Shown here piece by piece: positions 1 through 64,000 of a stretch of DNA of 64,000 nt. Where the stretch lies: assembly GCF_046105845.1 (NCBI RefSeq), contig NZ_CP151004.1; one strand, written 5' to 3'. Source of the stretch: Escherichia coli. GTDB lineage: Bacteria > Pseudomonadota > Gammaproteobacteria > Enterobacterales > Enterobacteriaceae. A program made the position numbers and the translations under genes. How positions within the stretch are numbered: the first letter of the stretch is position 1; each line of letters opens with the position of its first letter. The notes beneath the pieces are model-generated. The model saw only the letters and a program-made list of their open reading frames with translations. It did not search any database and was not told where the DNA came from.

Positions 1-1496
1 CGTAAGTCGATATGTTTATTCTTCAGCCAGCTTTGCTGACGCTTCAGTTGCTCCAGCAGCGCACCGCCAACGCCACCGACGCCAATCACAAACACTTCGA
101 TAACCTGATCGGTATTGAACAGCATCTGATGAGTAACGCGCACGCCAGTGGTCGCATCATCGTTATTTACCACGACAGAGATTGAGCGTTCAGAAGATCC
201 CTGAGCAATGGCGACAATGTTGATATTGGCGCGGGCCAGCGCGGCAAAGAATTTCGCCGAGATCCCACGCAAGGTGCGCATACCATCACCTACCACCGAG
301 ATAATGGCCAGCCGTTCCGTCACTGCCAGCGGCTCCAGTAAGCCTTCTTTCAGTTCCAGGTAGAACTCTTCCTGCATTGCCCGTTCAGCTCGCACACAGT
401 CGCTTTGTGGAACGCAGAAACTGATACTGTATTCGGAAGATGATTGCGTAATCAGCACCACGGAAATACGGGCGCGTGACATCGCTGCAAAGACGCGCGC
501 CGCCATGCCAACCATTCCTTTCATCCCCGGGCCGGAAACGCTGAACATTGCCATGTTATTCAGATTGGAAATGCCCTTGACCGGTAATTCGTCTTCATCA
601 CGGCTGGCACCAATGAGCGTACCTGGTGCTTGAGGATTTCCGGTATTTTTAATCAGGCAAGGGATCTGGAACTGGGCGATGGGGGTAATGGTGCGGGGGT
701 GAAGAACTTTAGCGCCGAAGTAGGAAAGCTCCATCGCTTCCTGGTAGGACATCGACTTCAACAACCTCGCATCGGGCACCTGACGCGGGTCGCAGGTATA
801 GACCCCGTCAACGTCCGTCCAAATCTCGCAACAATCGGCGCGTAAACAGGCAGCCAGCACCGCCGCGGAGTAGTCGGAACCGTTGCGTCCAAGTACCACC
901 AGTTCGCCTTTTTCATTACCGGCGGTGAAACCTGCCATCAGCACCATGTGATCAGCCGGAATACGACTTGCCGCAATACGGCGGGTGGACTCAGCAATAT
1001 CGACGGTAGATTCGAGGTAATGCCCCACTGCCAGCAGTTTTTCGACCGGATCGATAACGGTAACGTTGTGACCGCGCGCTTCTAATACGCCGGCCATAAT
1101 GGCGATCGACATTTTCTCGCCACGGCAAATCAGCGCAGCGTTGATGCTATCCGGGCACTGCCCTAACAAACTAATGCCATGCAGGACATGTTTTATTTGG
1201 GCAAATTCCTGGTCGACGAAAGTTTTCAGTTGCGCCAGCGGGAATCCCGGCTGGGCGGCGGCGAGTCCCGTCAGAAGTTCGGCAAAAATACGTTCGGCAT
1301 CGCTGATATTGGGTAAAGCATCCTGGCCGCTAATGGTTTTTTCAATCATCGCCACCAGGTGGTTGGTTATTTTGGCGGGGGCAGAGAGGACGGTGGCCAC
1401 CTGCCCCTGCCTGGCATTGCTTTCCAGAATATCGGCAACCCGCAGAAAACGTTCTGCATTTGCCACTGATGTACCGCCGAACTTCAACACTCGCAT
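1..1496 (-). CDS. thrA: Bifunctional aspartokinase I / homoserine dehydrogenase I, 5' part (gene runs off window start)
   Basis: Minus-strand translation begins [17 protein letters not shown], immediately downstream of the thr leader; start codon rc at 1494-1496. Confidence 0.93.
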
Positions 1497-1522
1497 GGTT
1501 GTTACCTCGTTACCTTTGGTCG

Positions 1523-1558
1523 AAAAAAAAGCCCGCACTGTCAGGTGCGGGCTTTTTT
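1523..1558 (-). terminator. thr operon attenuator hairpin (GC stem followed by T-run on minus strand)
   Basis: aaaaaaaagcccgcactgtcaggtgcgggctttttt palindrome between thrL and thrA. Confidence 0.8.
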
Positions 1559-1576
1559 CTGTGTTTCCTGTACGCG

Positions 1577-1645
<69 letters not shown>

Positions 1646-1855
1646 TGTTGTGTACTCTGTAATTTTTATCTGTCTGTGCGCTATGCCTATATTGGTTAAA
1701 GTATTTAGTGACCTAAGTCAATAAAATTTTAATTTACTCACGGCAGGTAACCAGTTCAGAAGCTGCTATCAGACACTCTTTTTTTAATCCACACAGAGAC
1801 ATATTGCCCGTTGCAGTCAGAATGAAAAGCTGAAAAATACTTACTAAGGCGTTTT

Positions 1856-2542
1856 TTATTTGGTGATATTTTTTTCAATATCATGCAGCAAACGGTGCAA
1901 CATTGCCGTGTCTCGTTGCTCTAAAAGCCCCAGGCGTTGTTGTAACCAGTCGACCAGTTTTGTGTCATCTGCCACTGCCAGAGTCGTCAGCAGTGCCATG
2001 GCTCGTTCGCGTAAAGCTTGCAGTTGATGTTGGTCTGCCGTTGTGTCACTTTTCGCCGGTTGTTGTATTAATGTTGCTAATTGATAGCAATAGACCATCA
2101 CCGCCTGCCCCAGATTGAGCGAAGGATAATCCGCCACCATCGGCACACCAGTAAGAACGTCAGCCAACGCTAACTCTTCGTTAGTCAGCCCGGAATCTTC
2201 GCGACCAAACACCAGCGCGGCATGGCTCATCCATGAAGATTTTTCCTCTAACAGCGGCACCAGTTCTACTGGCGTAGCGTAGTAATGATATTTCGCCCGA
2301 CTGCGCGCAGTGGTGGCGACAGTGAAATCGACATCGTGTAACGATTCAGCCAGTGTCGGGAAAACTTTAATATTATCAATAATATCACCAGATCCATGTG
2401 CGACCCAGCGGGTGGCTGGCTCCAGGTGCGCCTGACTATCGACAATCCGCAGTTCGCTAAACCCCATCGTTTTCATTGCCCGCGCCGCTGCCCCAATATT
2501 TTCTGCTCTGGCGGGTGCGACCAGAATAATCGTTATACGCAT
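1856..2542 (-). CDS. lasT: SpoU/TrmH-family RNA methyltransferase LasT (YjtD)
   Basis: ORF track 1856..2563; start set at internal Met (MRITIILV...) to give 228 aa as I recall for K-12. Confidence 0.8.
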   Translation of the reverse strand: MRITIILVAPARAENIGAAARAMKTMGFSELRIVDSQAHLEPATRWVAHGSGDIIDNIKVFPTLAESLHDVDFTVATTARSRAKYHYYATPVELVPLLEEKSSWMSHAALVFGREDSGLTNEELALADVLTGVPMVADYPSLNLGQAVMVYCYQLATLIQQPAKSDTTADQHQLQALRERAMALLTTLAVADDTKLVDWLQQRLGLLEQRDTAMLHRLLHDIEKNITK

Positions 2543-2941
2543 ATTGCCACTCTTCTTGCTCAAATAACCGCGAACCGGGTGACCACTGTCAACTTATTAC
2601 GCGGTGCGAATTTACAAATTCTTAACGTAAGTCGCAGAAAAAGCCCTTTACTTAGCTTAAAAAAAGCTAAACTATTTCCTGACTGTACTAACGGTTGAAT
2701 TGTTAAAAAATGCTACATATCCTTCTGTTTACTTAGGATAATTTTATAAAAAATAAATCTCGACAATTGGATTCACCACGTTTATTAGTTGTATGATGCA
2801 ACTAGTTGGATTATTAAAATAATGTGACGAAAGCTAGCATTTAGATACGATGATTTCATCAAACTGTTAACGTGCTACAATTGAACTTGATATATGTCAA
2901 CGAAGCGTAGTTTTATTGGGTGTCCGGCCCCTCTTAGCCTG

Positions 2942-3082
2942 TTATGTTGCTGTTAAAATGGTTAGGATGACAGCCGTTTTTGACACTGTCGGGTCCTGAG
3001 GGAAAGTACCCACGACCAAGCTAATGATGTTGTTGACGTTGATGGAAAGTGCATCAAGAACGCAATTACGTACTTTAGTCAT
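2942..3082 (-). CDS. yjjY: Small protein YjjY (46 aa)
   Basis: Manual minus-strand translation MTKVRNCVLDALSINVNNIISLVVGTFPQDPTVSKTAVILTILTAT in the arcA upstream region; below the ORF track length cutoff. Confidence 0.6.
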   Translation of the reverse strand: MTKVRNCVLDALSINVNNIISLVVGTFPQDPTVSKTAVILTILTAT

Positions 3083-3177
3083 GTTACGCCGATCATGTTA
3101 ATTTGCAGCATGCATCAGGCAGGTCAGGGACTTTTGTACTTCCTGTTTCGATTTAGTTGGCAATTTAGGTAGCAAAC

Positions 3178-3894
3178 ATGCAGACCCCGCACATTCTTAT
3201 CGTTGAAGACGAGTTGGTAACACGCAACACGTTGAAAAGTATTTTCGAAGCGGAAGGCTATGATGTTTTCGAAGCGACAGATGGCGCGGAAATGCATCAG
3301 ATCCTCTCTGAATATGACATCAACCTGGTGATCATGGATATCAATCTGCCGGGTAAGAACGGTCTTCTGTTAGCGCGTGAACTGCGCGAGCAGGCGAATG
3401 TTGCGTTGATGTTCCTGACTGGCCGTGACAACGAAGTCGATAAAATTCTCGGCCTCGAAATCGGTGCAGATGACTACATCACCAAACCGTTCAACCCGCG
3501 TGAACTGACTATTCGTGCACGCAACCTGCTGTCCCGTACCATGAATCTGGGTACTGTCAGCGAAGAACGTCGTAGCGTTGAAAGCTACAAGTTCAATGGT
3601 TGGGAACTGGACATCAACAGCCGTTCGTTGATCGGCCCTGATGGCGAGCAGTACAAGCTGCCGCGCAGCGAGTTCCGCGCCATGCTTCACTTCTGTGAAA
3701 ACCCTGGCAAAATTCAGTCCCGTGCTGAACTGCTGAAGAAAATGACCGGCCGTGAGCTGAAACCGCACGACCGTACTGTAGACGTGACGATCCGCCGTAT
3801 TCGTAAACATTTCGAATCTACGCCGGATACGCCGGAAATCATCGCCACCATTCACGGTGAAGGTTATCGCTTCTGCGGTGATCTGGAAGATTAA
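3178..3894 (+). CDS. arcA: Aerobic respiration control response regulator ArcA (238 aa)
   Basis: ORF track; [20 protein letters not shown]... receiver domain plus winged-helix output domain. Confidence 0.97.
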
Positions 3895-3915
3895 TCGGCT
3901 TTACCACCGTCAAAA

Positions 3916-3941
3916 AAAACGGCGCTTTTTAGCGCCGTTTT
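3916..3941. terminator. Bidirectional rho-independent terminator between arcA and creD
   Basis: aaaacggcgctttttagcgccgtttt hairpin flanked by A and T runs. Confidence 0.6.
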
Positions 3942-3953
3942 TATTTTTCAACC

Positions 3954-5306
3954 TTATTTCCAGATACGTAATTCATCGTCCGTTGTAACTTCTTTACTGG
4001 CTTTCATTTTCGGCAGTGAAAACGCATACCAGTCGATATTACGGGTCACAAACATCATGCCGGCCAGCGCCACCACCAGCACACTGGTTCCCAACAACAG
4101 CGCGCTATCGGCAGAGTTGAGCAGTCCCCACATCACACCATCCAGCAACAACAGCGCGAGGGTAAACAACATGCTGTTGCGCCAGCCTTTCAATACCGCC
4201 TGCAAATAAATACCGTTCATTAACGCCCCAATCAGACTGGCGATTATCCATGCCACGGTAAAACCGATATGTTCAGAAAGCGCCAGCAAGAGCAAATAAA
4301 ACATCACCAATGAAAGCCCCACCAGCAAATATTGCATTGGGTGTAAACGTTGCGCGGTGAGCGTTTCAAAAACAAAGAACGCCATAAAAGTCAGTGCAAT
4401 CAGCAGAATGGCGTACTTAGTCGCCCGGTCAGTTAATTGGTATTGATCGGCTGGCGTCGTTACTGCGACGCTAAACGCCGGGAAGTTTTCCCAGCCGGTA
4501 TCATTGCCTGAAGCAAAACGCTCACCGAGATTATTAGCAAACCAGCTGCTTTGCCAGTGCGCCTGAAAACCTGACTCGCTAACTTCCCGTTTGGCTGGTA
4601 GAAAATCACCTAAAAAACTGGGATGCGGCCAGTTGCTGGTTAAGGTCATTTCGCTATTACGCCCGCCAGGCACCACAGAAAGATCGCCGGTACCGCTTAA
4701 ATTCAGGGCCATATTCAGCTTCAGGTTCTGCTTCCGCCAGTCCCCTTCAGGTAAAGGGATATGCACGCCCTGCCCGCCTTGCTCTAACCCGGTGCCGGGT
4801 TCAATGGTCAGCGCCGTTCCGTTAACTTCAGGCGCTTTCACCACACCAATACCACGCGCATCCCCGACGCTAATCACAATAAATGGCTTGCCTAAGGTGA
4901 TATTTGGCGCGTTGAGTTCGCTAAGACGCGAAACATCGAAATCGGCTTTTAGCGTTAAATCACTGTGCCAGACCTGACCGGTATAAATCCCTATCTTGCG
5001 TTCTTCCACGTTCTGATTGCCATCAACCATCAATGACTCAGGTAACCAAAAATGGATAAAACTTCGTTTCCGCTCCACGGTTTTATCCTCTTCCTGCACC
5101 GTATAAAGCTCGGTCACAGGAATAGCGATGAGCGGCCCAACGAGTTTTTGCGGCCCGCTGGTACTTTGGCGAATCGCATCTTCCACATCGCTACGGTAAT
5201 CAGCACGTTCGACAATCACCTGCCGAATCAGCATTATCGGAATCAACAACAGCAATACTGCACCAAACAGGGTGGTCATTTTCCAGAACAGGGGGGATTT
5301 CAACAT
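3954..5306 (-). CDS. creD: Inner membrane protein CreD (450 aa)
   Basis: ORF track; position downstream of creC; multi-TM hydrophobic C-terminal half. Confidence 0.88.
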   Translation of the reverse strand: MLKSPLFWKMTTLFGAVLLLLIPIMLIRQVIVERADYRSDVEDAIRQSTSGPQKLVGPLIAIPVTELYTVQEEDKTVERKRSFIHFWLPESLMVDGNQNVEERKIGIYTGQVWHSDLTLKADFDVSRLSELNAPNITLGKPFIVISVGDARGIGVVKAPEVNGTALTIEPGTGLEQGGQGVHIPLPEGDWRKQNLKLNMALNLSGTGDLSVVPGGRNSEMTLTSNWPHPSFLGDFLPAKREVSESGFQAHWQSSWFANNLGERFASGNDTGWENFPAFSVAVTTPADQYQLTDRATKYAILLIALTFMAFFVFETLTAQRLHPMQYLLVGLSLVMFYLLLLALSEHIGFTVAWIIASLIGALMNGIYLQAVLKGWRNSMLFTLALLLLDGVMWGLLNSADSALLLGTSVLVVALAGMMFVTRNIDWYAFSLPKMKASKEVTTDDELRIWK

Positions 5307-5363
5307 AGTCTTCTCCTTTGCAATGGCAGCAGGATACGAAGGCTATGTGGGAAGAATTTGAAG

Positions 5364-6788
5364 CTATGTGAAGTGACGGTGAAGTCGAAGCGAAGCCAGC
5401 ACGCCACCTTCCTGCACGTTGCGCAGCGTGACTTCGCCGTTAAACAAACGGGCGACCTCACTGACGAACGCCAACCCCAGACCGCTGCTTTTTTGCCCAT
5501 TTGCACGCGGCAAAGAGTAAAAGCGTTCAAAAATACGTGAAAGCGCGTAGTCAGGAATACCACTACCGGTATCCAGCACCTTAAGCGTGACGTGTTCCTG
5601 ATCCACTTCGGCGCTTAGCGTGATGCAACCGCTCTCGGGGGTAAAATCGATGGCGTTATCCAGTAAATTCCCCAGCGCCTGATCCAGTAACGCCGGTTCA
5701 GCAGCAACATTAACCTCGGTGGGCATAACATGCAAAGTGATGTTTTTTTCTGCCAACTGCACGGTACGCGCTTCGCTGACGCGGCGAAATAATGCCGCCA
5801 CATCAACAGCAGTCAGAACGACTTCCTGACGATTCTCCAGTCTTGCCTGGCATAGTAACGTTTCCACCAGCGCCTGCATTCGCGCATTTTGCGTCAGAAT
5901 GTTGTCAGTAAAACGAGCCACCACTTCCGGCGGCGGACCTTCGCGTAAAATTTCCGCCGCTCCACGAATCGCCGCCAGTGGGCTTTTTAGCTCATGAGTT
6001 AATGCGTAAACATACTGCTCAATATAGTTTTTCCCTTCCAGCTTCACGCGCATACTTTCCAGCGCCTGCGCGAGTTTACGCAGCTCGCTACTACCGAGAT
6101 CGGGGAGAGGAACGGGCTTATTGTCAGTGACGGAATCAGCATAGCGAGTGAGCCGGGCAATGGAGCGGTTGATCCACCAAACCATGCCTGCGCCAATCAC
6201 CAGTGCAATCCCCAACAAAATGGCGCTGGCCCATAAAATTCGCCGCTCGCTGCGCTTAATGACCGGAGCCATCGCCGCGTTCGATTTGCCTACGCTCAAA
6301 ACGCCAATAAGCCGCGAGCCGTCCATAATCGGCGCGGCAACATACATCACCGAACTTTCGGGATCGACAGGATTTTGCAACGTGCTGCGCGCACCATACT
6401 GACCACGCAACGTTAGCCAGACGTCATTCCAGCGCGAATAATCCTGTCCAACGGCTTTATTTGCCGAATCGAACAATACTTTGCCCTGCGCATCGGTCAT
6501 ATAGACATGATATTCATTGCGCACTTTGTTAATGCCACCGATATTGGCGCGAAACGGGCGATGTTGTAGCTGATTAAACGCCTGCGCCAGTTGCCCATGC
6601 GTTGGGTCCCCAGAGAGCAAATCGGGACGCGCCAGCTCCGCCAGCAACGTTGCGGTGTCGATCAACGTCCCCTCCGTTGCTCTTCGCACGCCCGGTTTAA
6701 CTTCTTTGACAAAAATAGCCAGTACGAACCAGGCCGCCACCGCCACCAGTAAAAAATAGCCCAGCAGCAACCGCATGCCGATACGCAT
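5364..6788 (-). CDS. creC: Sensor histidine kinase CreC (474 aa)
   Basis: ORF track; HisKA/HATPase motifs, overlaps creB stop. Confidence 0.9.
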   Translation of the reverse strand: MRIGMRLLLGYFLLVAVAAWFVLAIFVKEVKPGVRRATEGTLIDTATLLAELARPDLLSGDPTHGQLAQAFNQLQHRPFRANIGGINKVRNEYHVYMTDAQGKVLFDSANKAVGQDYSRWNDVWLTLRGQYGARSTLQNPVDPESSVMYVAAPIMDGSRLIGVLSVGKSNAAMAPVIKRSERRILWASAILLGIALVIGAGMVWWINRSIARLTRYADSVTDNKPVPLPDLGSSELRKLAQALESMRVKLEGKNYIEQYVYALTHELKSPLAAIRGAAEILREGPPPEVVARFTDNILTQNARMQALVETLLCQARLENRQEVVLTAVDVAALFRRVSEARTVQLAEKNITLHVMPTEVNVAAEPALLDQALGNLLDNAIDFTPESGCITLSAEVDQEHVTLKVLDTGSGIPDYALSRIFERFYSLPRANGQKSSGLGLAFVSEVARLFNGEVTLRNVQEGGVLASLRLHRHFT

Positions 6789-7477
6789 TACAGGCCCCTC
6801 AGGCTATATCCCATGCCGCGATGAGTATTAATCGGTGAAAGATCGGGGTTGATGGCGCGCAGCTTGGCACGCAGCGTTTTAATGTGGGTATCGACGGTGC
6901 GATCGTAGGTGTCCTGCGCATCTTCCCACACGCTATCCATCAGTTGCTGGCGGGACCAGACTCGGCCCGGTGACTTGAGTAACGTCTTCAACAATAAAAA
7001 CTCATACCGCGTCAGCGCTAATGGCGTGTCAAACCAGCTGATCTGCGCCGCGGGTTCATTCAATTCAAAATGTCCAATACGGATGACGGGAGACGGCGTC
7101 GAGAACTTCTTCACCCGACGCAGTAAGGTGCGCACCCTGGCGCACACTTCGCGGGGTGAAAACGGTTTAGCCACGTAGTCGTCAGCGCCAATTTCCAGCC
7201 CAAGCAGGCGATCGACCTCTTCACTTCGGGCCGTCAGGAACAGTACAGGTAACGCCGGATGGAGCGCCAGTAACTGGCGGCACAATTCAAAGCCACTGAT
7301 ATCAGGCAAACCAACGTCGAGAATCATGACATCGGGAACCTGCTGGCGAGCTTTATCCAGCACCGGCAAGCCTCGCTCAAAGACCTCGACGGCAAAACCT
7401 TCCTGCTGCAACATGTAGACCAGAGTGTCGGCTATCCCTTGCTCATCTTCCACTAACCAGACCGTTTCCCGTTGCAT
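6788..7477 (-). CDS. creB: Response regulator CreB (229 aa)
   Basis: ORF track; OmpR-family receiver plus winged helix. Confidence 0.9.
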   Translation of the reverse strand: MQRETVWLVEDEQGIADTLVYMLQQEGFAVEVFERGLPVLDKARQQVPDVMILDVGLPDISGFELCRQLLALHPALPVLFLTARSEEVDRLLGLEIGADDYVAKPFSPREVCARVRTLLRRVKKFSTPSPVIRIGHFELNEPAAQISWFDTPLALTRYEFLLLKTLLKSPGRVWSRQQLMDSVWEDAQDTYDRTVDTHIKTLRAKLRAINPDLSPINTHRGMGYSLRGL

Positions 7478-7489
7478 AAATCGCCTCTG

Positions 7490-7963
7490 TTATTGCCGCC
7501 ACGGCATGACAGGAACCGCGCTAATCGCGTTTTTCGGCGAACCTTCTACAACTTTGTCGGAGTAAGCCAGATAAGCGAGCGCGTTGCGTTTGGCGTCATA
7601 AAAGCGCACGACCTGTAACGACTTAAAGACCAGGGACGTGCGTTTTTTGAATACTACCTCGCCCTGAGCTTTGCCGTTTTTAATACGATCCGACAGTTCA
7701 ATCGGCCCGACTTGCTGACAAGAAATGGCCGCATCGGAGGTATCTTCCGCCAGACCCAATCCCCCTTTAATACCACCGGTTTTCGCCCGGCTCACATAAC
7801 AGGTGACATTTTTCACATCGGGATCGTCAAAGGCTTCCACAACAATTTTGTGATCCGGGCCGATCATTTTAAATACGGTGTCGACCGAACCAATCTCTTC
7901 TGCATGAGCCAATGGCCCCAGCATTATCAGGCTTAAAGACAGGATCAAATGCTTGTATTTCAT
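7490..7963 (-). CDS. creA: Periplasmic protein CreA (157 aa, signal peptide)
   Basis: ORF track; N-terminal signal sequence [21 protein letters not shown]. Confidence 0.85.
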
Positions 7964-8173
7964 ATTGTTACCATTTTTATCTATTACACGAGCAATTAGT
8001 TCGTCACGGTAAATAACATATTGATTAAGAACAAAATCTCAATACTTTTATTTCCGTCAAGCCCTAAAACATACTCTACTAAGAAAAAAACACTGAATGC
8101 TAAAACAGCAAAAAATGCTATTATCCAATTACCTGATGTCAGGTGCTCGTTGTTGAAAGGATGAGGATATTTT

Positions 8174-9043
8174 ATGGATCAGGCCGGCATTATTCGCGAC
8201 CTTTTAATCTGGCTGGAAGGTCATCTGGATCAGCCCCTGTCGCTCGACAATGTAGCGGCGAAAGCAGGTTATTCCAAGTGGCACTTACAGAGAATGTTTA
8301 AAGATGTCACTGGCCATGCTATTGGCGCGTATATTCGTGCTCGTCGTTTGTCGAAATCGGCGGTCGCACTACGCCTGACTGCGCGTCCGATTCTGGACAT
8401 CGCGCTGCAATACCGCTTCGACTCTCAACAGACATTTACCCGCGCATTCAAGAAGCAGTTTGCCCAGACTCCTGCACTTTACCGCCGTTCTCCTGAATGG
8501 AGCGCCTTTGGTATTCGCCCGCCGCTACGCCTGGGTGAATTCACTATGCCAGAGCACAAATTTGTCACCCTGGAAGATACGCCGCTGATTGGTGTTACCC
8601 AGAGCTACTCCTGTTCGCTGGAGCAAATCTCTGATTTCCGCCATGAAATGCGTTATCAGTTCTGGCACGATTTTCTCGGCAACGCGCCGACCATTCCGCC
8701 GGTGCTCTACGGCCTGAATGAAACGCGTCCGAGTCAGGATAAAGATGACGAACAAGAGGTATTCTATACCACTGCGTTAGCCCAGGATCAGGCAGATGGC
8801 TATGTACTGACGGGGCATCCGGTGATGCTGCAGGGCGGCGAATATGTGATGTTTACCTATGAAGGTCTGGGAACCGGCGTGCAGGAGTTTATCCTGACGG
8901 TATACGGGACGTGCATGCCAATGCTCAACCTGACGCGCCGTAAAGGTCAGGATATTGAGCGATACTACCCGGCAGAAGATGCCAAAGCGGGAGATCGCCC
9001 AATTAATCTACGCTGTGAACTGCTGATTCCGATCCGTCGTTAA
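8174..9043 (+). CDS. rob: AraC-family right-origin-binding transcription factor Rob (289 aa)
   Basis: ORF track; N-terminal AraC HTH and C-terminal GyrI-like domain. Confidence 0.9.
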   Translation: MDQAGIIRDLLIWLEGHLDQPLSLDNVAAKAGYSKWHLQRMFKDVTGHAIGAYIRARRLSKSAVALRLTARPILDIALQYRFDSQQTFTRAFKKQFAQTPALYRRSPEWSAFGIRPPLRLGEFTMPEHKFVTLEDTPLIGVTQSYSCSLEQISDFRHEMRYQFWHDFLGNAPTIPPVLYGLNETRPSQDKDDEQEVFYTTALAQDQADGYVLTGHPVMLQGGEYVMFTYEGLGTGVQEFILTVYGTCMPMLNLTRRKGQDIERYYPAEDAKAGDRPINLRCELLIPIRR

Positions 9044-9687
9044 CGCTGCAGCTCATCTAATGCAGGGGCGTCCAGATGCGAGATGTCCCCTGCGGTTTCA
9101 ACGACCCAGCCAGACGCCAGCCACAGGCTTTCCTGATAATCCACGCGCGAAATAGAACAGTTACGCAGACGTAAGCGGCGCTCTGCCCATGCTGGTAATC
9201 CGAGAATCGTACTCACCAGGCATCCCAGTGCAATACCGTGGCTCACCAGCAGCGGTCGGCTTCCCTGCGGTAAGTCCCGGCAAGATTCCAGTGCCGCATT
9301 GACGCGATCGCTGAGCTCCTGCATTGACTCGCCTTCAGGAATACGCCCGTCAACGGTGCCATTGACCAGCTGCCGACGCCAGTTCTCTTCTTCTTCGGTC
9401 AGAGAATCGATATGTCTTTTTTCCAGCACACCCATGTTTAATTCACGCAGGCGAGAATCAAAGATGATGTCACAGCCGCAGGCCTGGGCGATGATTTCCG
9501 CCGTACGCCGGGTGCGTCCTAAATCGCTACTGATGATATGCGTAATGCCAAGCTCTTTGGCACGGGTTGCCACCTGCATCGCCTGTTGCTCACCTTTGGC
9601 GGTCAGCGGGCTGTCAGACTGGCCCTGAATACGTCGCTCGGCGTTCCACTGCGTTTCACCGTGGCGGACTAGGTATACCTGTAACAT
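9040..9687 (-). CDS. gpmB: Phosphoglycerate mutase-family protein GpmB (215 aa)
   Basis: ORF track; MLQVYLVRHGETQWN histidine phosphatase motif. Confidence 0.9.
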   Translation of the reverse strand: MLQVYLVRHGETQWNAERRIQGQSDSPLTAKGEQQAMQVATRAKELGITHIISSDLGRTRRTAEIIAQACGCDIIFDSRLRELNMGVLEKRHIDSLTEEEENWRRQLVNGTVDGRIPEGESMQELSDRVNAALESCRDLPQGSRPLLVSHGIALGCLVSTILGLPAWAERRLRLRNCSISRVDYQESLWLASGWVVETAGDISHLDAPALDELQR

Positions 9688-9726
9688 GCTTTTTTTCCGT
9701 ATACTGCTGTAACGTTAATTTTCTGA

Positions 9727-10589
<863 letters not shown>

Positions 10590-10621
10590 TTAGCGGGGGA
10601 AGCAAAATGCCTCCCCCGGTT

Positions 10622-10639
10622 GTACTCGCTAAAGAGTAC
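10622..10639. promoter_or_regulatory. Candidate TrpR autoregulatory operator (GTACTC-N6-GAGTAC inverted repeat) in trpR promoter
   Basis: gtactcgctaaagagtac about 50 bp upstream of trpR start; resembles the TrpR box as I recall it. Confidence 0.5.
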
Positions 10640-10663
10640 GATAGCATATCATAAACGTGCGGA

Positions 10664-12601
10664 TCAGTAACGACGTCCCCATTCCGTGGCGCTCATCAAT
10701 GTCGGTTTATCCCCCATGAAATAGCGGTAGTAAGCGTCATAAGCCAGCACGTTCTTCACATAACCGCGCGTCTCGGAGAACGGAATACTCTCGACAAATG
10801 CCACTGCGTCGATACGCCCGGCGCTGTTGCCAAGCCAGGTTCGCACCCGTCCTGGTCCGGCGTTATAAGCTGCTGAGGAGAAAATACGGTTATTACCAAA
10901 CTGCTGATAAACATATTGCAGGTAACTGGTGCCAATGTTGATGTTTGTTTCCGGATCCAGCAATTGCCCAGGGCTGCTATAACCGGGAATAGAGAACATC
11001 TTCACCGTATGGGTCGCTGTACCCGGCATAATCTGCATCAGGCCGCTGGCCCCTACCGGTGATTTCACTTTCGGATTCCAGGCGCTCTCCTGACGGGCAA
11101 TCGCCATCGCATAGCTTTGCGGGATCTCCTTCCCACTGGTGTAACGTTTGAAAAGATCGTTGTAAGCCAGCGGGAATCGCTCTTCCAGATGATCCCATAG
11201 CTTCCCGGCGATCGTTGCCTGAACGCTAAGATCCCACCATTGGTTATTGAAAGCATACCGAGCCAGTTGAGCCTGCTCTGTTTTTGACTTGCTCTTCACC
11301 AGATTGGCCCACTCGCTACGCGCGGTATTATCGAGATTCCAGTACATCAACTCGCGCACGCGCGCCATCTCCGGCCCCTGAGTCAGGGCGCTGTCAACAT
11401 TCTGCGGCGCTTTATCAATCTTCAGCTCATACTCTTCGCCGATGCGTTGTGCTGCAACCATCGGGTAGAAACCACGCTGTTGCATGAGTTGATGCAAAAT
11501 CTCTTTTGCTTCAGCTTCACGTCCGCGTTCCAGCAGTAAATCCGCCTGCCAGTAACGCCATTCATCTTTCTCTTTCGCCTCCATCGGCAAACGCGCCAGC
11601 CAGGTATTCAGGCCGCGACGATCGCCGGTGCCAAGCGCCATTCGCACACGGCGTTCAATAAGCGAAGTAGATTGCGAACGCATAATGGCGTCATCACGCC
11701 ATTTCGCCTGTTCGTCGGTGACATCGTTGCCCATCAAACGCCAGGCGACGATATCGCGCAGCTCCTGAATCTGATCTTCATTAAGCTGCTGCGCCTGGGC
11801 AAGCGACGGGATCATCAGCCGTGCATTTTCAGCATCCTGCCGAGCCACACTGGCAAACGCCACCGCCGCCATTTGACGGGTAAAATCGGTCGCTCCGGTT
11901 GTACGCGCGAAGGTCAGTACCGTATTAGGGTTGTTCGCCAGTGAAATGATTGCCGAGGCGATAGTCTGGTAATCGGCAGGCATCTGCCCTGCCAGCACTG
12001 TTACCAGGCCAGTGTTACCCGCTTTCATCGCCAGACGGATACGCTCTAAATACGCCAGCGGATCTTGTTTACCTGACGCACGCCAGACGCTAAATAACTT
12101 GTCACAGGCGTTAGGCTGGCTCTTGCCGGTTAGCCACAGCTCTTTCGCCCCTTGCCAGGCTTCTTCACTCTGCCCGGTATTCCATTTCGCATAGTAGTAA
12201 TTACATTGCGCTTCGGTAGTTCCGGGCTTTTCCGGGCTAAAGGCTAACAAGCCACGCCAGTCTTCACGCCGCGCCAGTTCATTGACGAAACGAGATTGCA
12301 GCGTGCGAGCGGGAGGAAGCGTGGGGTTAGCGCGAACAAAGTTAGTGACCGTCACCGCCGGTTGATTCATCAGGTCATCGGTGATCTGACGGTATTCCAG
12401 GTAGGGATAAAGTGGATAATCCTTCAGTCCAGGCATCATTTGTTCGACCACATCCATTTGTCGATTATCCCAGGCCTGCTTGATTTGGGCGTAGCGGCTA
12501 CGCTGCTCATCCAGTGAGTCGGCTCGCGCCACGCTGCTGACCGTCAGCAGACAGACACCGGCAGCCAACAGCCGCCAGGTAACGTGTTTGGCTTTTTCCA
12601 C
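10664..12601 (-). CDS. slt: Soluble lytic murein transglycosylase Slt70 (645 aa, GTG start)
   Basis: ORF track 10664..12631; start set at GTG giving ...EKAKHVTWRLL signal peptide and 645 aa. Confidence 0.88.
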   Translation of the reverse strand: MEKAKHVTWRLLAAGVCLLTVSSVARADSLDEQRSRYAQIKQAWDNRQMDVVEQMMPGLKDYPLYPYLEYRQITDDLMNQPAVTVTNFVRANPTLPPARTLQSRFVNELARREDWRGLLAFSPEKPGTTEAQCNYYYAKWNTGQSEEAWQGAKELWLTGKSQPNACDKLFSVWRASGKQDPLAYLERIRLAMKAGNTGLVTVLAGQMPADYQTIASAIISLANNPNTVLTFARTTGATDFTRQMAAVAFASVARQDAENARLMIPSLAQAQQLNEDQIQELRDIVAWRLMGNDVTDEQAKWRDDAIMRSQSTSLIERRVRMALGTGDRRGLNTWLARLPMEAKEKDEWRYWQADLLLERGREAEAKEILHQLMQQRGFYPMVAAQRIGEEYELKIDKAPQNVDSALTQGPEMARVRELMYWNLDNTARSEWANLVKSKSKTEQAQLARYAFNNQWWDLSVQATIAGKLWDHLEERFPLAYNDLFKRYTSGKEIPQSYAMAIARQESAWNPKVKSPVGASGLMQIMPGTATHTVKMFSIPGYSSPGQLLDPETNINIGTSYLQYVYQQFGNNRIFSSAAYNAGPGRVRTWLGNSAGRIDAVAFVESIPFSETRGYVKNVLAYDAYYRYFMGDKPTLMSATEWGRRY

Positions 12602-12811
12602 AAGCGCATCCTCTAAGTGTAAATACATCAATGCAGCGTCTTGCCGCGTAATAGATTTATGCTAACCAGTCATTGCCGTTTACGCCACGTTACGGACACT
12701 TTTTTACTTTTATCGGGAGGGTGATCGACCGGCTGGGATTAGATAAGGAAACAGGCTACACTTCGCCTTTGAAAACTCATTATCACGATAAACATAGAGG
12801 CGAAGTCCAAC

Positions 12812-14479
12812 GTGGCTCAATTCGTTTATACCATGCATCGTGTCGGCAAGGTTGTTCCGCCGAAACGTCATATTTTGAAAAACATCTCTCTGAGTTTCTT
12901 CCCTGGGGCAAAAATTGGTGTCCTGGGTCTGAACGGCGCGGGTAAGTCCACCCTGCTGCGCATTATGGCGGGCATTGATAAAGACATCGAAGGCGAAGCG
13001 CGTCCGCAACCGGATATCAAGATTGGTTATCTGCCGCAGGAACCGCAGCTGAACCCGGAACACACCGTGCGTGAGTCCATTGAAGAAGCGGTTTCTGAAG
13101 TGGTTAACGCCCTGAAACGCCTGGATGAAGTGTATGCGCTGTACGCCGATCCGGATGCCGATTTTGACAAGCTGGCCGCTGAACAAGGCCGTCTGGAAGA
13201 GATCATTCAGGCTCACGACGGTCACAACCTGAACGTTCAGCTGGAGCGTGCGGCGGATGCGCTGCGTCTGCCGGACTGGGACGCGAAAATCGCTAACCTC
13301 TCCGGTGGTGAGCGTCGTCGCGTGGCGTTGTGCCGCCTGCTGCTGGAAAAACCAGACATGCTGCTGCTCGACGAACCGACCAACCACCTGGATGCCGAAT
13401 CCGTGGCCTGGTTGGAACGCTTCCTCCACGACTTCGAAGGCACCGTGGTGGCGATTACCCACGACCGTTACTTCCTTGATAACGTTGCAGGCTGGATCCT
13501 CGAACTGGACCGCGGTGAAGGTATTCCGTGGGAAGGCAACTACTCCTCCTGGCTGGAGCAGAAAGATCAACGGCTGGCGCAGGAAGCTTCACAAGAAGCT
13601 GCGCGTCGTAAGTCGATTGAGAAAGAGCTGGAGTGGGTACGTCAGGGAACTAAAGGCCGCCAGTCGAAAGGTAAAGCCCGTCTGGCGCGCTTTGAAGAGC
13701 TGAACAGCACCGAATATCAGAAACGTAACGAAACCAACGAACTGTTTATTCCACCTGGACCGCGTCTGGGCGACAAAGTGCTGGAAGTCAGCAATCTGCG
13801 TAAATCCTATGGCGATCGTCTGCTGATTGATGATCTGAGTTTCTCGATCCCGAAAGGGGCGATCGTCGGGATCATCGGTCCGAACGGTGCGGGTAAATCG
13901 ACGCTGTTCCGTATGATCTCTGGTCAGGAACAGCCGGACAGCGGCACCATCACTTTGGGTGAAACGGTGAAACTGGCATCGGTTGATCAGTTCCGTGACT
14001 CAATGGATAACAGCAAAACCGTTTGGGAAGAAGTTTCCGGCGGGCTGGATATCATGAAAATCGGCAACACCGAGATGCCAAGCCGTGCCTACGTAGGCCG
14101 CTTTAACTTTAAAGGGGTTGATCAGGGTAAACGCGTTGGCGAACTTTCCGGCGGTGAGCGCGGTCGTCTGCATCTGGCGAAGCTGCTGCAGGTTGGCGGC
14201 AACATGCTGCTGCTCGACGAACCAACCAACGACCTGGATATCGAAACCCTGCGCGCGCTGGAAAACGCCCTGCTGGAGTTCCCGGGCTGCGCGATGGTTA
14301 TCTCGCACGACCGTTGGTTCCTCGACCGTATCGCCACGCACATCCTGGACTACCAGGATGAAGGTAAAGTTGAGTTCTTCGAAGGTAACTTTACCGAGTA
14401 CGAAGAGTACAAGAAACGCACGCTGGGCGCAGACGCGCTGGAGCCGAAGCGTATCAAGTACAAGCGTATTGCGAAGTAA
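12812..14479 (+). CDS. ettA: ABC-F translation factor EttA (YjjK), 555 aa, GTG start
   Basis: ORF track; two ABC ATPase domains with Walker A GLNGAGKST and GPNGAGKST. Confidence 0.95.
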   Translation: MAQFVYTMHRVGKVVPPKRHILKNISLSFFPGAKIGVLGLNGAGKSTLLRIMAGIDKDIEGEARPQPDIKIGYLPQEPQLNPEHTVRESIEEAVSEVVNALKRLDEVYALYADPDADFDKLAAEQGRLEEIIQAHDGHNLNVQLERAADALRLPDWDAKIANLSGGERRRVALCRLLLEKPDMLLLDEPTNHLDAESVAWLERFLHDFEGTVVAITHDRYFLDNVAGWILELDRGEGIPWEGNYSSWLEQKDQRLAQEASQEAARRKSIEKELEWVRQGTKGRQSKGKARLARFEELNSTEYQKRNETNELFIPPGPRLGDKVLEVSNLRKSYGDRLLIDDLSFSIPKGAIVGIIGPNGAGKSTLFRMISGQEQPDSGTITLGETVKLASVDQFRDSMDNSKTVWEEVSGGLDIMKIGNTEMPSRAYVGRFNFKGVDQGKRVGELSGGERGRLHLAKLLQVGGNMLLLDEPTNDLDIETLRALENALLEFPGCAMVISHDRWFLDRIATHILDYQDEGKVEFFEGNFTEYEEYKKRTLGADALEPKRIKYKRIAK

Positions 14480-14489
14480 TGCGTAAAAT

Positions 14490-14521
14490 GCCGGATGCGG
14501 CGCGCCAGCATCGCATCCGGT
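14490..14521. repeat. REP-like palindromic unit downstream of ettA
   Basis: gccggatgcg ... cgcatccggt inverted repeat typical of REP consensus. Confidence 0.5.
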
Positions 14522-14634
14522 ATTAGTTAAATGATGAGTCCCCGGAAAAAAGCAAAATTTTCTTTAAGCGTATTAGCTCAGATGCGGACTGACACCTCAA
14601 ATCAAGCGGGAACTCATGGTTCCCGCTTAACGTT

Positions 14635-15522
14635 TTATTCACCGCGCAGGATCTGGCGGAAATGGGAAACCAGCGGACGTTGGTTGGCTTTATGCCAGGC
14701 TGCCCATAATTGCGTTGAATAATTCATCCACGGCAATTCACGTAATACCACCCCTTCCGGCGCATTATGACGCAGACTATGTTGAATTAAGGCCAGACCT
14801 AATCCCGCAGCGACCAGACCTAATGCCGTGAGTGGTTCACCCGCTTCCAGGCGAATATCAGGATTAAACCCGGCATTAACACAGGCGGCGACAAAATGAT
14901 CGCGAGAATGCGCATCGTCGTTATGAATCACCGCAATCCACTGCTCATCGCCAAGTTGTGACGCGACAAGGTTTTCCTCCTGCGCCAGAGGATGATTTTG
15001 CGGTAAGGCCAACAACATTCGATCATCCAGAACCTGAATATATTCCAGACCCTGCTCGCTGTCGGTGGGCGGCGTATCGACCAGAGAAAAATCGAGACTG
15101 CGCTGGCGAAGGCCTTCAATCTGGGTCGCCGGTGGTTGGCTGTAAAGTGCGATATGCACATTCGGACGCGATACACGTAACGTACGTAGCGCCGTAGAAA
15201 GCACACCGGAATGCATGGCGTTTTCGATATAGCCAATACACAAGCCACCATCTTCCCCCCGTCCCAGGCGTTTGCCTAACGACTCCAGACGGTTGGCGTG
15301 TGTCAGCAATGAACGTGTTTCGGCAAGGAATGTCTGTCCATCAGCGGTCAGGCGAATGCGCTGCTGATTACGCTCAAACAGCGTCAGCCCCAGCCGTTCT
15401 TCCAGTTGTGCAATCTGGCGGCTCAGCGGTGATTGCGAGATATGTAATCGCTCGGCTGCGCGTCCCACGTGCTCTTCTTCTGCGACCACCACGAAGTACT
15501 TCAGTTGGCGTAAATCAATCAT
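14635..15522 (-). CDS. LysR-family transcriptional regulator (296 aa)
   Basis: ORF track 14635..15615; start at MIDLRQLKYFVVVAEE (LysR HTH signature); divergent from the oxidoreductase genes. Confidence 0.8.
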   Translation of the reverse strand: MIDLRQLKYFVVVAEEEHVGRAAERLHISQSPLSRQIAQLEERLGLTLFERNQQRIRLTADGQTFLAETRSLLTHANRLESLGKRLGRGEDGGLCIGYIENAMHSGVLSTALRTLRVSRPNVHIALYSQPPATQIEGLRQRSLDFSLVDTPPTDSEQGLEYIQVLDDRMLLALPQNHPLAQEENLVASQLGDEQWIAVIHNDDAHSRDHFVAACVNAGFNPDIRLEAGEPLTALGLVAAGLGLALIQHSLRHNAPEGVVLRELPWMNYSTQLWAAWHKANQRPLVSHFRQILRGE

Positions 15523-15655
15523 GTTAGACCTCAAAGGACTTAAGTCAGACGAATTATGTCCTATCAAGTCACAACCTCGCAAGGTATTGTGATCCACGTC
15601 ACAGGGCGATAGCAAAAAAACGCCCTAACCCAAACCGAATAATTGAGGACATCTT

Positions 15656-16666
15656 ATGAGCATCAAAAATTTACTTCCCGGCAAAATTGGCTTAGGCGGC
15701 GCACCACTCGGCAACATGTTCCGTGCCATTCCAGAAGAAGAGGCCCACGCCACCGTGAGCGAAGCCTGGAACCTGGGCGTGCGTTACTTTGATACCGCGC
15801 CGCTGTACGGCTCTGGCCTTTCTGAAATCCGCATGGGCGAAGCGCTGTCTCAGTATCCACGCGATGAATACGTTCTGAGCAGCAAAGTCGGCCGCATCAT
15901 GCTGGACGAAATGGAAGATCCGGCAAAACGTGATTTCGGTGAAAAAGGTGGCCTGTTCGAACACGGCCTGAAAAACAAAATTCTGAATGACTACTCTGCT
16001 GACGCCACGCTGCGCTCAATTGAAGACAGCCTGAAACGCCTGCAAACAGATCGTCTGGATATTGTCTGGATCCACGACCCGGCGCAGGACTTCTACGGTG
16101 ACAGCTGGCTGGAACAGTTCAACATAGCCCGTACCGGTGCGTTTCGTGCGCTGACGCGTTTGCGTGACGAAGGTGTGATTAAAGCCTGGGGACTGGGAGT
16201 GAATCGCGTCGAACCTTGCGAACTGACGCTGGCGCTGGACGAACCGAAGCCAGATGCTTTCCTGCTGGCGGGGCGTTATTCCCTGCTGGATCACGAACGT
16301 GCGCTGCAACGCCTGATGCCAGAAGCACTGGAACAGAACGTGGATATTGTTGTGGGCGGTCCGTACAGCTCTGGCGTACTGGCAGGCGGCGAGCACTTTG
16401 AATATCAGAAAGCTTCTGCGGCCATCCAGCAGAAAGTGGCGCAAATTAACACCATTGCCACACGTTTCAATGTGAACGTTAAAGCAGCTGCGCTGCAGTT
16501 CGCGCTGGCAAACCCGGCCGTTGCGGCGGTTATTCCTGGCTCCAGCCGTCCTGGCCGTATGGCAGAAGATCTGGCCGCACTGAATGCGCCTGTTCCGGCT
16601 GAATTCTGGGCAGAAATGCGCCGTCAAAATCTGGTTGCGGAAAACGCTCCGCTGCCGACCCGTTAA
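15656..16666 (+). CDS. Aldo/keto reductase family oxidoreductase (336 aa)
   Basis: ORF track; AKR fold hallmarks (FDTAPLYG, IVWIHDP). Confidence 0.8.
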   Translation: MSIKNLLPGKIGLGGAPLGNMFRAIPEEEAHATVSEAWNLGVRYFDTAPLYGSGLSEIRMGEALSQYPRDEYVLSSKVGRIMLDEMEDPAKRDFGEKGGLFEHGLKNKILNDYSADATLRSIEDSLKRLQTDRLDIVWIHDPAQDFYGDSWLEQFNIARTGAFRALTRLRDEGVIKAWGLGVNRVEPCELTLALDEPKPDAFLLAGRYSLLDHERALQRLMPEALEQNVDIVVGGPYSSGVLAGGEHFEYQKASAAIQQKVAQINTIATRFNVNVKAAALQFALANPAVAAVIPGSSRPGRMAEDLAALNAPVPAEFWAEMRRQNLVAENAPLPTR

Positions 16667-16685
16667 TCAACCTGGTGAGAAAACG

Positions 16686-17483
16686 ATGAAACTGGATCTG
16701 ACAGGTAAAGTCGCGGTGGTCAGCGGCTCAACCTCCGGCATTGGGCAGGGTATCGCCGCCGGACTGGCAAAAGCAGGCGCAACGGTGGTTGTCGTCGGCC
16801 GTAAACAGCGCGGCGTTGATGATGCCATGGCTGCGATTGCGGCACAAACTCCCACGGCGTCACTGCGCGGCGTGGTGGCCGATCTCAGCACCGAAGACGG
16901 CGTGGCTGCGCTGATCGCTGCAGTCCCAACGGCTGATGTGCTGGTCAATAATCTGGGCATTTTTAACGATAAAGATTTCTTTAGCGTTCCGGATGATGAG
17001 TGGATGCACTTCTATAACGTCAACGTCCTCTCCGGCGTTCGTCTGGCGCGTCACTATGCGCCAGGCATGACGGAACAGGGCTGGGGGCGGATTATCTTTG
17101 TCTCGTCTGAATCCGGCGTGGCAATTCCTGGCGACATGATCAACTACGGCGTCACCAAAGCCGCGAATCTGGCGGTTTCTCATGGTCTGGCGAAACGACT
17201 GGCGGGGACCGGTGTGACTGTCAACGCCATTCTGCCAGGGCCAACCTTTACCGATGGCCTGAAAGAGATGCTGGCGGATGCCGCTGCACAGTCGGGACGC
17301 AGTGCGCGTGAACAGGCCGATGAGTTTGTTAAAACCTCGCGTCCGAGCTCCATCATCCAGCGTGCGGCAGATGTGGAAGAAGTGGCGAATCTGGCGGTTT
17401 ATCTCGCGTCACCGCTTTCCTCGGCAACCACAGGGGCAGCCCTGCGCGTCGATGGCGGCGTCGTCGACACCCTGACAATGTAA
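16686..17483 (+). CDS. Short-chain dehydrogenase/reductase (SDR) family oxidoreductase
   Basis: ORF track 16584..17483; start at MKLDLTGKVAVVSGSTSGIGQ (Rossmann TGxxxGIG motif). Confidence 0.8.
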   Translation: MKLDLTGKVAVVSGSTSGIGQGIAAGLAKAGATVVVVGRKQRGVDDAMAAIAAQTPTASLRGVVADLSTEDGVAALIAAVPTADVLVNNLGIFNDKDFFSVPDDEWMHFYNVNVLSGVRLARHYAPGMTEQGWGRIIFVSSESGVAIPGDMINYGVTKAANLAVSHGLAKRLAGTGVTVNAILPGPTFTDGLKEMLADAAAQSGRSAREQADEFVKTSRPSSIIQRAADVEEVANLAVYLASPLSSATTGAALRVDGGVVDTLTM

Positions 17484-17508
17484 CCCTATAAATTAAGAGA
17501 AAATTATC

Positions 17509-17925
17509 ATGGCTAAAACAACTGTATCGATCGAAATTCCGGCTTCTGCCGACGCCGTATGGCAATTGATGGGCGGCTTTGATGCGCTGCCAGACTGGCT
17601 GCCGTTCATCCCGAAAAGCGTAGTGACAGAAGGCGGTCGCGTTCGTTCGCTGACAACCTCTGACGGCGGCACTGTGGTTGAACGTCTGGAAGCGTTTGAT
17701 AACCGTCAACGCAGTTATACCTATTCCATTATTCAGGCACCGTTCCCGGTGGTGGATTACCTCTCCACCATTACCGTTCATGAAACCACCGACAGCCAGG
17801 TTTCCCGTGTGGAATGGTTCGGTGAATTCACCCCGGTGAATGTGACGAACGAAGAGGCCGAGGCGCTGTTTACCGGCATCTATCGGGATGGTCTCAAGGC
17901 GCTGAAGGACAACTTTGTTGCCTGA
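17509..17925 (+). CDS. SRPBCC (Bet v1 / polyketide cyclase-like) small protein, 138 aa
   Basis: ORF track; size and composition typical of SRPBCC ligand-binding proteins; family assignment by recognition only. Confidence 0.55.
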   Translation: MAKTTVSIEIPASADAVWQLMGGFDALPDWLPFIPKSVVTEGGRVRSLTTSDGGTVVERLEAFDNRQRSYTYSIIQAPFPVVDYLSTITVHETTDSQVSRVEWFGEFTPVNVTNEEAEALFTGIYRDGLKALKDNFVA

Positions 17926-18082
17926 TGCAATCGACAGGCGTCGGAACGTCCGGCGTCTGATTATTAACAAAAGCAGAATAGTCTATTGTCATTTGTATCA
18001 TTTATGTTATCAGGCAGCAGGCGTATTCTCTCCCCATCGCGTTAATAAACGCCAAACAATTAAGACACTCTGGAATATAAAC

Positions 18083-18295
18083 ATGAAAACGATCATCGCA
18101 ATTTTTACAGCTTCTCTTTTCTCTGTCGCGGCGTTTAACGCATCGGCGCAAAGCGTGACAGCAACCGGTACAACACTGGATTCTGCGGAAGCAGTTATTG
18201 CGCAGAAAGCGAAAGAGATGAACGCCTCTGAATATAAAATTACCAGCGCTCGCATGGGCAATACCGTCACCATGAGTGCCGAACTGTATAAATAA
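18083..18295 (+). CDS. Small secreted DUF1471 (YdgH/BhsA/McbA-like) protein, 70 aa with signal peptide
   Basis: ORF track 17915..18295; start at MKTIIAIFTASLFSVAAFNASA signal peptide. Confidence 0.55.
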   Translation: MKTIIAIFTASLFSVAAFNASAQSVTATGTTLDSAEAVIAQKAKEMNASEYKITSARMGNTVTMSAELYK

Positions 18296-18343
18296 TCGCG
18301 CGAGGGACCCATTACGTAATTTGCTAAATATGCGCTGAATGCG

Positions 18344-18568
18344 TTGCCATTAATAAACCGTATTGTAATGCCACCGATGACGCGTTCCCGCGCGGGTGAC
18401 GTTGCGACTGACATGATGGCGGACTATTACGCGCAGCGCGCCAGTGCAGGACTATCATCAGCGAAGGTACGCAAATCAGCAGAAGCGCTGCGCATAATTT
18501 TCCACGGCACGCTGATTTACTCCGGTAAATACACCAAAGCGCGCGCCGAAGCGGACTGTCAGATTTGA
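18344..18568 (+). pseudogene. Remnant of an Old-Yellow-Enzyme / NemA-like FMN oxidoreductase gene (N-terminal about 45 codons, then frameshift and stop)
   Basis: VMPPMTRSRAGDVATDMMADYYAQRASAGL resembles the NemA N-terminus (..FMAPLTR...LMAEYYRQRASAGL) as I recall it; the next residues continue in another frame (LIISEGTQIS). Confidence 0.4.
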
Positions 18569-18754
18569 TTGCATTTTGGCTACGCAACCGGTCAGTTGGA
18601 GTATGAAGTTGCTCACGAATAGCCTTAGCATCCGCAATTTCGTAGTGGGTCACCCGTGCAGGTTCTTTCTAATCTCAACAGCCTCTTCCAGAGAGGTTTT
18701 CAACTCATCAAAAAAACTCAATTTATACCTCGCCTTTGAGCCGTTTCGTCACGG

Positions 18755-19987
18755 TTATCTTTGCTCCCCCATCATCTCCCGCACAAGTTCCACGCAGCGC
18801 AGGAAACGGCTGTCGTAATCGTCCTCTTCAACACGCACAAATTCGATATTGTTCTCTTCCAGCATCTCCACCAGCAAGTTCTGGAACTCTTTGCGATCCA
18901 CCGAACTACCGAGGCTGCGTAAACCATCCGCCACCCACGGGGTGTTGTTCTCCAGCAAGATAACCAGATCAAAACGGTATTCATCAATCAGCGCCTGCAC
19001 GAACGGATGCTCACGCCCTTCGTACTTTTTGCAGAACGCCTGGGTAGTGACAAAATCAGTGTCGATAAACGCCACTTTATTGGCGTATTTCACTGCAAAA
19101 TCAATATATTGCGCGTGTCCTAGCGCGATTTTATCGTAGTCGGAATACTGCAATGCGATCTCATCACCGCCGAGGTGTGAAAAGACATAATCGCGACCAT
19201 ATTCCCACGCACTGGTAGTGTTGAAGATATTAGCAAGCTTGTTTACCAGGGTGGATTTACCGCTCGACTCGCCGCCAAGGATCGCCACGGTACGCACAAA
19301 AAACGGCTTCACTTCAGTGGGGATATATTCCCAGTAGCGGAACGGGTTTTCGCGGATCTGCGCACCGCTGATACTCATAAAGGTACGCTTCGGATCGACC
19401 AGCACCGTCTCGATCCCCAGATGTTCCATATACTGTGGCGCATCGGCTTCTTCCGAGGTGTAGATCAGGTCCGGCTGGATCCCCTTTTCAGCCATAAACT
19501 TTTTGATGCCGTTGCTCCACACATCCCAGCCGTGCGGATATGGCTCCATGCCCTCTTCGTTGAAAGCATGAATACGGATATTTTTCTGATATTTAAAGGT
19601 TTGCAATAACCAGCGCAGACGATCCGGCACCGTGGGCTGCTGCGACATGGCGCTGTCTTCAAACAACGCACGGTCACGGGTATCGTCAAAGCCCATAATG
19701 ATATGCAACTCGTCAACCTGGCTACAGGCGCGCTGGATAAGGTAGATATGTCCGGTATGCAACGGGTAGAACTTACCGAATACCACGCCAATGGTTTTCT
19801 TTTGGCGGGGAAACTCAAGCCCCAAAAAACGGTGCAATGCCTCCAGTTTTTGCGCGCTGGGGCTTTTAATTTTGGCATTCAGTAACTGGCTTAAATACCC
19901 TTTGGTCATACCGCTGGCATCAGCTACCTGCTGTAGCGTGCAGCCCTGTTGCTTAATGGCAGTTTTCAGGTAATCAAATGACGACAT
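18755..19987 (-). CDS. nadR: Trifunctional NAD biosynthesis regulator NadR (410 aa)
   Basis: ORF track 18755..20008; start at MSSFDYLKTAIK; HTH plus NMN adenylyltransferase plus RNK domains. Confidence 0.9.
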   Translation of the reverse strand: MSSFDYLKTAIKQQGCTLQQVADASGMTKGYLSQLLNAKIKSPSAQKLEALHRFLGLEFPRQKKTIGVVFGKFYPLHTGHIYLIQRACSQVDELHIIMGFDDTRDRALFEDSAMSQQPTVPDRLRWLLQTFKYQKNIRIHAFNEEGMEPYPHGWDVWSNGIKKFMAEKGIQPDLIYTSEEADAPQYMEHLGIETVLVDPKRTFMSISGAQIRENPFRYWEYIPTEVKPFFVRTVAILGGESSGKSTLVNKLANIFNTTSAWEYGRDYVFSHLGGDEIALQYSDYDKIALGHAQYIDFAVKYANKVAFIDTDFVTTQAFCKKYEGREHPFVQALIDEYRFDLVILLENNTPWVADGLRSLGSSVDRKEFQNLLVEMLEENNIEFVRVEEDDYDSRFLRCVELVREMMGEQR

Positions 19988-20007
19988 ATCTCCCTCCGTA
20001 TCTCTCA

Positions 20008-21390
20008 TTATAAGTCGTCGAACACGCTAAGCGCGTCGGAGAGTTTTTTAACGCCAAAAATCTGCATCCCTTCCGGCGCTTTTTTCGGCACGTTAGCCGC
20101 CGGAACAATCGCCCGCCGAAAACCATGTTTCGCCGCTTCTGAGATACGTTCCTGGCCGCTGGGCACCGGGCGGATCTCCCCTGCCAGCCCGACTTCACCA
20201 AACACCACCAGATCCTGCGGCAGCGGTCTGTCGCGCAGGCTGGAAACCATCGCCAGCAGTAACGCTAAGTCGGCGCTGGTTTCGGTTACCTTCACGCCGC
20301 CGACCACGTTAACAAATACATCCTGATCGGCCATTTGCAAGCCACCGTGACGGTGCAGCACCGCCAGCAGGATTGCCAGACGGTTTTGCTCCAGCCCCAC
20401 TGCCACGCGGCGTGGGTTCGCCATCATCGAGTGATCGACCAATGCCTGAATCTCCACCAGCAGCGGACGCGTTCCTTCCCACACTACCATCACTGAGCTA
20501 CCGGAGGTCACTTCATCACCGCGGCTTAAAAAGATGGCGGAAGGGTTGCTAACTTCACGCAGCCCCTGTTCGGTCATCGCGAAGACGCCCAGCTCATTCA
20601 CCGCGCCGAAGCGGTTTTTATGGCTGCGCAAGGTGCGAAAACGGGAGTCGGCATCGCCATCCAGAAGCACCGAACAGTCGATACAGTGTTCCAGCACTTT
20701 AGGGCCAGCCAGCGAGCCATCTTTGGTTACGTGCCCAACCATGACAATCGCCACGCCGCGCGTTTTGGCGAAGCGCGTCAGATAAGCCGCCGTTTCACGC
20801 ACCTGCGCCACGCTGCCAGGCGATGACTGAACATCCGCCATATGCATCACCTGGATGGAGTCAATTACCATCAGCTTCGGTTGCTCTTCTTCGGCAATCA
20901 GGCAGATCTGCTCGATGCTGGTTTCCGACAACATATTGAGATTGTCAGTCGGCAGGCCAAGGCGATGAGCGCGCATTGCCACCTGTTGCAGCGACTCTTC
21001 GCCAGTGACATACAGCGTTTTCATCTGCTGCGCCAGTTTGCACAGCGTTTGCAGCAACAGCGTGGATTTCCCCGCACCTGGGTTACCGCCAATCAGAATG
21101 GCGCTTCCCGGCACCACCCCGCCGCCTAATACGCGGTCGAACTCTTTAAATCCGGTGGAAAAACGCGGCAGCTCTTCAAGGCTGATATCGGAGAGTTTCT
21201 GGACTTTTGCCACCCCGGCGCTACCGGCATAGCCACTGAGACGCTCGTTACGCGCCACCGTTGGCGACGCTGCAAGACGCACCTCGGTGATGGTGTTCCA
21301 GGCATGACAGGCACTGCACTGCCCCTGCCAGCGCGGATAATCGGCCCCGCATTCATTACAAACAAAGGCGCGTTTTGGAGCTTTTGCCAC
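20008..21390 (-). CDS. radA: DNA repair protein RadA/Sms (460 aa, GTG start)
   Basis: ORF track 20008..21438; zinc finger CNECGADY, RecA-like Walker A GGNPGAGKST, Lon-like C-terminus. Confidence 0.9.
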   Translation of the reverse strand: MAKAPKRAFVCNECGADYPRWQGQCSACHAWNTITEVRLAASPTVARNERLSGYAGSAGVAKVQKLSDISLEELPRFSTGFKEFDRVLGGGVVPGSAILIGGNPGAGKSTLLLQTLCKLAQQMKTLYVTGEESLQQVAMRAHRLGLPTDNLNMLSETSIEQICLIAEEEQPKLMVIDSIQVMHMADVQSSPGSVAQVRETAAYLTRFAKTRGVAIVMVGHVTKDGSLAGPKVLEHCIDCSVLLDGDADSRFRTLRSHKNRFGAVNELGVFAMTEQGLREVSNPSAIFLSRGDEVTSGSSVMVVWEGTRPLLVEIQALVDHSMMANPRRVAVGLEQNRLAILLAVLHRHGGLQMADQDVFVNVVGGVKVTETSADLALLLAMVSSLRDRPLPQDLVVFGEVGLAGEIRPVPSGQERISEAAKHGFRRAIVPAANVPKKAPEGMQIFGVKKLSDALSVFDDL

Positions 21391-21438
21391 GGTGTACCTC
21401 GTTAATGCTGTGCCGCCCGCAGGATGACGGGCAGGCAA

Positions 21439-22407
21439 TTACTTCTGATTCAGGCTGCCTGAGAGGATGCAGAATACCCCCATCAGGTCAGCGTGACGGA
21501 TGGTGACTTCCGTCTTTTCATTCACTTTTGGCTTGGCATGGTAGGCAATCCCCAGCCCTGCCGCTTTGATCATCGGCAGGTCATTGGCTCCATCACCAAT
21601 CGCCACGGTCTGCGCCAGCGGGATTTCATACTCCTGCGCGAGGCGAGTCAGAGTTTTCGCTTTGTACTGCGCGTCTACGATGTCGCCGATCACATTGCCG
21701 GTAAATTTACCGTCCATGATCTCCAGTTCATTGGCTACCACGGTTGTCAGGCGCAGCTTGTCGCGCAGGTATTCAGCAAAGAAAGTAAAGCCACCGGAGG
21801 CAATCGCCACTTTCCAGCCCAGCGTTTCCAACTTGAGCACCAGTTGCGTTAAGCCTGGCATCAGCGGCAGATTTTCACGCACCTGTTGCAAAATGTTCGC
21901 GTCAGCGCCTTTCAGCGTCGCCACACGGCTGCGCAGGCTGGCGGTAAAATCGAGTTCGCCACGCATCGCCCGTTCGGTTACCTCCGCCACCATCTCGCCC
22001 GTTCCGGCCAGTTTGGCAATTTCATCAATACATTCAATCTGGATGGCGGTGGAGTCCATGTCCATCACCAGCAAACCCGGCGTGCGCAGGTGCGGGATTT
22101 TCCCCAGCGGGGCGACATCCAGTTGCGCTTCATGGGCCAGGCGCGTAGCCCGCGCGGTGAGTGAACCTGCCAGACGAATCACCTGATAATCTTCCACGCA
22201 CCAGGCGGCAACAATCACCATCGCCGCGCCCAGTTTGCTCTGGTATTGGGTCAGACGTTGTTTATCCAGCCCACGACCATACAGCAGCCAGCCGCTACGA
22301 CCTGCGTGGTAATCCAGTGGCATCACTTCATCACCACTTAATGAAAGAGGCAGACCCGGCCATAAAGAGACATCTTCAGGCAGGTCGCACCAGGTAATGT
22401 TAGGCAT
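21439..22407 (-). CDS. serB: Phosphoserine phosphatase SerB (322 aa)
   Basis: ORF track 21439..22545; start at MPNITWCDLPEDVSL; HAD motif DMDST. Confidence 0.9.
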   Translation of the reverse strand: MPNITWCDLPEDVSLWPGLPLSLSGDEVMPLDYHAGRSGWLLYGRGLDKQRLTQYQSKLGAAMVIVAAWCVEDYQVIRLAGSLTARATRLAHEAQLDVAPLGKIPHLRTPGLLVMDMDSTAIQIECIDEIAKLAGTGEMVAEVTERAMRGELDFTASLRSRVATLKGADANILQQVRENLPLMPGLTQLVLKLETLGWKVAIASGGFTFFAEYLRDKLRLTTVVANELEIMDGKFTGNVIGDIVDAQYKAKTLTRLAQEYEIPLAQTVAIGDGANDLPMIKAAGLGIAYHAKPKVNEKTEVTIRHADLMGVFCILSGSLNQK

Positions 22408-22512
22408 TAAGGCTCCTGTAAAATCGTTCGAAGCAGGGAAAATAACGCATGAGGCTACCTTGTATCCATTGCTTCTGGCAACATTAAGTCTCAAATTTTC
22501 AAAGGGTGGAAG

Positions 22513-23157
22513 ATGGCTCGCACAAAACTGAAATTCCGGCTGCATCGGGCAGTGATTGTCCTGTTCTGTCTTGCCTTGTTAGTGGCGCTGATGCAGGGGG
22601 CGTCATGGTTTAGTCAAAACCACCAGCGACAGCGTAATCCACAGCTGGAAGAACTGGCCCGCACCCTGGCGCGTCAGGTAACCCTGAACGTTGCACCGTT
22701 GATGCGTACCGACTCACCGGATGAAAAACGCATTCAGGCGATCCTTGATCAGTTAACGGATGAAAGCCGTATCCTCGACGCGGGCGTGTATGACGAACAA
22801 GGCGATCTTATCGCCCGTTCTGGCGAAAGCGTCGAAGTGCGCGACCGGTTGGCGCTCGACGGCAAAAAAGCGGGCGGCTATTTTAACCAGCAGATTGTCG
22901 AACCTATTGCCGGGAAAAACGGACCGCTCGGCTATCTGCGCCTGACGCTCGACACCCATACGCTCGCCACCGAAGCCCAACAGGTGGATAACACCACTAA
23001 CATTTTACGCCTGATGTTGCTGCTCTCACTGGCAATCGGCGTTGTGCTGACCCGCACGCTGCTACAGGGTAAACGCACCCGCTGGCAGCAATCGCCCTTC
23101 CTGTTAACCGCCAGCAAACCGGTGCCGGAAGAGGAAGAAAGCGAGAAAAAAGAGTGA
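22513..23157 (+). CDS. ytjB: Membrane protein YtjB (Smp), 214 aa
   Basis: ORF track; conserved position between serB and lplA. Confidence 0.85.
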   Translation: MARTKLKFRLHRAVIVLFCLALLVALMQGASWFSQNHQRQRNPQLEELARTLARQVTLNVAPLMRTDSPDEKRIQAILDQLTDESRILDAGVYDEQGDLIARSGESVEVRDRLALDGKKAGGYFNQQIVEPIAGKNGPLGYLRLTLDTHTLATEAQQVDNTTNILRLMLLLSLAIGVVLTRTLLQGKRTRWQQSPFLLTASKPVPEEEESEKKE

Positions 23158-23184
23158 CCCATTACTACAAGAAAGGAAATCGTT

Positions 23185-24201
23185 ATGTCCACATTACGCC
23201 TGCTCATCTCTGACTCTTACGATCCGTGGTTTAACCTGGCGGTGGAGGAGTGTATTTTTCGCCAGATGCCCGCCACGCAGCGCGTTCTGTTTCTCTGGCG
23301 CAATGCCGACACGGTAGTGATTGGTCGCGCACAGAACCCGTGGAAAGAGTGTAATACCCGGCGGATGGAAGAAGATAACGTCCGCCTGGCGCGGCGCAGT
23401 AGCGGTGGCGGCGCGGTGTTCCACGATCTCGGTAATACCTGCTTTACCTTTATGGCTGGCAAGCCGGAGTACGATAAAACTATCTCCACGTCGATTGTGC
23501 TTAATGCGCTGAACGCGCTCGGCGTCAGCGCCGAAGCGTCCGGACGTAACGATCTGGTGGTGAAAACCGCCGAAGGCGACCGCAAAGTCTCAGGCTCGGC
23601 CTATCGCGAAACCAAAGATCGCGGCTTCCACCACGGCACCTTGCTGCTCAATGCCGACCTTAGCCGCCTGGCAAACTATCTCAATCCGGATAAAAAGAAA
23701 CTGGCGGCGAAAGGCATTACGTCGGTACGTTCCCGAGTGACCAACCTCACCGAGCTGCTGCCGGGGATCACCCATGAGCAGGTTTGCGAGGCCATAACCG
23801 AGGCCTTTTTCGCCCATTATGGCGAGCGCGTGGAAGCAGAAATCATCTCCCCGGACAAAACGCCAGACTTGCCAAACTTCGCCGAAACCTTTGCCCGCCA
23901 GAGTAGCTGGGAATGGAACTTCGGTCAGGCTCCGGCATTCTCGCATCTGCTGGATGAACGCTTTACCTGGGGCGGTGTGGAACTGCATTTCGACGTTGAA
24001 AAAGGCCATATCACCCGCGCCCAGGTGTTTACCGACAGCCTCAACCCCGCGCCGCTGGAAGCCCTCGCCGGGCGACTGCAAGGCTGCCTGTACCGCGCGG
24101 ATATGCTGCAACAGGAGTGCGAAGCGCTGTTGGTTGACTTCCCGGAACAGGAAAAAGAGCTACGGGAGTTGTCTGCGTGGATAGCGGGGGCGGTAAGGTA
24201 A
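23185..24201 (+). CDS. lplA: Lipoate-protein ligase A (338 aa)
   Basis: ORF track; [22 protein letters not shown]... Confidence 0.92.
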
Positions 24202-24232
24202 CTCGCTGATTTAAATATCCAGGGAAGGAAAT

Positions 24233-24496
24233 ATGAGCGATCTGGAAAACCAGGAACGGGAGATTATCAATTTAATGTTCAGCCAGGGTATATCCTGGCT
24301 AACCGCCGTGCGTATCAGGCATAAACTATCACTTGCTGAAGTAAGTAAAATGTTAGGTATCTCCATTAATTCTCTAAAACAGATCGAAAAGACGGAACGG
24401 CTTAGTTCAAACATCAAAAGCAAAATGGCAGGAATTTATGGTTGTCCACCAGAGTTGCTGATATGCCCTTCCTGGATGACGGCTGAACATAAATGA
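24233..24496 (+). CDS. 87-aa XRE-like HTH protein; likely the N-terminal HTH remnant of yjjJ (hipH-like kinase gene), with the kinase domain absent
   Basis: ORF track; ...LSLAEVSKMLGISINSLKQIEK... HTH; occupies the slot where I recall K-12 carrying yjjJ between lplA and deoD. Confidence 0.45.
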   Translation: MSDLENQEREIINLMFSQGISWLTAVRIRHKLSLAEVSKMLGISINSLKQIEKTERLSSNIKSKMAGIYGCPPELLICPSWMTAEHK

Positions 24497-24595
24497 ATAG
24501 ATTCGTGAATAGATACTTGAATGGATTTTATTTTCTATCCATATGAAAAATAATAGTGAATCTATAAATCAGTTGCTATTGATGAATAGATACTA

Positions 24596-24626
24596 AAAAG
24601 CCGGAGCAGTCTCCCGCTCCGGCTTC
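24596..24626 (-). terminator. deoD rho-independent terminator
   Basis: aaaaagccggagcagtctcccgctccggctt hairpin just downstream of deoD stop on minus strand. Confidence 0.6.
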
Positions 24627-24656
24627 ACAAGGCAATCGCCTTTCAGCAAAACACAA

Positions 24657-25376
24657 TTACTCTTTATCGCCCAGCAGAACGGATTCCAGTGCGATTTTGA
24701 TCATGTCGTTGAAGGTGGTCTGACGCTCAGCGGCAGTGGTCTGCTCGTGAGTGCGGATGTGGTCAGACACGGTACAGATGGTCAGGGCTTTCGCGCCAAA
24801 TTCTGCAGCGACGCCGTAGATACCAGCCGCTTCCATTTCCACGCCGAGGATGCCGTATTTTTCCATCACGTCGAACATTTCGCCGTCCGGAGAGTAGAAC
24901 AGGTCAGCGGAGAACAGGTTACCAACGCGAGCATCAACGCCCAGTGCTTTAGCCGCGTCTACCGCGTTACGCACCATGTCAAAGTCAGCGATAGCGGCAA
25001 AGTCATGGTCTTTAAAACGGATACGGTTAACTTTGGAATCGGTGCAGGCACCCATACCGATAACGACGTCGCGCAGTTTTACGTGCGGCAGAACAGCGCC
25101 ACAGGAGCCTACGCGGATAATTTTCTTCACGCCGAAATCGGTGATCAGTTCTTTGGTGTAGATGGAGCAGGACGGGATACCCATACCGTGCCCCATTACG
25201 GAAATTTTGCGGCCTTTGTAAGTACCAGTGAAGCCCAGCATACCGCGAACGTTGTTCACTTCACGGGCATCTTCAAGGAAAGTTTCAGCAATATACTTCG
25301 CACGCAGCGGGTCGCCTGGCATCAAAACTACGTCAGCGAAATCGCCCATTTCTGCATTAATGTGTGGGGTAGCCAT
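24657..25376 (-). CDS. deoD: Purine nucleoside phosphorylase DeoD (239 aa)
   Basis: ORF track 24657..25433; start at [31 protein letters not shown]. Confidence 0.95.
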
Positions 25377-25432
25377 TGTTTTATCCTTTTTGTGACATAA
25401 CAAAGGCGGAGTCAACGCTCCGCCCAAATCCA

Positions 25433-26677
<1,245 letters not shown>

Positions 26678-26707
26678 TCAAATTTAAATGATCAGATCAG
26701 TATACCG

Positions 26708-28030
26708 TTATTCGCTGATACGGCGATAGACAGTTGGTGTGCTTTCCGGTGCTTTATCGGCAAGTTTAATTGCCGCTTTCACCGCTTTAGCCGCTTCCTG
26801 CCAGCTGTTTTCGTCTTTCGCGTGGATAACCGCCAGCGGACGCTGACCGTCTACCTGGTCGCCCAGACGCGCCATATCAGTAAAGCCGACGCTGTAATCG
26901 ATGGTGTCAGATGCCTGACGGCGTCCGCCGCCCATTGCAACCACTGCCATCCCCAGCGCACGGGTATCCATTTCACTGACAAAACCTTCGGTATCAGCAT
27001 AGACTGCTTTCGTCAGCATCGCTGTCGGCAGATACTTCGCGTAGTTCTCAACGAAGTCGGTTGGGCCTTTTTGTGCCGCTACCATACGACCAAAGACTTC
27101 TGCCGCTTTACCGTTGTCCAGCACCGCCTGCAATTTCGCGCGTGCTTCGGCGTCATCTTTCGCCAGCTTGCCGGAGATCAGCATCTCCACGCACAGCGCC
27201 ATCGTGACATCAAACAGACGCGGGTTACGATATTCTCCCGTCAGGAACTGCACTGCTTCACGAACCTCAACCGCGTTACCTGCACTGGAGGCCAGTACCT
27301 GATTCATATCGGTGAGCAGCGCGGTGGTGCGCACGCCCGCGCCGTTAGCTACGCCAACAATCGCTTCGGCAAGGGCTTCAGAGAGTTCGTAGGTCGGCAT
27401 AAACGCGCCGCTACCCACTTTCACGTCCATCACCAGCGCGTCCAGACCTTCCGCAAGTTTCTTCGCCAGAATAGAGGCGGTGATCAGCGGGATGGAGTCC
27501 ACGGTTGCGGTAATATCGCGGGTCGCGTAGAAACGTTTATCCGCCGGAGCCAGTGAGCTGGTCTGGCCGATAATTGCCACGCCGACGTCTTTAATAATTT
27601 CGCGGAAACGGTTGTCATCCGGGAAAATGTCGAAGCCAGGGATGGATTCCAGTTTGTCGAGCGTACCGCCAGTATGACCGAGGCCGCGACCGGAGATCAT
27701 CGGAATATAGCCGCCGCAGGCTGCGACCATCGGCCCCAACATCAGCGAAGTCACATCGCCGACGCCGCCGGTCGAGTGTTTATCAACAATCGGGCCATTC
27801 AGATGCAGGCTTTTCCAGTCGAGAACGGTTCCTGAATCTCGCATCGCCATGGTCAGCGAGACACGCTCAGGCATTGTCATATCGTGGAAGAAAATGGTCA
27901 TCGCGAGGGCGGCAATCTGCCCTTCGGAGATAGTGTTGTCGCGAATACCGTTGATAAAGAAACGAATTTCTTCATCGCTCAGCGCATGACCATCACGTTT
28001 TTTACGAATAATTTCTTGTGCGAGAAACAA
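26708..28030 (-). CDS. deoA: Thymidine phosphorylase DeoA (440 aa, TTG start)
   Basis: ORF track 26708..28099; start codon TTG giving (M)[20 protein letters not shown]. Confidence 0.9.
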
Positions 28031-28107
28031 GGTAACCTCCCGTGGAAAAGAGACGAGGTAATCGGGGAACCGGATGAGCATCGCTGCGTCATCCGGCAAA
28101 TCAAGCC

Positions 28108-28887
28108 TTAGTAGCTGCTGGCGCTCTTACCGTCGCCGTGGCCCAGCGCTTTCAGCAGGCTTGCCAGCAGGCTGGAAGCACCAAAGCGGTAGTGACGCGC
28201 ATCAGCCCAGTCAGCACCGAACAGTTCATCTGCGATGGCGAGATATTTCTGCGCATCTTCCGCAGTACGCACGCCGCCCGCCGGTTTGAAACCAACGGTT
28301 TTTTCTACGCCCATATCACGGATCACTTCCATCATGATGCGCGCGCTTTCCGGCGTCGCGTTCACAGCCACTTTACCGGTAGAGGTTTTGATGAAGTCCG
28401 CACCCGCTTTGATGGAGATTTCAGACGCTTTACGGATCAGCGCTTCGTCTTTTAGTTCGCCGGTTTCGATGATCACTTTCAGCAGTACATTCGCTGCCGC
28501 GCAAGCCTCTTTACAGGCTTTCACCAGGTCAAAACCAACCTGCTCGTTACCCGCCATCAGCGCGCGGTACGGGAACACAACGTCAACTTCATCAGCACCG
28601 TAGGCGATTGCCGCACGGGTTTCTGCCAGCGCGATTTCGATGTCGTCGTTACCGTGTGGGAAGTTGGTTACCGTAGCGATACGGATTTCCGGGGTACCCT
28701 GCTCTTTCAGCGTTTTGCGAGCAATTGGGATAAAGCGAGGATAGATACAGATAGCGGCGGTATTGCCGACCGGAGTTTTGGCCTGATGACACAGAGCAAT
28801 TACTTTCTCGTCGGTGTCGTCGTCATTCAGGGTGGTCAGGTCCATCAATTTCAGTGCACGCAGGCTGCTTGCTTTCAGATCAGTCAT
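28108..28887 (-). CDS. deoC: Deoxyribose-phosphate aldolase DeoC (259 aa)
   Basis: ORF track 28108..28911; start at [29 protein letters not shown]. Confidence 0.95.
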
Positions 28888-28931
28888 TTCATTCTCCTGG
28901 CTTGTCGCCAATAAAATTCACCTTGCGAGTT

Positions 28932-28947
28932 TGTTAGTATTCTAACA
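28932..28947. promoter_or_regulatory. DeoR operator-like palindrome TGTTAGTATTCTAACA, 45 bp upstream of deoC (promoter-proximal site)
   Basis: 15 of 16 palindromic positions; matches the TGTTAGAA-TTCTAACA operator type as I recall it. Confidence 0.6.
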
Positions 28948-29144
28948 TCTACTCCGCAACACACTTCGATATACATCACAATTAAGGAAATCTACTTACA
29001 AGTTTGCATCACTGTAATGCGATCTGGTTCAAATAATTCACTTTCAAATGAATGCGTCAGTGGTGGCAAACGCATCAGGATCAAAGTGAACATCACGAAA
29101 CTTCTTACAATGGCGCATCACCTTCGGCATAAAAGGAAAAGAAG

Positions 29145-30695
29145 ATGCCCACTTCTCATGAAAATGCACTGCAACAACGTTGCCAGCAAATTGTCACCAG
29201 CCCAGTGCTTAGCCCGGAGCAGAAGCGCCATTTTCTGGCACTGGAAGCAGAAAACAATCTGCCTTACCCACAGCTTCCTGCCGAAGCCCGCCGCGCGCTG
29301 GATGAAGGTGTAATCTGCGATATGTTTGAAGGTCATGCGCCGTACAAACCGCGCTATGTCTTACCCGATTACGCCCGTTTTCTGGCGAACGGTTCCGAAT
29401 GGCTGGAGCTGGAAGGCGCGAAAGATCTTGATGATGCACTCTCTCTGCTGACCATTCTTTACCACCACGTACCGTCGGTCACATCGATGCCGGTCTACCT
29501 GGGGCAACTGGATGCGTTGTTGCAACCGTATGTTAGAATTCTAACACAAGACGAGATCGATATTCGAATAAAACGTTTCTGGCGTTACCTCGACAGAACC
29601 CTGCCAGACGCCTTTATGCACGCCAATATCGGCCCGTCTGATTCGCCCATCACCCGTGCAATCTTACGTGCAGATGCAGAGCTGAAGCAGGTTTCACCGA
29701 ACCTGACCTTTATCTACGATCCTGAAATCACCCCTGATGACCTGCTGCTGGAAGTGGCGAAGAACATCTGTGAATGTAGCAAACCGCACATCGCCAACGG
29801 TCCGGTGCATGATAAAATTTTCACAAAAGGGGGCTACGGGATTGTGAGCTGTTACAACTCACTGCCGCTGGCGGGTGGTGGCAGCACGCTGGTACGCCTT
29901 AACCTGAAAGCCATTGCCGAGCGCAGCGAATCGCTGGATGACTTCTTTACGCGCACTCTACCGCACTACTGCCAGCAGCAGATCGCCATCATCGATGCGC
30001 GGTGTGAATTCCTCTATCAACAATCACACTTCTTTGAGAATAGCTTCCTGGTGAAAGAAGGGCTGATTAACCCTGAACGTTTTGTGCCAATGTTTGGCAT
30101 GTATGGGCTGGCGGAAGCAGTTAACTTACTGTGTGAGAAAGAAGGGATTGCCGCGCGCTACGGTAAAGAAGCCGCCGCAAATGAAGTGGGTTATCGCATC
30201 AGCGCGCAACTGGCGGAGTTTGTCGCCAATACCCCCGTGAAATATGGCTGGCAAAAACGCGCCATGTTACACGCACAGTCGGGGATCAGTTCCGATATCG
30301 GCACCACGCCGGGCGCGCGTTTGCCGTATGGCGATGAGCCAGATCCGATCACCCATCTGCAAACTGTCGCCCCGCATCATGCTTATTATTATTCCGGCAT
30401 CAGCGACATTCTGACGCTCGACGAAACCATCAAACGTAATCCGCAGGCGCTGGTACAGCTTTGCCTCGGTGCCTTTAAAGCCGGAATGCGTGAATTTACC
30501 GCCAATGTCAGCGGTAACGATCTGGTTCGCGTTACTGGTTATATGGTGCGTTTGTCGGATCTGGAAAAATATCGTGCCGAAGGCTCACGTACCAACACCA
30601 CCTGGCTGGGCGAAGAGGCCGCACGTAACACTCGTATTCTGGAACGCCAGCCGCGCGTGATAAGCCATGAACAGCAGATGCGCTTTAGTCAGTAA
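29145..30695 (+). CDS. yjjI: Glycine-radical-enzyme-like protein YjjI (516 aa)
   Basis: ORF track; divergent from deoC, followed by its activase-like partner. Confidence 0.85.
29531..29546. promoter_or_regulatory. DeoR operator-like perfect palindrome TGTTAGAATTCTAACA, 599 bp from the proximal site and inside the predicted yjjI ORF
   Basis: Perfect 16-bp palindrome; centre-to-centre spacing 599 bp matches the deoP1-deoP2 operator spacing I recall. Confidence 0.6.
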
Positions 30696-31530
30696 GATTA
30701 TCCCCTTCTCCTGCGTTGACGGGCCAGGCAGTCGTCTGGCTCTGTTTTTGCAGGGCTGCAATCTGCGCTGCAAAAACTGTCACAATCCGTGGACGATGGG
30801 ACGTTGCAATGATTGCGGGGAGTGCGTGCCACAGTGTCCGCATCAGGCGTTGCAGATTGTTGACGGCAAAGTGGTGTGGAACGCTGTGGTCTGCGAGCAG
30901 TGTGATACCTGCCTGAAGAGGTGTCCGCAACATGCCACGCCAATGGCGCAATCCATGAGCGTGGATGAGGTGCTTAGCCATATCCACAAAGCGGTGCTGT
31001 TTATCGAAGGGATAACGGTAAGCGGCGGCGAAGCCACGACCCAACTGCCGTTTGTAGTGGCGCTGTTTACTGCTATCAAAAACGATCCGCAATTGTGCCA
31101 TCTCACCTGTCTGGTGGACAGTAATGGCATGTTGAGCGAAACCGGCTGGGAAAAATTACTCCCGGTGTGCGACGGCGCAATGCTCGATCTCAAAGCGTGG
31201 GGTAGCGAATGTCATCAACAGTTAACCGGACGCGATAATCAGCAGATTAAGCGCAGCATCTGTTTGCTGGCAGAGCGCGGTAAGCTGGCGGAACTGCGTT
31301 TGCTGGTAATCCCTGGCCAGGTGGATTATTTGCAACACATCGAAGAACTGGCGGCGTTTATCAAGGGAGTCGGCGATGTTCCGGTACGCCTGAACGCGTT
31401 TCATGCCCACGGCGTGTATGGCGAGGCGCAAAGCTGGGCGAGCGCCACGCCGGAGGATGTGGAACAACTGGCTGATGCGTTACGGGAGCGCGGGGTGAGT
31501 CGGTTAATATTTCCGGCGCTATATTTGTGA
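30667..31530 (+). CDS. yjjW: Radical SAM glycyl-radical-enzyme activase-like protein YjjW (287 aa)
   Basis: ORF track; CxxxCxxC cluster CKNCHNPW plus ferredoxin-like cysteine motifs. Confidence 0.85.
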
Positions 31531-31559
31531 CATGCCGGATGTGGCCTACGAAGGGCAAA

Positions 31560-32342
31560 CTACCCACGCATGTTAAACACCTCATTCGTATTATTAAGCA
31601 ACACTTCGGCAATCTCATCCGCGGGTTCCGGACGCAACTCGCAAAGCACGTCAAACACCCGCGCAGCCTGTTCCGGGCGGTTAGGCTGCCCCTGAAAGCC
31701 GTTGAGCGGCATATCCGGCGCGTCGGTTTCCAGCAACAACGATGCCAGCGGTAATTTTGCGATGACATCGCGGGTTTTACTGGCGCGTGGATAGGTGATA
31801 GTACCGCCTACGCCGATTTTGTAGCCCAGCAGTACAAACCGTTCGGCCTGTTGCAGGCTGCCGGAAAAACCGTGAACCACGCCAGTGCGCGATAAATCGT
31901 GGCGTTTAAGATGCATCGCCAGTTTGTCGTGTGTGCGCCGTGAATGCAGGATCACCGGCAGATCGTAGCGTTTCGCCAGTTTCAGTTGTTCGTCGAGTAA
32001 CCACTGCTGCCTCTCAAATTGCGGAGCTTCGCCGAAGAGATCCAGACCGATCTCCCCCACCGCCACCACCTTCGCCGGACGCCTTTCCAGCGCCTGCTGT
32101 AGCTGATCAAGAGACACATCGCTATGTTTTTCCAACATACCAGGATGCAAGCCCAATGCGGCATACAGCGGTTGATATTTTTCCGCTAACGCCTGCACGC
32201 GGGCAAAATTTTCCGCCTCGGTTGCCGGAACAATGATCTTGCCTACGCCCGCTTGTGCCGCGCGTTGCAGGCTGGCCTCTTCATCGCCACTAAACGGCGG
32301 GAAATCAAAATGGCAGTGGGTGTCGATAAAACGGCAAATCAA
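31560..32342 (-). CDS. yjjV: TatD-family metal-dependent hydrolase YjjV (260 aa)
   Basis: ORF track; MICRFIDTHCHFDF TatD signature. Confidence 0.85.
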   Translation of the reverse strand: MICRFIDTHCHFDFPPFSGDEEASLQRAAQAGVGKIIVPATEAENFARVQALAEKYQPLYAALGLHPGMLEKHSDVSLDQLQQALERRPAKVVAVGEIGLDLFGEAPQFERQQWLLDEQLKLAKRYDLPVILHSRRTHDKLAMHLKRHDLSRTGVVHGFSGSLQQAERFVLLGYKIGVGGTITYPRASKTRDVIAKLPLASLLLETDAPDMPLNGFQGQPNRPEQAARVFDVLCELRPEPADEIAEVLLNNTNEVFNMRG

Positions 32343-33412
32343 GCCAGATCCTCATTGTTAAATGTCGGGTCGTTCGCCTGCGGAGCATCGCTCACTTCGG
32401 CAACCAGCGTATCGTTGGCGACTGGCGCAGGCGGAATAACGATCGATTCCGGCGTCACCACTGGCACCAGATGGCGGGTAAGCGGCGCTTTTTCAGTCAA
32501 TAATTTACCGACCGTGGCGAGGAAATAACGACCGCATAAACGCCCAAGTTTATAGTCTTCACGCAGCGCCGGAATCCGACTGCCAAGCGCGATACTATGT
32601 AATGGCTTCGGCGGATAAATTTCGAATATCCGCAGCTTGCCCGGTGGTTTCTCAATAAATTGCTGAATGTCACGATAGCTGGTTTCATGATGCTGCACCA
32701 GATTGACCAGCGGCTGCAGGCTACTGTCACCCAGCCAGCGTTCCATGCGTTTGAACCACTGCGGCGTGTAGTACATTTGTGACGGCACAGTGCGGATGAC
32801 GACCAACGTTTTAGCGCCCTGCCTTGCCGCCTCTTTAACCGGAATCGCATCACTGATCCCGCCATCCAGGTAGTTAATGCCTTCCAGCGACACTCCGCTA
32901 CGATAAAAGCCAGGTATCGCACTGGAGGCGCGAATCACATCCAGCCAGTTTTGTTTGGTTGGTAAAAAGTAATTCGGCGCGTAGTCATCCTGACGACAGG
33001 CGCACATATAAAACGATTTGCCGCTGTCAAACAACCGCGCAGCGGTATCCATTTGCAACGGCATCTGGCTTGCAGTGGCCTCCACCAGCCAGTCGAGATC
33101 GATAAGATTTCCTCCACGGACAAAGCGCAATGGATCGAAAAATTCGCGTTTTGTGGTATAGCGCATGATGACTTTGCGCGCGTAACCGGGCTGATTGCAG
33201 ATATACGCCGAGAGGTTCTGCGCCCCGGCAGATGTGCCAAGATAAAGATCGAAAGGATTAAACTGCGCGCGCATAAACTCATCCAGCACGCCAGCCGTGA
33301 AAATTCCACGCTGTCCGCCGCCTTCGCACACCAGAGCTATTCGTCCAGGCTGGAACGGCCTTAGCGACAACGGCGCAATATTACCAAGCGTTACAGGTAT
33401 TCGCTGCCCCAC
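32339..33412 (-). CDS. yjjU: Patatin-like phospholipase YjjU (about 357 aa, GTG start)
   Basis: ORF track 32339..33448; patatin motifs GGGQRG and GTSAG; start position approximate. Confidence 0.78.
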   Translation of the reverse strand: MGQRIPVTLGNIAPLSLRPFQPGRIALVCEGGGQRGIFTAGVLDEFMRAQFNPFDLYLGTSAGAQNLSAYICNQPGYARKVIMRYTTKREFFDPLRFVRGGNLIDLDWLVEATASQMPLQMDTAARLFDSGKSFYMCACRQDDYAPNYFLPTKQNWLDVIRASSAIPGFYRSGVSLEGINYLDGGISDAIPVKEAARQGAKTLVVIRTVPSQMYYTPQWFKRMERWLGDSSLQPLVNLVQHHETSYRDIQQFIEKPPGKLRIFEIYPPKPLHSIALGSRIPALREDYKLGRLCGRYFLATVGKLLTEKAPLTRHLVPVVTPESIVIPPAPVANDTLVAEVSDAPQANDPTFNNEDLA

Positions 33413-33533
33413 CTCTGCCTTCCTGTTTTTGTTGTGAAAGAATGACAAAGTAACGCAATTTATTATTCGCTAAAACCGCAAAAGCCAGTCCGCTGGACTG
33501 GCTTTGGATAAAATTTTCTTAATGGTCTGAAAT

Positions 33534-33695
33534 CTAGGGTCGTTTTCGGCCCATGAACAAACTCACCAGGAACAGAATAATCCCGACGACAAAGACAATT
33601 TTAGCTGCGCCTGCAGCGGTACCGGCCAGACCACCAAACCCAAGTGCGGCGGCGATTAACGCGATAACCAGAAATATGATGCCCCAACGAAACAT
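33534..33695 (-). CDS. ytjA: Small membrane protein YtjA (DUF1328), 53 aa
   Basis: ORF track 33534..33725; start at [20 protein letters not shown]. Confidence 0.7.
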
Positions 33696-33821
33696 AAGCG
33701 TCTCCTTTACCATAGTTAATGTCACCGCTTGATATGAGCGTGAAAATCACTCAATGCGATATTTTTAGTGTGGTGCACATCGCGCCTCCCGACAAAGTTC
33801 GGGAGGACGAATTACGACGAA

Positions 33822-34427
33822 TTACTTAGTTTTCAGATCATTTTTAACGCTTTTCACACCATCTACCGCTTTGGCGATACTTTCAGCACGGTCGCTCTGT
33901 ACCTGGGAATCGACGGTACCGGAGAGCTGAACCACGCCGTCGGTGGTTTCAACTTTCACATGACGGGAAGGGACGATATCGTCCGCCAGCAGTTTGGCTT
34001 TGATTTCACTGGTGGTGGCGGTGTCACCCGCGTAGCCCTTCACAGAGCCTTCTTTAGCGTCGCGAACGTGCAGTTTGTCGCTGACAGAGGTCACGCCTTC
34101 AACGCCTTTGGCCACTTTCACTGCCTCTTCGGCCTGGGCCTGGCTTTCAACGAAACCGCTCAGGGTCACGACTTTTTGATCGGTTTTGACAGAGATATCG
34201 GTGCTCTTGATGTTGTCATGATCCACCAGGGCCGCCTTCACTTTCGCGGTGATGGCGCTGTCATCCATGAAATTACCGACTTTATTCATAGAGCTATCGA
34301 CTTTTTGCCCTGCGCTTTCATTGGTAGTCTGCGCGTTGTTTTCCGCGTAGGCAGAGCCGGTCGCGACGGCAGAGGTCAACATTACAGCCAGCAGAGTTTT
34401 CGAAATCTTCAGTCTTGTCATAGTCAT
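33822..34427 (-). CDS. osmY: Osmotically inducible periplasmic protein OsmY (201 aa, two BON domains)
   Basis: ORF track 33822..34505; start at [28 protein letters not shown] signal peptide. Confidence 0.9.
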
Positions 34428-34819
34428 CGATTTATTCCTGTATGTTTGCTCGTAATTTGAGCCTGGCAACACGAGGTTGCATTGCTGAATAGGGAGAGAC
34501 TTCACCCTCTACAGAAGTCAATGGTCGCCATCACAAAAGCGATGGGTGATGAATAACGACCATTACAGCCTCTGAATCAGTTATTAATATCGGTAGAATG
34601 ACAATCGACGGCTTTAGATACTGATATCTACGCATTGAACGATATTTAACGCCGTCAGAAATGTCATTACTTTGTTAAATATAGATCACAATTTTGAAAC
34701 CGCTCGGGATATCAGCTAAAACATAAGCAAAAGTGAATGTTTTAAGAACATTCCGTAAGCGGCTAATAAGGAAGGGAAATTGACAGGGCGCAGCGGCTAC
34801 CGCGCCCTGGAGGCAAGAA

Positions 34820-36406
34820 TTAATGCTCGCGGGTCTGGTGGAACTGAACGTCCGGATAACGTTCCTGCGCCAGGCGCAGGTTTACCATGCTGGTAGCGAT
34901 GTAAGCGAGGTTATCGCCGCCATCAAGCGCCAGTTGGCTTTCGTTCTTACGCTTGAACTCTTCGAATTTCTTCGCGTCCGCACATTCTACCCAGCGGGCA
35001 GTGGCAACGTTGACTGACTCATACACTGCTTCAACGTTGTATTCGCTCTTCAGGCGCGCTACCACCACATCAAACTGCAGCACACCAACCGCGCCAACGA
35101 TCAGATCGTTGTTGGAGATCGGACGGAACACCTGCACCGCGCCCTCTTCGGAAAGCTGTACCAGCCCTTTAAGCAGCTGTTTTTGCTTCAGCGGATCTTT
35201 CAGGCGGATACGACGGAACAGTTCTGGCGCGAAGTTCGGAATACCGGTGAACTTCATCATCTCACCCTGGGTAAAGGTGTCGCCGATCTGAATGGTGCCG
35301 TGGTTGTGCAGACCAAGGATATCGCCAGGATATGCTTCTTCAACGTGCGAACGGTCACCCGCCATAAAGGTCAGCGCGTCGGAGATCACCACATCTTTCG
35401 CAGTACGCACCTGGCGCAGCTTCATGCCTTTTTCATATTTACCGGACACCACACGCATAAACGCCACGCGGTCGCGGTGTTTCGGGTCCATGTTGGCCTG
35501 AATTTTAAATACGAAGCCGGTAAATTTGTCTTCGCTCGCCTCTACGGTACGGGTATCAGTCTGACGCGGCATCGGCGCAGGGGCCCACTCCACCAGGCCA
35601 TCCAGCATATGATCGACGCCGAAGTTACCCAGCGCAGTACCAAAGAATACCGGGGTGATTTCGCCCGCAAGGAACAATTCTTTGTCGAACTCGTTAGACG
35701 CGCCTTTCACCAGCTCCAGTTCATCACGCAGCTGCTGCGCCAGATCTTCACCAACCGCAGCGTCGAGATCCGGGTTATTCAGCCCTTTAACAATGCGGAC
35801 TTCCTGAATGGTGTGGCCTTTACCACTCTGATAAAGATAGGTTTCATCTTTATAAAGGTGATAAACGCCTTTAAACAGCTTGCCGCAGCCAATCGGCCAG
35901 GTGATCGGTGCACAGCCGATTTTCAGCTCGTTCTCAACTTCATCGAGCAGCTCCATCGGGTCGCGGATATCACGGTCAAGTTTGTTCATAAAGGTGAGGA
36001 TCGGCGTGTCGCGCAGACGGGTAACTTCCATCAGCTTACGGGTACGATCTTCAACACCTTTTGCGGCGTCGATAACCATCAGGCAGCAGTCCACCGCCGT
36101 CAGGGTACGATAGGTATCTTCCGAGAAGTCTTCGTGCCCCGGGGTGTCGAGCAGGTTAACCAGGCAATCGTGATACGGAAACTGCATCACAGACGTGGTA
36201 ATGGAGATCCCACGCTGCTTTTCCATCTCCATCCAGTCCGACTTAGCGTGCTGGTTGGAACCACGGCCTTTTACTGTACCGGCGGTCTGAATGGCCTGTC
36301 CGAACAGCAGCACCTTCTCGGTGATGGTAGTCTTACCGGCGTCCGGGTGAGAAATAATTGCAAAGGTTCTTCTTTTCGCTACCTCTGCGGCCAAAAGGCT
36401 TGTCAT
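34820..36406 (-). CDS. prfC: Peptide chain release factor 3 (RF3); first about 9 codons differ from the K-12 N-terminus I recall
   Basis: ORF track 34820..36433; start at [27 protein letters not shown]; rest of the protein matches E. coli RF3. Confidence 0.9.
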
Positions 36407-36560
36407 AATTGTTGTCTCTTTGATTATGTACAATCATATGTACAAAGAAAAATTCATGCCGCTGATTGTACATTTTGGAGGTATCAGAGCATAGCAGAAC
36501 ATGATCAGTAGGTGTATTTGTAGCCAAAGAACATTTGTACATGCAGCAATCTTTGTTCTA

Positions 36561-36610
36561 TTGACACTGTTTATTCATACAGTTAAAAATAACACTGTAT
36601 ACAAACACAG
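36561..36610 (+). promoter_or_regulatory. Promoter with two LexA (SOS) boxes upstream of the dinI-like gene
   Basis: -35 ttgaca at 36561-36566; CTGT-N8-ACAG boxes ctgtttattcatacag (36567-36582) and ctgtatacaaacacag (36595-36610). Confidence 0.65.
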
Positions 36611-36625
36611 TGTAGAGGGATTTTT

Positions 36626-36874
36626 ATGCGTATTGAGATCTGCATAGCCAAAGAGAAAATGACTAAAATGCCAAACGGTGCTGTGGATGCGTTAAAGGAA
36701 GAATTAACTCGACGCATCAGTAAGCGTTATGACGATGTAGAGGTGATCGTAAAAGCCACCAGCAACGATGGCCTTTCTGTTACGCGCACCGCCGATAAAG
36801 ATTCAGCTAAAACTTTTGTTCAGGAAACTCTGAAAGATACCTGGGAGTCTGCTGACGAGTGGTTTGTTCACTAA
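36626..36874 (+). CDS. DinI-family SOS-response protein (prophage-borne), 82 aa
   Basis: ORF track; [11 protein letters not shown]...[11 protein letters not shown] closely resembles DinI (MRIEVTIAKT...TWESADDWFV). Confidence 0.8.
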
Positions 36875-37300
36875 TTAACACGTAAAATCGGTAACGGCTG
36901 GAAATCATTCAATACTCGCACTATCGGAAGTTCACCAGCCAACCGCAGCACGTTCTTGCATACGACGTGTCTGCGGTTTTTCAACCATTCAGATACAGCA
37001 CTCTCATAACATTCATTCTTCCGCATTAAAGTATATATGACCATATCACCTTAATATTTTTCTTCTTCAGATAAAAATTGTTATCTATGTATACTTTTAA
37101 ACCGAATCCGTGTAGAGTCTCTACCTAAGTTAGTTCGCAGCTCCCCCTTCAGTTTGCGCCATTAACCTCCTGACTTTTGCCGCTATCTGTAAGCATTCCT
37201 GTATACCTGAAACTACAGGGTTCATCTACGAACTTTAAGAACACCCAGGATAAAAATTGTCAACTATATTATATATAACACCATACTAATTCGAGGCTAT

Positions 37301-37414
37301 ATGAACAGCATACTGATAATCACTTCACTACTTATCATATTCAGCATTTTTGGTCATGCTCTAATAAAATTAGGGATTGGCATATCCAATAACCCGGACA
37401 AAACAGATGTATAA
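37301..37414 (+). CDS. Candidate 37-aa hydrophobic peptide ([37 protein letters not shown]) with GAGG ribosome-binding site
   Basis: Manual ORF in AT-rich region; single predicted TM helix; below ORF track cutoff; coding status unproven. Confidence 0.3.
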
Positions 37415-37482
37415 GTCAACATATCCTGAATCAGACATACAATATTGCAATGAAAACCAATAATATTTTAAGGAATATCTTC

Positions 37483-37716
37483 ATGAAATCAAAAGACACC
37501 CTAAAGTGGTTCCCTGCGCAGCTTCCTGAAGTCAGAATTATCCTGGGAGATGCTGTCGTGGAAGTAGCAAAACAGGGAAGACCTATCAATACCAGAACAT
37601 TGCTTGATTACATTGAAGGAAACATAAAGAAAAAGTCATGGCTGGATAACAAAGAATTATTACAAACAGCGATATCAGTTCTTAAAGACAACCAAAATTT
37701 AAATGGTAAAGTGTAA
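37483..37716 (+). CDS. YnaE/YdfK-like small prophage protein (about 77 aa)
   Basis: ORF track 37450..37716; start at MKSKDTLKWFPAQLPEV; resembles Rac/Qin ynaE/ydfK as I recall them, located next to the pin-like gene as in those prophages. Confidence 0.5.
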   Translation: MKSKDTLKWFPAQLPEVRIILGDAVVEVAKQGRPINTRTLLDYIEGNIKKKSWLDNKELLQTAISVLKDNQNLNGKV

Positions 37717-38095
37717 TACCCCCCCTGAAAAATAATTTTTCAATGCATTAAAAAAATATCAACAACTACGTTATTCCGCAACAACCTACTTTTTTTACCA
37801 TTTTTCCACTTTAACAACATTTTGCTCCACTTTTCCACGACCAAACAACTTAAAATCTGGTTGAAATAACATACAACACTATTATTCGTCTTCCTCGAGT
37901 CCGCCCGGAGTTCGAAAAACAAACCGAGTTAAAGCCATTTTTCAAAAAATCGATTTTTGGTTACACCAAAATTACGGGACTGCATCCGAATTCGTTTATT
38001 TTCGAACGTATACATACAAATATGTACAATAATAAGCGAAATAATTTTTGGATATGCATTATGATATGTACACCAATTTCGTATAGAGTCTCACT

Positions 38096-38686
38096 ATGTC
38101 TCGAATTTTTGCTTACTGTCGGATATCAACGCTGGATCAGACCACCGAAAATCAACGCCGGGAAATCGAAAGTGCAGGTTTTAAAATCAAACCTCAGCAA
38201 ATAATCGAAGAACACATTAGCGGCTCAGCAGCAACCAGTGAGCGTCCTGGTTTTAACCGGTTGCTTGCTCGCCTGAAATGTGGTGATCAATTGATTGTGA
38301 CAAAACTGGATCGCCTTGGTTGTAATGCAATGGATATCAGGAAAACAGTGGAACAACTGACCGAAACAGGTATCAGAGTGCATTGCTTAGCATTGGGGGG
38401 CATTGACCTGACCAGTCCAACAGGAAAAATGATGATGCAAGTAATTTCAGCAGTCGCTGAATTTGAACGAGACCTTTTACTTGAACGCACTCATTCCGGG
38501 ATAGTAAGAGCCCGGGGCGCAGGGAAACGTTTTGGTCGACCACCTGTGTTAAATGAAGAACAGAAACAGGTGGTATTCGAACGGATTAAGTCAGGTGTAA
38601 GTATAAGTGCCATTGCCCGGGAATTCAAAACCTCGCGGCAAACCATTTTAAGAGCCAAAGCAAAACTTCAGACACCTGACATATAA
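38096..38686 (+). CDS. Serine recombinase / DNA invertase of the PinR/PinQ type (196 aa)
   Basis: ORF track; catalytic-Ser N-terminus [17 protein letters not shown] motif, C-terminal HTH; adjacent to tail-fibre genes. Confidence 0.85.
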
Positions 38687-38783
38687 AAAATAATCTTGGT
38701 GTGAGATGCTTTACGTCTTCCAAGCCCCCTTCCTTGCCGTAAATGGAAAGATACATCTAATTATAGAATTTATATGTTTTACC

Positions 38784-39359
38784 CTACGGCAGTGCTGGCC
38801 ATTCAATATCCTGTGCAGTTGACGTATCAACACGGTTCAGCAATACCCGATACTTTTTCCATGCTTCCAGCAACGAGATTTCTTCCTCCGTTGCAATTTC
38901 CAGATCTGCAGCATCCTGAAGCGGCGCAATATGCTCACTGGCTACCTGCATCAGGCTGTTTTTTGTTTCTTCCGCCTCCCGGATCCGGAACAGTTTTTCT
39001 GCTTCTGCATCTTTCACCCAGGCTGTGCCGTTCCACTTCTGAAACTCCCCTTCCGGCGATAACCAGGTAACATTTTCCGGTAACGGACCGAGTTCAGAAA
39101 TAAATAACGCGTCCCCTGACGCTACGTCATAAACCGTTTTACCCCGATGGTCTTCAACGAGATGCCACGATGCCTCATCACTGTTGAAAACAGCCACGAA
39201 GCCTGCCGGAATATCTGGCGGTGCAATATCGGTACTGTTTGCTGGCAGACCTGTATGAGGCGGAATATATGCGTCACCTTCACCAATAAATTCATTAGTT
39301 CCGGCCAGCAGATTATAAATTTTTATGGTCCGTGGTTGTTCACTCATTCTGAATGCCAT
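38784..39359 (-). CDS. Tail fibre assembly protein (Tfa), 191 aa
   Basis: ORF track; immediately downstream of side tail fibre gene; Tfa-like size. Confidence 0.8.
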
Positions 39360-42300
39360 TATGCAAGCCTCACAATGTAGTTAAATGCGATGTTTTTGAC
39401 GGTGTTTTCCGCGTTACCAGCAGCGTTAACGGTGATAGTGTGTCCATGTGAGCCAATCGCAACAGAGTGCGTATGAGCACCAATACCGACAGTATGTGCG
39501 TGAGCACCTGCAGATGCGGCTGTGCCGCTAACACTATGAGTGTGCGCTCCTGCAGCACTTGTATTCACACTGGCCGCAGACACTACCTTATGTACTGACC
39601 CATTTTGTGACCACTGGCTGACTGCTGATGCGCCTGTGACACTATGAGTATGGTTTCCGGCACTTGCGGCTGTACCGCTCACACTGTGCGTATGCGCCCC
39701 GGTGTTATTCGTGGATTTAGTGCCGTAATCAAACGACGATGTGGTTTTCGTCCCCAAATCCGTACTGGATGCGCTGGCGCTGTGGGTGTGCGATTTAATG
39801 CCGTCCTGTTCCTGAGACAATACGGCCCGACCACTGGCAGGTTTGCCCTTAATCGTCCAGCTACGCATATCAGGGATCACGCCTGACGGATAAGCGGCTG
39901 CAAGTTTCGGGTATGCAGATTTGTCAAAAGTCTGCCCCTGCATCAGGGCATAACCAGACGGAACGGTATCTGATGGCCACGGGATTGGTGCGCCGACTGG
40001 GTAGCTTTCTGGTGGAAGATTTTTCGAGGTATAAACTTCTGCCCAGTCTTCCTCAAAACCATAGCCATCTCTTGAGGAACGGTAGAACAGACCTCCATTT
40101 CTGTAATGCGCCTTCATCTGCAGGGTCCGGCAACTTCCGACTCCGGTATAGAAGTTAACCAGAATATAGCTGTCGCCAGAGCGGGTGACATTGTAAGCGC
40201 CTGATTCGGCATTCCATGGAACGCCCCCATCCGCATCGGCATACGTATCCGTTGCTCTTCTGGCAAAAGCAGCCACATGCGCGGCGGTTAAAGTAATATC
40301 TTTGGAACCATCAAACTCAACACCAGAAACCCGTCTTGGCGTTTGCAGCTTTGTTGCTGTTAATGCATTACCGTTCAGACTTGCGGACAGTTTGGTTCCA
40401 ATAACCAGCTCGCCGGTTGCGTTATCAATAGCAAACGGTCTTAATGTATTCCAGCCACCATAAACATCACCTTGATTGGTAAGCAGCAGGTAAGTTTTAG
40501 CGCCATCATTACGCCATAATGCACCATACTCCCCACCTATCATTCGAATCTGATTACCACCACGCGCTACAATTTCGTCTGTGGCAAAAAGTTTTTTGCA
40601 CGACAAGTTATCGTTAACGATTAACGAATGAGACTCATAAAAACCACGCCCACTCTTAAAATCAAGGATAACGTCCGCCGCGATACATTCAGTCGCTGGA
40701 TTTGTTGCCCCAAACTTATAGGTCGTATCATTAACAACGAGATCAGCACCAGGTGCGGATATTGACAGGCCATCTTCGATAAACGCAAAAACAGGGAAAG
40801 CAGCGCCATCAACATAGAACACAGAGCGCAAATCATCGCCCTTATTACTCATCATTATTGAGTGGATGGCTCGTTCATTGTTTTGATATTGCCAGAACAT
40901 TCCATAAGCATAACGCCCCCTGTCAGTCCAGCCACCAGGCATAACAAATCCGTTAAACTCGCAGTTATTCATCGGATCGCCTGCGGTTCGCGTTGCCGTG
41001 GTGATAATGACCCTTGATGCCAGTTCGCTTACTGAGCCAGCAGAACGCATAACAACAACAGGGTAATATTTTCCAGATGTTGCACCTGCAGGAGCGTTAA
41101 CCCGCACATAACGCATACCACGCTTATCAGCAAAGTCTGTTTTACTGACCGCGTTAATGTTGTTCAGGAAGCGTCCCTTATCGGGTATATCAGCGCCGTT
41201 CTGGTCTTTCTGCAGACGTTTCTCTGCATTGTCATAGGCTGATTTTACTGCCTTTGGCGTTGCCGCCAGCGTTTCAGACGTACTGTTGGTCGCACTGCTG
41301 AGCTGTACTATCCCCTTTTTCGTCGTGCTCGCATCCTCAAGCGCCACGGCGGATGCAATATCCTCTGCCCGTTTTGCCGCTGTCTCAGCGCGCGTTGCTG
41401 CAGATTCCGCCGTACTTTTGCTCTGAGCTGCTGCCGTCGCACTACCAGCAGCCTCTGTCGCCTTCGTGGATGCCGTCGTGGCGCTGCCCTTCGCTGCTGA
41501 CGCCTGTCTGGTCGCCTCATCTTTTGAAGCAGACGCCGATGAGGCCGATGACGCCGCCGAACTGGCGGACGATGCCGCTGCCGTTTTTGAGGATTCTGCA
41601 CGGGTTTCCGACGCTTTCGCGTTCGTTTCGGATGTCTTCGCTGCGGAAGCTGACCTCGCTGCTGCCGTGGCCTGCTCAGTGGCTTCGCCAGCCTTCGTTG
41701 TGGCTGTTGAAGCGGATGATGCGGCGCTTTCTGCCGATTTTCCGGCGGCGGTGGCACTGACTGAGGCCTGCCCGGCACTTGTTGACGCGGCACTGGCAGA
41801 CGACGCAGCCGCTGTTTTTGAGCCTGCCGCAGCTGAGGCGCTCTGTCCCGCTGCCGTCTCAGAAGACCTGGCGTTCGTCTCGGACGTTTTTGCCGCCTTC
41901 GCGGAATTTCCTGCCGCCGTTGCCGAGGAAGCTGCGCTGCTGGCGCTCGAGGCTGCGTTCGTTTCTGATGATTTTGCCGCCTCTTTTGAAGCCGACGCAT
42001 CCCGTGCTGAAGTGGCTGCTTCTGACGCTTTCGTGGTCGCGGTGGATGCAGAAGTGGCTGCTGATTGTTGTGACGCTGCCGCATTCGTTTCTGACGTTTT
42101 CGCCGCACCGGCACTGGTAGCCGCCGCGCTTTTTGAGGACTCTGCAGCGGCAGCACTTTTTGATGCTTCAGTGGCCTTTGCTGATGCCGTTCCTGCGCTG
42201 GAAGACGCTGACTGAGCCGACGACGCGGCCTGTCCGGCTGACGTGCTGGCTGCGCGTGCTGAGCCTGCAGCATCAGTCGCATGGGTTGCCGCCTCACGGG

Positions 42301-42718
42301 CTGATGTGCTGGCATTGCTGGCTGACTTCTTCGCGGCTGCTGTGTTCTGTGCCACCGCGGACGCGTTACGCGCCACCTCTTCCACCATCAGTTCAAAACG
42401 TCGCAGTGCCTCCGGACGGGTATCATCCTCCGTCATGGCACCGAGAAAATCATTCAGCGTACCGGGTTGAGAATCTTCATACACGGTGATGGTCCCGGCA
42501 TGTGACGGCGGGAATCCCTCCACCAACAGAATAACGCTGTACTGACCGTACTCAACGTCCATACTGTAACGCCCGGCTTCATCCGGATTTTCTGAGGCCA
42601 GCGTGTTCACCACCACAGTGGTACTGTTACGTTTTGCTTTCAGCTGGATTGTGCAGTTCTGTACCGGTTTTCCTGTGCCGTCTTTCAGTACACCTGAAAT
42701 CTTTACTGCCATATTCAC
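39359..42718 (-). CDS. Lambdoid side tail fibre protein (Stf-like), 1119 aa with long Ala/Ser/Thr-rich low-complexity region
   Basis: ORF track; N-terminus [17 protein letters not shown] typical of Stf; StfR-like length. Confidence 0.8.
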
Positions 42719-42728
42719 CCCACAAAAA

Positions 42729-42750
42729 AGCCCGCCTGAACCGGCGGGCT
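42729..42750 (-). terminator. Rho-independent terminator downstream of lom
   Basis: aagcccgcctgaaccggcgggct hairpin. Confidence 0.5.
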
Positions 42751-42776
42751 GTCATAACACTGTGTTACCTGGCTAA

Positions 42777-43376
42777 TCAGAATTTATAACCGACACCCAC
42801 GATGAAACCGTCAGTGCGCCAGTCACCACTGCCGGAGCCTTCATAAGCAATATCAATGGCCACGGATTCGGTCGGGTTAAACTGCACGCCAGCCCCCCAC
42901 GCCAGAGACGTGTTGCTGTGGCGACCGTCATCACTTCCGGTCAGCACATCGTGCGTTTTCCCCTTGTTGTCAGTTACGCGGAGATAATCCCCGGAGAAAG
43001 TCGACACACGGCTGTAAGCCACACCCGCCATCGCATACGCGCTGAACCATTCATTCACGCGTACAGACGGCCCCGCCATCACGCTGAACCAGCGGTTACG
43101 CACTGAATCTTCATGCCAGCGGGTATCGCTGTAACGGGTAAGCTGGCGATTCTTGTCTCCTGCATAGCTGAATGACGTCACCAGCCCCAGTGTGTCCGTA
43201 AACTCATAACGGTATTTCACGTTAATCCCGTTCAGATCATCGCTGCCGGAAACGTTCGTCGAGGCATGAAGATAGCCCGCGCTCAGCGTGGACTGATGTT
43301 CAGACGCCCATGCAGGCGCACCGGATACGGCCAGACAGATGGCTGCGGACAAAATGGTGGCATAAAGTTTACGCAT
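42777..43376 (-). CDS. Lom/Ail-family outer membrane beta-barrel protein (199 aa)
   Basis: ORF track; signal peptide, C-terminal ...VGVGYKF beta-barrel terminus; lambda lom position between J and stf. Confidence 0.8.
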
Positions 43377-43442
43377 AATTACCTCTCGCTTTTCTGCAAT
43401 AAAAAAGGCGTCATTTCTGACGCCCGTTATGGGTTATAAAAT

Positions 43443-44948
<1,506 letters not shown>

Positions 44949-47232
44949 GTTGCTGGTTTTTCTGGCGAAGACTCAGTTGTACCTGATATCGCTGCCGCTG
45001 CTGATCACCCATACCCACCGTGGCGATATCCAGGTCATGTTGCTGACGCTGAGCGCGCTCTTCTTCAGCCAGTTGACTGGTCAGCTGAATTGTTTTTTTC
45101 TTCAGATCGTTGAGTGCCGTCTGTTTCTGAAGCTCCTGCTGTTTTACATCCAGCAGCATCAGTGCCTGAATCAGTTCATCTTTACGGGCCAGCACACTCT
45201 TTTCATCTGTCGTCAGTTTTTTCCCGTCCAGATCGCTGATGCGCTGCTGCAGAGCCAGAAGCTGTTTATGCGCTTCTGTCATCTTTTCAGTGGCAATGCC
45301 TGCTGACTGTCTTGCAGCAGCAATCTGTCCTTCCACCTGTGCCTGTTGCTGACTGTACTGCAGCAATAACCGGGTGGCCTCATCATTACGGGTTTCGCGT
45401 GTTTTTTTCTTACCGGATGCCAGGGCTTTCTCGTAACGTTCATTTTCACGTTGTATCGCTGCATCCCTGACAGCCTGATCGGCGTACTGCATGGAATTAA
45501 TACGCGCAATTTCACGCTGATGTCGTGCTGCTTCCGATTCATTCATCCGGTTCAGTGCAGCATTTTCAGCATTACGTCGTTTCTGTTGCTCCTGATAATT
45601 CCGCTCTGCCTGCTCTTTTGCATCCTGCAAATCCTTCTGGCGTTTTTTCTCCTGAAGATCGTTAAGACGCTGCTGATCGTATTCAACCTGAGAAGATGAT
45701 GCCGTCCAGGGGAGTCTTTTCGCCCGCGACACTTTCTCCTGTAAAGCGGCAATCTGTTCATCCAGCGAGTCTTCACGACCAATATTCATGGCCGCATCCC
45801 AGAAACGACTCCACAAATCAGACAGATACTTCAGCGTACTGCCAAGCGCATTGAGGTTATTATCAATATCCGCAGTACGCCGACCGGTTTCCTCTGCCAG
45901 TGCAGACATGGCTATCCGTGCAGCATCACTGGACCGTCCCTGATCCCCAAGGACACGTATCTGCTCAAGCTGAGTGGCAGTAAGAAAATGCAGCTCATTG
46001 TCCAGAGCCTTCGCGGCATTTACAGGATCATCCTTCAGCCGCTTAAACTGACTTATGGTATCGCTGACCGACTGGCCAACCGATCGCTCCATCTGTGCGG
46101 CAGCTCTCGCCACCATACCGATATCGTTTCCACGAAATGCGCCACTCCCCACCACCTGAGCCAGCGCACCGGCTGCAGCATGTTGCGTGATACCATTCCC
46201 GGAAATAGCACGACTGAGCGTCCACAGCTGCCCGGCAGTGACTCCGGCATAATGCCCCGTCAGCGACAACTGGCGGTTAAATTCTTCCCCCTCCTTCTGA
46301 CCATCATACCAGGCTTTACCCAGACCATAGACGGCCGCGGCAATACCGCCAATAACCCCGCCCAGCATCATGCCTTTCGGTGACATCAGTGTGTCTATCC
46401 ATCCGGCACGGTTAGCCAGCGTTATCCCGGATCCCCTCAGCGCACCTAAATTGCCGCGAACCAGTTCACCTATCAGAACGCCTATCTCCTGGCGGGCCGC
46501 TGCACTTTTCAGCCCCAGCGAATGCGTGGCTTTTCCTGCCTGCTCCATTTTGCGGATATACACTTCTGCAGCACTGCTTACCCCCAGCTGGGCAGCCTTA
46601 GCACGAAGCAACTCAGAAGAAGAAAGATTCTGGCGGGTTGCCTGCTCTTTAAGCTGACGGATAAACGCCACTTTCTGTCGGGTAGCCTCTGCCTCAGCCT
46701 GCGTAAGAACACGGGTTTTCGCCGTAACCTCAGAAATCAGCGCCAGATAATCCTGCTGACCAATCCCGCCACTGTTTCTGGCCTGTCGGATCTGCTGCTG
46801 AATACGCTGTAATTCCTGCAGCCCCGCACTGGCCTGTTTCACACTGTCAATCTGACGATAAAACGCGGCAGCCGCTTTATCCTGAGCCTCCGCCAGAGCC
46901 ATGGCCTGCGCCTGTTCCTCACGCATTTTCTGGCTCAGTGCCTCCATACGCTGGCGGGTTTGCTCCACCTCGCGGGCCATGCGTTCATGAGCCTGTGCGC
47001 TCTTCTCCACCGTCTGCGCATGGACGGATGCGGCTGTTGCAGCCGAAGAAGCCGCCTGCATTGTCTGCCGGGCGGCCTGAGTCTGACGCTCCATAAAACG
47101 CTGCATACGGGCAGAAGACCGTTCTGCATCGCTGGCTGCACCATTCAGAAGGTTTTTGATACGGGGAATTTCATTTTTAAACTCTGCCGCATCAATCCCC
47201 AAATCAATGACCAGGTTGGCTATCTGGTCCAT
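44949..47232 (-). pseudogene. Lambda H-like tail tape-measure gene, 3' end truncated by the IS insertion
   Basis: ORF track 44944..47262; reading frame continues to the IS boundary and stops 1-2 codons inside the IS; coiled-coil rich, overlaps gpT end. Confidence 0.7.
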
Positions 47233-47533
47233 AACGCACACCTCCGGAAATACCTTCCCCAAGATGCATCAGTTCTTCGTCCGTTCGCTCCGGTATCCCG
47301 TTCTCTTCCGGTAAAAGGCTGAAATCAGCCACCGCAGCATCACTGCTACCGGACACCATTCTCACGATCAATGCCTTCAGCGAGGCAAACTGCGCATCCA
47401 TCCACACATCACTGAAGCTCTGCATCCGGAAATAATCGCCCCACTCACCAAGCTCAGTGGCCGACATTTCCGACAGCATCCGCCGCCAGTCTGCCCGTCG
47501 GAACTCCCGGGCAAGCCGCATGACAAACTGCAT
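47204..47533 (-). CDS. Tail assembly chaperone T portion (expressed as G-T fusion by -1 frameshift)
   Basis: ORF track; -1 frame relative to G, open from within the last codons of G; candidate slippery GGAAAAG (plus-strand 47548-47554). Confidence 0.6.
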   Translation of the reverse strand: MQFVMRLAREFRRADWRRMLSEMSATELGEWGDYFRMQSFSDVWMDAQFASLKALIVRMVSGSSDAAVADFSLLPEENGIPERTDEELMHLGEGISGGVRYGPDSQPGH

Positions 47534-47541
47534 TTCCCGCG

Positions 47542-47928
47542 TCAGGACTTTTCCGGCGTCAGCGCCTCATGCTCATCATCCCCGGCATTATCAATGGTCC
47601 CCATACCGCTCAGCGACAGAACCATCTCCGCCCCCGCACCCAGGGCATCATACGACCATGTTGTAATAACGGATGCGCAAAGCGTCTCTACATCCTTAGA
47701 CTGATCCGCATTCCACAGTGAGCGGGAAACCAGCCAGGCATTGATATCCATCCCCATCCGCAGAAAAGCAATCTGTCGTTCAGCCTCCGGCAGTTCTCCC
47801 TCTTCGGCATCAAACTTTGCCGTTCGCTGCTGAACAAACGCCAGATATTCAATTCTCTGCAGCCCGGACAGCTCACTGAGCACCACGGACTGCTTTTCAT
47901 AATTAAACGTGCCCTGTTTCAGAAACAT
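47542..47928 (-). CDS. Tail assembly chaperone G (lambda gpG-like)
   Basis: ORF track 47542..47970; start at MFLKQGTF resembles lambda G MFLKTESF. Confidence 0.7.
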   Translation of the reverse strand: MFLKQGTFNYEKQSVVLSELSGLQRIEYLAFVQQRTAKFDAEEGELPEAERQIAFLRMGMDINAWLVSRSLWNADQSKDVETLCASVITTWSYDALGAGAEMVLSLSGMGTIDNAGDDEHEALTPEKS

Positions 47929-47988
47929 CATGTTCTCCACCTGCAAAAAAGCCCCGGATAATCGGGGCAAATGATGAGTATCGTCCTG

Positions 47989-48732
47989 TTAACCTGCGGC
48001 GCTGACAGCCACCGTAGCCACTGCCACAAAATCGCCGTCAGAAGTCATGCCCACAATGCTGACACTGCCCTGCTTCACGCCTTTCACCGTGGCCACAAGC
48101 CCGTTCAGGGTCACCGTGGCAGTCTGTGGATCTGTCGAATGCACACTGATCGCTTTGTCACTGGCTCCGTCAGGTTTTACTGTAAAGGTCAGCGTGGTGG
48201 TTGCTCCCACTTTTACACTGGCAGATGCCGGTGCCACCGTCAGCCCGGTAACGCCCACGGTTTCAGTGCCTTCTTCTGCCAGATACGGACGCCCCACACC
48301 GCTGATTTTCACTGTGCGGGTCATCACGTCTTTTGAGGCAATGGTTTTACCCAGTGAACTCAGCCAGCCACGGAAAACATCAACAGTACCGTTGGGATAT
48401 TTGATACGAAACGCGCAGACTTCACCGGAGTCGAACAACTGAACCAGTTTTTTCTGCCCGCTGTCACCCGGACGCCAGGCCAGCGTCGCCGAAGTATCAC
48501 CGACGGATTTCTGCCCCTGGGTTGTCGTTTTCCAGTCTGCATCTTCATCATCGAGATAAGTGTCATCTTCTGCATCAGCGGTCATTTCGCCAGGTTGCAG
48601 ATCCTTCACCATCGCAAGACGCAGCCAGTCAGTGTCCGACAAAGGGTTCGCAAACGCATCGCCGTTGCCGGTATACATCCAGAACGTCGTCCCCGCACCT
48701 TTCGTCTTTGCCAGTGGATTTGGTGTGGTCAT
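47989..48732 (-). CDS. Major tail protein V-like with C-terminal Ig-like domain
   Basis: ORF track 47989..48807; start at MTTPNPLAKTKGAGTTFWMY; about 247 aa. Confidence 0.8.
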   Translation of the reverse strand: MTTPNPLAKTKGAGTTFWMYTGNGDAFANPLSDTDWLRLAMVKDLQPGEMTADAEDDTYLDDEDADWKTTTQGQKSVGDTSATLAWRPGDSGQKKLVQLFDSGEVCAFRIKYPNGTVDVFRGWLSSLGKTIASKDVMTRTVKISGVGRPYLAEEGTETVGVTGLTVAPASASVKVGATTTLTFTVKPDGASDKAISVHSTDPQTATVTLNGLVATVKGVKQGSVSIVGMTSDGDFVAVATVAVSAAG

Positions 48733-48742
48733 TACCACCTCC

Positions 48743-49144
48743 TTAATTCGTGTACGTGATCTGGTACGTGATTTCCGCCATCGCCCAGGTGGCCATCTCA
48801 TTATCACGTTGATAGTTAAAACCGAGTGGGATCAGGGTGTCGATGAGTCCGGAAAGTGCCGGTACATCATTCAGGGCAGGGAAAATGGTGCTCTCCATCC
48901 ACATATCCAGCTCTGAATCCGGTGCCTGTGCCCGGATGAAGACGGCAATATGCAGAACAGCCTGCCAGTCATCTTCATCCGTCATTTTTCCGGTGTACTG
49001 AGCATCACTCAGCCACACCGCCACGGCAGGCAGTTCCTGCGCATCAATAAATGCCGGAAGCCCGTCAAAAAACGTGGCGCTGTCTCCACACTGTTCCCGA
49101 AGGCGTGCCAGTACGGCCTGGCGGATTTGTGTATGTCGGTTCAT
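48743..49144 (-). CDS. Minor tail protein U-like (tail terminator)
   Basis: ORF track 48743..49156; resembles lambda U (..ATFFDG..PAVAV...ITY..). Confidence 0.7.
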   Translation of the reverse strand: MNRHTQIRQAVLARLREQCGDSATFFDGLPAFIDAQELPAVAVWLSDAQYTGKMTDEDDWQAVLHIAVFIRAQAPDSELDMWMESTIFPALNDVPALSGLIDTLIPLGFNYQRDNEMATWAMAEITYQITYTN

Positions 49145-49719
49145 CGGGTCAGCCATAACCTCAGTTGTTGTTTCAGTGCATACCCCAGCTGTTTCGGCAT
49201 TTCCGCAGCAATGATGTGGTCACGGGCATCTTCAAATGCCTGTGTCAGCGGTCCGGACAGCGGGATTTTCACCACATCAATGGGGTAACGATTTTTGCCA
49301 TCAATACGTCGCATCACATGCCAGCGACCATTCGCCAGTTGCTGAATAAACGCATCCCGGAAAAGATATTTACCCACCTTCAGCACACTGCCACGGTACT
49401 GCAGTTTTCCACCACGCCGGGCCAGTCTGACCCGGGCTGTCCCCAGCTTAATGGCGGGCAGATTGCCTCGGTTAACGCGGATCCTGGCCGTCATTTTTCC
49501 TGACGGACTGGCTTTAAACACCCGGACACGCTGACGTACCAGTTTCAGGGGGATCCCTTTCACCTGGTTATCTCCCGCAACGGTATTCCCGGCAACCTGC
49601 CGGGTGGCAACCGAGACCGCTTTCTGTGCCACACGGTTTATCGCCCATGCGCTGGCCTGTGGCACCATACGGGTATCAAGGCTGTTCAGATTGCGGATGG
49701 CATTCTCAAGCCCCTTCAT
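49141..49719 (-). CDS. Tail completion protein Z-like (192 aa)
   Basis: ORF track; position and size as lambda Z. Confidence 0.65.
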   Translation of the reverse strand: MKGLENAIRNLNSLDTRMVPQASAWAINRVAQKAVSVATRQVAGNTVAGDNQVKGIPLKLVRQRVRVFKASPSGKMTARIRVNRGNLPAIKLGTARVRLARRGGKLQYRGSVLKVGKYLFRDAFIQQLANGRWHVMRRIDGKNRYPIDVVKIPLSGPLTQAFEDARDHIIAAEMPKQLGYALKQQLRLWLTR

Positions 49720-49730
49720 CCCACACCTCT

Positions 49731-50006
49731 TTACTCAATAAAGATCATTGGCTTACCGTTAAAGCGTTCATGCCGTGTGACCGTCCATTGTTGTCCGTCA
49801 TAAACAACGCGATCCCCGCGCCGTGGGCGGTATCCCGAAGAAAACACCACCAGAGAGACCGCAGGTCCGGACAGAGCATTCAGCTCTGCCAGTGTTTCTC
49901 CCGGGATCACAGTCATATCGACATCATTAATCGAGGCTGTCTTTCCCATCTTTCTGACCGTGATCGCATCCATACGCGCTGCCAGCCGGGAAAAGGGATC
50001 AGACAT
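49731..50006 (-). CDS. Head-tail joining protein (gpFII-like), 91 aa
   Basis: ORF track; position between head genes and Z; assignment by synteny. Confidence 0.45.
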   Translation of the reverse strand: MSDPFSRLAARMDAITVRKMGKTASINDVDMTVIPGETLAELNALSGPAVSLVVFSSGYRPRRGDRVVYDGQQWTVTRHERFNGKPMIFIE

Positions 50007-50322
50007 TGAGTTTTACCGGCACTTCTTCTGCACTGGTTCCGGCATCTGCCCAGACAACCCCGACCAGCGGATCAGAGCCACTGTTAGTCAGCTGAACTTT
50101 TCCTGACTTCATATAAACCTTCTTACCCGTTTTCATGTCATCCGTTTTCAGCTTAGGCAGCATAAACACACCTTCGGTTATGCCGTCGCCTGTTTCTCCC
50201 TGTGGAATATCGGTCAGCGCCACCGCAAAAACATCACCCACCTGCACCAGATCTCCGCTGCTGATGGCTGCACTGGCAACAATCGCCACCGTTTTTCCTT
50301 CTTCTACAAAATTCTTTGCCAT
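49999..50322 (-). CDS. DUF2190-family small head protein (possible decoration/stabilisation protein)
   Basis: ORF track 49999..50367; start at MAKNFVEEGK; follows capsid gene. Confidence 0.45.
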   Translation of the reverse strand: MAKNFVEEGKTVAIVASAAISSGDLVQVGDVFAVALTDIPQGETGDGITEGVFMLPKLKTDDMKTGKKVYMKSGKVQLTNSGSDPLVGVVWADAGTSAEEVPVKLNV

Positions 50323-50408
50323 AACTGTCTCCGCACAGCCCCGTTCAGGGGCTGATTTCAGGTACAAAAAAAGCCCTTACGGGCCATCAGAGTTGTTGTC
50401 TGCGACGT

Positions 50409-52367
50409 TTACGCCGTACATTTCACCAGGCCGCGGTGATCAACTGGCGCAACACCAGCGTCAATACGTACTTTCGTTGTCACGCCATCCACACTGAAGC
50501 CCTCCATCTGATCAATATATGGCGTATCCACACCGTTGAGATAAGCCACTTCAATCGTATCGGAGCCTTTGGACGCAGCCAGGTAGAAGGTGGTCTGGCT
50601 GTTATCATCAAGACGAGGCTCTGCAATAACGGTCGCAAAATCTTTCACCGGGTTAATAATACCGGCGTTAATGTCAGCCCCCTTGACACTTGAGGAGCGA
50701 ATGACCTGGTTAGCAACAGACTCCATCGCCGTCGGTACCAGTACGAACGCAGGACGAATATTCAGATGACGCTCACCCTCTTTCTGAACGCGCATCAACT
50801 GGCGGGCTTTATCCAGCGATGCCACGTCCATTGCCGCGCTCTCCAGTACGTTTGCATGTTTCGCTTTATCGAACAGACTTACATTATCTGTGGAGATTTT
50901 CGGGTTAGACGTCAGAATGGCATAAACCAGATCGGCAATAGTGGATTTCGCCGCACGGCCCAGCTTCATCGGGACATCGGTCAGCATATTCAGATCATCA
51001 TTGATAATGGCCTGACGGGTGATACTGAACAGCTCGCCATAGGTCGCCAGTGCAATAGTGGCCTGTTTATCTCCGGTGGTGACGTATTTATATTCTGCCC
51101 CTTCACGCACCTGACGCAGAGCACTGAAGCCCCCCATACCCACACGATGGGCAATTTTAAAATCAGACAACTGACCTTTCCGCGTCCACTGTTCATAGGT
51201 TTCAGGGGCATCTTCCCAGCCCTGCAGAATGGCTTTGTTCGCAACATCCAGCAGAATATTACCGAAGTCAGACGTACTGTGTGTGAACGCCGCACCGACC
51301 ATCTGCATCGGGTTATAACTGGAAACACCAATACCACGTTCAGTCAGTGACATACGGGCATATTCACGCAGGGTCATCCCGTTGTAGACATTATCACGTT
51401 CGGTTTTTTCAAACCCGGCGCGCGCCATCAGCGCCTGGCGGATCCCGTCCCCCACAAAATTACCGTTACCGGCATAAATATGAGCCGGGGTATTTTTATT
51501 GGATGGCGTGGACTCGCGCCCCATCTCGTTCAACAGCTTTTCGCGGGCCTGCTCCAGCGAACATTCAGGATCGGCAAGACACTGAGCCTGCAGCGACTGA
51601 TAACGCCCACCAAACATGGCAAACAGATCATTAATACCGTTTACACGCGCTTTTTGCTCTGCCAGGACCTGCGCACGGATGCTGTTTTCATCCACCACGG
51701 GTGCTGCTGCCTGCACTGGCGTCCGGGAGGCTGCAGGTCCATCATCCTGTACGCGTGGAGCACTGTTGCGTGGCGGAGTAATCATATTTCGAATGGATTC
51801 CGGCATCTTTTTAAATTCCTCTGTACGTTTTGACTGAATACATGCCATTGCCTTAATGGCTGGTGTCACCTGATCAGCAAATCCCTGTGCCAGACATTCG
51901 GCACCGGACATCCAGGTCTCATCCGCCAGCATGGCAGCAATTTCATCGGTGGTTTTCCCGGTTTTCTGTGCATAAGCGGGTAACAGAACCGCCTCAACTT
52001 TATCGAGCAGGTCGGCATAGGTGCGCATGTCCTCCGCATCACCGCCCGTAAAGCCAAATGGTTTATGAATCATCATGAAGGAGTTTTCCGGCATAATGAC
52101 CGGGTTTCCCACCATCGCAATGACCGACGCCATTGACGCCGCCACACCGTCGACATAAACGGTAATGGACGCACCATGTGTTTTCAGTGCATTAAAAATG
52201 GCGATGCCTTCAAAGACATCGCCACCCGGTGAATTAATATGGAGATTAATGTGGGTGATATCGCCCAGTGCATTCAGATCACTGATAAACTGCTTCGCCG
52301 TAACACCCCAGAAACCAATCTCGTCATAAATATAAATATCCGCGTCACTCTGGTGACCTGCCTGCAT
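50409..52367 (-). CDS. ClpP-like head maturation protease fused to major capsid protein
   Basis: ORF track 50409..52628; start set after the portal stop at MQAGHQSDADIYIYDEIGFWG; ClpP-like N-terminus and capsid C-terminus. Confidence 0.75.
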   Translation of the reverse strand: MQAGHQSDADIYIYDEIGFWGVTAKQFISDLNALGDITHINLHINSPGGDVFEGIAIFNALKTHGASITVYVDGVAASMASVIAMVGNPVIMPENSFMMIHKPFGFTGGDAEDMRTYADLLDKVEAVLLPAYAQKTGKTTDEIAAMLADETWMSGAECLAQGFADQVTPAIKAMACIQSKRTEEFKKMPESIRNMITPPRNSAPRVQDDGPAASRTPVQAAAPVVDENSIRAQVLAEQKARVNGINDLFAMFGGRYQSLQAQCLADPECSLEQAREKLLNEMGRESTPSNKNTPAHIYAGNGNFVGDGIRQALMARAGFEKTERDNVYNGMTLREYARMSLTERGIGVSSYNPMQMVGAAFTHSTSDFGNILLDVANKAILQGWEDAPETYEQWTRKGQLSDFKIAHRVGMGGFSALRQVREGAEYKYVTTGDKQATIALATYGELFSITRQAIINDDLNMLTDVPMKLGRAAKSTIADLVYAILTSNPKISTDNVSLFDKAKHANVLESAAMDVASLDKARQLMRVQKEGERHLNIRPAFVLVPTAMESVANQVIRSSSVKGADINAGIINPVKDFATVIAEPRLDDNSQTTFYLAASKGSDTIEVAYLNGVDTPYIDQMEGFSVDGVTTKVRIDAGVAPVDHRGLVKCTA

Positions 52368-52380
52368 CCTGAACCAGGAA

Positions 52381-53889
52381 TTATTCTTCGGACTGGTCGT
52401 CGGTGTGCTGCGGCTCCTGTCGTTTCGTTGCGGCACTGCTGCCTCCTTTATCACTGGCCGGATCGGTATCAAATACCAGATCCAGCTTGCGGTTTTCATC
52501 AATTTCGGCCTTGCGCCGACGTTTGACATCATCCGGATTACGACCACCTGCACGTACCCAGTCTGATTCTGTCGCCGCTCCACCACGAATCTGAATTTTC
52601 CAGGCCTCAGCCTCCTTAACAGGGTCAATCCACGGCATCACCGGTCCGGAATACACCGCGGTATACAGTGAAGAACGATCAAGATCGCGGGGTAGCCTGA
52701 TAACACCGGATGCCACAGCCTGTTTCAGCCAGGCACGATACATCGGGCGGGTGACGGCACCAATAAACCAGTCCTGCAGGATCAGGTAGCCATCAGTGGA
52801 TTCAACCAGCTCCTGACGCTGGGCGCTGTAAGTGCCGTTATAGTTGCGCGCTGTACTGGAAAAACTCAGACGACTGCCCGCCGCCACGGCACGCAACTGA
52901 CCATTACGAAAAGTTTCAAGATTAGGATTGGGGCGATCCGACTTCACCATTCCGATTTCTTCGCCGGGTTTCAGATCGTCGTAAATAATGCCTGGCTGAA
53001 TGGTAAGCTCGCGTTCCTTATCCTTGCTGCCATTACCATCCGGTTCATAGCTCTGCCCGTCGCCTTTCCGGATGTACATCCCCAGAGCAGCGGCGATCCT
53101 TGCTGCAGTCAGCTCAGAATCTTCATACTCTTTCAGGGCACTGAGGCGGATCAGCACACCGGACAACAAAGACGTCCCGCGCATCTGGTGCAGACGGCGA
53201 ACAAATTTAAGATGCAGCATTCGCTCTGCATCCACTTCTTTGGTTTCCATCTGCCGTCCGGATACGGGACGGCTTTTATACACCAGATATTTTTCGGGAC
53301 GCCCCCAGTCATCAACAAACACGCCCTGATTCAGCCTGTTGCTCTCATCACTGGTCATGGGAATAAAGTCCGGCTCGAGCGCCTCCAGCCAGAAATGAAC
53401 ACCGGCAGAAGGCGTCAGGCTGTTTATGCGCCCGGAAACCATCTGGGCAAACACCTCACCATCGCGCAGCCAGGTACGCAACATCAGACGTTCCAGCATC
53501 GGACGGGTAAACTGCCCGGTGACTTCCGGACTGACAGACCATTCACTCCATCGGGTGCGTATCTCCGCTGCCAGATCACGGGCAATGGCCCCATTGCGTA
53601 ATACCGGATGTGGCTCGACAATAATCCCGTTTTTCCCCACCACCCGTTCTTCCAGCTTGTCAAATACACCAATGACCAGATCGTGGTTGTTATCAAGGTA
53701 ACGGGCCTGCTCACGTAACGACACGGCCCCGTACTGGCTTAACTGGTCGGCAGTTCGGTTTTCCCGCCGGGCTTTGTGTGTCCGCGTCGTTTTTACGGCC
53801 TCATAAGCCTGGATCACCGCACGGGAACGCAGCCTTGCCGCTTTCCATCCTGGTGAAAAAACGCCAATCACATCATCAAGAATTGCCAT
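52381..53889 (-). CDS. Portal protein (lambda B-like)
   Basis: ORF track 52381..53961; start set at MAILDDVIGVF overlapping the W stop. Confidence 0.8.
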   Translation of the reverse strand: MAILDDVIGVFSPGWKAARLRSRAVIQAYEAVKTTRTHKARRENRTADQLSQYGAVSLREQARYLDNNHDLVIGVFDKLEERVVGKNGIIVEPHPVLRNGAIARDLAAEIRTRWSEWSVSPEVTGQFTRPMLERLMLRTWLRDGEVFAQMVSGRINSLTPSAGVHFWLEALEPDFIPMTSDESNRLNQGVFVDDWGRPEKYLVYKSRPVSGRQMETKEVDAERMLHLKFVRRLHQMRGTSLLSGVLIRLSALKEYEDSELTAARIAAALGMYIRKGDGQSYEPDGNGSKDKERELTIQPGIIYDDLKPGEEIGMVKSDRPNPNLETFRNGQLRAVAAGSRLSFSSTARNYNGTYSAQRQELVESTDGYLILQDWFIGAVTRPMYRAWLKQAVASGVIRLPRDLDRSSLYTAVYSGPVMPWIDPVKEAEAWKIQIRGGAATESDWVRAGGRNPDDVKRRRKAEIDENRKLDLVFDTDPASDKGGSSAATKRQEPQHTDDQSEE

Positions 53890-54107
53890 CAGAACCTCGC
53901 AAGCCGGTACCCGGGATGCCCCCGTCGTCGTGTAATCAGAGCCGCAAGGCGGCGCTCCCACTCCTGCCGTCCCTGCCGGATCTCAGATAAGTTTTCCATG
54001 GTCATCTGCTGACCATTAAAGGTGACGGATTTTCCGTCCAGCACCGCCATTTCAGCTTCCGTATAACGCTGAATCATGGCTTCGATATCATTCTGGTTCA
54101 TAACCAT
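53889..54107 (-). CDS. Head-tail joining protein W-like (72 aa)
   Basis: ORF track; between terminase large subunit and portal. Confidence 0.6.
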   Translation of the reverse strand: MVMNQNDIEAMIQRYTEAEMAVLDGKSVTFNGQQMTMENLSEIRQGRQEWERRLAALITRRRGHPGYRLARF

Positions 54108-56200
54108 CCTCCGGAAGTCAGCCAGGGGTTAACATCGTCAGTTACTGTTTTCTTCCGTTTTTGTTTTTTAACAGGCGTGGATACCGGTTCCGGTGTGGGT
54201 GACGGTTCGGTACTGTCCGGGACACACTCCAGCCAGGTTTCCCGGCTCGCCCACTCCGGTGCATCCGGCCAGCGGATCTTTTCGTATCCATGCAGAATGA
54301 CCAGAGCCTCGGCATACACCATCAGGTCAAAAGCTTCGTTGGCACCGCGACCCGGCTTACTCCATTTCCCGTCACTGCTCCGCTCTTCATACGTCAGTTC
54401 GTCGTAAAACCAGCTCCCCAGCCAGTCAGGGAAATGCACATAGCCGGGACCTGGCGAGTCACGCCATAACGCGTTATTCACCCGGTCTTTCAGGGCATCC
54501 GTCTGAAGAAGCCAGAGCGGTACATCACCTGCGGCCTGCGCCCGTCGGCCCGTTCGTCCGGTGTTATCAGGGAATGTACGGGTGATCAGTTTTGCGCGCC
54601 GGATGCTGTCGCCCTTAAACAGGTAAATACGTTTACCAAGGCCATCACGACGGCAACGACGCCAGAATTTATAGGCATTATCAGTGACTCCGTCTTCACC
54701 GCCGGAGTCCACCGCCATTGCCATCAGTCGCATTTGTTGAGAAGGATCGGAGGCCAGCGGCCAGCTTTTATGAAAAACATCCGTCAGCAGGACATCCCAG
54801 TCTTCCGGATAGCTGGCCGGATCAATTCGCTGGCTCTCCCCGTCGCTGTCACCGCGCAATGACTGCGTGATGTTGTAACGATCAATAATCCAGCGTTCGC
54901 CACGGCTGCCATAGCCCGTTACCTGAACCACAAAACGGCGATGACGTCCCGCCTGCACATCAACTGTCGCCACCAGGAAATTAACGCCATCCGGCACACT
55001 GCGGGAAGGAACTGGCTCTGCCCGCTGCTCAAGCAGTTCACTTTTTCGTTGCTCCATGCTGGCACGGGGAAGATAAGGTAATCCCCAGTCGGTATTGATA
55101 ACCGTCTTGAGTGTTTCTTCACTTCCGGTTGTCTCGTATTCCTGTTCTGCAGCAAGCAGTTTGTAAACGAGTTGCGAGAGTGTCTGGTAAGCAGCTGCCG
55201 GACCCTCCATCCAGAATGACGCAATACGTGAGCGTCGGGGATCACCATAACGACTGCCATCCGCATTGATGGATTCACCATCCCGCAACCAGACCCCACG
55301 TCCGTTCAGCTCACGTTTTTGTTCAGGCATAATCCGTCCTGAACAGGAAGGACACTGAATATAAGCCGCCTCACTTGCCAGCACGGGATCGGCAATATCA
55401 CGGAAACCAGCAACCACATCGCCGCAGGGCTGAAAATACTCACCACAGTGTGGACAGGGCCAGTACCAGCGACGGCGATCGCCACGGTTATAGAGCGACA
55501 GTATCCCCGTGGTTGGTGGAGCCTCATGCGGTGAAGTCCGTCGCCATTTCACATCCTTCACATCCCTGCCGGGGGAACTCTCCACCAGCGTCATACCACT
55601 GGACATAAATGTGGTGGTACGTTTTGAGGCAAGAGAGAAGGCATCCCCCTCGCCATCAATATCTTCCGGAAAACGGTCATAATCCGTCAGCGCCACGCAT
55701 TTATAATCTGATGAGGACATGATATTGACTGACGGCCAGCCGATTTTCAGGTAGTTGCCAGCAAGGAATGTTCTGTCATAAACGTTGTTGTCATTTTTGT
55801 TCGGACTCAGGCGACTGACCACTTCCGGGCTGACGCGAAACGTTCTGGCAAGTCGTTTTTTGGAGTGTTCGCGGGCTTTTTCCTCCGTCATCTGAATGAT
55901 CAGCATATCAGCAGGATCGCAAATCACGTTGTAAATCACCCAGCCGTCAATCAGGCCGATAGTCTTGCCAGTTCGTGCCGGGCCAACAAATATCACTGCG
56001 TCGTATTCACGCGAGGCCAGGCAGTTCATCGGCTCAATAACATACGGTGCCACCAGCGGATCCCACGGGACTGAGTTCCCGGCCCCCATGGGCACCCGCA
56101 TATACTGAGCAACGGCATCAGCAACCCGCATTCGTCTCGGTGCGCGAAGGATATAACCTGAATCGGTTCGTGCTGCCTTTGCGGTTTCCTGATTCAGCAT
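54098..56200 (-). CDS. Terminase large subunit (lambda A-like), 700 aa
   Basis: ORF track; Walker A GPARTGKT, nuclease domain. Confidence 0.9.
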   Translation of the reverse strand: MLNQETAKAARTDSGYILRAPRRMRVADAVAQYMRVPMGAGNSVPWDPLVAPYVIEPMNCLASREYDAVIFVGPARTGKTIGLIDGWVIYNVICDPADMLIIQMTEEKAREHSKKRLARTFRVSPEVVSRLSPNKNDNNVYDRTFLAGNYLKIGWPSVNIMSSSDYKCVALTDYDRFPEDIDGEGDAFSLASKRTTTFMSSGMTLVESSPGRDVKDVKWRRTSPHEAPPTTGILSLYNRGDRRRWYWPCPHCGEYFQPCGDVVAGFRDIADPVLASEAAYIQCPSCSGRIMPEQKRELNGRGVWLRDGESINADGSRYGDPRRSRIASFWMEGPAAAYQTLSQLVYKLLAAEQEYETTGSEETLKTVINTDWGLPYLPRASMEQRKSELLEQRAEPVPSRSVPDGVNFLVATVDVQAGRHRRFVVQVTGYGSRGERWIIDRYNITQSLRGDSDGESQRIDPASYPEDWDVLLTDVFHKSWPLASDPSQQMRLMAMAVDSGGEDGVTDNAYKFWRRCRRDGLGKRIYLFKGDSIRRAKLITRTFPDNTGRTGRRAQAAGDVPLWLLQTDALKDRVNNALWRDSPGPGYVHFPDWLGSWFYDELTYEERSSDGKWSKPGRGANEAFDLMVYAEALVILHGYEKIRWPDAPEWASRETWLECVPDSTEPSPTPEPVSTPVKKQKRKKTVTDDVNPWLTSGGWL

Positions 56201-56691
56201 TACTCCTCCTGCTGTAATTCCTCCTCATCATCCGCACCTGCTTCGGTCACCCGCAGGGCTATCTGATCGCGCAGATCATCAATAATGGACTGAACACGGC
56301 TCACAGCGGCAGGCTGCAGGCCGCAGTCACGTTCCAGAATATCCGGTAATGTCTCCAGCACCTGCACGACCGCTTTTGCCCAGATGGCAAACTCCCGTCT
56401 GACATCACTGGCCGGAATGAGTTGTGCCGTTTCCTGTTCGAACTTAAGACGCTCACGTTCAGACTGATACCAGGCTTTGCGTTCATGTGGATCCATTTCG
56501 CCCTCAGCAACCGGCGGTGGTAACCCCATAAATTCAGTCAGAATATCGGTCAACCGGTATAGCTTGAGTTTGTCATGTCCACCAGCGGGACGAATGTTTT
56601 TCAGTCTTGCCACGACAGTCTGGCGGTGCAGACCAGATAAAGCCGCCAGTTGATTAATATTCAGCACCAGGTTTTTCAACTCATGATCCAT
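56200..56691 (-). CDS. Terminase small subunit (Nu1-like, N-terminal HTH)
   Basis: ORF track; directly upstream of terminase large subunit with overlapping stop/start. Confidence 0.7.
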   Translation of the reverse strand: MDHELKNLVLNINQLAALSGLHRQTVVARLKNIRPAGGHDKLKLYRLTDILTEFMGLPPPVAEGEMDPHERKAWYQSERERLKFEQETAQLIPASDVRREFAIWAKAVVQVLETLPDILERDCGLQPAAVSRVQSIIDDLRDQIALRVTEAGADDEEELQQEE

Positions 56692-56860
56692 ATTTCCTCC
56701 GGAGAGCTTTAAACATGCATCGTGCGAACAACTTTAAGAAAACGCGTTCGATGTCGAACAAAAAACACTCAATTCGACATACAAAAAACAAACAACCATT
56801 AATAATCAATAAGATGCAAAGATGATGGTGGCCGATAAGAATGCAAAAACTAGCCTTTTT

Positions 56861-56880
56861 CCGCGACGCTCCCGCCCCGT
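56861..56880 (-). other. Candidate cos site (cohesive-end cleavage region), about 186 bp upstream of the Nu1-like start
   Basis: Minus strand reads GGGCGGGAGCGTCGCGG, similar to the lambda left end GGGCGGCGACCTCGCGG as I recall it; spacing to Nu1 like lambda. Confidence 0.5.
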
Positions 56881-57244
56881 GGCAGGGCCCCCCCCCAGGG
56901 AGGACCCGACAGCCTGACAACCGTGACGAGCATCTGAAACAGAGCTTTACATAATGGCGTGGGGATAATTCAGAAGGACATCACAGCATGCCCACACAAA
57001 TTAGTGTGAGTGTCCTGTTTCTTACTACGCGCAGGACTGACGAGCATGAGGGGAAAATACGCGAACCGAAATGCCTTATCTTCAGAAATGCAGCCGGCAT
57101 CCGAACTGGACGATATTGTAAATTCACCTAAATACGAGGCATTGCTGTAGTTGAATTGCAGTACTGTATTAGCCTGACAGTGACAGAATACGATATTGAC
57201 TCTGTCACTTGTGAAATGGTCAGAATGGTTAGCAGTTATGGTGA

Positions 57245-57451
57245 TCAGTCAACCACCAGGGAATAATCCTTCGTATTCTTATCGTGCTTTACTAACGCGG
57301 CCTCAATTGCCCTGAATGCTTCCAGAGATACTTGATGTTCTATACATGCAATTACAACATCCGGGTAACCCATCGAAATGGTGCTATTAAGCATAGTTTT
57401 TACACGAACCTGCTCCTGGGAGGGGGCATCAGTGTATTGATCTTTATGCAT
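57245..57451 (-). CDS. Hypothetical 68-aa protein between P2-like ogr and the lambdoid cos region
   Basis: ORF track only; no recognised family. Confidence 0.35.
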
Positions 57452-57775
57452 TTTGTCGCTCCATGCGTTTGCTCTTCACTTGCGGCTAAAAATATAACGT
57501 CAAATCACTCAGCATGAAAGAGTGAAAGTTTCAGCGCGTTTCCCTTACATAATCTGTCGTTTGTATTCTCTTCAGGCATACCGGAAAGACTAGGTATTGT
57601 CACACAACCAATACCATCGACAATCGAGATTTATATCTATTCGGTAATGTTTAAATATAACAAAACCCCGTAAAAACGAGGTTTATGGGTATTTTGTTGT
57701 CTGAAATTTATGCCGTTTAAAATCATGACGTTAGAAGCACTGTTTTTTAACGATGGCGACAAAATGGCGGCAGCG

Positions 57776-57991
57776 TCAAAGAGAGAGCGCCACCTGTCCT
57801 GATTTCATTGGATGCGGCTGAACCGGATTTGACTCTTTTGGCGTTGCAATCGAACGAACAAAAGTTTCATGGGTTACAAAAGTATGGCTGCAGTTAATAT
57901 TCTGGCACTGGTTGTAACGCTCTTTGGTCAATGAAGATACCTGAAAACTGCTGCGAGTATGGGCGGCACTTCCACACAGTGGGCAAATCAT
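57776..57991 (-). CDS. ogr: P2 Ogr-type zinc-finger late-gene activator (about 71 aa)
   Basis: ORF track 57776..58027; CPLC...CQNINCSHTF zinc-binding pattern matches Ogr (CPLC...CQNVNCSATF). Confidence 0.8.
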   Translation of the reverse strand: MICPLCGSAAHTRSSFQVSSLTKERYNQCQNINCSHTFVTHETFVRSIATPKESNPVQPHPMKSGQVALSL

Positions 57992-58084
57992 CATTTTTCG
58001 AGTTCTCCCCATTTTTGCTAAATTCACAATAATGATACCGCATTATTCCATTTTGCAAACTTAAAAGTTCTCCATTGCGAAGAA

Positions 58085-59185
58085 TCATTCCATTTCGAAA
58101 TCATCAATCCTCACTTCAAGCTCCAAACTGGTCGTAAAACCGTTATCCGGGCTGACGGTATGCGTCAGAGTCGTAATGGTCCATTCCGCATCATCTATCG
58201 GCTGTTTAAAACCACTGACCTTCACAGGCATTTCCGTGTAGAGATCTGCCCGCCCTTCTGCCAGTTGTAGCGAAAATGACGCAACGCCGCGTTGCAGGCG
58301 TTCCCACTGCATTTTCGCCGCTCGTTCGGCGTTGCTTCGGTTGGCATAAGTGCGATTAAGTACCAGCACGTTTTCATCCGTACCCACCAGGTAATCGCCC
58401 TGCTTCGCTTCTGGCTCTTTCTTCTGCTTCTTAGTTCTGCGCTTACGCTTCACCGTGGTGCTTTCTTTCTTCGCAGGTTCGCGGGTATGCAACCAGCTGG
58501 CAATTACGCCCGTGTAGGCTCCGCGATCTGCCAGGGTAAATCGGTGACTGTCGCCGTCCTTGCGTGTGATAGTGATCACTGGCAGAGGTTTACCAGTGGC
58601 GCTTTTGCCCTGCCCCTGCCGGATGAATAACAGATTGCCATTTTTCACCGACGCGATGGCACCGTACTGTCGCGCCAGCCGCATCAGAAAACTGCCGTCA
58701 CTCTCATTAGTCTGGTCTATATGCTCCACGGGCTTATCCGACAGGTCTTTACCCAGTGCCATCTTCAGCTTGTGCCGCGCGGCTATTTCCTTCACCACTT
58801 CCCCGACGGTGGTCTTATGCCACGATTTTTCACGGCGGGTATTCAGCGTTTCCCGAAAATCAGCACTTCGCGCCCGGATAGTCAGGCGGTCCGGTGCGCC
58901 AGTGTGTTCAATCTCGTCCACTGTGAATGCCCCTTTCGGGAAAAGCGGCTGCCCCTTCCAGCCCAGCGCCAGCGTAATAACCGCACCACGGCGCGGCAGC
59001 ACGATTTTTCCGTCAGCGTCATCCAGCTCCAGATCAAGCTGGTCCGCTTCAAAGCCCCGGTTATCCGTCAGCGTCAAACTCATCAGGCGGTTATCCAGCA
59101 CAGTGGTGATATCCCTGCCCTCAATACTGATGCTGAATGCGGGAGTTTTGTTGCCTTTGTTAAGCAGTTCAGAGCTGAAATTCAC
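58085..59185 (-). CDS. P2 gpD-like late control / tail protein D (366 aa)
   Basis: ORF track; position between U and ogr. Confidence 0.85.
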   Translation of the reverse strand: MNFSSELLNKGNKTPAFSISIEGRDITTVLDNRLMSLTLTDNRGFEADQLDLELDDADGKIVLPRRGAVITLALGWKGQPLFPKGAFTVDEIEHTGAPDRLTIRARSADFRETLNTRREKSWHKTTVGEVVKEIAARHKLKMALGKDLSDKPVEHIDQTNESDGSFLMRLARQYGAIASVKNGNLLFIRQGQGKSATGKPLPVITITRKDGDSHRFTLADRGAYTGVIASWLHTREPAKKESTTVKRKRRTKKQKKEPEAKQGDYLVGTDENVLVLNRTYANRSNAERAAKMQWERLQRGVASFSLQLAEGRADLYTEMPVKVSGFKQPIDDAEWTITTLTHTVSPDNGFTTSLELEVRIDDFEME

Positions 59186-59667
59186 GACAGCAGCCCTCCC
59201 ACCGTTTTACTGATATCGCTTAAGGCAGACGTTGCCGTGTCCTGCAGATTATTCAGTTGCGCACTGAGATCACCGAACATATCGGACAGGGATTCATCCA
59301 CTCGTTTGAGCGACAGGGTGAACTCAATCCGGCGCGGCATACCGTCGCGGAAAAACTCCGTTTTAGTCTGATTCAGTCCCTCAATCACATACATGCCGTA
59401 AATCGTGCCGCTGCCTTCAATCAGGGGCCATGCTTTCCCCTGTTCTGCCATCTGCTCCAGTGCCAGCAACGACAGCCTGCCGCCTGTTATCTCCGGCATA
59501 AGAACACCGGAAAGCGTCAGCATGTCGTTGTCCGGTCCCAGAAACTGCGTGGACGGACGACGATTTACCCGGCTGTTAGCCACATGTCGCCAGCTGCGCT
59601 GATACTGCAGTTCCTGATACGGCACGGTGCGCAGCATAAACACGTACAATCCCAGCACCATCATCAT
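59182..59667 (-). CDS. P2 gpU-like tail protein (161 aa)
   Basis: ORF track; overlaps D start and T stop. Confidence 0.8.
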   Translation of the reverse strand: MMMVLGLYVFMLRTVPYQELQYQRSWRHVANSRVNRRPSTQFLGPDNDMLTLSGVLMPEITGGRLSLLALEQMAEQGKAWPLIEGSGTIYGMYVIEGLNQTKTEFFRDGMPRRIEFTLSLKRVDESLSDMFGDLSAQLNNLQDTATSALSDISKTVGGLLS

Positions 59668-62600
59668 GCGTCGTATCCCCCCTGATCGCTGTAGTTACTC
59701 CTGGCTTTTGCCTTCAGCCTGCGTTCACGTTCATCAAGCTGGCGGGCCACCTCCCGCGCAATATCCTGCGCACTTTGTCCTGGCTGTGTCTGGATGATGA
59801 TCTGCGTCGGTGCTTCAATCCGTTGAACGGGCGGCACAGTGGCTGCACGACTCACCATCGCTTCACCGCCTTTCGCGGGAAGTGCCAAAGGGTGCAACGG
59901 TGGAAGCTCTGCTGGCGTAGCAGCAACACCCATCATTCCGGCAACAACGGCAGCCAGTGCAGCTGTATTTCTCCGGCTGGTCACATTTGCCGGGCCGTTA
60001 ACAATTTCCGGCCCGTTTTCACCGACGATGCCAAACTGCCCGCGCGGGATATACCCGCCGCTGTCATACATCCCCGCAAAGCCATATCCCCATGACGGAA
60101 AACCACCCGATGGCATCATCACTTTACCGTCTGCATTCACCGTCGCAGGTTGCTGACGCGTCACGCTTTCCGGCAGTTTCGCCTTTGCGGCCTCTTTACT
60201 GACAATGCCAAGTTTCTCCAGCAACCAGGAAACGCCGGATTTCAGCGAGTCCAGCGGATGCATGACCATATTCAGCCCTTCCGCCAGAGCCTCCCCGAAT
60301 CGTCGCCCCATTGCCGCTGCACTCTGCAGTTCGGCAGAGGTCGACTTAACGGGCGTCAGCAGATCAGTAAACCAGCCCCACAGCGCCTGTACTTTGTCGC
60401 CAATCCACTGGAACACAGGCTTAAGCGGTTCGAACGCGGCACTGACAGGACCTGCCGCCGCTTTGAATCCTTCCACCACGCCACCGAGAAATGCGGTGAT
60501 GGGCTGCCAGTATTTCCAGACAACCAGCGCCACACCCGCCAGTGCAGTAACCACAAGACCTATCGGACTGAGCAGAGCACCTAACAGACCAGAGACGGCA
60601 TACAGGGCAACGCGCAGCATCGCCAGTGGACCGGATGCGAGCATACGCAGCACCGTGCCTGTGGCAGCCAGTCCGCCGCGTAGTACCGCCAGTGGATTCA
60701 TAAACATCACAGCAACCGCACGTAAACCGGATAATCCAGACCGCAAAAGTGCAACCGGCGCACCTGCTACAGTTTTCAGGATATTTCCCGTCAGTAATGC
60801 CGTGCGGCGCAAAGACGACAACGGCGCAGTAAGTAAACCTGCAGCGTTGCCCGATGAAGCAAGCCCGCGTCGCAGCAGTGCCAGTGGTGCGCCAGCCAGC
60901 CAGGACAACGCGTTGCTGGTTCGGGTTACTGCTGCCGTAACGGAAGGTAACGTTTTGATACCCAGCACAGAGAATCCCAGACGGATGACTGCCAGCGGCC
61001 CCAGCACTGCAGCCAGCGCCACCGCTAAGGTGCCGAGGCCCACGGTAACGGCAGCTACCACAGCGGCTACTTTCATCAGAGTGCCCGTCAGTTCCGGGTT
61101 AGCTTCCACCCAGCGACGCAACGCCCCCGTGACGCTTTTCACCGTGTACAGAATATCCATCAGCGGCTGGCGCAGCGTTTCCCCCAGGCTGCTGAAGGTG
61201 TTCTGTGCTCCGGTTTTGACCAGCAACCACTGAGCAGAAAGTGAATCCTTGTTGATGTCGGATTCTTTCTGCATGGAACCGAGCGCATCATTGCCCGCTG
61301 TCAGTTTTAACTGGCGCTGAAGTTCCGGCAGGTTGTTTGCCAGTTTCGCTGCGTCATCGCCAAACTCTTTACCAAACAACATGGTCATGGCAGACAGGCG
61401 CTTATCCTGTGGCAGCGCATTCACCTTCTCCAGCACGCGCTGGATAGTTCCCATCGCATCCTTCGTCATCTGCTTTTCAATCACTTCTGGATTGAGTTTC
61501 AGCAGATTCATCCCTTCAAAGAAACTCTTGCTTTGCATGGTGGCAATGGACAATTCACGCACCATCGCGTTTGCTGCACTGGCTGCAACCTCAGGCGCAG
61601 CGCCGAGTGTCAGGAAGGTGGAACCCAGCGCCGCCGCTTTACGATAATCCAGACGGTCAGCCACACCGCCCAGGCGTTGCATGACATCAATGATGTCCGC
61701 CCCTTTCGACATGGCGTTATCATCCAGATAGTTCAGCGCATCACCGAGCTGCTCAATATTGCGGGTAGGGATTTTGTAGAGCTGGGCGATTTTCCCCAGA
61801 CTTTCTGACAGTTCATCCGCTGGCAGTTCAAAGGCTGTTGCCGCCTTTGCCGCCGTGCTGGCGAAGGCCAGCAGGTCACGTTTCTGATCTTCCCAGCTGT
61901 CGTCAGGGTTTGCGACGTTCATGCGCGCACCACCTTCAACCAGTGCAGCGAAGTCCACCGCACCGTTTTCCATCGGCAACTGTTCGCTGGCAGCCTTGAT
62001 GGCATCCTGCATTTCATAAAAACGTGCAGTGCGGTTGCCATTATCGTCACGCAGACCATTGACCTGCTTTGCCACACCTTTCATGGCATCTTCCATGCTG
62101 GTATAGCTTTTTACTGCCGCCATCACTGGCGCACCCATTGCCAGCCCTGCAGCCGTGGTGGTAGCTCCGGCACCTGCAATACGATCACGCACCTCCAGCG
62201 AACGGGCATAACTGGCACGCGCTGCATTCATCCTGCGCTGAGCTTCCCCCAGTCGCTTCAGCCGCGCCTCCTGTTTCGAAAGTTCCTGGTTATAACGTGA
62301 TGTTTCACGGGCTAAACGGGCAGTTGCTCCCGCATCGTCTTTCGCAGAAATTCCCGCCCGGTACAGTTCAGCACGCACAAGCGCCGTCTGCTGCTGCAGC
62401 TTTTTCTGGCGTTCTTCTAGGCGCTGAACAGCCAGCCGTTGACGGCCCAGAGCAACAACCTGACGTTGCGAAGGCGGCCCCATCGCTCCCAGTTCCTGAC
62501 TGAGCAAATTTGCACGCTGGCGGGCATAGTTCAGCCTGTCGCCTAATTTCTGATTTTCTGCCTGCAGCTTTCGGAAGCTGTCCAGACTGCTCCCGGCCTG

Positions 62601-62741
62601 ATCAAGCTGCTTTATTGCATCGCGGGATTTTTTGACAGCAGCAGCCAGTTCTCTTGAACTGGCCTGCGCAGATCGAAATGGGCGGGTGAGCTTGTCAACC
62701 GCATTAAGAATGACCTGCAGACGCAGGTTGTTATCACTCAT
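59664..62741 (-). CDS. P2 gpT-like tail tape measure protein (1025 aa)
   Basis: ORF track; long coiled-coil plus hydrophobic repeat region, follows E/E+E'. Confidence 0.85.
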   Translation of the reverse strand: MSDNNLRLQVILNAVDKLTRPFRSAQASSRELAAAVKKSRDAIKQLDQAGSSLDSFRKLQAENQKLGDRLNYARQRANLLSQELGAMGPPSQRQVVALGRQRLAVQRLEERQKKLQQQTALVRAELYRAGISAKDDAGATARLARETSRYNQELSKQEARLKRLGEAQRRMNAARASYARSLEVRDRIAGAGATTTAAGLAMGAPVMAAVKSYTSMEDAMKGVAKQVNGLRDDNGNRTARFYEMQDAIKAASEQLPMENGAVDFAALVEGGARMNVANPDDSWEDQKRDLLAFASTAAKAATAFELPADELSESLGKIAQLYKIPTRNIEQLGDALNYLDDNAMSKGADIIDVMQRLGGVADRLDYRKAAALGSTFLTLGAAPEVAASAANAMVRELSIATMQSKSFFEGMNLLKLNPEVIEKQMTKDAMGTIQRVLEKVNALPQDKRLSAMTMLFGKEFGDDAAKLANNLPELQRQLKLTAGNDALGSMQKESDINKDSLSAQWLLVKTGAQNTFSSLGETLRQPLMDILYTVKSVTGALRRWVEANPELTGTLMKVAAVVAAVTVGLGTLAVALAAVLGPLAVIRLGFSVLGIKTLPSVTAAVTRTSNALSWLAGAPLALLRRGLASSGNAAGLLTAPLSSLRRTALLTGNILKTVAGAPVALLRSGLSGLRAVAVMFMNPLAVLRGGLAATGTVLRMLASGPLAMLRVALYAVSGLLGALLSPIGLVVTALAGVALVVWKYWQPITAFLGGVVEGFKAAAGPVSAAFEPLKPVFQWIGDKVQALWGWFTDLLTPVKSTSAELQSAAAMGRRFGEALAEGLNMVMHPLDSLKSGVSWLLEKLGIVSKEAAKAKLPESVTRQQPATVNADGKVMMPSGGFPSWGYGFAGMYDSGGYIPRGQFGIVGENGPEIVNGPANVTSRRNTAALAAVVAGMMGVAATPAELPPLHPLALPAKGGEAMVSRAATVPPVQRIEAPTQIIIQTQPGQSAQDIAREVARQLDERERRLKAKARSNYSDQGGYDA

Positions 62742-63170
62742 CGTTGGCCCCGCTTCTCTGAATCGCTTTATACCGCCATTCCAGCACTTCGGTCAGCGGC
62801 ATAACGTCAGTAACGGATGGCGGCCAGTGAAAAATGGTGGCGATATCTGCCACCAGATCGTCAACCGTCAGGCTGTCGGTAAACCGGCAAGCACCGACTT
62901 CTTCAACAAAAAAGTGACAACCTCAACCGACATGGCAGTGAGATCTGCCGGGTCCATCTCTGCAATTTCCTGTGCAGTCAGTGCCGGACTGGAGATGCGG
63001 GGGATCACGGTCATCATCGCGTTTACATCCATATCCATAATGGCCTGCAGGCGTGTACCGCGCAGCGCACCGGACTGCGGTTTACGCAGCACAATTTCGG
63101 TGATTTCTGTTTTACCGCGCTTGATGGGGGTATCCAGTTGAATGGTCTTTTCAGTCTGCTTATCGCTCAT
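62734..63170 (-). CDS. P2 gpE / gpE+E' tail assembly chaperones (E = 62868..63170; E+E' by -1 frameshift at T-TTT-TTG, plus-strand 62907-62913, ending 62734)
   Basis: ORF track for E; manual translation shows -1 frame open from the slippery site to a TGA overlapping the T start codon. Confidence 0.75.
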
Positions 63171-63195
63171 TTTGCTGTCCTGTCAATTGGGTTCT

Positions 63196-63213
63196 GGCGC
63201 GGTATCCCGCGCC
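63196..63213 (-). terminator. Hairpin downstream of FII (P2-type attenuating terminator between FII and E)
   Basis: ggcgcggtatcccgcgcc GC-rich stem-loop 12 bp after FII stop. Confidence 0.5.
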
Positions 63214-63224
63214 GTTCAGATATA

Positions 63225-63740
63225 TCAGAGGCCGAGGGCGTTGCGGTGCGCTTCCATCAGGTCCACACCGTCCACAATTTCCACCATGTTGATAAGGTCC
63301 ACTTCATAGAGCACCTCACCATTGATGGTCAGCTTCGCGTAGCTGTTGGTACTGGTCACTTTGGTGGTGTTGCTTTCGCCCGTCTTCCACTCGCCGGAAT
63401 CCACTTCTTTGTGACGTCCACGCACGACAAGCTCCACGGCCTGCACTTCCGCGGTATCGTCACGCTGAATAGAGCCGGTAAAGCGCAGCTGGATGCCATC
63501 CACCGTGGCTTTACCCATCTGTTTAAACAGCAGCAATTCAGTACCACCAATGGAAAATTCTGTGTCCAGCGCACTGTCATCAAGCCCCAGATCCACATCC
63601 ACCGCACCCGGCATTCCGCCGCCGCGATACTTCTCATATTTGCGGGTAAATTTCGGCAGCGTCAGCGACTCAACGATCCCCTGCCAGTTGTTCCCGTCGT
63701 TAAACAGGTTCAGGTGTTTTAATTTGCGTGGTAAAGCCAT
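63225..63740 (-). CDS. P2 FII-like major tail tube protein (171 aa)
   Basis: ORF track; downstream of tail sheath gene. Confidence 0.85.
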   Translation of the reverse strand: MALPRKLKHLNLFNDGNNWQGIVESLTLPKFTRKYEKYRGGGMPGAVDVDLGLDDSALDTEFSIGGTELLLFKQMGKATVDGIQLRFTGSIQRDDTAEVQAVELVVRGRHKEVDSGEWKTGESNTTKVTSTNSYAKLTINGEVLYEVDLINMVEIVDGVDLMEAHRNALGL

Positions 63741-63749
63741 GTTGTCCCC

Positions 63750-64000
63750 TTACGCGCTGACCTGGCTGGCGAAATTCACCAGGTACTGATCGGTGATGCG
63801 CTGACGCAGCATCAGGTTTTCAAGTGGCGGCACTGGCGTGTAGTCGTAGTCGATGGTGAGTTTTCCGGCTTTCAGCGTGTCTTTGTCGTTCACCGACTCA
63901 TCCAGCCAGCAATCACCACCAATGAGATAGCCCTGACAGACCAGGCTGCGCATTTTGGCGCGGATACCTTCGATAATGTCGCGGGCCAGCGACGGGTTAA
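63750..64000 (-). CDS. P2 FI-like tail sheath protein, C-terminal end (gene continues beyond window)
   Basis: ORF track 63750..63953 and open frame to window edge; position upstream of FII. Confidence 0.7.

Follow-up and report, generated by a model that had tools for sequence, protein, structure and literature searches.

A YnaM/YnfT-family small protein gene in an AT-rich accessory cassette of an Escherichia coli prophage

The small proteins YnaM (b4744) and YnfT (b4748) of Escherichia coli K-12 are encoded by the Rac and Qin prophages, respectively. Synthesis of YnaM and of the Qin copy was shown by immunoblotting with chromosomal SPA tags (VanOrsdel et al. 2018, PMC6001520, where the Qin copy, now ynfT, is called YnfQ), and in ordinary LB culture YnaM reaches comparatively high levels, above those of most newly identified small proteins (preprint 10.1101/511675). 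Weaver et al. obtained no ribosome density at the YnaM start codon under retapamulin or Onc112 (10.1101/511675); we suspect multi-mapping here, as the K-12 copies are almost the same in sequence. That YnaM is made in uninduced cells is established for the copies of K-12, whose products are 97% identical to the protein described here; the present ORF is supported indirectly, by purifying selection.

The DNA analyzed here is a 64-kb stretch of an E. coli genome, referred to below as the window. A preliminary description of it had singled out positions 36875 to 38095 as an AT-rich moron block between a dinI-like and an invertase gene, with a 37-codon ORF in the style of type I toxins or small membrane regulators. 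The AT-richness is real. The GC content of the block is 0.356, against a window mean of 0.525 (sd 0.040) for stretches of 1221 nt; it is the lowest-GC stretch of the 64 kb, and the 0.3% of such stretches that are as low in GC all overlap it. Within the region, the GC content is 0.33-0.37 in the cassette formed by the ORF and the following gene, ydfK, versus 0.44-0.54 in the dinI-like, pin and stf genes. The claimed gene order also holds, and the features recognized are as follows.

36626-36874, plus strand: DinI-like gene, the left neighbor (82-aa ORF; RefSeq "DinI-like family protein").
36881-36982, plus strand: two-hairpin element of about 100 nt that ends in an intrinsic-terminator-like hairpin, recognized by its conservation and fold and lying outside the moron.
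37040-37125, plus strand: conserved non-coding island, a candidate upstream promoter, with a sigma-70-like TTCAGA-18-TATACT (37066-37095) from the consensus scan.
37249-37300, plus strand: presumed ynaM promoter and ribosome binding site, 52 nt, GATAAAAATTGTCAA...TATAAC...GAGG, with the Shine-Dalgarno (SD) sequence GAGG at 37293-37296.
37301-37414, plus strand: ynaM/ynfT-family gene for a 37-aa small protein, predicted to be a single-pass membrane protein (NF041477, PF23676, phrog_35882, RefSeq).
37415-37482, plus strand: ynaM-ydfK spacer of 68 nt (73-74 nt in Salmonella, by alignment), which holds the ydfK SD, AAGGA.
37483-37716, plus strand: ydfK, cold shock protein YdfK/YnaE family, 77 aa (RefSeq; phrog_2718, E=3e-47; Pfam PF27475, named YnaE).
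37717-38095, plus strand: AT-rich region before the invertase gene; a site resembling the pin promoter, TATACA-16-AATAAG, lies at 38009-38036.
38096-38686, plus strand: serine recombinase or Pin-type DNA invertase gene, the right neighbor (196-aa ORF; RefSeq "recombinase family protein").

The ORF at 37301-37414 begins with ATG and encodes 37 residues, as had been described, and the GAGG noted upstream lies 4 nt before the start codon. A single hydrophobic helix followed by a polar tail is also borne out: the Kyte-Doolittle profile (19-residue window) peaks at 2.54 over residues 4-22, and a polar stretch, SNNPDKTDV, forms the tail. The protein matched NCBIfam NF041477 with 59.9 bits (cut-off 35; residues 2-34 of 37), Pfam PF23676 (YnaM) with E=5.6e-27 over residues 1-37, and phrog_35882 in PHROGs; RefSeq places the CDS WP_001372053.1 at identical coordinates. 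The exact peptide was found on at least 1000 public contigs, where it is named as YnaM/YnfT family. It has the architecture of the family, with about 37 residues, a hydrophobic N-terminal helix and then K-x-GIG-x-SNNPDK-x-D, and it lies where family members lie, at a prophage end near tail-fibre genes and just upstream of ydfK. We regard it as virtually certain that this ORF is a genuine YnaM-family gene. Judged by its sequence it is the S18G allele of the known small protein, with 36 of 37 residues identical to K-12 YnaM and YnfT. It is an already known gene and not a new candidate, and because the gene is present in Pfam, NCBIfam, PHROGs, RefSeq and the K-12 annotation, its recognition here has no value as a discovery. 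The "uncharacterised small phage-borne function" proposed for the block needs the corresponding amendment: ynfT was still listed as uncharacterised in the 2024 y-ome survey (PMC11551758), but the gene is far from unrecognised, belonging to a curated family. The ORF is unannotated in the deposited genomes of phages 2H10, Tritos, PhiR63_1, mEp460_ev081 and PhiR68_2.

The K-12 loci share with this one the SD, the 52-nt upstream block, the 68-nt distance to ydfK or ynaE, and the downstream order pin-tfa-stf. They differ in location, since the prophage that carries the present copy is neither Rac nor Qin but a 2H10-like one at prfC; in its left neighbor, as a DinI-like gene lies upstream here; and in about 4% nucleotide divergence of the cassette, with a 60-bp insertion after ydfK. 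Over the block, this prophage is 99.9% identical to Escherichia phage 2H10. In its left neighbor, the DinI-like protein, the NCBIfam model PRK10597 (DinI) scored 72.5 bits, below the equivalog cut-off, and phrog_189 (DinI) gave E=4e-31. The gene to the right is annotated as "DNA invertase" in phages 2H10 and HannyBb; no hix/gix-like crossover sites were found near pin or stf, and their total in the window was within the range of shuffled sequences.

Morons in the sense established for phages HK97 and lambda include lom, bor and HK97 gp15. These are genes of deviant composition that are set between conserved phage modules and expressed from the prophage; the present cassette resembles them in composition and placement, and its K-12 counterparts do so in expression as well. 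Together, ynaM and ydfK constitute a two-gene AT-rich accessory ("moron") cassette, at about 37245-37716, at the tail-fibre and attachment-site end of a lambdoid prophage. Homology to the Salmonella cassettes is confined to 37252-37718 and has sharp boundaries, and in HK97, which lacks the cassette, the conserved 100-nt element runs straight to tfa. The moron designation of the whole block stands for the cassette with ydfK but not for its first 100 or so nucleotides (36881-36982, GC 0.47), which are a separate conserved element. An inverted repeat flanking the cassette (37051-37082 and 37731-37762, 72% complementary) was judged to be a chance feature of AT-rich DNA.

The separate element comprises hairpin 1 (36896-36940), hairpin 2 (36943-36976) and a T-run (36977-36981), with a predicted fold of -31.9 kcal/mol (z=-3.7 versus shuffles). 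It is 89-98% identical in HK97, mEp460, Stx-converting and other lambdoid phages; of 204 phage records matched, most matched only this element. In HK97 it lies directly 3' to the annotated sib/tI site. It may act as a terminator. An Rfam match of this element to CssrB was rejected, as its 24 bits fall short of the gathering score, 76, and it rests mainly on hairpin 2 on the opposite strand. The island at 37040-37125 has about 4 variable positions among five E. coli-type copies, versus about 18-20 in the next 100 nt; it is found only in E. coli-type prophages and is absent from the Salmonella cassettes. It may function as a promoter, although promoter-like matches in the AT-rich region are no commoner than in shuffles (consensus scan). 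Homology between the E. coli and Salmonella copies starts at about 37245-37252, and the 52-nt block that follows precedes every ynaM copy, including two stand-alone copies lacking ydfK (L042 and L052). Neither canonical hexamer spacing upstream of ynaM nor a terminator after ydfK was found in the consensus scan, although the 52-nt block travels with the gene; because the hexamer spacing is non-canonical, we can only infer that 37249-37300 contains the ynaM promoter. Four small spacer ORFs (36871-37044, 37130-37225 and 37149-37244 on the minus strand, and 37177-37278 on the plus strand) were rejected, being interrupted in the K-12 copies or showing mostly nonsynonymous changes.

Published data bear on the start of ydfK. 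Top-down MS gave intact masses of 8772.78 and 8745.75 Da (PMC5594050), in agreement with the values calculated for the K-12 forms of 77 aa that include Met (8772.80 and 8745.75). An 88-codon form starting at the ATG at 37450 is ruled out by these masses and by its absence in Salmonella. For K-12 ydfK/ynaE, a Fur-box cluster has been predicted at +8 relative to the start then in the annotation (PMC2189734); it would correspond to about 37450-37480 here, that start presumably being the 88-codon ATG. Downstream of ydfK, alignment with Rac and Qin places the insertion of about 60 bp at 37720-37779. In K-12 the ydfK-pinQ spacer has gSELEX peaks of sigma-70 holoenzyme, which are of low resolution in such spacers, with TGTACA-16-AATAAT as the assigned promoter and H-NS flagged (PMC3946193).

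The ynaM reading frame is under strong purifying selection at the protein level. Across the 10 distinct DNA alleles compared, from prophages of E. coli and Salmonella, none of the 37 codons has been lost, and 8, 6 and 18 sites vary at codon positions 1, 2 and 3. In frame 0, dN/dS is 0.04-0.18, whereas frames 1 and 2 give about 1 or more, and Fisher tests of synonymous versus nonsynonymous changes between E. coli and Salmonella copies gave p=6e-6 and 4e-7. The preliminary description had staked the ORF on conservation of its frame among homologous prophages, and the frame proved to be clearly conserved in both E. coli and Salmonella. It could be supposed that the peptide, though translated, does nothing and is a relic that travels with the end of the prophage; it has no known phenotype, and in K-12 it sits in cryptic prophages. 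We give this supposition almost no credence: dN/dS is far below 1, the exact length is kept across E. coli and Salmonella, the tail motif survives in distant homologs, and the gene is present in viable temperate phages.

Selection on the amino acids also bears on whether ynaM might be a regulatory upstream ORF or leader peptide, whose translation alone would matter in controlling ydfK, for example in the cold. The arrangement would suit such a role. The two genes share a strand, ydfK begins 68-74 nt beyond ynaM, a terminator scan of the spacer found none, and according to the literature ydfK and ynaE are cold-induced, with ydfK strongly regulated by cold. However, a leader of this kind would not be expected to have its amino-acid sequence so strongly selected, and the tagged K-12 protein is stable enough to be detected (PMC6001520). 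No shared RNA fold or anti-SD pairing of ynaM with ydfK, and no conserved alternative structure tying the ORF to the ydfK ribosome binding site, was found, the minimum-energy folds of the E. coli and Salmonella sequences being in disagreement. The two genes are also separable: intact ynaM copies with their upstream block exist without ydfK (L042 and L052), and ydfK homologs with 55-64% identity occur without ynaM upstream. Since each is found without the other, we conclude that ynaM is not a leader peptide, and overall we consider a leader function very improbable.

The ynaM-ydfK cassette occurs in about half (52%) of complete E. coli genomes. In Salmonella enterica prophages, YnaM/YnfT-family proteins (e.g. 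AOP04173.1, phage 118970_sal3) are 70-76% identical in amino acid sequence to the present protein and have the same length and the same C-terminal half. Their cassette is likewise paired with a ydfK homolog and likewise adjoins tail-fibre assembly genes; it differs in that the phage record around it includes baseplate-J and tail proteins, and in that ydfK is missing from some copies. A profile search of 1.84 billion representatives yielded only 21 clusters. Two distant full-length homologs of 38 aa have diverged hydrophobic N-termini and the motif A-x-[IV]-K-[IV]-G-I-G-L-S-N-N-P-D-[KR]; what they retain in common with YnaM is only a hydrophobic N-terminus and K-x-G-I-G-x-S-N-N-P-D-K/R, and they too are located at prophage ends, beside tail-fibre and tail-fibre-assembly genes. 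The strongest conservation in YnaM is in the polar tail motif and not in the helix. A contig scan with the YnaM alignment confirmed at least two E. coli loci among the matches listed, but it gives no species range, as the hydrophobic pattern is degenerate.

This pattern of conservation is pertinent to the suggestion that the ORF encodes the toxin of a type I toxin-antitoxin-like module, a membrane-depolarising peptide checked by an antisense RNA. Being short and hydrophobic, with one helix, and encoded in AT-rich DNA that was acquired horizontally, the peptide has the look of such a toxin, and a promoter-like TTGATT-16-TAAAAT on the minus strand at 37492-37465 could drive an antisense transcript, but promoter-like matches here are at the level of chance. 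Rfam searches at E up to 5 gave no antitoxin or other sRNA family; besides the sub-threshold CssrB, only noise (snoRNA, miRNA, ToxI) appeared, at E above 0.2. On the minus strand, a scan of the conserved cassette and its surroundings detected nothing resembling a terminator, although an uncatalogued RNA could escape a sequence search. Among protein families, Pfam at E up to 10 gave only YnaM and a spurious DUF7207, NCBIfam only YnaM_YnfT, and PADLOC nothing. The gene is also without a long structured leader, conservation beginning only 52 nt upstream. Type I toxins are normally kept untranslated, and conservation that peaks in the tail rather than the helix is not what a toxin would suggest. 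K-12 YnaM-SPA is, moreover, readily detected in normal LB (10.1101/511675, PMC6001520). With these searches negative and the K-12 protein abundant, the resemblance to type I toxins did not hold up, and we consider a toxin very improbable.

The explanation that we favor as a whole, and consider reasonably probable, is that the ORF is a YnaM allele in a prophage cassette and encodes a predicted membrane-anchored modulator. The variable hydrophobic N-terminus would serve only to anchor YnaM in the inner membrane, both its insertion and a single-pass topology, N-out/C-in, being predicted from hydropathy. The invariant juxtamembrane and C-terminal motif, K-x-G-I-G-x-S-N-N-P-D-K/R-x-D, would be the working part; by analogy with small membrane regulators, it may bind and modulate a putative membrane-associated host or phage protein. 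In the lambdoid prophages of E. coli and Salmonella, ynaM and ydfK probably form one transcript, in which case ynaM would be induced by cold shock as ydfK is. The joint claim that YnaM is a membrane-anchored modulator and neither a toxin nor a leader peptide is one that we advance tentatively, at slightly less than an even balance. It is possible rather than probable that YnaM is more specifically a prophage-delivered membrane effector, whose tail motif docks on a specific host inner-membrane protein and so changes the physiology of the lysogen.

One such function would be lysogenic conversion or superinfection exclusion, with YnaM blocking DNA entry or otherwise protecting the lysogen; this is a special case of the membrane-anchored modulator and not its opposite. 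Other prophage morons that lie next to tail genes protect the lysogen from incoming phages, and in every context examined ynaM was in the accessory slot between the attachment site or integrase and the tail-fibre genes. These contexts include lambdoid siphophages, the Salmonella phage 118970_sal3 locus with its baseplate-J and tail proteins, and Mu-Gp48-type prophages. One ynaM copy adjoins a gene of the Acyl_transf_3 family (PF01757), which includes O-antigen acetylases. Expression from cryptic prophages in uninduced K-12 (PMC6001520; 10.1101/511675) is also consistent with protection of a lysogen. However, none of the PADLOC defence models was matched by YnaM or YdfK, position is the sole argument, and point mutations in ydfK in phage-resistant K-12 isolates were judged by the authors to be unrelated to resistance (PMC12844343). 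On balance an exclusion factor seems unlikely.

If an effector role is correct, whether in cold adaptation together with YdfK or in superinfection exclusion, a function would be assigned to a gene that about half of E. coli strains and many Salmonella carry. The comparisons narrow the options, in that the peptide is selected as a protein, is separable from ydfK, has a conserved tail motif and occupies a steady accessory slot by the tail-fibre genes. The residual value is modest, the family being very common and experimentally confirmed, though without an assigned function.

Among known systems, the type I toxins Hok, Ldr, TisB, Ibs, ShoB, ZorO and DinQ are, like YnaM, short hydrophobic peptides encoded in accessory DNA. 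YnaM differs from them in that the searches detected no antisense or antitoxin RNA and no match to their families, the protein is detectable in normal growth, and conservation is centered on the tail. Of the two suggestions in the preliminary description, toxin and small membrane regulator, the latter is by analogy the better. AcrZ, MgrB, MgtS, SgrT and CydX are small single-pass membrane regulators of E. coli. They are unrelated to YnaM in sequence and belong to chromosomal regulons rather than to a prophage, so that the analogy would be one of function only; what YnaM appears to have in common with them is its size, a single predicted transmembrane helix and stable accumulation in normal cultures.

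The window is E. coli chromosome carrying a lambdoid prophage inserted at the 5' end of prfC. The AT-rich block at 36875-38095 shares 99.9% identity with Escherichia phage 2H10, 99.5% with PhiR63_1, and 86% with Tritos, HannyBb, mEp460_ev081 and others. In related phage genomes the block has the integrase/attachment region on one side and invertase and tail-fibre genes on the other, and is therefore the prophage end adjoining the host junction. Beginning with the DinI-like gene, the order along the window is as follows, with prfC as the host gene at the junction.

34820-36406, - strand, prfC
36626-36874, DinI-like gene
36881-36982, conserved element of about 100 nt
36983-37244, AT-rich spacer between this element and the 37-codon ORF
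37301-37414, + strand, 37-codon ORF of the ynaM/ynfT family
37483-37716, + strand, ydfK, followed by a second AT-rich spacer
37717-38095, this second spacer, upstream of pin
38096-38686, Pin-type invertase gene (pin), after the second spacer
beyond the invertase gene, on the strand opposite to it, tfa and stf

Similarity to K-12 prfC ends at 36386, about 20 nt within the gene (region 36386-36625), the first 8 or so codons are unlike those of K-12, and yjjG is absent upstream. Thus, integration appears to have taken place inside the 5' end of prfC, with the prophage supplying a new N-terminus and upstream region. The N-terminal stretch compared is MTLSPYLQEVAKRR in K-12 and a sequence of 13 residues in the window.

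The observations of the preliminary description were confirmed. The block was said to be strongly AT-rich, and its GC content of 0.356 is the lowest in the window; 1221-nt stretches average 0.525 (s.d. 0.040), and only those overlapping the block reach so low a value. The ORF, the GAGG ahead of it (37293-37296) and ydfK behind it are all as described. The single hydrophobic segment with a polar tail is seen as a Kyte-Doolittle hydropathy peak of 2.54 at residues 4-22, the last nine residues being polar.

The peptide is recognised by the profiles NCBIfam NF041477 ("YnaM/YnfT family protein"; 59.9 bits, cut-off 35), Pfam PF23676 ("YnaM"; E=5.6e-27, all 37 positions) and phrog_35882. RefSeq has an entry for exactly this ORF, WP_001372053.1, "YnaM/YnfT family protein", in strains with an identical block, and at least 1000 public contigs carry the exact peptide, named as a member of this family. 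K-12 has two copies, ynaM (b4744) in Rac between ynaE and ttcC, and ynfT (b4748) in Qin ahead of ydfK, whose products are the same 37-residue sequence, one residue apart from the window peptide. Both were immunoblot-positive when tagged on the chromosome and positive in a tetracycline ribosome-profiling screen (VanOrsdel et al., PMC6001520, where the Qin copy is named YnfQ), and in the study of Weaver et al. (preprint 10.1101/511675) YnaM-SPA exceeded in level most of the small proteins that were newly detected. In the 2024 y-ome survey ynfT was still uncharacterised (PMC11551758). The ORF is present yet unannotated in LR595862/NC_049950 (2H10), OV696610 (Tritos), PV340573 (PhiR63_1), LR597641 (mEp460_ev081) and PV340576 (PhiR68_2).

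The reading frame, on whose conservation the preliminary description had staked its candidate, is conserved. Comparison with 28 more copies, taken from K-12, phages and IMG/VR contigs, showed 10 distinct DNA alleles, each exactly 37 codons, with 8, 6 and 18 variable sites at codon positions 1, 2 and 3. In every comparison dN/dS was 0.04-0.18 in frame 0, versus about 0.6-2.7 in the other two frames; Fisher tests of synonymous versus nonsynonymous changes gave p=6e-6 (window against Salmonella phage 118970_sal3) and 4e-7. None of the other short ORFs examined in the block was gene-like.

Half of the interpretation offered earlier holds. The ORF does encode a genuine small membrane protein, within a moron-like cassette, but the gene is already known and annotated. 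The one-helix peptide had also been likened to type I toxins, a reading that is unsupported and lacks every specific feature testable here: no antitoxin RNA family was matched in Rfam, a scan found no antisense terminator, Pfam, NCBIfam and PADLOC showed no similarity to toxin families, a long structured leader is absent, and the K-12 protein is readily seen without induction.

Co-transcription of ynaM and ydfK is likely from the sequence, because their spacing is maintained at 68-74 nt and no terminator-like site was found between them in the scan. Each gene nevertheless also occurs alone. In two viral contigs ynaM, complete with its 52-nt upstream block, has no ydfK beside it, and ydfK is likewise absent beside two distant 38-residue YnaM homologues. 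Conversely, ydfK homologues (55-64% identity) from Enterobacter, Limnobaculum and some E. coli are not preceded by a ynaM-like ORF. Both this separability and our failure to find a conserved RNA fold that couples the ynaM ORF to the ribosome-binding site of ydfK speak against ynaM being a leader peptide. For ydfK, published intact masses equal those calculated for the 77-residue forms, which fixes the start at 37483 (77 aa).

YdfK had no family in the Pfam release used for our profile search; precomputed annotation gives PF27475 (shown as YnaE). An AlphaFold2 model built from 21 homologues, with a mean pLDDT of 73.5, shows a small bundle of four helices. In the PDB, E. coli YmgB/AriR (2oxl_A) alone matched it notably, with a TM-score of 0.69/0.83, an rmsd of 1.8 A over 59 columns, and a Foldseek probability of 1.00 but E=0.11. 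The predicted resemblance to the YmgB/AriR fold is a lead rather than a finding. Distant ydfK/ynaE homologues lie in a setting quite unlike the prophage end, at these loci:

L065, 1218-1379
L067, 1170-1370
L068, 1170-1340

In Limnobaculum and some E. coli contigs the divergent neighbour encodes a small protein of the YnfU family (PF23499). In Enterobacter and E. coli a ydfK homologue also adjoins a 2860-residue GH94 glycosyl hydrolase-family gene.

The element at 36881-36982 behaves as a separate mosaic piece: HK97, mEp460, many Stx-converting phages, others, Rac and Qin all have it, with unrelated flanks each time, and it is usually the sole portion of the block common to those phages. In HK97 the annotated sib/tI site lies directly ahead of it and tfa directly behind. 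Its predicted fold has two hairpins (z=-3.7), with TTTTT after the second on the + strand, and it is probably a terminator closing the int or dinI-side transcript. The second hairpin resembles the CssrB 3' hairpin, modelled on the opposite strand, and accounts for most of a weak match to Rfam CssrB. The element is kept more tightly than a terminator role requires.

The spacer at 36983-37244 is limited to E. coli-type prophages, and a conserved island inside it (37040-37125) includes a promoter-like match. The cassette proper is 37245-37716, since similarity to Salmonella prophages runs from about 52 nt before the ynaM ATG to the ydfK stop codon. In K-12, sigma-70 holoenzyme peaks from genomic SELEX lie in the corresponding spacers, and H-NS was flagged for two of three, ynaE-uspF and ydfK-pinQ (PMC3946193). 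A Fur-box cluster has been predicted at +8 relative to the ydfK/ynaE start in use at the time (PMC2189734); if that start is read as the ATG at 37450, the cluster lies in the ynaM-ydfK interval. Two short direct repeats may represent common regulatory sites or relics of an earlier recombination: GATAAAAATTGT(T/C)A(T/A)CTAT, at 37067-37095 before the spacer island and at 37247-37275 before ynaM, and (A)CC(G)AAT(C/T)CGT(G/A)TAGAGTCTC, at 37098-37121 in the spacer and at 38069-38092 just before the pin start codon (79%, 24 nt). Directly after the ydfK stop is an insertion of about 60 bp relative to K-12 Rac/Qin (37720-37779), with a C7 run at its start and, further in, an AT-rich palindrome of 89% complementarity (37732-37759).

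No hix/gix-like crossover site was found within 37900-38800 and 39359-42718, nor an alternative tail-fibre C-terminus or second tfa copy between pin and tfa, so the invertase gene, like those of Rac and Qin, seems to be an orphan that has no segment to invert. The full-length match to Rfam RF02111 "IS009" (38818-39016, - strand; 221 bits, gathering score 117) is wholly within the tail-fibre assembly gene (38784-39359, - strand); this "RNA family" coincides with coding sequence.

Of 5426 complete E. coli genomes, 2804 carry the cassette, at 1-3 copies each. A YnaM profile search of 1.84 billion representative proteins gave only 21 clusters, mostly fragments. Two distant full-length members, MFAPSLVLSITAISLCVITFALIKIGIGLSNNPDKSDS and MITSISLISSVIVTLCIMVFATVKVGIGLSNNPDRNDN, differ in the hydrophobic N-terminus and keep A-x-[IV]-K-[IV]-G-I-G-L-S-N-N-P-D-[KR] almost unchanged. 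Both lie at the ends of Mu-Gp48-type prophages, adjoining tail-fibre and tail-fibre-assembly genes, and the host of one has an aspS 86.5% identical to that of E. coli. Where sources name a host, the family is found in prophages of Escherichia, Salmonella and that E. coli relative.

The variable hydrophobic N-terminus would be a membrane anchor, ahead of an invariant juxtamembrane and tail motif through which the anchored peptide may bind a partner. A variable anchor, an invariant motif and stable accumulation in normal cultures fit a partner-binding membrane peptide. An N-out/C-in topology is weakly suggested by the lysine directly after the helix and the lack of charge before it. Because ynaM occupies a constant accessory slot adjoining host-range genes, a role benefiting the lysogen, such as exclusion or envelope adaptation, possibly with YdfK in the cold, is plausible. 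By analogy, and from general knowledge, YnaM would resemble the small membrane regulators of E. coli.

Follow-up and report, generated by a model that had tools for sequence, protein, structure and literature searches.

The window analyzed here, a 64-kb stretch of Escherichia coli DNA (64,000 nucleotides of contig NZ_CP151004.1, assembly GCF_046105845.1), contains a lambdoid prophage that is integrated into the 5' end of prfC and from which 6.3 kb of tail genes are missing, lost to an IS. In this prophage a serine recombinase gene (pin) lies convergent with a tail-fibre assembly gene (tfa) and a side tail-fibre gene (stf), and their products carry the Pfam domains Resolvase and HTH_7 (pin), Caudo_TAP (tfa), and phage_tail_N/Collar (stf). 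The features of the locus are collected in Table 1. The stop codons of pin and tfa are 97 nt apart, in agreement with the roughly 100 bp given in a first-pass annotation of this DNA, which had also described the upstream block as AT-rich and ydfK-like. Both descriptions were accurate: the GC content between 37000 and 38000 is 34–36%, and a ydfK/ynaE-type gene is annotated there. This block, with its small YnaM/YnfT-family ORF, is a constant companion of pin, both in the Rac and Qin prophages and in phages Turner and HannyBb.

Table 1. Positions of genes and putative transposon-derived features at the pin–tfa–stf locus, numbered along the window.
Feature	Position	Strand	Sequence, basis or remark
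YnaM/YnfT-family small ORF	37301-37414	+	NCBIfam NF041477, 59.9 bits (cut-off 35); annotated in identical DNA
ydfK/ynaE-type gene, annotated cold-shock protein	37483-37716	+	RefSeq annotation of identical DNA; same order in Rac/Qin
Putative res subsite I relic (crossover site)	37983-38008	+	CATCCGAAT-N8-TTTCGAACG; alignment to transposon res regions, half-site scan
Putative res subsite II relic	38023-38054	+	TGTACAATA-N14-TTTTGGATA
Putative res subsite III relic and promoter-proximal region	38064-38085	+	Best-conserved part
pin (serine recombinase, 196 aa)	38096-38686	+	ORF listing and RefSeq annotation of identical DNA
Codon 76, TGT (Cys)	38321-38323	+	HMMER alignments to Gin and gamma-delta resolvase PDB chains; family alignment
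8-nt spacer AAAATAAT, then degenerate Tn3-family terminal inverted repeat	38687-38729	-	Offset and spacer as in the plasmid transposon
tfa, tail-fibre assembly gene	38784-39359	-	Sole copy in the window
stf, side tail-fibre gene (1119 aa)	39359-42718	-	Sole copy in the window

The recombinase is 100% identical to PinR of strain K-12 and 99% identical to PinQ, and the tfa product is 98% identical to TfaR and TfaQ. The PinR/PinQ modules of Rac and Qin share with the window the order ynaM/ynfT–ynaE/ydfK–pin–tfa–stf and the 97-nt spacer between pin and tfa. Judged by this protein identity and layout, the locus is the already known PinR/PinQ module of lambdoid (Rac/Qin-type) prophages, to which the first-pass annotation had correctly compared it. 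The window copy differs from those of Rac and Qin in that it resides in another lambdoid prophage (the one in prfC) and carries a few SNPs in the putative res relic. The pin–tfa junction is collinear in 2,627 of 5,426 complete E. coli genomes, and a module found in about half of them is in itself ordinary. The pin ORF, intact in isolated phages as well as in thousands of genomes, shows some constraint (dN/dS in the phage-borne clade, about 0.37) and is therefore no dead pseudogene.

The window was searched for the remaining parts of a tail-fibre inversion switch. Six-frame tblastn searches of the 64 kb with Tfa, the N- and C-terminal 400 aa of Stf, and Pin returned, beyond the tfa, stf, and pin genes themselves, only matches with E values of at least 0.12. 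The window therefore holds a single tfa and a single stf, with no second cassette or cassette fragment, and the earlier observation that no oppositely oriented cassette is present was borne out. The same was true of the crossover sites, none of which had been seen by eye and none of which rose above chance in scans for inverted repeats, for the Din-type core, and for full 26-nt sites. The generic inverted-repeat search around tfa and stf yielded between 36400 and 43500 only pairs of 15–32 nt with 71–89% complementarity, none of which convincingly brackets tfa and the stf 3' end; being weak and at chance level, they were rejected as crossover sites. The core AAACC-NN-GGTTT had one match with one mismatch in the window, at 57673, against a chance expectation of 2.3, and no Din-type site was found inside stf. 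A 26-nt scan built from the real gix (D108) and pix (e14) sites, in which the e14 and D108 controls scored 26/26, gave a best window score of 22/26, the level of shuffled sequence, and no match to the pix site was found in the window with up to three mismatches allowed.

Two further candidates were considered and rejected. The near-palindrome at 37940–37962, which scores 22/26 in the Din-site scan, is at shuffle level and has no partner. The motif TGTACA, examined as a possible recombinase site bracketing the dinI–ydfK block, has six of its eight window copies clustered at 36427–36541 and 38023–38072; it was set aside because Rac, Qin, Turner, and HannyBb have TGCACA/TGAACA where the window has its two copies upstream of pin, so that these copies are mere SNP variants. 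The cluster at 36427–36541 lies at the prophage end, next to prfC. In the orientation survey (60 evenly spaced rows of 4,085 records), no inversion class was seen among E. coli genomes, and the only break within the pin–tfa spacer was one IS3 insertion. A match in strain S51 that ends exactly at 38730 was likewise discarded as support for a boundary, as it reflects an IS3 insertion with an adjacent deletion. Published work has reported inversions only in e14 and none in Rac or Qin (PMC12529663).

The recombinase shares 39% identity with PinE and 38% with Gin of D108; between PinE and Gin the figure is 78%. Invertases of the Din family (Gin, Hin, Cin, and PinE) are mutually about 65–80% identical, and by its sequence the pin product is outside this group. 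The name "Pin-like invertase" given in the first-pass annotation was thus right as to the gene, which is PinR/PinQ, but not as to the invertase group. Likeness to the Din systems (Gin/G of Mu and D108, PinE/P of e14, Cin/C of P1) extends to the small serine recombinase with its Resolvase and HTH_7 fold and to its location next to tail-fibre and tfa genes with which it converges; unlike them, the pin locus lacks both 26-bp AAACC-NN-GGTTT sites and a second cassette, and showed no orientation polymorphism among the sampled genomes.

On the other hand, the protein is 84% identical to a plasmid TnpR and 77% identical to a Shewanella TnpR, and the helix-turn-helix regions of the pin and plasmid proteins differ little (SRQTILRAK versus TRQTILRVR). 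NCBIfam has no model specific to the pin protein, and all matches fell far below their cut-offs; the TnpR subfamily around it numbers roughly 7,800 members. Every non-phage lineage that we examined among the homologues is the tnpR of a Tn3-family transposon. In Shewanella (L009) this is a 9.4-kb element in which tnpA and tnpR are divergent; its 38-bp repeats are perfect, and its target duplication is 5 bp long (TAGAT). On E. coli IncF plasmids (L017–L019) it is an IR–tnpA–res–tnpR–IR element of 3,815 bp whose transposase scores 1193 bits on NF033527. Klebsiella-type and Hafnia-type copies have a divergent 994-aa DDE_Tnp_Tn3 transposase 159 nt upstream, and the same terminal repeats are present in Budvicia and Photorhabdus. 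Enterobacterial plasmids commonly carry related transposon sequence (1,802 records). On this comparative evidence the pin product belongs among the small serine recombinases of the TnpR lineage in the Tn3 family.

The homology continues on both sides of the gene. Positions 38051–38729 are 83–89% identical in DNA to the 3.8-kb plasmid transposon, over the putative res site, tnpR, and a degenerate 38-bp terminal repeat, and similarity collapses past 38729; the 5' coding DNA of pin is 84–89% identical to the transposon tnpR. The mechanistic prototypes of such res–tnpR modules are Tn3 and gamma-delta resolvase. The window locus resembles the modules of the IncF and Shewanella elements, with 77–84% protein and 83–89% DNA identity, in the spacing of a putative three-subsite res upstream and in the offset of a degenerate terminal repeat after the stop codon. 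In the transposon copies, half-sites are placed at -115, -98, -75, -52, and -21 from the ATG, and in three of them also at -34; they depart from the family consensus TGTCCGAAA by no more than one mismatch in the E. coli plasmid, Shewanella, and Photorhabdus copies and by no more than two in more distant copies. The window keeps this spacing with two or three mismatches in every half-site. Both subsite I, whose alignment is ambiguous (an alternative places a 21-nt insertion there), and subsite II have half-sites with three and two mismatches, and each half-site of subsite II has lost the conserved CG. The stretch 38035–38083 is 90% identical to the plasmid transposon (blastn-short, E = 2.5e-11).

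Tn3-family elements of this type are bounded on either side by 38-bp terminal inverted repeats (GGGG...ACGYTAAG) and have a 5-bp target duplication. Downstream of pin, the degenerate right-hand repeat reads GGGGGCTTGGAAGACGTAAAGCATCTCACACCAAG on the minus strand from 38729 to 38695, with its outer end facing tfa, and matches GGGGTCCGCTTGGAAAACGGAAAATATCCCACGCTAAG at 27 of 35 positions with a 3-nt deletion. In the window and the plasmid transposon alike, it starts 9 nt after the stop codon, following an identical 8-nt spacer. Although it is the top-scoring match to the repeat in the window (Smith-Waterman score 17; best of 20 shuffles, 11–18), the repeat is not significant window-wide by itself, and its weight comes from position, orientation, and contiguous homology. 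A literature search with the repeat sequence gave no match.

Unlike the transposon modules, the pin locus is embedded in a phage genome and has one degraded res copy; neither a left terminal repeat nor tnpA was found in the window (tblastn of the 994-aa TnpA, best E = 0.22). Stranded res–tnpR–IR modules also occur on plasmids, for example on a colicin/microcin plasmid (L020), and likewise consist of tnpR, res, and the right-hand repeat without a transposase. Leftward, the sequence of L020 becomes different at res site I; on the side that remains, its half-sites agree with the consensus, and it has the catalytic arginine, whereas the phage-borne copy is degraded throughout. The prfC prophage of another strain is a mosaic with a tract of about 610 bp identical to the plasmid transposon, so phage-borne and plasmid-transposon sequences still recombine as homologues. 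The searches gave neither an empty site nor a left end, so that the insertion event cannot be reconstructed. Lambda and its relatives share tfa, but homology to them ends near 38795, within the 3' end of tfa, rather than at 38729, where the transposon ends.

In Tn3 numbering, the catalytic set of these recombinases is Y6, R8, S10, D36, R68, and R71. The pin protein has Y7, R9, S11, E39, and R73, with Cys76 in place of R71 of Tn3 and gamma-delta resolvase, so that the set is incomplete. This position is an arginine in all transposon-borne homologues, in Gin, and in gamma-delta resolvase, encoded by CGT in the plasmid copy. Mutants of R71 in Tn3 resolvase have lost recombination (PMC2794168).

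From the homology of gene, upstream site, and downstream repeat to the res–tnpR–IR end of Tn3-family elements, it is very probable that pin is the surviving res–tnpR–IR(right) relic of a compact transposon of this family and was never part of an inversion switch. The relic would span about 750 bp (37983–38729). An ancestral lambdoid phage would have gained the transposon piece directly downstream of tfa, and the ynfT–ydfK block would have taken the place of the transposase side; the ydfK/ynaE-type gene is placed where the intact transposon has tnpA. Such an origin would account for the missing second cassette and paired inverted sites. The proposal in the first-pass annotation of a reduced or fixed invertible segment thus found no support: this homology and the divergence from PinE and Gin point to a transposon relic beside tfa, with no sign of a former shufflon. 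Local inversion at pin–tfa–stf is very unlikely; neither inversion nor deletion is expected because there is a single degenerate res, no partner site, no tnpA, and no second repeat, and a cysteine replaces an essential arginine. Any activity of PinR would be DNA binding or action in trans. The constraint on the gene may reflect its retention for a DNA-binding protein, which would autoregulate at the conserved promoter-proximal part of its own res relic. Further targets in trans may be the intact res copies of Tn3-family elements that enter the cell, or the pix sites of e14, as claimed in PMC12529663.

A degenerate Mu/P1/e14-type system that has lost its alternative cassette and one or both crossover sites, leaving the segment frozen, would agree with the convergence of pin with tfa–stf, as in gin and pin beside their invertible segments, and with the historical naming of the Rac/Qin genes as "pin". 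We nevertheless give it hardly any credence, given that the pin product is only 38–39% identical to PinE and Gin, that its closest relatives are transposon resolvases, and that what lies between pin and tfa looks like a transposon terminal repeat rather than a crossover site. The absence of a cassette fragment, of Din-type sites above chance, and of inverted arrangements, both in the sampled E. coli genomes and in the Rac and Qin data of PMC12529663, speaks against it as well. It is less far-fetched, but still improbable, that the phage keeps a functional resolvase for phage multimers or for Tn3-family cointegrates, acting at its own or at plasmid-borne res sites. The intact ORF in isolated phages, the conserved helix-turn-helix, and the abundance of related transposons on plasmids would fit such a role. 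Its own res, however, is mismatched in all half-sites, and the catalytic arginine has become a cysteine. In addition, lambda-type phages package from concatemers, and we know of no need that they have for dimer resolution.

The published view is that PinR/PinQ is an active invertase that acts in trans on the 1.8-kb P segment of e14 and that the resulting chimeric tail-fibre protein blocks T2 adsorption. As a view on function, it does not conflict with a transposon origin. Upon PinQ overproduction, 88% of the P segment was inverted versus about 30%, which argues for catalysis despite Cys76; the effect was abolished by deleting stfP, stfE, or e14, and T2 induces pinQ (PMC12529663). The family res half-site also resembles the pix half-site TCTCCCAAA at seven of nine positions. 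Against this, the arginine replaced by Cys76 is the one whose mutation abolishes recombination by Tn3 resolvase, the spacing between the AAA and TTT motifs is 8 nt in res site I and 6 nt in pix, and the window has no pix site. In a pinE mutant, moreover, the P segment was locked despite the presence of pinQ and pinR (PMC12529663), which fits PinE doing the chemistry. We regard strand exchange by PinR/PinQ itself as possible but doubtful, and the combination of Cys76 with the locked pinE mutant is a testable caveat to the 2025 claim that PinQ itself inverts e14 DNA.

A more speculative proposal, which we think somewhat less likely still, is that PinR/PinQ is an exapted, catalytically attenuated Tn3-family resolvase that lambdoid phages have kept for DNA binding in trans and not for recombination at its own locus. 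In one version, PinR/PinQ would repress or block res sites that are intact on incoming plasmids and Tn3-family transposons. In another, it would bias the inversion of the e14 P segment that PinE catalyses; this version, if true, would explain the published anti-T2 phenotype without strand exchange by PinR/PinQ.

In the literature searched, our coverage of which was incomplete, we found no description of a Tn3 origin of PinR/PinQ. Such an origin would answer a long-standing small puzzle, namely that Rac and Qin carry a "pin" with nothing to invert, and the "DNA invertase" label on thousands of genes would be an annotation artefact.

The window covers E. coli chromosome carrying a lambdoid prophage, the tail-fibre end of which abuts prfC. 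The junction falls within the 5' end of prfC, where the first ~8 codons and the entire upstream region, as compared with K-12, have been swapped for prophage DNA; the window PrfC begins with a different sequence (13 residues) in place of the K-12 MTLSPYLQEVAKRR. Since yjjG is not in the window, the other prophage end lies beyond position 64000. At the end beside prfC there are four TGTACA-containing repeats of the ATGTACAA type, a direct pair followed by an inverted pair, in a 64-kb stretch with only eight TGTACA in total. These may be integrase arm-type sites, and they are unrelated to pin. A LexA-box-like CTGT-N8-ACAG (CTGTATACAAACACAG) is found just upstream of the dinI-like gene. Beside a 1,258-bp IS3-family element (ends TGTAGTGG...CCACTACA), 6.3 kb are gone relative to the prophage of JNEC-KY175, which is elsewhere near-identical (99.3-99.9%); with them went the tail-tip genes, the greater part of J and some of the tape-measure gene. 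The window prophage is unable to make tails.

Features of the prophage end that carries pin, with positions in the window
Feature	Position	Strand	Remark
prfC	34820-36406	minus	adjoins prophage tail-fibre end
Prophage-chromosome junction	36380-36625
TGTACA-containing repeats	36425-36541
LexA-box-like sequence	36595-36610
dinI-like gene	36626-36874		first gene rightwards from prfC
YnaM/YnfT-family ORF	37301-37414
ydfK	37483-37716
Near-palindrome	37940-37962		single copy
res-tnpR-IR relic	37983-38729
pin, serine recombinase	38096-38686	+
tfa	38784-39359	-
stf	39359-42718	-
lom	42777-43376	-
IS3-family element	43691-44948

Pin was 100% identical to K-12 PinR and 99% identical to PinQ, and the window Tfa shared 98% identity with TfaR and TfaQ. 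The Rac/Qin-like arrangement noted in the first-pass annotation was confirmed, as the gene order and the 97-nt spacer between the pin and tfa stops (estimated there at about 100 bp) are the same in Rac and Qin, and the block upstream of pin, described as AT-rich and ydfK-like, has 34-36% GC and contains ydfK. Judged by these identities, the locus is the known PinR/PinQ module (Rac/Qin type), which isolated lambdoid phages (e.g., Turner and HannyBb) also carry, with the fibre genes on one side of it and the int/att region on the other. A 2025 study (PMC12529663) described PinQ and PinR as previously uncharacterised, and its BLAST search revealed no inversion in either Rac or Qin. Pin shared 39% identity with PinE and 38% with Gin of D108, whereas PinE and Gin share 78%. 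Within the phage collection, Pin matched 11 records at 95% or more and one at 60-80%, with all others below 60%. On such values, Pin is not a Din-family invertase.

The first-pass annotation had interpreted the region as a shufflon reduced or fixed in one orientation, having seen neither a second, oppositely oriented tfa/stf cassette nor, by eye, any crossover sites. Both observations held. Searching all frames of the 64-kb window by tblastn with Tfa, both Stf ends and Pin returned only the known genes (next best E = 0.12), and repeat and site scans gave nothing above chance. Specifically, the inverted-repeat search of 36400-43500 yielded only short imperfect pairs, and the e14 pix site had no match in the window at up to 3 mismatches. 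The core AAACC-NN-GGTTT, common to the gix (D108) and pix (e14) sites extracted from those loci, had one 1-mismatch match in the window, 19 kb away, against 2.3 expected. The 26-nt site scan built from these real sites, which score 26/26 at their own loci, reached 22/26 at best in the window, the typical best in shuffled sequence. The shufflon reading itself was not borne out and should be replaced by that of a Tn3-family resolvase relic.

When one genome was scanned for each species, Pin homologues of 59-78% identity were detected in Erwinia, Shewanella, Budvicia, Photorhabdus and other genera. The Shewanella homologue (77%) and a 1033-aa Tn3-family transposase are encoded divergently within a 9,428-bp element that has perfect 38-bp repeats (GGGGTCCGCTTGGAAAACGGAAAATATCCTACG[C/T]TAAG) at its ends and is flanked by a target duplication of 5 bp (TAGAT); its terminal repeats are also present in the Budvicia and Photorhabdus loci. 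A large protein search retrieved E. coli plasmid proteins 84% identical to Pin. The loci of these proteins carry a minimal plasmid transposon (3,815 bp), in which a left repeat is followed by tnpA (its 994-aa product scores 1193 bits against the Tn3 transposase model), a res region of 160 bp, tnpR and a right repeat. Plasmid records with at least 80% of this element number 186, and those with parts of it 1,802. In two more lineages (80% and 78% identity), the resolvase gene lies 159 nt from a divergent Tn3 transposase. By sequence, the relatives of Pin are Tn3-family resolvases. In Erwinia oleae (L008, 1268-2652), two paralogous resolvase genes with 82% amino acid identity are arranged head to head, and the 203-bp spacer between them is partly palindromic with duplicated res half-sites.

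At the DNA level, 38051-38729 aligned with the plasmid transposon at 83-89% identity per 100 nt. In both, the stop codon is followed by an 8-nt spacer (AAAATAAT in the window versus AAAATAGT) and then the terminal repeat. The window repeat matches at 27/35 positions with a 3-nt deletion, and similarity stops at 38729, its outer end. Half-sites close to TGTCCGAAA occur in transposon copies at fixed offsets from the ATG (-115/-98, -75/-52 and -21, with an additional one at -34 in three copies) and make up three subsites. Their mismatches number 0-1 in the copies from the E. coli plasmid, Shewanella and Photorhabdus, and at most 2 in copies that are more distant. The same spacing is kept in the window, in Rac and in a diverged phage-borne copy, in all three of which every half-site has 2-3 mismatches, and the promoter-proximal part of the res relic is the best kept. 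The gene, its upstream site and its downstream repeat are thereby shown to be homologous to a Tn3-family transposon end. The window contains no partner site or cassette, and no tnpA remnant, second repeat or second res-like site was found in it. Just left of the res relic lies a near-palindrome, TTTCAAAAAATCGATTTTTGGTT, the core of which (CAAAATCGATTTTG) is kept in Rac, Qin, Turner and HannyBb.

When aligned by HMMER with proteins of solved structure, Pin had Cys76 opposite the Arg of KLDRLGR in Gin and gamma-delta resolvase, which is R71 by residue count. In Tn3 resolvase, R71 is among six residues whose mutation abolishes recombination, cleavage being ~1000-fold slower (PMC2794168). Every transposon-borne homologue has Arg at this position, and codon 76 is TGT in pin and CGT in the plasmid copy. 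The Cys is common to a second phage-borne clade, 85% identical and likewise 97 nt from tfa; the Arg-to-Cys change is therefore old and retained. The dN/dS values of 0.37 within the phage-borne clade and 0.155 versus plasmid tnpR indicate relaxed yet continuing constraint.

Complete E. coli genomes numbered 5,426, and in 2,627 of them the 401-nt pin-tfa junction was collinear. Partial junctions fell into three classes, none of which suggested inversion in an evenly spaced sample of 60 hits: those broken within tfa, which reflect the exchange of fibre modules; those with tfa but no pin, the arrangement of lambda-like phages; and a single IS3 insertion. In the Qin-type prophage of E. coli S51 (L022, 6160-6200), the terminal-repeat relic carries IS3 precisely at its outer end, with CCAAGCCCCC up to the junction and TGATCCTACCC beyond it, and tfa and stf are deleted beyond IS3. 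In a different E. coli strain, the prfC prophage found in the window carries a ~610-bp tract (L026, ~7948-8560) identical to the plasmid transposon. In this gene-conversion-like tract, which stands in for most of pin, the catalytic position again encodes Arg; evidently, relic and transposon still recombine as homologues.

We infer that a Tn3-family element inserted next to tfa in an ancestral phage and lost its transposase side. A res-tnpR-IR module without tnpA, adjoining pemIK, is present on a colicin/microcin plasmid contig (L020, 7900-8640); in the left half of its res site I the sequence departs from that of the parental transposon, and its left flank changes at site I. This module looks like the product of recombination at site I and is a precedent for the stranding of such a half-element. 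At the window pin locus no recombination would occur, and Pin may survive as a DNA-binding regulator or act in trans. The published proposal that PinQ acts in trans to invert the e14 P segment (PMC12529663) is possible, but both Cys76 and the statement in the same paper that the pinE mutant is locked sit uneasily with it. The main value of recognizing a Tn3-family resolvase relic lies in the corrected origin of the module and in a testable doubt over catalysis by PinR and PinQ.

Follow-up and report, generated by a model that had tools for sequence, protein, structure and literature searches.

A probable 51-heptad coiled-coil shaft in a lambda/Rac-type side tail fibre gene of Escherichia coli

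The side tail fibre protein (Stf) of Ur-lambda, studied by cryo-EM and AF3, is a trimer with an N-terminal collar (residues 1-91), a linker (92-101) and a proximal coiled coil (102-393), and the side fibre is seen as a rod with a trimeric bundle; the role of the collar is described for the same phage (PMC12617516). In the EHEC prophage collagen-like fibres EPclA and EPclB, experiment has shown the PCoil, with its Ala/Ser heptads, to be a helical trimer, and the PCoil domains of E. coli prophages were already noted to differ in length by multiples of seven (Ghosh et al. 2012, PMC3368898). The proximal coiled coil of Stf is thus already known from these two studies.

Here we analyse a 64,000-nucleotide stretch of E. 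coli DNA (the window; assembly GCF_046105845.1, contig NZ_CP151004.1), in which a sequence-only reading had described a repetitive Ala/Ser/Thr-rich region at 40300-42400 within an Stf-like gene. The Ala/Ser/Thr-rich tract is real and very probably forms the proximal coiled-coil shaft of a lambda/Rac-type side fibre, a spacer between the collar and the distal domains (Table 1). The array is an ordinary, well-conserved structural module of a kind already described, and not an unstable DNA repeat.

Table 1. Features of the side tail fibre gene, its neighbours and the overlapping open reading frames, in window coordinates
Feature	Coordinates	Strand	Details
J C-terminus	43443-43742		upstream end of the J'-lom-stf-tfa-pin order
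lom (Ail/Lom outer membrane protein)	42777..43376	-	PF06316, E = 3.7e-119; usual upstream neighbour of stf
stf, lambda/Rac-type side tail fibre gene	39359..42712	-	1117 aa from ATG 'MAVKISG'
N-terminal collar (PfN) domain and short linker	42413..42712	-	PF08400, E = 2.8e-71, residues 3-136
Probable proximal coiled-coil rod, 51 uninterrupted heptads	41342..42412	-	residues 103-459, 357 aa, consensus x-S-A-x-x-A-x
Phage_fiber_2 (Pf2)-type motif	41234..41317	-	just after the rod; its 11-residue anchor sequence at residue 469
T4 gp34-like trimerisation domain, distal fibre	40427..40726	-	PF21446, E = 3.4e-27, residues 665-764
Receptor-binding tip, T4 gp37 needle homologue (His-x-His repeats)	39362..40009	-	PF07484, PF03335
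tfa, tail fibre assembly chaperone	38784..39359	-	PF02413, E = 2.1e-43
Shadow ORF, 335 aa, Arg/Pro/Gln-rich	41308..42315	-	shifted frame of the stf strand
Shadow ORF, 249 aa, Ala/Asp/Val/Phe-rich	41466..42215	+	antisense

The side tail fibre gene and its relatives

The stf protein matches four Pfam families (PF08400, PF21446, PF07484 and PF03335) and combines the characters of lambda/Rac-type side tail fibres, namely the PF08400 collar, the proximal heptads, a gp37-like tip with Tfa, and the gene order J'-lom-stf-tfa-pin, in which J-lom-stf-tfa is common to lambda and other E. coli prophages. Sequence places it among the lambda-type side tail fibre genes, and the earlier description of it as Stf-like is borne out by the collar match, the T4 gp37-like tip and the adjoining Tfa chaperone gene. 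Its open reading frame runs on to a GTG at 42718 in the ORF listing; the ATG is the start in homologues and in the RefSeq annotation. Over its first 1519 nt the gene shows 100% identity to E. coli O145 RM9872, and 95.9% to the stfR of K-12-like strains.

The collar is matched by residues 1-94 of PDB 9e7m/9mgh ('Tail fiber protein', E = 6e-52), and the collar and linker are the predicted attachment of the fibre to the tail. Mu tail fibre S (PDB 5yvq) matches residues 443-523, and for the Pf2-type motif PF03406 is a precomputed Pfam assignment on homologues. The gp34-like domain is matched by PDB 4uxe/5nxf and is non-repetitive, although it falls within 40300-42400, and the tip is matched by PDB 2xgf (E = 1.2e-87, residues 904-1119).

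The prophage that carries this gene lies next to prfC and has been interrupted by an IS3-family insertion element, and most of its tail-tip genes are missing in this window, so that this copy of stf may never form part of an assembled fibre. A search for inverted repeats, or for an invertible tfa-stf cassette tied to the adjacent pin invertase, returned two chance-level pairs only.

Lambda and Ur-lambda Stf share with this protein the collar domain (91% identity over 116 aa; PDB 9e7m/9mgh), Ala/Ser/Thr heptads from residue ~101 and the same end junction, with ~85% nucleotide identity over the shared heptads. Lambda Stf differs in having 36 heptads rather than 51, being otherwise colinear up to the Pf2-type junction apart from a 15-heptad block, and in its total length (774 aa vs 1117 aa), the present protein having a Rac-type central region and a gp34-like domain beyond the junction. 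StfR of the E. coli K-12 Rac prophage (P76072) is colinear over the N-terminal 1560 nt without an indel, has 51 heptads with 95% identity in the array, and is followed by tfaR, with pinR in related strains too; it is 1120 aa long, and the differences are C-terminal, outside the array. The P76072 entry is annotated as 'prophage tail fiber N-terminal domain-containing protein'. The Rac gene also differs in its prophage context, the present one having prfC as a neighbour and the IS3-family disruption.

T4 fibre shafts are beta-structured and are not known to be alpha-helical coiled coils. The distal domains of the present protein are homologous to those of the T4 long tail fibre proteins gp34 and gp37 (PF21446; tip 2xgf), whereas the PDB matches to T4 fibre proteins are confined to these domains and none falls on the heptad array. 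The PCoil of EPclA/EPclB likewise follows PF08400 and is Ala/Ser-rich with a seven-residue periodicity, but it is much shorter (about 110-145 residues, ~16 nm), contains more Glu and leads into a collagen triple helix (PMC3368898), where the present protein has the Pf2 motif and gp34/gp37-like domains. The Ala-rich coiled coils of honeybee silk and Plasmodium vivax MSP3 offer an analogy only, in their heptads, Ala-dominated cores and low-complexity composition, and differ in oligomeric state and biology.

Strict heptads in the protein, weak repeats in the DNA

The repetition is confined to the upper half of the region first described, and the flagged ~1 kb at 40300-41340 encodes ordinary fibre domains without repeats. 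Lying directly after the PF08400 collar and covering about 9-41% of the protein, the array is N-proximal rather than central, as it had been called. Nor is it unordered low-complexity sequence: a single heptad phase holds without a break across residues 102-462, residue identity reaches 0.42 at lag 7 (z = 10.4 relative to 500 shuffles), and z = 8-10 persists to lag 56. Position 6 is Ala in 47/51 heptads, position 2 is Ser in 37/51 and position 3 is Ala in 35/51; Ala, Ser and Thr together account for 255 of the 349 residues between 117 and 465 (73%), and proline is absent from all 51 heptads. Heptad periodicity, small or apolar core residues and a lack of helix breakers, the characters expected of a coiled coil, are therefore found together.

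In the DNA, the GC-rich imperfect nucleotide repeats described earlier are very weak. GC content is indeed 62% in the array (50% in the rest of stf, 52% in the whole window), but the 21-nt units average only 42% identity (45% between adjacent units). Tandem Repeats Finder is essentially empty, reporting two arrays only in the region, of 25-30 nt each, and the longest direct repeat without mismatch measures 12 nt, where codon shuffles would give 12.3. The direct-repeat search returned degenerate families only, with spacings mostly in multiples of 21 nt, and the analysis was therefore carried to the heptads at the protein level. The run of GCN, TCN and ACN codons accounts at once for the high GC content, the slight 21-nt periodicity and the lack of stops in other frames.

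These properties bear on the main alternative, in which the array is a DNA repeat prone to slippage or recombination, with an easily altered copy number and hence frequent length polymorphism of the fibre. The DNA repeat content equals that of a random synonymous codon assignment to the same protein, and the synonymous-codon shuffle shows neither selection against DNA repeats nor a recent repeat origin; the one departure is a weak surplus of synonymous-codon matches at lags of 7-28 codons (z = 2.9), which speaks for slippage. No higher-order repeat blocks able to drive unequal crossing-over were found in the array, the best 84-nt blocks being ~60% identical. Of the characters of a slippage-prone tandem repeat, near-identical DNA units are thus lacking, and so is copy-number polymorphism among close alleles.

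Length classes among homologues

Rod length was approximated as the distance from an N-terminal anchor to the first Pf2-type motif as C-terminal anchor, which takes ten values in the family (143, 150, 159, 164, 255, 262, 339, 364, 367 and 370 residues). The length variation anticipated by the sequence-only reading is hence real, and the array is not of identical length in all homologues, because the anchor distances differ among them. Three further apparent classes (411, 423 and 362) were rejected, a later copy of the Pf2 motif having been matched, and correspond to true distances of 367, 367 and 262; the motif is present twice, 44 aa apart, in some homologues. For P0147, which is 32 heptads shorter, a heptad-level protein alignment was used, global DNA alignment being unreliable for so short and divergent a partner.

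The differences fall mostly into whole heptads. Six of the nine non-reference classes differ by -4, -15, -16, -29, -31 or -32 heptads (P = 4.8e-4 under random phase), the lambda array being exactly 315 nt (15 heptads) shorter, and in family representatives each of the 47 intervals that separate [TS]SETNA submotifs is a multiple of 7. The other three classes are out of phase (-3 and +3 residues in close homologues, -208 residues in one diverged protein), so that the phase is strongly though not invariably conserved. Since the deleted blocks occupy different places in the array, they represent independent events.

Among close relatives, length is nearly constant. Homologues that are 5%, 6% and 11% diverged show no indel in the array, against 54, 69 and 122 substitutions, respectively. 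The length is the same in 27/28 colinear matches from a spread sample of complete E. coli genomes, the one exception being a duplicated motif outside the array, and the anchor spacing is the same in 101/106 close protein clusters. Stf-like places number ~16,000 in the 5,426 complete E. coli genomes, alongside 318 phage records. Substitutions in the three homologues are distributed over codon positions 1:2:3 of the stf frame as 8:4:42, 9:9:51 and 21:12:89, and purifying selection evidently acts on the array in this frame.

The slippage explanation does have the existence of length classes in its favour, together with an 84-nt deletion that has ACGGCAGC as a direct repeat on either side, one close homologue in which AAG has become AAGAAG through a 9-nt tandem duplication, and two with a 3-aa loss within a Ser/Ala run. 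Set against the lack of a DNA-level substrate, the absence of indels in the three homologues and the equal length of nearly all close clusters, however, it appears unlikely, and the proneness to slipped recombination claimed earlier is not upheld. Since length varies mostly in whole heptads, the variation is attributed to structural selection on rare indels and to mosaic recombination, not to a hypermutable repeat.

The proposed rod and its use

An AF2 single-sequence monomer model of the array is one continuous helix (fragment residues 9-405, mean pLDDT 71), its confidence being moderate and dipping near fragment residues 160-220 and 295-305. A PDB sequence search returned no solved structure spanning the heptad array. 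The 73% share of Ala, Ser and Thr and the moderate model confidence might suit a disordered, flexible low-complexity linker, a mucin-like Ser/Thr/Ala spacer in place of a folded rod. This reading is highly improbable in view of the strict single phase over 357 residues with a nearly invariant Ala column, the absence of proline, the continuity of the modelled helix and the indels that keep phase, and given that the homologous PCoil is helical and trimeric (PMC3368898) and the Ur-lambda fibre a rod with a trimeric bundle (PMC12617516).

The long open reading frames in other frames, which include further ones of 135, 113 and 118 aa, are, as the sequence-only reading had stated, artefacts. Both long shadow ORFs have limits that coincide with the heptad array, and both lack stops because their codons start at, or opposite, the second-position C of Ala, Ser and Thr codons, the 335-aa frame beginning at that C. 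That either would be a real overlapping gene, as their length and the antisense 'orf206b' in the equivalent place of the lambda GenBank record (an old annotation) might suggest, can be practically dismissed, since frames so placed are unable to hold stops, the four longest shadow ORFs have no Pfam family above threshold (one sub-threshold match in the 249-aa ORF), and substitutions in homologues favour third positions of the stf frame and not those of the shadow frames.

For the coiled-coil shaft, three copies of the protein would form a parallel left-handed alpha-helical coiled coil across the 51 consecutive heptads, its core filled by small side chains, with Ala at position 6 and Ser or Ala at both position 2 and position 3. 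Such an Ala/Ser core is unusual and alone would stabilise weakly. At ~0.148 nm per residue, the 357 residues would make a thin rod of roughly 53 nm (calculated), joining the tail-clamping N-terminal collar to a hinge and to distal beta-rich domains that would end in the gp37-like receptor-binding tip, folded with Tfa. The rod would thereby act as a spacer fixing the reach of the tip from the tail; its trimeric state and mechanical role are carried over from the literature on homologues (PMC12617516, PMC3368898). Its length differences would stem from rare in-frame indels, one of them bounded by 8 nt of microhomology, and from mosaic recombination among the stf genes of prophages, and the changes retained by selection would mainly be those that keep the heptad phase.

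The family ranges from 21 to 51 heptads, or about 22-53 nm (calculated). More speculatively, and with rather low probability, heptad number could serve as an evolvable 'ruler' of fibre reach and the array as a tolerant join at which prophages exchange distal receptor-binding modules, a dual use conceivable because any in-phase crossover or indel in the Ala/Ser array would leave a functional rod. Particular lengths (51 heptads in the Rac/STEC type vs 36 in lambda) might be matched to how thick the host surface layer is or to how long the central J fibre is.

The finding settles no open question, and it matters mostly for clean annotation and for phage engineering. 'Proximal coiled-coil rod of Stf' is the label that the region should carry, without being masked as low complexity or treated as an unstable repeat, and the open reading frames in other frames should stay uncalled as genes, lambda 'orf206b' being a historical case of such an error. 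As the rod tolerates whole-heptad changes in length and joins different distal modules, it is useful for the design of chimeric side fibres.

A phased heptad rod in the side tail fibre

The interval 40300-42400, described in the sequence-only reading as the central, low-complexity region of a side tail fibre gene, lies inside one long open reading frame, stf, whose start is the ATG at 42712 ('MAVKISG'; 1117 aa) judging by homologues, a PDB chain and an identical gene annotated in RefSeq; the GTG at 42718, the mechanical ORF start two codons outside it, is probably not the true start. Besides the Pfam domains (see table), PDB searches match residues 1-94 to the 9e7m/9mgh 'Tail fiber protein' chain and the final 216 residues to 2xgf, a structure of the T4 gp37 tip (E = 1e-87). 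The gene order J-lom-stf-tfa is that of lambda, and over its initial 1519 nt stf shows 100% identity to E. coli O145 RM9872 and ~96% to the stfR genes of K-12-like strains. These matches, the neighbour order and the homologues bear out the identification as a side tail fibre gene. Of 5,426 complete E. coli genomes, 4,938 contain sequence similar to a query of the stf start and rod. Some public records (e.g., homologues P0005 and P0012) name tail-fibre fragments 'short-chain fatty acid transporter, partial', apparently a misannotation that has spread through NCBI.

A sliding composition profile confirms an Ala/Ser/Thr-rich stretch at residues ~117-465 (73% A+S+T; Ala 131, Ser 82 and Thr 42 among 349 residues). 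Laid out in rows of seven, residues 103-459 form 51 heptads in perfect phase with zero phase breaks, carrying Ala at position 6 (47/51), Ser at position 2 (37/51) and Ala at position 3 (35/51), while proline is absent and glycine occurs 12 times. Identity between residues seven apart is 0.42 (z = 10.4, 500 shuffles), and z is 8-10 at all multiples of 7 up to lag 56. The stretch is thus real but was under-described, being a strictly phased 51-heptad coiled-coil rod rather than generic low complexity. It is also N-proximal in the protein, not central, and the proposed interval reaches too far at its lower end, to about twice the proper width, since 40300-41340 codes for ordinary fibre domains. 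GC content is 62% in the array vs 50% in the remainder of the gene. The best-conserved element at the DNA level (repeat family D2) is the submotif [TS]SETNA, with four copies at residues 208, 250, 278 and 362, each at heptad position 1, and up to six in some homologues; in family representatives, each of the 47 distances from one copy to the next is a multiple of 7.

Coordinates of stf, its domains, neighbours and overlapping reading frames (window positions unless indicated)
Feature	Position	Strand	Remark
stf ORF	39359-42718	-	single long ORF enclosing 40300-42400
PF08400 prophage tail-fibre N-terminal domain	residues 3-136		Pfam, E = 2.8e-71
Heptad array	41342-42412	-	residues 103-459 of stf
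T4 gp34-type trimerisation domain	residues 665-764		Pfam
Collar domain and tail-fibre repeat			in stf product; Pfam
Extra Phage_fiber_2 copies	residues ~460-520		homologues P0045, P0017, P0025, P0001, P0183
Shadow ORF, 335 aa	41308-42315	-	coincides with array
Shadow ORF, 249 aa	41466-42215	+	coincides with array
lambda orf206b	J02459 (L004) 4004-4624	-	historical GenBank ORF antisense to repeat region of orf-401 (stf)
Pin/Gin-type serine invertase gene	38096-38686	+	directly after tfa
tfa (Tfa chaperone gene)	38784-39359		stf neighbour
lom	42777-43376		stf neighbour
J	43443-43742		99 terminal codons only; stf neighbour
IS3-family orfA	43727-44074		between tape-measure gene and J remnant
IS3-family orfB	43894-44940		between tape-measure gene and J remnant
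Tape-measure gene	44944-47262		without 3' end

Shadow reading frames

In Ala, Thr and most Ser codons the second base is C. Each codon of the two shadow ORFs starts on the second position of an stf codon or on its complement (coordinates congruent to 0 mod 3), so that these frames read CNN (Arg/Pro/Gln/His/Leu) or GNN (Ala/Asp/Glu/Val/Gly) and stops are impossible; their amino-acid composition fits this reading. A Pfam search of the two ORFs returned no family, and homologue substitutions favour the third codon position when read in the stf frame (counts at positions 1:2:3 of 8:4:42, 9:9:51, 21:12:89 and 26:22:68). Such long ORFs had been predicted to be artefacts of the repeats, and they are. 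Lambda orf206b is, with near certainty, another such shadow ORF.

Length variation and its DNA substrate

Length variation, also predicted, is found across the wider family, where anchor spacing (N-terminal anchor to the first Pf2-type, i.e., Phage_fiber_2, motif just after the rod) falls into ten classes of 143, 150, 159, 164, 255, 262, 339, 364, 367 and 370 residues. Of the nine classes other than the reference, six depart from it by an integral number of heptads (-32, -31, -29, -16, -15 and -4; P = 4.8e-4 under random phase), and lambda stf has exactly 315 nt (15 heptads) fewer than the window stf. Heptad-level alignment places the absent blocks at differing sites (heptads 36-39, 30-44, 21-36, 15-29 and 9-40), and the events are therefore independent. 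In one homologue, P0116, an 84-nt deletion is flanked by the direct repeat ACGGCAGC, which is consistent with deletion mediated by microhomology.

The array keeps its length among close relatives. Against three E. coli homologues, at array divergences of 5.0%, 6.4% and 11.4%, the 1071 nt differ by 54, 69 and 122 substitutions without a single indel; K-12 StfR likewise has 51 heptads. Length is the same in 27 of 28 colinear matches from a spread sample of complete genomes, the exception (+132 nt) being an extra Pf2-type motif past the array. The reference spacing of 367 residues is kept in 101 of 106 close protein clusters with both anchors, as counted after correcting a pattern-search artefact in anchor spacing; non-reference values are -28 (one), -3 (two) and +3 (one).

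The DNA itself is weakly repetitive. Tandem Repeats Finder reports no more than two trivial arrays (25-30 nt), members of the direct-repeat families share 60-80% identity at spacings that are mainly multiples of 21 nt, and the 51 21-nt units share a mean pairwise identity of 42% (adjacent 45%, maximum 81%). No higher-order block structure was found in the array, the best 84-nt blocks being ~60% identical. Exact direct repeats reach 12 nt at most, vs a mean longest repeat of 12.3 (maximum 18) in codon shuffles, and counts of repeated 9-, 12- and 15-mers equal the expectation of synonymous-codon shuffles with the protein fixed (z = 0.6, -0.6 and -0.3), the sole signal being that identical codons recur slightly more often than expected at short in-phase lags (z = 2.9). 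The DNA repeats are a mere shadow of the protein periodicity, and as a substrate for slipped mispairing or RecA-type unequal exchange the array therefore does not surpass any other sequence of its composition. Together with the stability among close relatives, this contradicts the expectation that the region is prone to slippage.

Some homologues carry the same collar domain followed by a very different rod (charged, or KTSETNAK-rich), and in some the rod leads into wholly different distal domains. Many E. coli matches end at the array start or within it (query positions 356 and 848), the signature of mosaic recombination. The query of stf N-terminus and rod matches at 11 places in the single genome of E. 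coli O145 RM9872 (match H1) and at two in the median E. coli genome; paralogous prophage stf genes are therefore abundant potential partners for such recombination. The Phage_fiber_2 motif (...TPKAVK), present once in the window Stf, occurs in two or three copies 44-56 aa apart in some close homologues, and its copy number is a second, independent source of length variation outside the array.

Prophage setting and role of the rod

The prophage is defective in its tail-tip module (window 43443-47262), from which genes M, L, K and I and the greater part of J are absent; E. coli O145 RM9872 has an identical stf, with a complete J beside it, at the same prfC-adjacent site. An invertase gene follows tfa directly, as pinR does in Rac, but neither inverted repeats nor an alternative tfa/stf C-terminal cassette forming an invertible host-range segment was found, and the invertase therefore looks orphaned in the window.

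AF2, run on the single sequence of residues 95-500, models an unbroken helix (positions 9-405 of the fragment, mean pLDDT 71); in the PDB sequence search, no solved structure covers the array itself. In Ur-lambda each side fibre is an Stf trimer, and twelve collar domains encircle the gpV/gpM junction (PMC12617516). Ghosh et al. described, after PF08400 in EHEC prophage fibres, a 'PCoil' region equivalent to the rod, an Ala/Ser-rich low-complexity sequence with seven-residue periodicity (PMC3368898), and the lambda side tail fibre had appeared in a 2005 survey of long coiled-coil proteins in prokaryotes (PMC1322226). All the essentials are already in the literature, among them the coiled-coil nature, trimeric state and multiples-of-seven length differences. 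The calculated rod length is ~53 nm (357 residues at ~0.148 nm per residue), the lambda rod being ~15-16 nm shorter by residue count, and the rod would most likely act as a rigid spacer holding the receptor-binding tip away from the tail.

Follow-up and report, generated by a model that had tools for sequence, protein, structure and literature searches.

The analyzed window, a 64,000-nt stretch of Escherichia coli DNA, carries lambdoid terminase genes and, 1.1 kb away, the ogr gene of a P2-like phage. This arrangement raises the question of whether the locus is one hybrid phage, a stretch of junction DNA, or two separate prophages, and of where exactly the two phage genomes meet. All relevant genes, from the terminase to P2-type D, U, and T, are encoded on the minus strand (ORF list). 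The original prediction regarded the whole 1.1 kb as the meeting place of two phages, with a cos-like sequence, an orphan 68-aa ORF, and two inverted repeats as its features, and expected an att site or a recombination scar there. Comparison with relatives showed that the window contains two known prophages, the P2-like one nested inside the lambdoid one, rather than one hybrid phage or 1.1 kb of junction DNA. Nearly all of the 1.1 kb is what a lambda-like E. coli prophage normally has at its right end, including cos and ybcW. The features of the locus are listed in Table 1.

Table 1. Features at the right end of the lambdoid prophage and the adjacent end of the P2-like prophage (window coordinates)
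Feature	Position	Strand	Evidence
Large terminase, lambdoid gpA-like	54098..56200	-	700-aa ORF; Pfam GpA_ATPase and GpA_nuclease
Small terminase, lambdoid, DUF1441 type	56200..56691	-	Pfam DUF1441, E 4.6e-44; PHROG 141, E 2.7e-77
cosB-like region between cosN and terminase gene	56692..56865	-	Position analogous to lambda cosB
cosN cohesive-end sequence GGGCGGGAGCGT	56866..56877	-	Ends of phage Tritos linear record
Conserved inverted repeat AGTGACAGA-N13-TCTGTCACT	57179..57209	-	Repeat search
ybcW / lambda p79 homologue, 68 aa	57245..57451	-	PHROG 657, 1-68/68, E 4.6e-48
GGTATTG-N9-CAATACC hairpin, 7-bp stem	57593..57615		RNA fold z -0.48
Terminator-like hairpin of lambdoid phage, B arm of secondary att site	57663..57684	-	Terminator scan; fold z -2.8
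Hybrid att core of attR, ATGGGTA/TTTTGTT	57685..57698		Comparison with both parents
P' arm of P2-like attR	57699..57775		Candidate arm-type integrase sites
ogr/Delta late-gene activator, last gene of P2-like prophage	57776..57994	-	Pfam Ogr_Delta, E 6.7e-22
P2 gpD-like tail protein	58085..59185	-	ORF list

The lambdoid prophage adjoins prfC, and the housekeeping genes to its left (deoCA, yjjI to prfC) are 98.5% identical to E. coli, which identifies E. coli as the host. An exact-protein look-up found the identical large terminase protein (TerL) in 4550 collection blocks, and among the matches listed all 10 places were uninterrupted prophages. On the minus strand of uninterrupted relatives, the order is gnsB, a terminator hairpin, ybcW, the conserved inverted repeat, cosN, cosB, and the small terminase gene; past the breakpoint, these relatives contain gnsB, ynfN, ymcF, cspI, and the lysis genes. 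The cos sequence, the 68-aa ORF, and both inverted repeats therefore lose the role of junction features given to them in the original prediction, since they belong to a normal lambdoid right end and occur in the same order in uninterrupted prophages. The 68-aa ORF and the 9-bp inverted repeat are likewise present in lambda itself. On the other side, the P2-like late region continues past the gpD-like gene through U, T, E, and further genes to the end of the window; the ogr/Delta product is annotated as 72 aa in relatives.

The lambdoid prophage is defective. An IS3-family element on the plus strand (orfA, 43727-44074; orfB, to 44940) lies between two damaged tail genes. One is a tape-measure gene (44944-47262) truncated at its 3' end, encoding 772 aa versus about 1021 in relatives and lacking the Tape_meas_lam_C domain; the other is a gpJ remnant (43443-43742) retaining only the last ~80 residues. 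Genes M, L, K, and I and most of J are absent, and the damaged region spans 43443-47262. Identity to intact relatives begins at 44949. A serine invertase/resolvase gene (38096-38686, plus strand) is located at the end of the lambdoid prophage nearest prfC, beside the tail-fibre assembly gene and a gene for a side tail fibre of 1119 aa (38096-39359 and 39359-42718), an arrangement that suggests an invertible tail-fibre segment. P2-like relatives likewise have a resolvase between alternative fibre genes.

The join between the two phages was located by comparison with both parents. Window positions 44949-57697 were 99.90% identical to and collinear with the uninterrupted lambdoid prophage of CP075640, and positions 57679-64000 were 99.94% identical to a P2-like prophage located at ybjL; the two alignments overlapped at 57679-57697 only (blastn). 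When 56692-58100 was searched by megablast in 5,426 complete E. coli genomes, many matches of 99.7% identity appeared, all ending at 57697; the segment 56692-57691 is lambdoid and shares 99.7-99.9% identity with uninterrupted prophages. For the ogr side (57640-58400), matches of up to 99.6% identity beginning at 57679 were obtained in about 990 genomes, where the neighbor is ybjL. Since the parental identities meet at 57679-57697, the phage genomes join in a 14-bp core and not across 1.1 kb. Thus, an att junction is present in the stretch that had been proposed as the meeting place, although it is confined to 57685-57698, and everything from 56692 to 57691 is lambdoid. Put differently, end-to-end alignment with a single phage, which would have spoken against any junction, holds for 93% of the stretch (56692-57697) and fails for the last 78 bp.

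The hybrid nature of the core can be read base by base. All 11 uninterrupted lambdoid loci contain GGTTTATGGGTAATTTGTattg, all canonical attR sites contain GGTTGATGGGTTTTTTGTtgtctg, and the window contains the exact hybrid GGTTTATGGGTATTTTGTtgtctg. Its core is ATGGGTATTTTGTT, in the context GGTTT-ATGGGTATTTTGTT-GTCTGAAATTTATGCC, where all 11 uninterrupted lambdoid loci have GGTTT-ATGGGTAATTTGTA-TTGTTGAATAGC. A four-way comparison identified 57691 (A) as the last lambdoid-specific base and 57692 (T) as the first P2-specific base, so the crossover is mapped to a single phosphodiester bond. This switch within the 14-bp core, with target DNA on one side and phage DNA on the other, makes the junction an attR. 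The att site anticipated where the phages meet was thus recovered, as a hybrid core followed by a P2-like P' arm with predicted arm sites. The unoccupied target is also known, namely, GGTTTATGGGTAATTTGTATTG followed by gnsB in the 11 uninterrupted lambdoid loci. No Rfam family and no tRNA were detected in 56500-58100 (Rfam and tRNA searches), and, therefore, the att site is not a tRNA or tmRNA target.

Normally, the P2-like phage integrates in the interval from ybjL to rcdA. In E. coli 89-3156, the canonical attL beside rcdA reads ...ACATAA/ATGGGTTTTTTGTT/ATCTAAAATTTAT..., and the canonical attR beside ybjL reads ...AAGGTTG/ATGGGTTTTTTGTT/GTCTGAAATTTATGCC...; since ATGGGTTTTTTGTT is common to both, the identical core is 14 bp long, and a partly matching RTCTRAAATTTAT comes after it. 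The empty attB reconstructed from the ybjL arm, the core, and the rcdA arm was 100% identical in many genomes. It was uninterrupted in 4293 of 5426 complete E. coli genomes and interrupted in about 21%. The record of Klebsiella phage 4LV2017 has an attR annotated at the equivalent position. A class of integration sites named 'PhiECO1' has been placed at ~0.91 Mb in E. coli HS and CFT073 (PMC3448106), and these coordinates would fit the ybjL/rcdA locus. A literature search for a link between ybjL or ybjK and a P2-like phage or prophage returned nothing. The primary attB overlaps the 3' half and the T-run of a hairpin downstream of ybjL (CCCATCAACC...GGTTGATGGG TTTTTTGTT), and attP has a palindrome of its own, AACCCATTTA-CA-TAAATGGGTT, so that a hairpin and a T-run are kept on the ybjL side after integration.

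In the window, the flank of the P2-like prophage is lambdoid DNA near prfC and the core differs from the canonical one at 3 of 14 positions; the site is therefore a secondary attB. Of the 14 positions of the phage core ATGGGTTTTTTGTT, 11 are the same in the lambdoid sequence ATGGGTAATTTGTA. The likeness to the normal attB extends leftwards of the core, where both sites have AGGTT.ATGGGT with a hairpin before it, and this stem-loop is terminator-like in both. The hairpin at the lambdoid site was present in 11 of 11 uninterrupted lambdoid loci, where it lies downstream of gnsB. A phage origin of the AGGTT(G/T) motif left of the core was ruled out by comparing canonical attL with attR, which assigned it to the host or target arm. 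A search of the 64-kb window for the core-like motif gave a single occurrence, versus 0.02 expected by chance.

The P' arm contains two predicted arm-type integrase sites in direct orientation with a spacing of 11 bp, ATGGCGACA (57753-57761) and ATGGCGGCA (57764-57772). The same module, TGGCGACAAA(A/G)TGGCGGCAGCG, is found in the P arm beside the canonical attL, and the P' arm sequence CGATGGCGACAAAATGGCGGCAGCG (57751-57775) nearly duplicates AAGTGGCGACAAAGTGGCGGCAGCG of the canonical P arm. The module is the reverse complement of tgccGCCActt, the arm-site consensus of 186-type integrases described by Nilsson and Haggard-Ljungquist (PMC3448106).

Taken together, the locus most probably arose by integrase-mediated recombination between attP of the P2-like phage and a secondary attB inside an already defective lambdoid prophage, and we hold this explanation with high confidence. 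A temperate P2-like phage (Peduoviridae) with a 186-type integrase and switch would have inserted just upstream of ybcW by site-specific recombination through its tyrosine integrase, bypassing the normal attB between ybjL and rcdA. Its attP would have recombined with the secondary attB ATGGGTAATTTGTA, which follows the hairpin ending in GGTTT. The resulting attR would consist of the lambdoid B arm, ATGGGTA/TTTTGTT, and the intact P' arm with its two predicted integrase arm sites, with ogr coming next. Catalysis by the integrase is what we infer from this structure. Cleavage may have occurred between 57691 and 57692, with the 7-bp overlap TTTTGTT derived from the attP strand; the hybrid AT at core positions 7-8 points to this cleavage position and overlap. 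The use of secondary sites has been documented for integrases of the P2 family and of lambda (PMC3448106, PMC6379469).

At least 99.9% identity to both parents, a junction defined to the base, canonical attL, attR, and empty attB sequences, and the arm sites were all observed. The P2-like prophage runs off the window at 64000, so that the window shows the attR side only, with attL and the integrase gene beyond it. The reciprocal attL would lie ~27 kb past position 64000, and gnsB and the remaining lambdoid DNA would come after it. The predicted far end should read a P2-like int gene, a P arm ...AAGTGGCGACAAAGTGGCGGCAGCG...ACATAA, a core made of ATGGGTT and then either TTTTGTT or ATTTGTA, TTGTTGAATAGCATCTGATGAG, and gnsB; past gnsB, the order would be ynfN, ymcF, cspI, Rz, R, S, and the lambdoid early region with int. 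With three of the 14 core positions mismatched, two of these within the proposed overlap, integration at this site would be expected to be inefficient.

The junction proved to be unique in the collections searched. The nested arrangement was found in none of the 5,426 complete E. coli genomes (megablast). The exact attR pattern had no match in GTDB species-representative genomes, IMG/VR, or JGI metagenomes, the degenerate attR pattern had none in GTDB species-representative genomes, and the predicted attL patterns had none in IMG/VR and JGI metagenomes. As a positive control, the pattern of the canonical core plus the P' arm retrieved nine IMG/VR contigs, each of which has the ybjL arm. An identical tape-measure protein is encoded on 15 contigs, and in all 15 the prophage was at ybjL. 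Since the junction was detected in no other sequence, the arrangement rests on one assembly.

Three other explanations were considered. One is a chromosomal rearrangement in which the attR of a P2-like prophage resident at ybjL/rcdA recombined, through integrase or otherwise, with the lambdoid look-alike site near prfC, leaving the far side of the P2-like element still joined to rcdA. Every other copy of the P2-like phage examined sits at ybjL/rcdA, the attL side lies beyond the window, and integrases can recombine attR with secondary sites, all of which would suit a rearrangement. However, the P2-like late genes point in the same direction at both loci in the K-12 orientation. From the K-12 map, combined with the observed gene orientations, the two sites are therefore direct repeats ~0.9 Mb apart. 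Recombination between direct repeats would produce two circles, only one of them with oriC, which is not viable, while an inversion would require the opposite orientation. We consider a rearrangement very unlikely. An assembly or scaffolding chimera joining two prophage contigs is hardly credible either, even though the junction is unique among all collections searched and prophage regions are common sites of misassembly. At the join, only ATGGGT and TTTGT are common to the parents, with no long shared k-mer to mislead an assembler, and the join falls exactly inside the 14-bp core, between the attB-like hairpin arm and the intact P' arm. Such a base-perfect hybrid core is expected of site-specific recombination rather than of a misjoin. 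Finally, a single hybrid phage combining lambdoid packaging and head genes with a P2-type tail module, with cos between them, would account for the run of genes from T to the terminase on one strand without intervening host genes, but it can be dismissed with near certainty, because each side, as far as the att core, has at least 99.9% identity with a complete phage type of its own, the lambdoid side has tail genes of its own (tape measure, gpJ C-terminus, and side fibre), the P2-like side terminates in a normal attR P' arm, and uninterrupted relatives have gnsB and lysis genes in place of the P2-like DNA.

The other features of the 1.1-kb stretch belong to the lambdoid right end. The cos-like sequence proposed there was confirmed. 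On the minus strand, it reads ...CTGCCACG/GGGCGGGAGCGT/CGCGGAAAAAGG. In the linear record of phage Tritos, GGGCGGGAGCGTCGCGGAAAAAGG forms the exact start and ...CTGCCACG the exact end; these ends map to 56877/56878 in the window, which places the cosN cohesive end at 56866-56877. The coinciding Tritos ends and the start of the small terminase gene just downstream, at 56691, are consistent with a lambda-type cos. The sequence agrees at 9 of 12 positions with GGGCGGCGACCT, the lambda cohesive end, and by analogy the overhang would be 12 nt long. Twelve nucleotides upstream of the cosN nick, the minus strand carries a run of nine G (56889-56897); the run has eight G in the 99.7%-identical prophage of KY175, and Tritos has GGTGGGGG at this place. 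This difference may reflect either true variation in length or a sequencing error in the homopolymer.

In lambda, cosB lies between cosN and the small terminase gene. The corresponding region of the window contained an inverted repeat, ATGTCGAA-N14-TTCGACAT, at 56751-56780, and direct repeats ACAAAAAACA... at 56758 and 56781 (repeat search). By analogy with lambda, these repeats are candidate binding sites of the DUF1441 small terminase. In the segment 56745-56795, a small hairpin, TGTTCGACATCGAACG, overlaps the inverted repeat, and direct repeats ACAAAAAACACTCAA / ACAAAAAACAAACAA are also present. Between cosN and ybcW, a 48-aa ORF (56981-57127, minus strand) is an annotated CDS in phage HannyBb, and a 46-aa ORF (57010-57150, plus strand) has a partial match to PHROG 4035 (E 3e-9 over 24 residues). 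These small overlapping ORFs, which may or may not be coding, lie within 56981-57150, in a 250-bp segment without a lambda counterpart.

The 68-aa ORF had been described as belonging to no recognized family. The ORF is present at 57245-57451 as stated, but it is not an orphan, since a profile search matched it over its full length to PHROG 657 and the protein shares 79% identity with lambdap79 of lambda. Phage records name it YbcW. No significant Pfam or NCBIfam match was obtained. The gene occupies the same position, between the lysis region and cos, in lambda, Tritos, and PhiR phages. The ORF is 207 nt long in each of six variants, and the more divergent pairs among them have a dN/dS of ~0.1-0.4. 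A protein search found homologues limited to E. coli, Shigella, and lambda-like sequences. YbcW is predicted to be a three-helix protein (AF2 model, pLDDT 79), and a structure search with this model gave no informative fold match. The record MW057783.1, 'Campylobacter phage CJLB-4' (48,361 bp), has the same identity as lambda at near-identical coordinates, and a protein ascribed to the plant Dovyalis caffra shares 78% identity with YbcW; in both cases, lambda DNA seems to have entered an unrelated submission.

The two inverted repeats fared differently. The TGACAGA-N13-TCTGTCA repeat originally placed at 57181-57207 is real, and its extent had been underestimated: the arms are 9 bp long and span 57179-57209, starting 36 nt past the ybcW stop codon. 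In six lambdoid variants, including lambda, the arms were invariant in 17 of 18 columns and the loop varied; in the same variants, 66 of the 97 other downstream non-coding columns were invariant. RNA folding of 57179-57209 gave -19.5 kcal/mol (z -3.9). A canonical intrinsic terminator was considered for this repeat and rejected, as the stem is followed by UGUCAGGCUAAUAC with no U-run and the repeat was absent from the terminator scan. The repeat is conserved at lambdoid right ends and unrelated to the junction, and it would act either as an RNA hairpin in the late transcript or as a protein-binding palindrome. The 7-bp-stem hairpin at 57593-57615 exists as originally described. Its arms had 8 of 14 invariant columns, against a background of ~62%, and were not kept in lambda or Tritos; with this lack of conservation and its z score, the hairpin was rejected as a functional element and probably arose by chance.

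The nested prophages are a single rare instance of well-understood secondary-site integration. The main value of the analysis is a correct annotation of two nested prophages and one recombination event mapped to the base, since prophage-prediction tools would probably fuse both elements into one oversized 'prophage'. The locus provides a natural example of the use of a secondary site by a 186-type P2-family integrase. Its hybrid core, ATGGGTA/TTTTGTT, suggests where the overlap region begins and points to the tolerance of the integrase for 3 of 14 mismatches when the hairpin-plus-ATGGGT arm is kept. With the insert in place, cos and the head genes would be separated from the lambdoid region of lysis genes and late promoter, and successive cos sites would lie ~33 kb further apart. 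The wider claim that the site downstream of gnsB is a genuine, used secondary attB for the ybjL/rcdA class of P2-like integrases deserves little credence. Were it true, P2-like phages could lysogenize inside resident lambdoid prophages of a widespread family, and the lambdoid late promoter and lysis module would be cut off from cos and the head genes; the site would serve inter-prophage interference or offer an alternative place to integrate if the primary one is already taken.

The right end described here resembles that of lambda (lambdap79, 47738-47944, to cos) and the ybcW region of DLP12 in E. coli K-12, which have the same 68-aa gene. The inverted repeat GTGACAGAG...TCTGTCAC is in the same place downstream of this gene, with a lambda-type cosN beyond. 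Compared with lambda, the 250 bp from the inverted repeat to cosN are unrelated, three of the 12 cohesive-end positions differ, the small terminase, called Nu1-like in the original prediction, is of the DUF1441 type rather than Nu1, and the relatives of this prophage have gnsB upstream where lambda has the ybcV-like gene p78. An integrative element in the late region of another prophage is also known from helper-embedded PICI satellites, whose integrases are reported to target helper late genes specifically and repeatedly (PMC10111431). In contrast to these satellites, the target here is intergenic, the event is unique, and the normal target of the phage is chromosomal.

The P2-like prophage itself resembles the 'PhiECO1' class of E. 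coli HS, CFT073, and ATCC 8739 (Fels-2 group, 186-type CI/Apl switch) and Klebsiella phage 4LV2017 (Peduoviridae, Elveevirus). Its ogr-D-U-T region is 96-99.9% identical to theirs, and it shares their att core and P' arm, with predicted integrase arm sites of the 186 type. Unlike the 'PhiECO1' class, it is located inside another prophage instead of at ybjL/rcdA, and its attR core is the hybrid ATGGGTATTTTGTT. Integration by lambda Int at secondary attachment sites was reportedly described by Shimada, Weisberg, and Gottesman, and P2 has alternative loc sites in E. coli. Whereas the target here lies inside a resident prophage and the event is deduced from sequence only, it has in common with those systems a partial core match, a hybrid core, and intact phage arms.

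Follow-up and report, generated by a model that had tools for sequence, protein, structure and literature searches.

Within the 64,000 nucleotides of Escherichia coli DNA analysed here (contig NZ_CP151004.1; referred to as the window), a short GC-rich segment on the minus strand at 56861-56880 raises the question of whether it is the cos site of a lambda-like phage and, if so, which end it marks. A sequence-only reading had taken it for a lambda-like cos upstream of the terminase genes, indicating a cos-packaging lambdoid phage and marking a lambdoid genome end that would help to delimit the junction with a P2-like element. The analysis indicates that the segment is very probably a cos site of lambda type, arranged as in lambda and belonging to a lambdoid prophage that is integrated at prfC.

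Anatomy of the cohesive-end site

The minus strand from 56877 to 56861 reads GGGCGGGAGCGTCGCGG, the 17-mer on which the sequence-only reading was based; from 56880 to 56861 it reads ACGGGGCGGGAGCGTCGCGG, in the wider minus-strand context ...GTCGGGTCCTCCCTGGGGGGGGGCCCTGCCACGGGGCGGGAGCGTCGCGGAAAAAGGCTAG... The first G of the motif (56877) lies 186 bp upstream of the small-terminase ATG at 56691, which opens a 163-aa ORF at 56200-56691(-), and these coordinates confirm the distance originally given. The elements of the site are as follows, a solidus marking a predicted nick position and mature bp 1 being window position 56877.

56901-56907, minus strand: cosQ heptamer GGGTCCT, the packaging-termination element, identical to the cosQ of lambda and Gifsy-1
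56878-56900, minus strand: cosQ-cosN spacer of 23 nt, CCCTGGGGGGGGGCCCTGCCACG, with a G9 run at 56888-56896
56861-56880, minus strand: cosN, ACG/GGGCGGGAGCGT/CGCGG, placed by the ends of the cdtI and Tritos records and by alignment with lambda and Gifsy-1
56844-56865, minus strand: I2-like conserved segment CGCGGAAAAAGGCTAGTTTTTG, mature bp 13-34

The alignment with the lambda cos, which had been set beforehand as a check, revealed clear similarity: cosQ, cosN and their flanks align with both lambda and Gifsy-1, as the following comparison shows.

lambda: cosQ GGGTCCT; spacer 23 nt (TTCCGGTGATCCGACAGGTTACG); cohesive end and flank GGGCGGCGACCT/CGCGG
Gifsy-1: cosQ GGGTCCT; spacer 23 nt; cohesive end and flank GGGCGGCAGCGT/CGCAG
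window: cosQ GGGTCCT; spacer 23 nt; cohesive end and flank GGGCGGGAGCGT/CGCGG

The cosQ heptamer, the 23-nt spacer, the frame ACG/GGGCGG....../CGCGG and the 12-nt register are thus all as in lambda. The 20-mer ACGGGGCGGCGACCTCGCGG equals lambda at 16 of 20 positions, its four mismatches all falling within overhang positions 7-11; for the overhang itself, GGGCGGGAGCGT against GGGCGGCGACCT, 8 of 12 positions are equal, positions 1-6 being identical and positions 7, 8, 9 and 11 different. Gifsy-1 (GGGCGGCAGCGT) is one base away from the window overhang (position 7), but it differs in having a true Nu1-family TerS, a lambda-like cosB sequence and the 3' flank CGCAG instead of CGCGG. Among lambda-like phages the right half of the overhang varies while its left half and cosQ are conserved, with Gifsy-1 differing at positions 8, 9 and 11 (PMC4669245), and the window overhang matches this natural pattern of variation. 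CG dinucleotides flank both nick positions (...ACG/GGG... and ...CGT/CGC...), in agreement with the criterion given for such sites (PMC4669245). By analogy with lambda, we infer nicks at 56878/56877 on the minus strand and 56865/56866 on the plus strand, which would leave a 12-nt 5' overhang at 56866-56877.

Packaging by a headful (pac) mechanism or from an HK97-type cos with a 3' overhang, with a merely fortuitous GC-rich resemblance to lambda, could be argued from the 12-mer, which equals lambda at only 8 of 12 positions. The window, however, contains GGGCGGNNNNNTCGCGG only once on both strands and two copies of GGGTCCT, one of them exactly 23 nt upstream of cosN, and the composite GGGTCCT-N21-CGGGGCGG has a single match, with no mismatch. 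Shuffled sequences gave a mean of 0.12 matches to this composite even with two mismatches allowed. Since the composite is unique against an expectation of about 0.1, the resemblance to cos is not due to chance.

The site also coincides with the ends of deposited phage genomes. Megablast of 56600-57150 placed base 1 of the phage cdtI record (AB285204) at window position 56877, where that record likewise reads GGGCGGGAGCGT; the Tritos record (OV696610) begins with GGGCGGGAGCGT at 56877 and ends with ...CCACG at 56878. These record ends coincide with 56877/56878, the starts having been either experimentally mapped or chosen by analogy with lambda. Tritos, a siphovirus of E. coli LF82, is inducible and forms plaques (PMC9928086). 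The window has the same cohesive end GGGCGGGAGCGT, the same flanks and the same I2-like segment as Tritos, cdtI, phi458, PhiR40_1 and vB_EcoS-606R10; it differs from these phages in its 23-nt spacer, theirs being 22 nt, and in that its copy sits in a prophage broken by the P2-like element. Two of these phages, PhiR40_1 and 606R10, have near-identical cos regions, sharing the cosB of the window and a 100% identical TerS, whereas Tritos and cdtI diverge from the window after about bp 38 and have a different cosB and a TerS that is only 42% identical. The I2-like segment, the best-conserved block in an alignment of nine phages with a DUF1441 TerS, is common to the window, cdtI and Tritos up to this point.

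Homology breaks off at about mature bp 38, between cosN and cosB, in what resembles a recombination joint. In the paradigm of lambda and phage 21, cosN is common and cosB is subunit-specific; the shared cosN with differing cosB and TerS, as seen in these alignments, fits it. A related observation is that cdtI, Tritos, HannyBb and mEp460_ev081, with 42%-identical TerS and unrelated cosB, share cosQ, cosN and I2 with the window, the first ~38 bp after the nick being those at 56840-56877, and that the right-arm end is also common to the window and HannyBb, mEp460_ev081 and Tritos. The record of mEp460_4F5 (LR595868.1) starts CCACGGGGCGGGAGCGCGG at 1-30, opening 5 nt before the cos nick, and its cohesive-end region is 3 nt shorter than in the window and phi458; assembly of the cohesive ends probably produced this start as an artefact.

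A different overhang, GGGCGGCGCGCT, has been inferred as a putative cos for mEp213 and LLS (PMC12315714) and is also present in mEp043, together with the same cosQ as in the window. These phages (mEp213, mEp043 and LLS) have a TerS of the same DUF1441 family (62% identity) and share cosQ and the I2, R3 and R1 blocks with the window, but differ from it in the overhang's right half (CGCGCT versus GAGCGT) and in that R1 abuts the ATG, the window having a leader of about 55 extra bp. The Gifsy-2 cos region was dropped as a reference, as it aligned only loosely, with AGGTACT in place of GGGTCCT and a different overhang.

Regarding the spacer, it is 22 nt long, with G8 or an interrupted run, in E. 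coli JNEC-KY175, PhiR40_1, 606R10, phi458 and mEp043, and the 99.7%-identical E. coli prophage has G8 where the window has the G9/C9 homopolymer. Related cos segments are found in 2,032 of 5,426 complete E. coli genomes, but the identical 81-mer is absent from these 5,426 genomes, the best matches differing by a 1-nt gap. The G9 spacer could be one of two things impairing this copy, and may reflect either slippage or a sequencing error in the homopolymer.

An ORF at 56681-56920(-), of 79 aa with a TTG start, crosses cosQ, cosN and cosB, and the counterpart of this cos-spanning frame in PhiR40_1 (record 1285-1590) is annotated as 'hypothetical protein'. It was rejected as a gene, having no family match; a spurious call over a packaging site that does not code for protein is the likeliest explanation. 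A full-text literature search for the exact 12-mer GGGCGGGAGCGT returned only unrelated eukaryotic papers.

Terminase genes and candidate cosB elements

The two terminase genes follow cos on the minus strand, with portal, head and tail genes downstream of terL.

56200-56691, minus strand: terS, small terminase subunit, 163 aa, DUF1441/phrog_141
54098-56200, minus strand: terL, large terminase subunit, 700-aa ORF, gpA family

TerL has the Pfam domains GpA_ATPase (PF05876, 8.6e-72) and GpA_nuclease (PF20454, 1.2e-85), which are also those of lambda gpA, and aligns with the latter at 25% identity over 623 aa (BLASTP, E 4e-19). Neither of the two results that would have spoken against the cos reading, a terminase grouping with those of headful packagers or a lack of alignment to known cos regions, was obtained; together with the two deposited phage genomes that start or end at the site, the gpA-family TerL bears out the proposal of a cos-packaging lambdoid phage. 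The comparison with HK97, which had also been suggested, was negative: TerL has no similarity to the HK97 TerL (gp2) by BLASTP (E 0.16), the latter belongs to the Pfam families TerL_ATPase/TerL_nuclease, and the sequence of the HK97 left end is unrelated to the site.

Compared with the TerL of Tritos, to which it is 87% identical overall, TerL is a mosaic, about 77% identical over residues 24-383 and with only three differences over residues 384-700. The N-terminal part of the lambda TerL contacts the small subunit. The mosaic is consistent with an exchange in which a TerS-interacting N-terminus would travel with terS and cosB, and it is likewise consistent with a C-terminal half, within the region of the Pfam nuclease domain, that may be shared with phages having the same cosN.

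The small subunit matches Pfam DUF1441 (4.6e-44) and phrog_141, 'terminase small subunit' (2.7e-77); its identity to the phage TerS proteins is 100% for PhiR40_1 and vB_EcoS-606R10 and 86% for phi458, mEp460 and Ayreon. The sequence-only reading had called it Nu1-like and its distance from cos lambda-like. The distance holds, as the terS ATG occupies mature bp 187-189 and the lambda nu1 start is at bp 191, but the family does not: BLASTP gave no alignment with lambda Nu1, and the only Pfam match is DUF1441, not Phage_Nu1 (PF07471), which the TerS proteins of lambda and Gifsy-1 do match. Reciprocal PHROG cross-matches were found (window TerS to phrog_57, the Nu1 family, 8e-9; Nu1 to phrog_141, 6e-8), suggesting a remote relationship to Nu1, of whose family the window TerS is not a member. 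A PDB sequence search with TerS returned only insignificant HTH matches. Beyond TerS, the window differs from lambda in that its cosB has no sequence similarity to that of lambda and its TerL is only 25% identical; the two have in common a gpA-family TerL and, with the window elements taken as candidates, an R3-like element near bp 50 followed by an inverted R pair.

The interval from cos to the ATG was aligned for nine phages with a DUF1441 TerS (48% to 100% TerS identity to the window), and the closest relatives were aligned as well. The following candidate elements of cosB were recognised.

56821-56831, minus strand: R3-like candidate TerS site CCACCATCATC, mature bp 47-57, with an invariant CAnCA core at bp 51-55
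56804-56816, plus strand: IHF-like candidate site AATCAATAAGATG (I1 analogue), mature bp 62-74
56773-56780, plus strand: R2-like candidate, the inverted arm TTCGACAT, mature bp 98-105, read as ATGTCGAA
56751-56758, minus strand: R1-like candidate TTCGACAT, mature bp 120-127
56718-56728, minus strand: extra R-like candidate TTCGCACGATG, mature bp 150-160, conserved in phi458, mEp460, PhiR40_1 and 606R10

The R1-like and R2-like candidates, TTCGACAT (bp 120-127) and ATGTCGAA (bp 98-105), form a perfect 8-bp inverted repeat, and two of the four occurrences of TTCGACAT in the window are in this cosB pair. The sequence TGTTCnnCA (bp 118-126) is invariant across the nine phages, and the R2-like element is conserved in Gifsy-2, mEp043 and yong2. 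Agreement of the R3-like element with the R1- and R2-like ones is weak, at about 5/10 positions. A single mismatch separates the IHF-like site from the loose consensus WATCAANNNNTTR, the site being the sole such match in the interval; the TTGAT within it (bp 69-73) is kept in most relatives. The R3 of lambda occupies bp 50-65, and the distance from the R site to the terminase cut is 47±2 bp (PMC9026076). The order of the candidates, R3-like, IHF-like, inverted R and direct R, plausibly mirrors the lambda cosB, as a prediction from the alignment.

In mEp043, Chris1 and yong2, terS starts directly after R1, and the window lineage seems to have a leader of about 55 extra bp, possibly including a vestigial R1 and start codon. 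In this leader, TTGTTCGCACGATGCATG (56714-56731, mature bp 147-164) resembles the R1-ATG junction TGTTCACCATCATG of these three phages.

The lambdoid right arm and the P2-like junction

Regarding the question of which end cos marks, the sequence to its right was compared with that of phages and uninterrupted prophages.

56908-57697, minus strand: end of the lambdoid right arm, including a ybcW-like 68-aa ORF at 57245-57451
57680-57700, minus strand: hybrid attR core ACAACAAAATACCCATAAACC, the junction of the P2-like and lambdoid prophages

The right-arm end has 98-99% identity with phages HannyBb and mEp460_ev081 and with E. coli prophages, the homology beginning at 57697; lambdoid DNA thus extends 820 bp beyond cos. 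E. coli JNEC-KY175 carries an uninterrupted version of the same prophage, 99.7% identical over 32000-56900, in which the order is holin, lysozyme, Rz, cspI, ymcF, ynfN, gnsB, a 207-bp ORF, cos, DUF1441 and terL.

The junction was defined by a three-way alignment of the window, the uninterrupted lambdoid sequence and the attR of 4LV2017, together with the ybjL-side attR of E. coli 89-3156. The natural attR of the P2-like element adjoins ybjL and has the core ACAACAAAAAACCCATCAACC, and the uninterrupted lambdoid target reads ACAATACAAATTACCCATAAACC. As ACAACAAAATACCCATAAACC is a hybrid of phage and target sequences, the P2-like element was inserted in the manner of an integrase at a secondary att site inside the lambdoid prophage. 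This secondary site resembles the normal ybjL-side attB, and the insertion has the gnsB position on one side and the ybcW-like ORF on the other. At 57679-57703 the P2-like module begins with ogr, followed by gpD, gpU and a 1025-aa ORF in the position of the tape measure; its genes are found at 57776-64000, 6.3 kb of the element are inside the window, and the P2-like prophage is 772 bp upstream of cosQ. The element shares 97% identity with Klebsiella phage 4LV2017 and 99.8% with E. coli prophages; the junction itself was found in none of the 5,426 complete E. coli genomes.

The claim that cos is a lambdoid genome end therefore stands for the chromosome of the virion but not for the boundary of the prophage, since lambdoid DNA runs on to 57697, and cos does not delimit the P2-like junction, which is an att-type crossover at 57700..57680.

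On the other side of the lambdoid prophage, a full-length prfC (RF-3) at 34820-36433 abuts its tail-fibre end, which places the prophage at the prfC locus. Integration at prfC has been reported for cdtI and, from attP similarity, inferred for Ayreon (PMC5764929). The segment 7100-32000 is E. coli core chromosome (slt, ettA, radA, deoA, yjjI) at 98.5% identity.

Packaging model and alternative readings

Read in minus-strand order, the region contains cosQ, a 23-nt spacer, cosN, the I2-like segment, cosB, terS and terL, and by analogy with lambda would function as follows. The DUF1441-type TerS would bind the R-like repeats of cosB, with a probable IHF-induced bend between the R3-like and R2-like elements, and this binding would place the gpA-type TerL on cosN. 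There, nicks staggered by 12 bp (56878/56877 on the minus and 56865/56866 on the plus strand) would generate the 5' cohesive end GGGCGGGAGCGT, and packaging would proceed toward terS/terL, that is, toward lower window coordinates. The cosQ heptamer would serve in recognition and nicking of the next cos at termination. The positions nicked in this element, the sites bound by TerS and IHF and the activity of this copy are here predicted by comparison.

Other explanations differ widely in how well they account for the region. There is nearly an even chance that the cos is genuine but that this copy is unable to yield viable lambdoid virions, because a nested P2-like prophage lies 820 bp to the right of cosN. 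The insertion is evident from the three-way alignment and the hybrid att core, and its junction is absent from all 5,426 complete E. coli genomes. Related phages are 42-47 kb long, and 33.5 kb is the length of the related P2-like phage 4LV2017; with a full-length nested element, the distance from cos to cos would be about 75-80 kb, the capsid would suit a genome of 42-47 kb, and the P2-like element would have to excise first. Phages with a lambda-type cos have an upper packaging limit, and 75-80 kb is beyond it. Against this, the 6.3 kb of the P2-like element within the window could belong to a short remnant, the lambdoid lysis, replication and immunity genes lie outside the window, and cos, terS and terL themselves look intact.

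It is far less probable that the site is a satellite cos, in which the cosQ and cosN of an island hijack the terminase of a lambda-like helper. Such phage-inducible islands (PICIs) do have cosQ and cosN sequences that are almost the same as in lambda-like phages, with corresponding spacing (PMC9026076), but in PICIs cos is followed by rpp without structural genes, whereas in the window it is followed by terS, a full gpA-type terL, a head-tail adaptor, portal, prohead protease/capsid, tape measure, gpJ and tail fibre, the structural genes covering about 20 kb and reaching prfC, and complete lambdoid prophages are collinear with the segment at 99.7%. The PICI reading is refuted by the genes that follow cos. 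A chance resemblance with headful or HK97-type packaging is the least credible of all, being refuted by the alignments and the terminase family assignment: the cosQ-spacer-cosN composite is unique in the window, deposited phage genomes end at the site, and TerL has gpA-specific domains with no similarity to the TerL of HK97.

The lambda-type cos of a lambdoid prophage at prfC remains the preferred reading, and a more elaborate version of it is rather unlikely. In this version the cosB of the DUF1441-type TerS (R3-like CATCATC, IHF site and inverted TTCGACAT pair) would represent an experimentally uncharacterised packaging specificity and, separately, the P2-like prophage 820 bp upstream of cos would act as a reversible packaging lock. 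If so, excision of the inner P2-like prophage would be needed to restore the cos-to-cos length, and the 1-nt G-run polymorphism in the cosQ-cosN spacer could in addition tune termination.

The cos of the window belongs to an already known class, the same cohesive-end variant being found in deposited E. coli phages, and the P2-like prophage nested beside it is its only mildly unusual feature. Beyond annotation, little is added by the resulting map of the region, which consists of prfC, attR, tail and head genes, terL, terS, cos, about 820 bp of right-arm end and the nested P2-like prophage, but it keeps the prophage boundary from being mis-set at cos. For the lambdoid phage, the site fixes the type of packaging and the ends of the virion chromosome as those of a lambda-type cos with a predicted 12-nt 5' overhang.

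Follow-up and report, generated by a model that had tools for sequence, protein, structure and literature searches.

A P2-type E/E+E' tail-assembly-chaperone cassette with a predicted -1 frameshift in a P2-like prophage of Escherichia coli

Based on Pfam matches in both reading frames, a gene layout shared with P2, identity to known phages and conservation among relatives, we conclude that a locus in a 64,000-nt stretch of Escherichia coli DNA (contig NZ_CP151004.1, assembly GCF_046105845.1; the whole stretch is hereafter the window) is very probably the E/E+E' tail-assembly-chaperone cassette of a P2-like prophage, used by -1 ribosomal slippage. The same evidence supports an earlier note on this DNA, which had proposed that a P2-type E/E+E' -1 frameshift is intact here. 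The cassette is already known biology: the recoding site is a textbook one, and the prophage that carries it is almost identical to phages already described. Its significance lies mainly in correct annotation, as a frameshift fusion instead of a free-standing 39-aa open reading frame (ORF), and no new biology is implied.

Results

Anatomy of the cassette

The elements of the cassette, which together occupy exactly 62734-63170, are the following.

62868..63170, minus strand: gene E (tail assembly chaperone, frame-0 product), 100 aa, stop codon TGA at 62870..62868, from the ORF list and its translation
62907..62913, minus strand: slippery heptamer T_TTT_TTG, in X_XXY_YYZ phase in the E frame (codons ACT-TTT-TTG)
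62734..62907, minus strand: E' extension in the -1 frame, 57 codons plus TGA at 62736..62734

The heptamer TTTTTTG contributes to codons 86-88 of the 100 codons of E and was correctly placed near the end of the gene by the earlier note: it is in phase at 62913..62907, 13 codons before the stop. It lies inside a stretch that is open in both frames, the -1 frame opening at 62922 and E stopping at 62868. That the -1 frame stays open for about 60 codons is likewise borne out, as it is free of stops over 62922..62737, or 62 codons, 57 of which lie past the shift site and lead to the TGA at 62736..62734. E residues 1-88 joined to the E' extension make up a 145-aa E+E' fusion. The TGA had also been said to overlap the start codon of the tape measure gene T, which is not so: it covers codons 2-3 of T (ATGAGTGA), 2 nt after the ATG at 62741..62739, and the reading frame of E' overlaps the start of T by 8 nt.

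Both parts of the fusion belong to recognized protein families. E, read in frame 0, matches PF10109 (Phage_TAC_7, tail assembly chaperones E/41/14) at 1e-18 over residues 9-88 (67.5 bits; cut-off 25) and PHROG 103 ('tail protein') at 2e-42. The -1-frame part matches PF06528 (Phage_P2_GpE) at 2.6e-18 over fusion residues 107-143 and the full model (1-37/37; 65.6 bits, cut-off 23), as well as PHROG 6416, a 39-aa family, while a match to PHROG 1756 covers fusion residues 84-145 and thus spans the E/E' junction. NCBIfam holds no model for the E+E' fusion, and a sequence search of the PDB returned no solved relative.

Likeness to P2 and to named phages

Phage P2 provides the reference arrangement.

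19430..19705 of P2 (NC_001895): E, 91 aa
19430..19857 of P2 (NC_001895): E+E', two-part CDS, 142 aa, frameshift site marked at 19685
19850 of P2 (NC_001895): start of T

Compared by coordinates, the two cassettes have the same heptamer in identical phase (GGT-TTT-TTG in P2, ACT-TTT-TTG here), the same 177 nt from the first T of the heptamer to the E' stop, and the same 8-nt overlap of E' with T; the gene position FII-E-E'-T and the Pfam families are all shared as well. P2 gpE+E' and the 145-aa fusion are 49% identical and align without a gap at the junction, just after which V89, E91, G93, A94, F97, L101 and VDDL 103-106 are common to both. The differences are of size and detail: E has 100 aa here and 91 in P2, the fusion 145 and 142, frame 0 runs on for 13 codons past the heptamer as against 7, the stop codon is TGA rather than TAA, and the downstream tape measure protein has 1025 aa as against 815. 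In P2, frameshifting at TTTTTTG yields the 91-aa E and the 142-aa E+E' (PMC3091744). The Burkholderia phages KS5, KS14 and KL3 (Lynch et al. 2010, PMC3091744) also keep the TTTTTTG site, with fusions of 143-157 aa, and, as here, have no downstream hairpin; their identity to this cassette is only about 50% and their hosts are of high GC content.

Much closer relatives exist. Over the 531-nt E/E' region, Escherichia phage 500465-1 (Wadgaonvirus wv5004651, Peduoviridae, NC_049342; gp38/gp39) is 100% identical at the nucleotide level, Klebsiella phage KP12 99.8% and Escherichia phage Cartapus 98.5%, with identical gene order in all three, and many further Klebsiella and Escherichia phages lie at 97-99.8%. 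Across the wider tail segment, 500465-1 is 97.9% identical over 5914 nt, up to window position 58087, where identity stops before ogr. A match to the tail segment is present in 3273/5426 complete E. coli genomes. Judged on the stretch from the FI 3' end through ogr, the prophage falls within the Peduoviridae (P2-like) and is of Wadgaonvirus type.

Conservation and selection

Conservation was assessed in a diverse set of 15 loci from Escherichia, Salmonella, Klebsiella, Yersinia, Serratia, Burkholderia, Ralstonia, Pseudomonas, Halomonas, Acidovorax, Vibrio, Zymomonas and Mannheimia. An in-phase TTTTTT[G/C/T] lies within the doubly open stretch in 14 of the 15, and Mannheimia has GGGAAAG. When searched by tblastn with the fusion, 424 phage records were matched, and the match falls into two pieces in 47 of the 50 that were listed. 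Among 80 IMG/VR loci, 79 carry TTTTTTG and one TTTTTTA, and none of the 80 has a stop in the -1 frame before the shared one; all of these loci are 100% identical in E, so that they are informative for polymorphism in E' only, and the synonymous pattern upstream is biased by their selection.

The distribution of substitutions changes at the heptamer. In comparison with Salmonella phage RE2010, substitutions at E-frame codon positions 1/2/3 number 7/4/33 upstream of the heptamer and 2/11/5 downstream of the E stop; in comparison with a Klebsiella phage relative, they number 17/7/40 upstream of the site and 3/13/3 downstream. Since E-frame position 2 corresponds to position 3 in the -1 frame, the shift of substitutions to -1-frame third positions past the site indicates that selection moves to the -1 frame.

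The surrounding tail operon

FII, the tube gene, and T, the tape measure gene, flank the cassette, and the gene order as a whole is FI-FII-E-E'-T-U-D-ogr.

63750..64000, minus strand: 3' end of FI (tail sheath), last 82 codons open, running off the window; position matching FI in E. coli XYEH3783
63225..63740, minus strand: FII (tail tube protein), 171 aa, PF04985 at 6.7e-60
59664..62741, minus strand: T (tail tape measure protein), 1025 aa, PF10145 and TIGR01760 at 7.6e-94, first 8 nt overlapping E'
59182..59667, minus strand: U, 161 aa, PF06995 (Phage_P2_GpU) at 7.6e-44
58085..59185, minus strand: D, 366 aa, PF05954 (Phage_GPD) at 2.5e-27
57776..57994, minus strand: ogr (late-gene activator), 72 aa from ATG 57994, PF04606 (Ogr_Delta) at 6.7e-22, coordinates assigned from the corresponding gene of XYEH3783

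FII, T, U, D and ogr had been called intact, and all five proved to be full length, equal to the genes annotated as intact in XYEH3783, to which the alignment runs over 6322 nt with 96 mismatches and no indels. On this stretch, FI 3' end through ogr only, the P2-like tail module may be functional, as the earlier note had argued; the sheath N-terminus, the baseplate, the fibres, the late promoters and the head and lysis genes belong to parts of the element outside the window. The part of the operon that lies in the window has no obvious lesion, which matters for predicting the release of P2-like phage or tail-like particles.

Discussion

Signals in the sequence, homology in either frame and the conservation of both are what is shown here; the actual slippage at E/E', its efficiency and the protein interactions involved are inferred, on the following scheme. 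Most ribosomes would translate E as far as its frame-0 stop at 62868, giving the 100-aa chaperone, and a minority would slip back by 1 nt on T_TTT_TTG, with tRNA-Phe in the P site and tRNA-Leu in the A site, to read V-E-E-V-G-A-C-R... for 57 codons to the TGA just inside T, giving the 145-aa E+E'. Residue 88 would be Leu (...SVEVVTFLVEEVGACR) if both tRNAs slip together after TTG has been decoded, and Phe (...SVEVVTFFVEEVGACR) if the P-site tRNA alone slips. By analogy with lambda gpG/gpGT and with P2, E would bind T, the tape measure protein, while E' would serve to recruit FII, the tail tube protein; correct tail length would depend on a fixed ratio of E to E+E', and neither product would be expected in the virion. 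These proposed chaperone roles, binding of the tape measure, recruitment of the tube protein and absence from the virion, are taken over from lambda and from P2 genetics as reviewed in PMC5009743. Within the P2 type, it is for P2 itself that synthesis of both proteins at a set ratio, each essential to tail assembly, is known (PMC3091744, PMC5009743).

The lambda pair follows the same logic: its two products share an N-terminus, the -1 slip takes place close to the 3' end of a gene that immediately precedes the tape measure gene, and tail assembly requires the products in a fixed ratio. However, the families differ (PF06894/PF06223 in lambda, PF10109/PF06528 here), as do the heptamers (G_GGA_AAG and T_TTT_TTG), and the lambda tail is that of a siphovirus whereas P2-type tails are contractile. 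The gpG/gpGT chaperones of lambda have reportedly been described by Levin (1993) and by Xu, Hendrix and Duda (2004, 2013, 2014), and the gpE/gpE+E' frameshift of P2 is said to go back to Christie et al. (2002, J Bacteriol). The ratio of G to GT in lambda is about 30:1, and the efficiency of the P2-type frameshift is reported to be 2-3 fold above that of lambda (PMC5009743, citing Christie et al. 2002).

Signals in the RNA around the heptamer were also considered. A site of the dnaX/IS911 type would have a stable and conserved stem-loop or pseudoknot 5-9 nt downstream, and this assignment was rejected: the single-sequence fold 3' of the heptamer gives no significant structure (z = -1.49; the equivalent P2 region, z = -2.53), a consensus fold of seven sequences yields no more than a helix of 5 bp (-3.1 kcal/mol) that has 0 compensatory pairs, and Rfam has 0 matches at the frameshift region. 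A 6-bp GUCGGU/ACCGAC hairpin 8 nt downstream was discarded as well: a Klebsiella phage shows a single change in it that looks compensatory, but the P2, Yersinia and Burkholderia relatives do not conserve it. The missing 3' structure does not really speak against the cassette, because P2 and the Burkholderia P2-like phages have likewise been published without one (PMC3091744).

On the 5' side, a Shine-Dalgarno-like GAGGT (62920-62924, minus strand) precedes TTTTTTG by 6 nt and is predicted to pair with the anti-Shine-Dalgarno sequence more strongly than any other site in gene E (-6.8 kcal/mol). As (A/G)AGGT, 6-7 nt before the heptamer, the motif occurs at the same place in about 9-10 of the 15 diverse P2-like loci; in the five enteric phages the rarer GAG or AAG codon is used at this position. 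That the upstream (A/G)AGGU could act as a 5' stimulator by pairing with rRNA is a rather doubtful suggestion, and the motif may simply reflect conservation of the encoded Glu/Lys-Val residues. The optimal spacing of the Shine-Dalgarno-like sequence in dnaX is 10-14 nt, and the spacing at the E heptamer is shorter. If the suggestion were true, such a stimulator might explain how the P2-type site surpasses lambda 2-3 fold in efficiency without a 3' structure.

The bare pattern of a heptamer followed by an open -1 frame is weak evidence for frameshifting. TTTTTTG occurs 22 times over both strands of the window. When the 163 mechanical ORFs were crudely scanned for any XXXYYYZ in phase with 40 or more further codons open in the -1 frame, the result lacked discrimination: 13 qualified, most of them spurious and overlying real genes, with the genuine IS3 orfA/orfB site also among them, although of the 13 only E used TTTTTTG. 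Open -1 frames behind some in-phase heptamer are thus not rare, which is what speaks for a mere coincidence of a run of T with an open off-frame, E' being noncoding. We accept the frameshift cassette because of the homology in the -1 frame, the conservation of the heptamer and its phase, and the switch in codon-position bias. A noncoding E' would hardly match PF06528 at 2.6e-18, show a codon-position bias that switches at the heptamer, or belong to an arrangement kept across hundreds of phages; pure coincidence, whose probability we regard as negligible, is excluded by the PF06528 match, the conserved heptamer in relatives and the bias switch.

Two other routes to an E' product presuppose that the frame is coding. 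The first of these is already in public annotation, where E' figures as a gene of its own.

62734..62853, minus strand: 39-aa 'GpE family phage tail protein' as publicly annotated, GTG start; probably no separate gene

Such a gene, starting at GTG 62853 and needing no frameshift, is annotated in NC_049342 (gp39) and in E. coli XYEH3783 (NZ_CP110996, WP_000763311.1), the 39-aa ORF lying at 6378-6497 in the compared 500465-1 locus and at 4148-4267 in that of XYEH3783; the records of 500465-1, KP12 and Cartapus all give E' as a separate ORF without a frameshift fusion, and PHROG 6416 is itself a family of 39-aa proteins. Yet the position aligned with the supposed start is occupied by M, V, A, I or W across the 15 relatives, so the start codon is not conserved, and no Shine-Dalgarno-like sequence precedes GTG 62853. 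Upstream of that GTG, moreover, the -1 frame already carries a conserved V-[DE]-[DEN] motif and residues invariant in comparison with P2, namely V89, E91, G93, A94, F97, L101 and V103-L106; the PHROG 1756 match crosses the junction, the heptamer is conserved in phase among the relatives, and the P2 counterpart is both annotated and published as a frameshift fusion (PMC3091744). An independent E' gene is thus very unlikely, and the practice of RefSeq/PGAP and of several phage records of splitting E' off as a 39-aa GTG ORF looks like a systematic annotation artefact.

The -1 frame might instead be reached by transcriptional slippage, if RNA polymerase put one additional U into the U6 run, and the heptamer does contain a homopolymeric run of T6. 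To slip efficiently, however, E. coli RNA polymerase commonly requires a run of some nine residues or longer, and six is short. What is conserved, furthermore, is the phased X_XXY_YYZ heptamer, which takes the form GGGAAAG in Mannheimia, rather than the length of the run. Although some bacterial and IS genes are known to use transcriptional slippage as another route (reviewed in PMC5009743), the P2 case is described as translational (PMC3091744, PMC5009743), and we consider the transcriptional route highly improbable here. Ribosomal slippage on T_TTT_TTG is accordingly the reading adopted for E/E+E'.

The end of the P2-like element and its neighbourhood deserve separate comment. The prophage ends just past ogr and there borders directly on a lambdoid (Qin-like) prophage, at the late region of the latter.

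57679..57697: limit of the P2-like element, 19 nt in which P2-like and lambdoid homologies overlap (ACAAAATACCCATAAACCT), putative hybrid att core
56200..56691: lambdoid DUF1441 gene
54098..56200: lambdoid terL

The overlap ACAAAATACCCATAAACCT is similar to the att junction that this type of phage has on the ybjL side in XYEH3783, and in other E. coli genomes gnsB comes next at the spot where the P2-like element abuts here. The junction of ogr with the lambdoid prophage was found in none of the 5,426 complete E. coli genomes. With one junction present in the window, the arrangement looks like integration of the P2-like prophage at a secondary att-like site within the lambdoid prophage; a misassembly is also possible. 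Identity to the XYEH3783 prophage continues through ogr to 57679, whereas that to 500465-1 ends at 58087, before ogr, which makes the ogr/att end a mosaic with respect to 500465-1, the named phage that is closest. The chromosomal flank at 3000-11000 (creBCD, arcA, robA) reaches no more than 99.5% identity with any of the 5,426 complete E. coli genomes and 95-99% with most of them.

The lambdoid prophage in the same window has a tail region of its own.

47989..48807: lambdoid major tail gene V
47542..47970, minus strand: lambdoid G (PF06894)
47204..47533, minus strand: lambdoid T (PF06223), in the -1 frame of G
44944..47262: lambdoid tape measure gene H, truncated
43727..44074 and 43894..44940: orfA and orfB of the IS3-like ISEc31, with an A_AAA_AAG -1 frameshift site

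The earlier note had set the P2-like tail against an IS-damaged lambdoid one, and the damage is indeed there: H is truncated by ISEc31, and nothing remains of M, L, K and I and little of J. Within the region 43380-47262, ISEc31 joins the truncated H to a 3' remnant of J, and beyond the element lie the J remnant, lom, stf, tfa and an invertase. The lambdoid G and T genes constitute a second tail-chaperone frameshift pair in the window (47204-47970), with a doubly open stretch at 47566-47545, in which the sole candidate slip site is G_GAA_AAG (47554..47548), non-canonical in comparison with the G_GGA_AAG of lambda.
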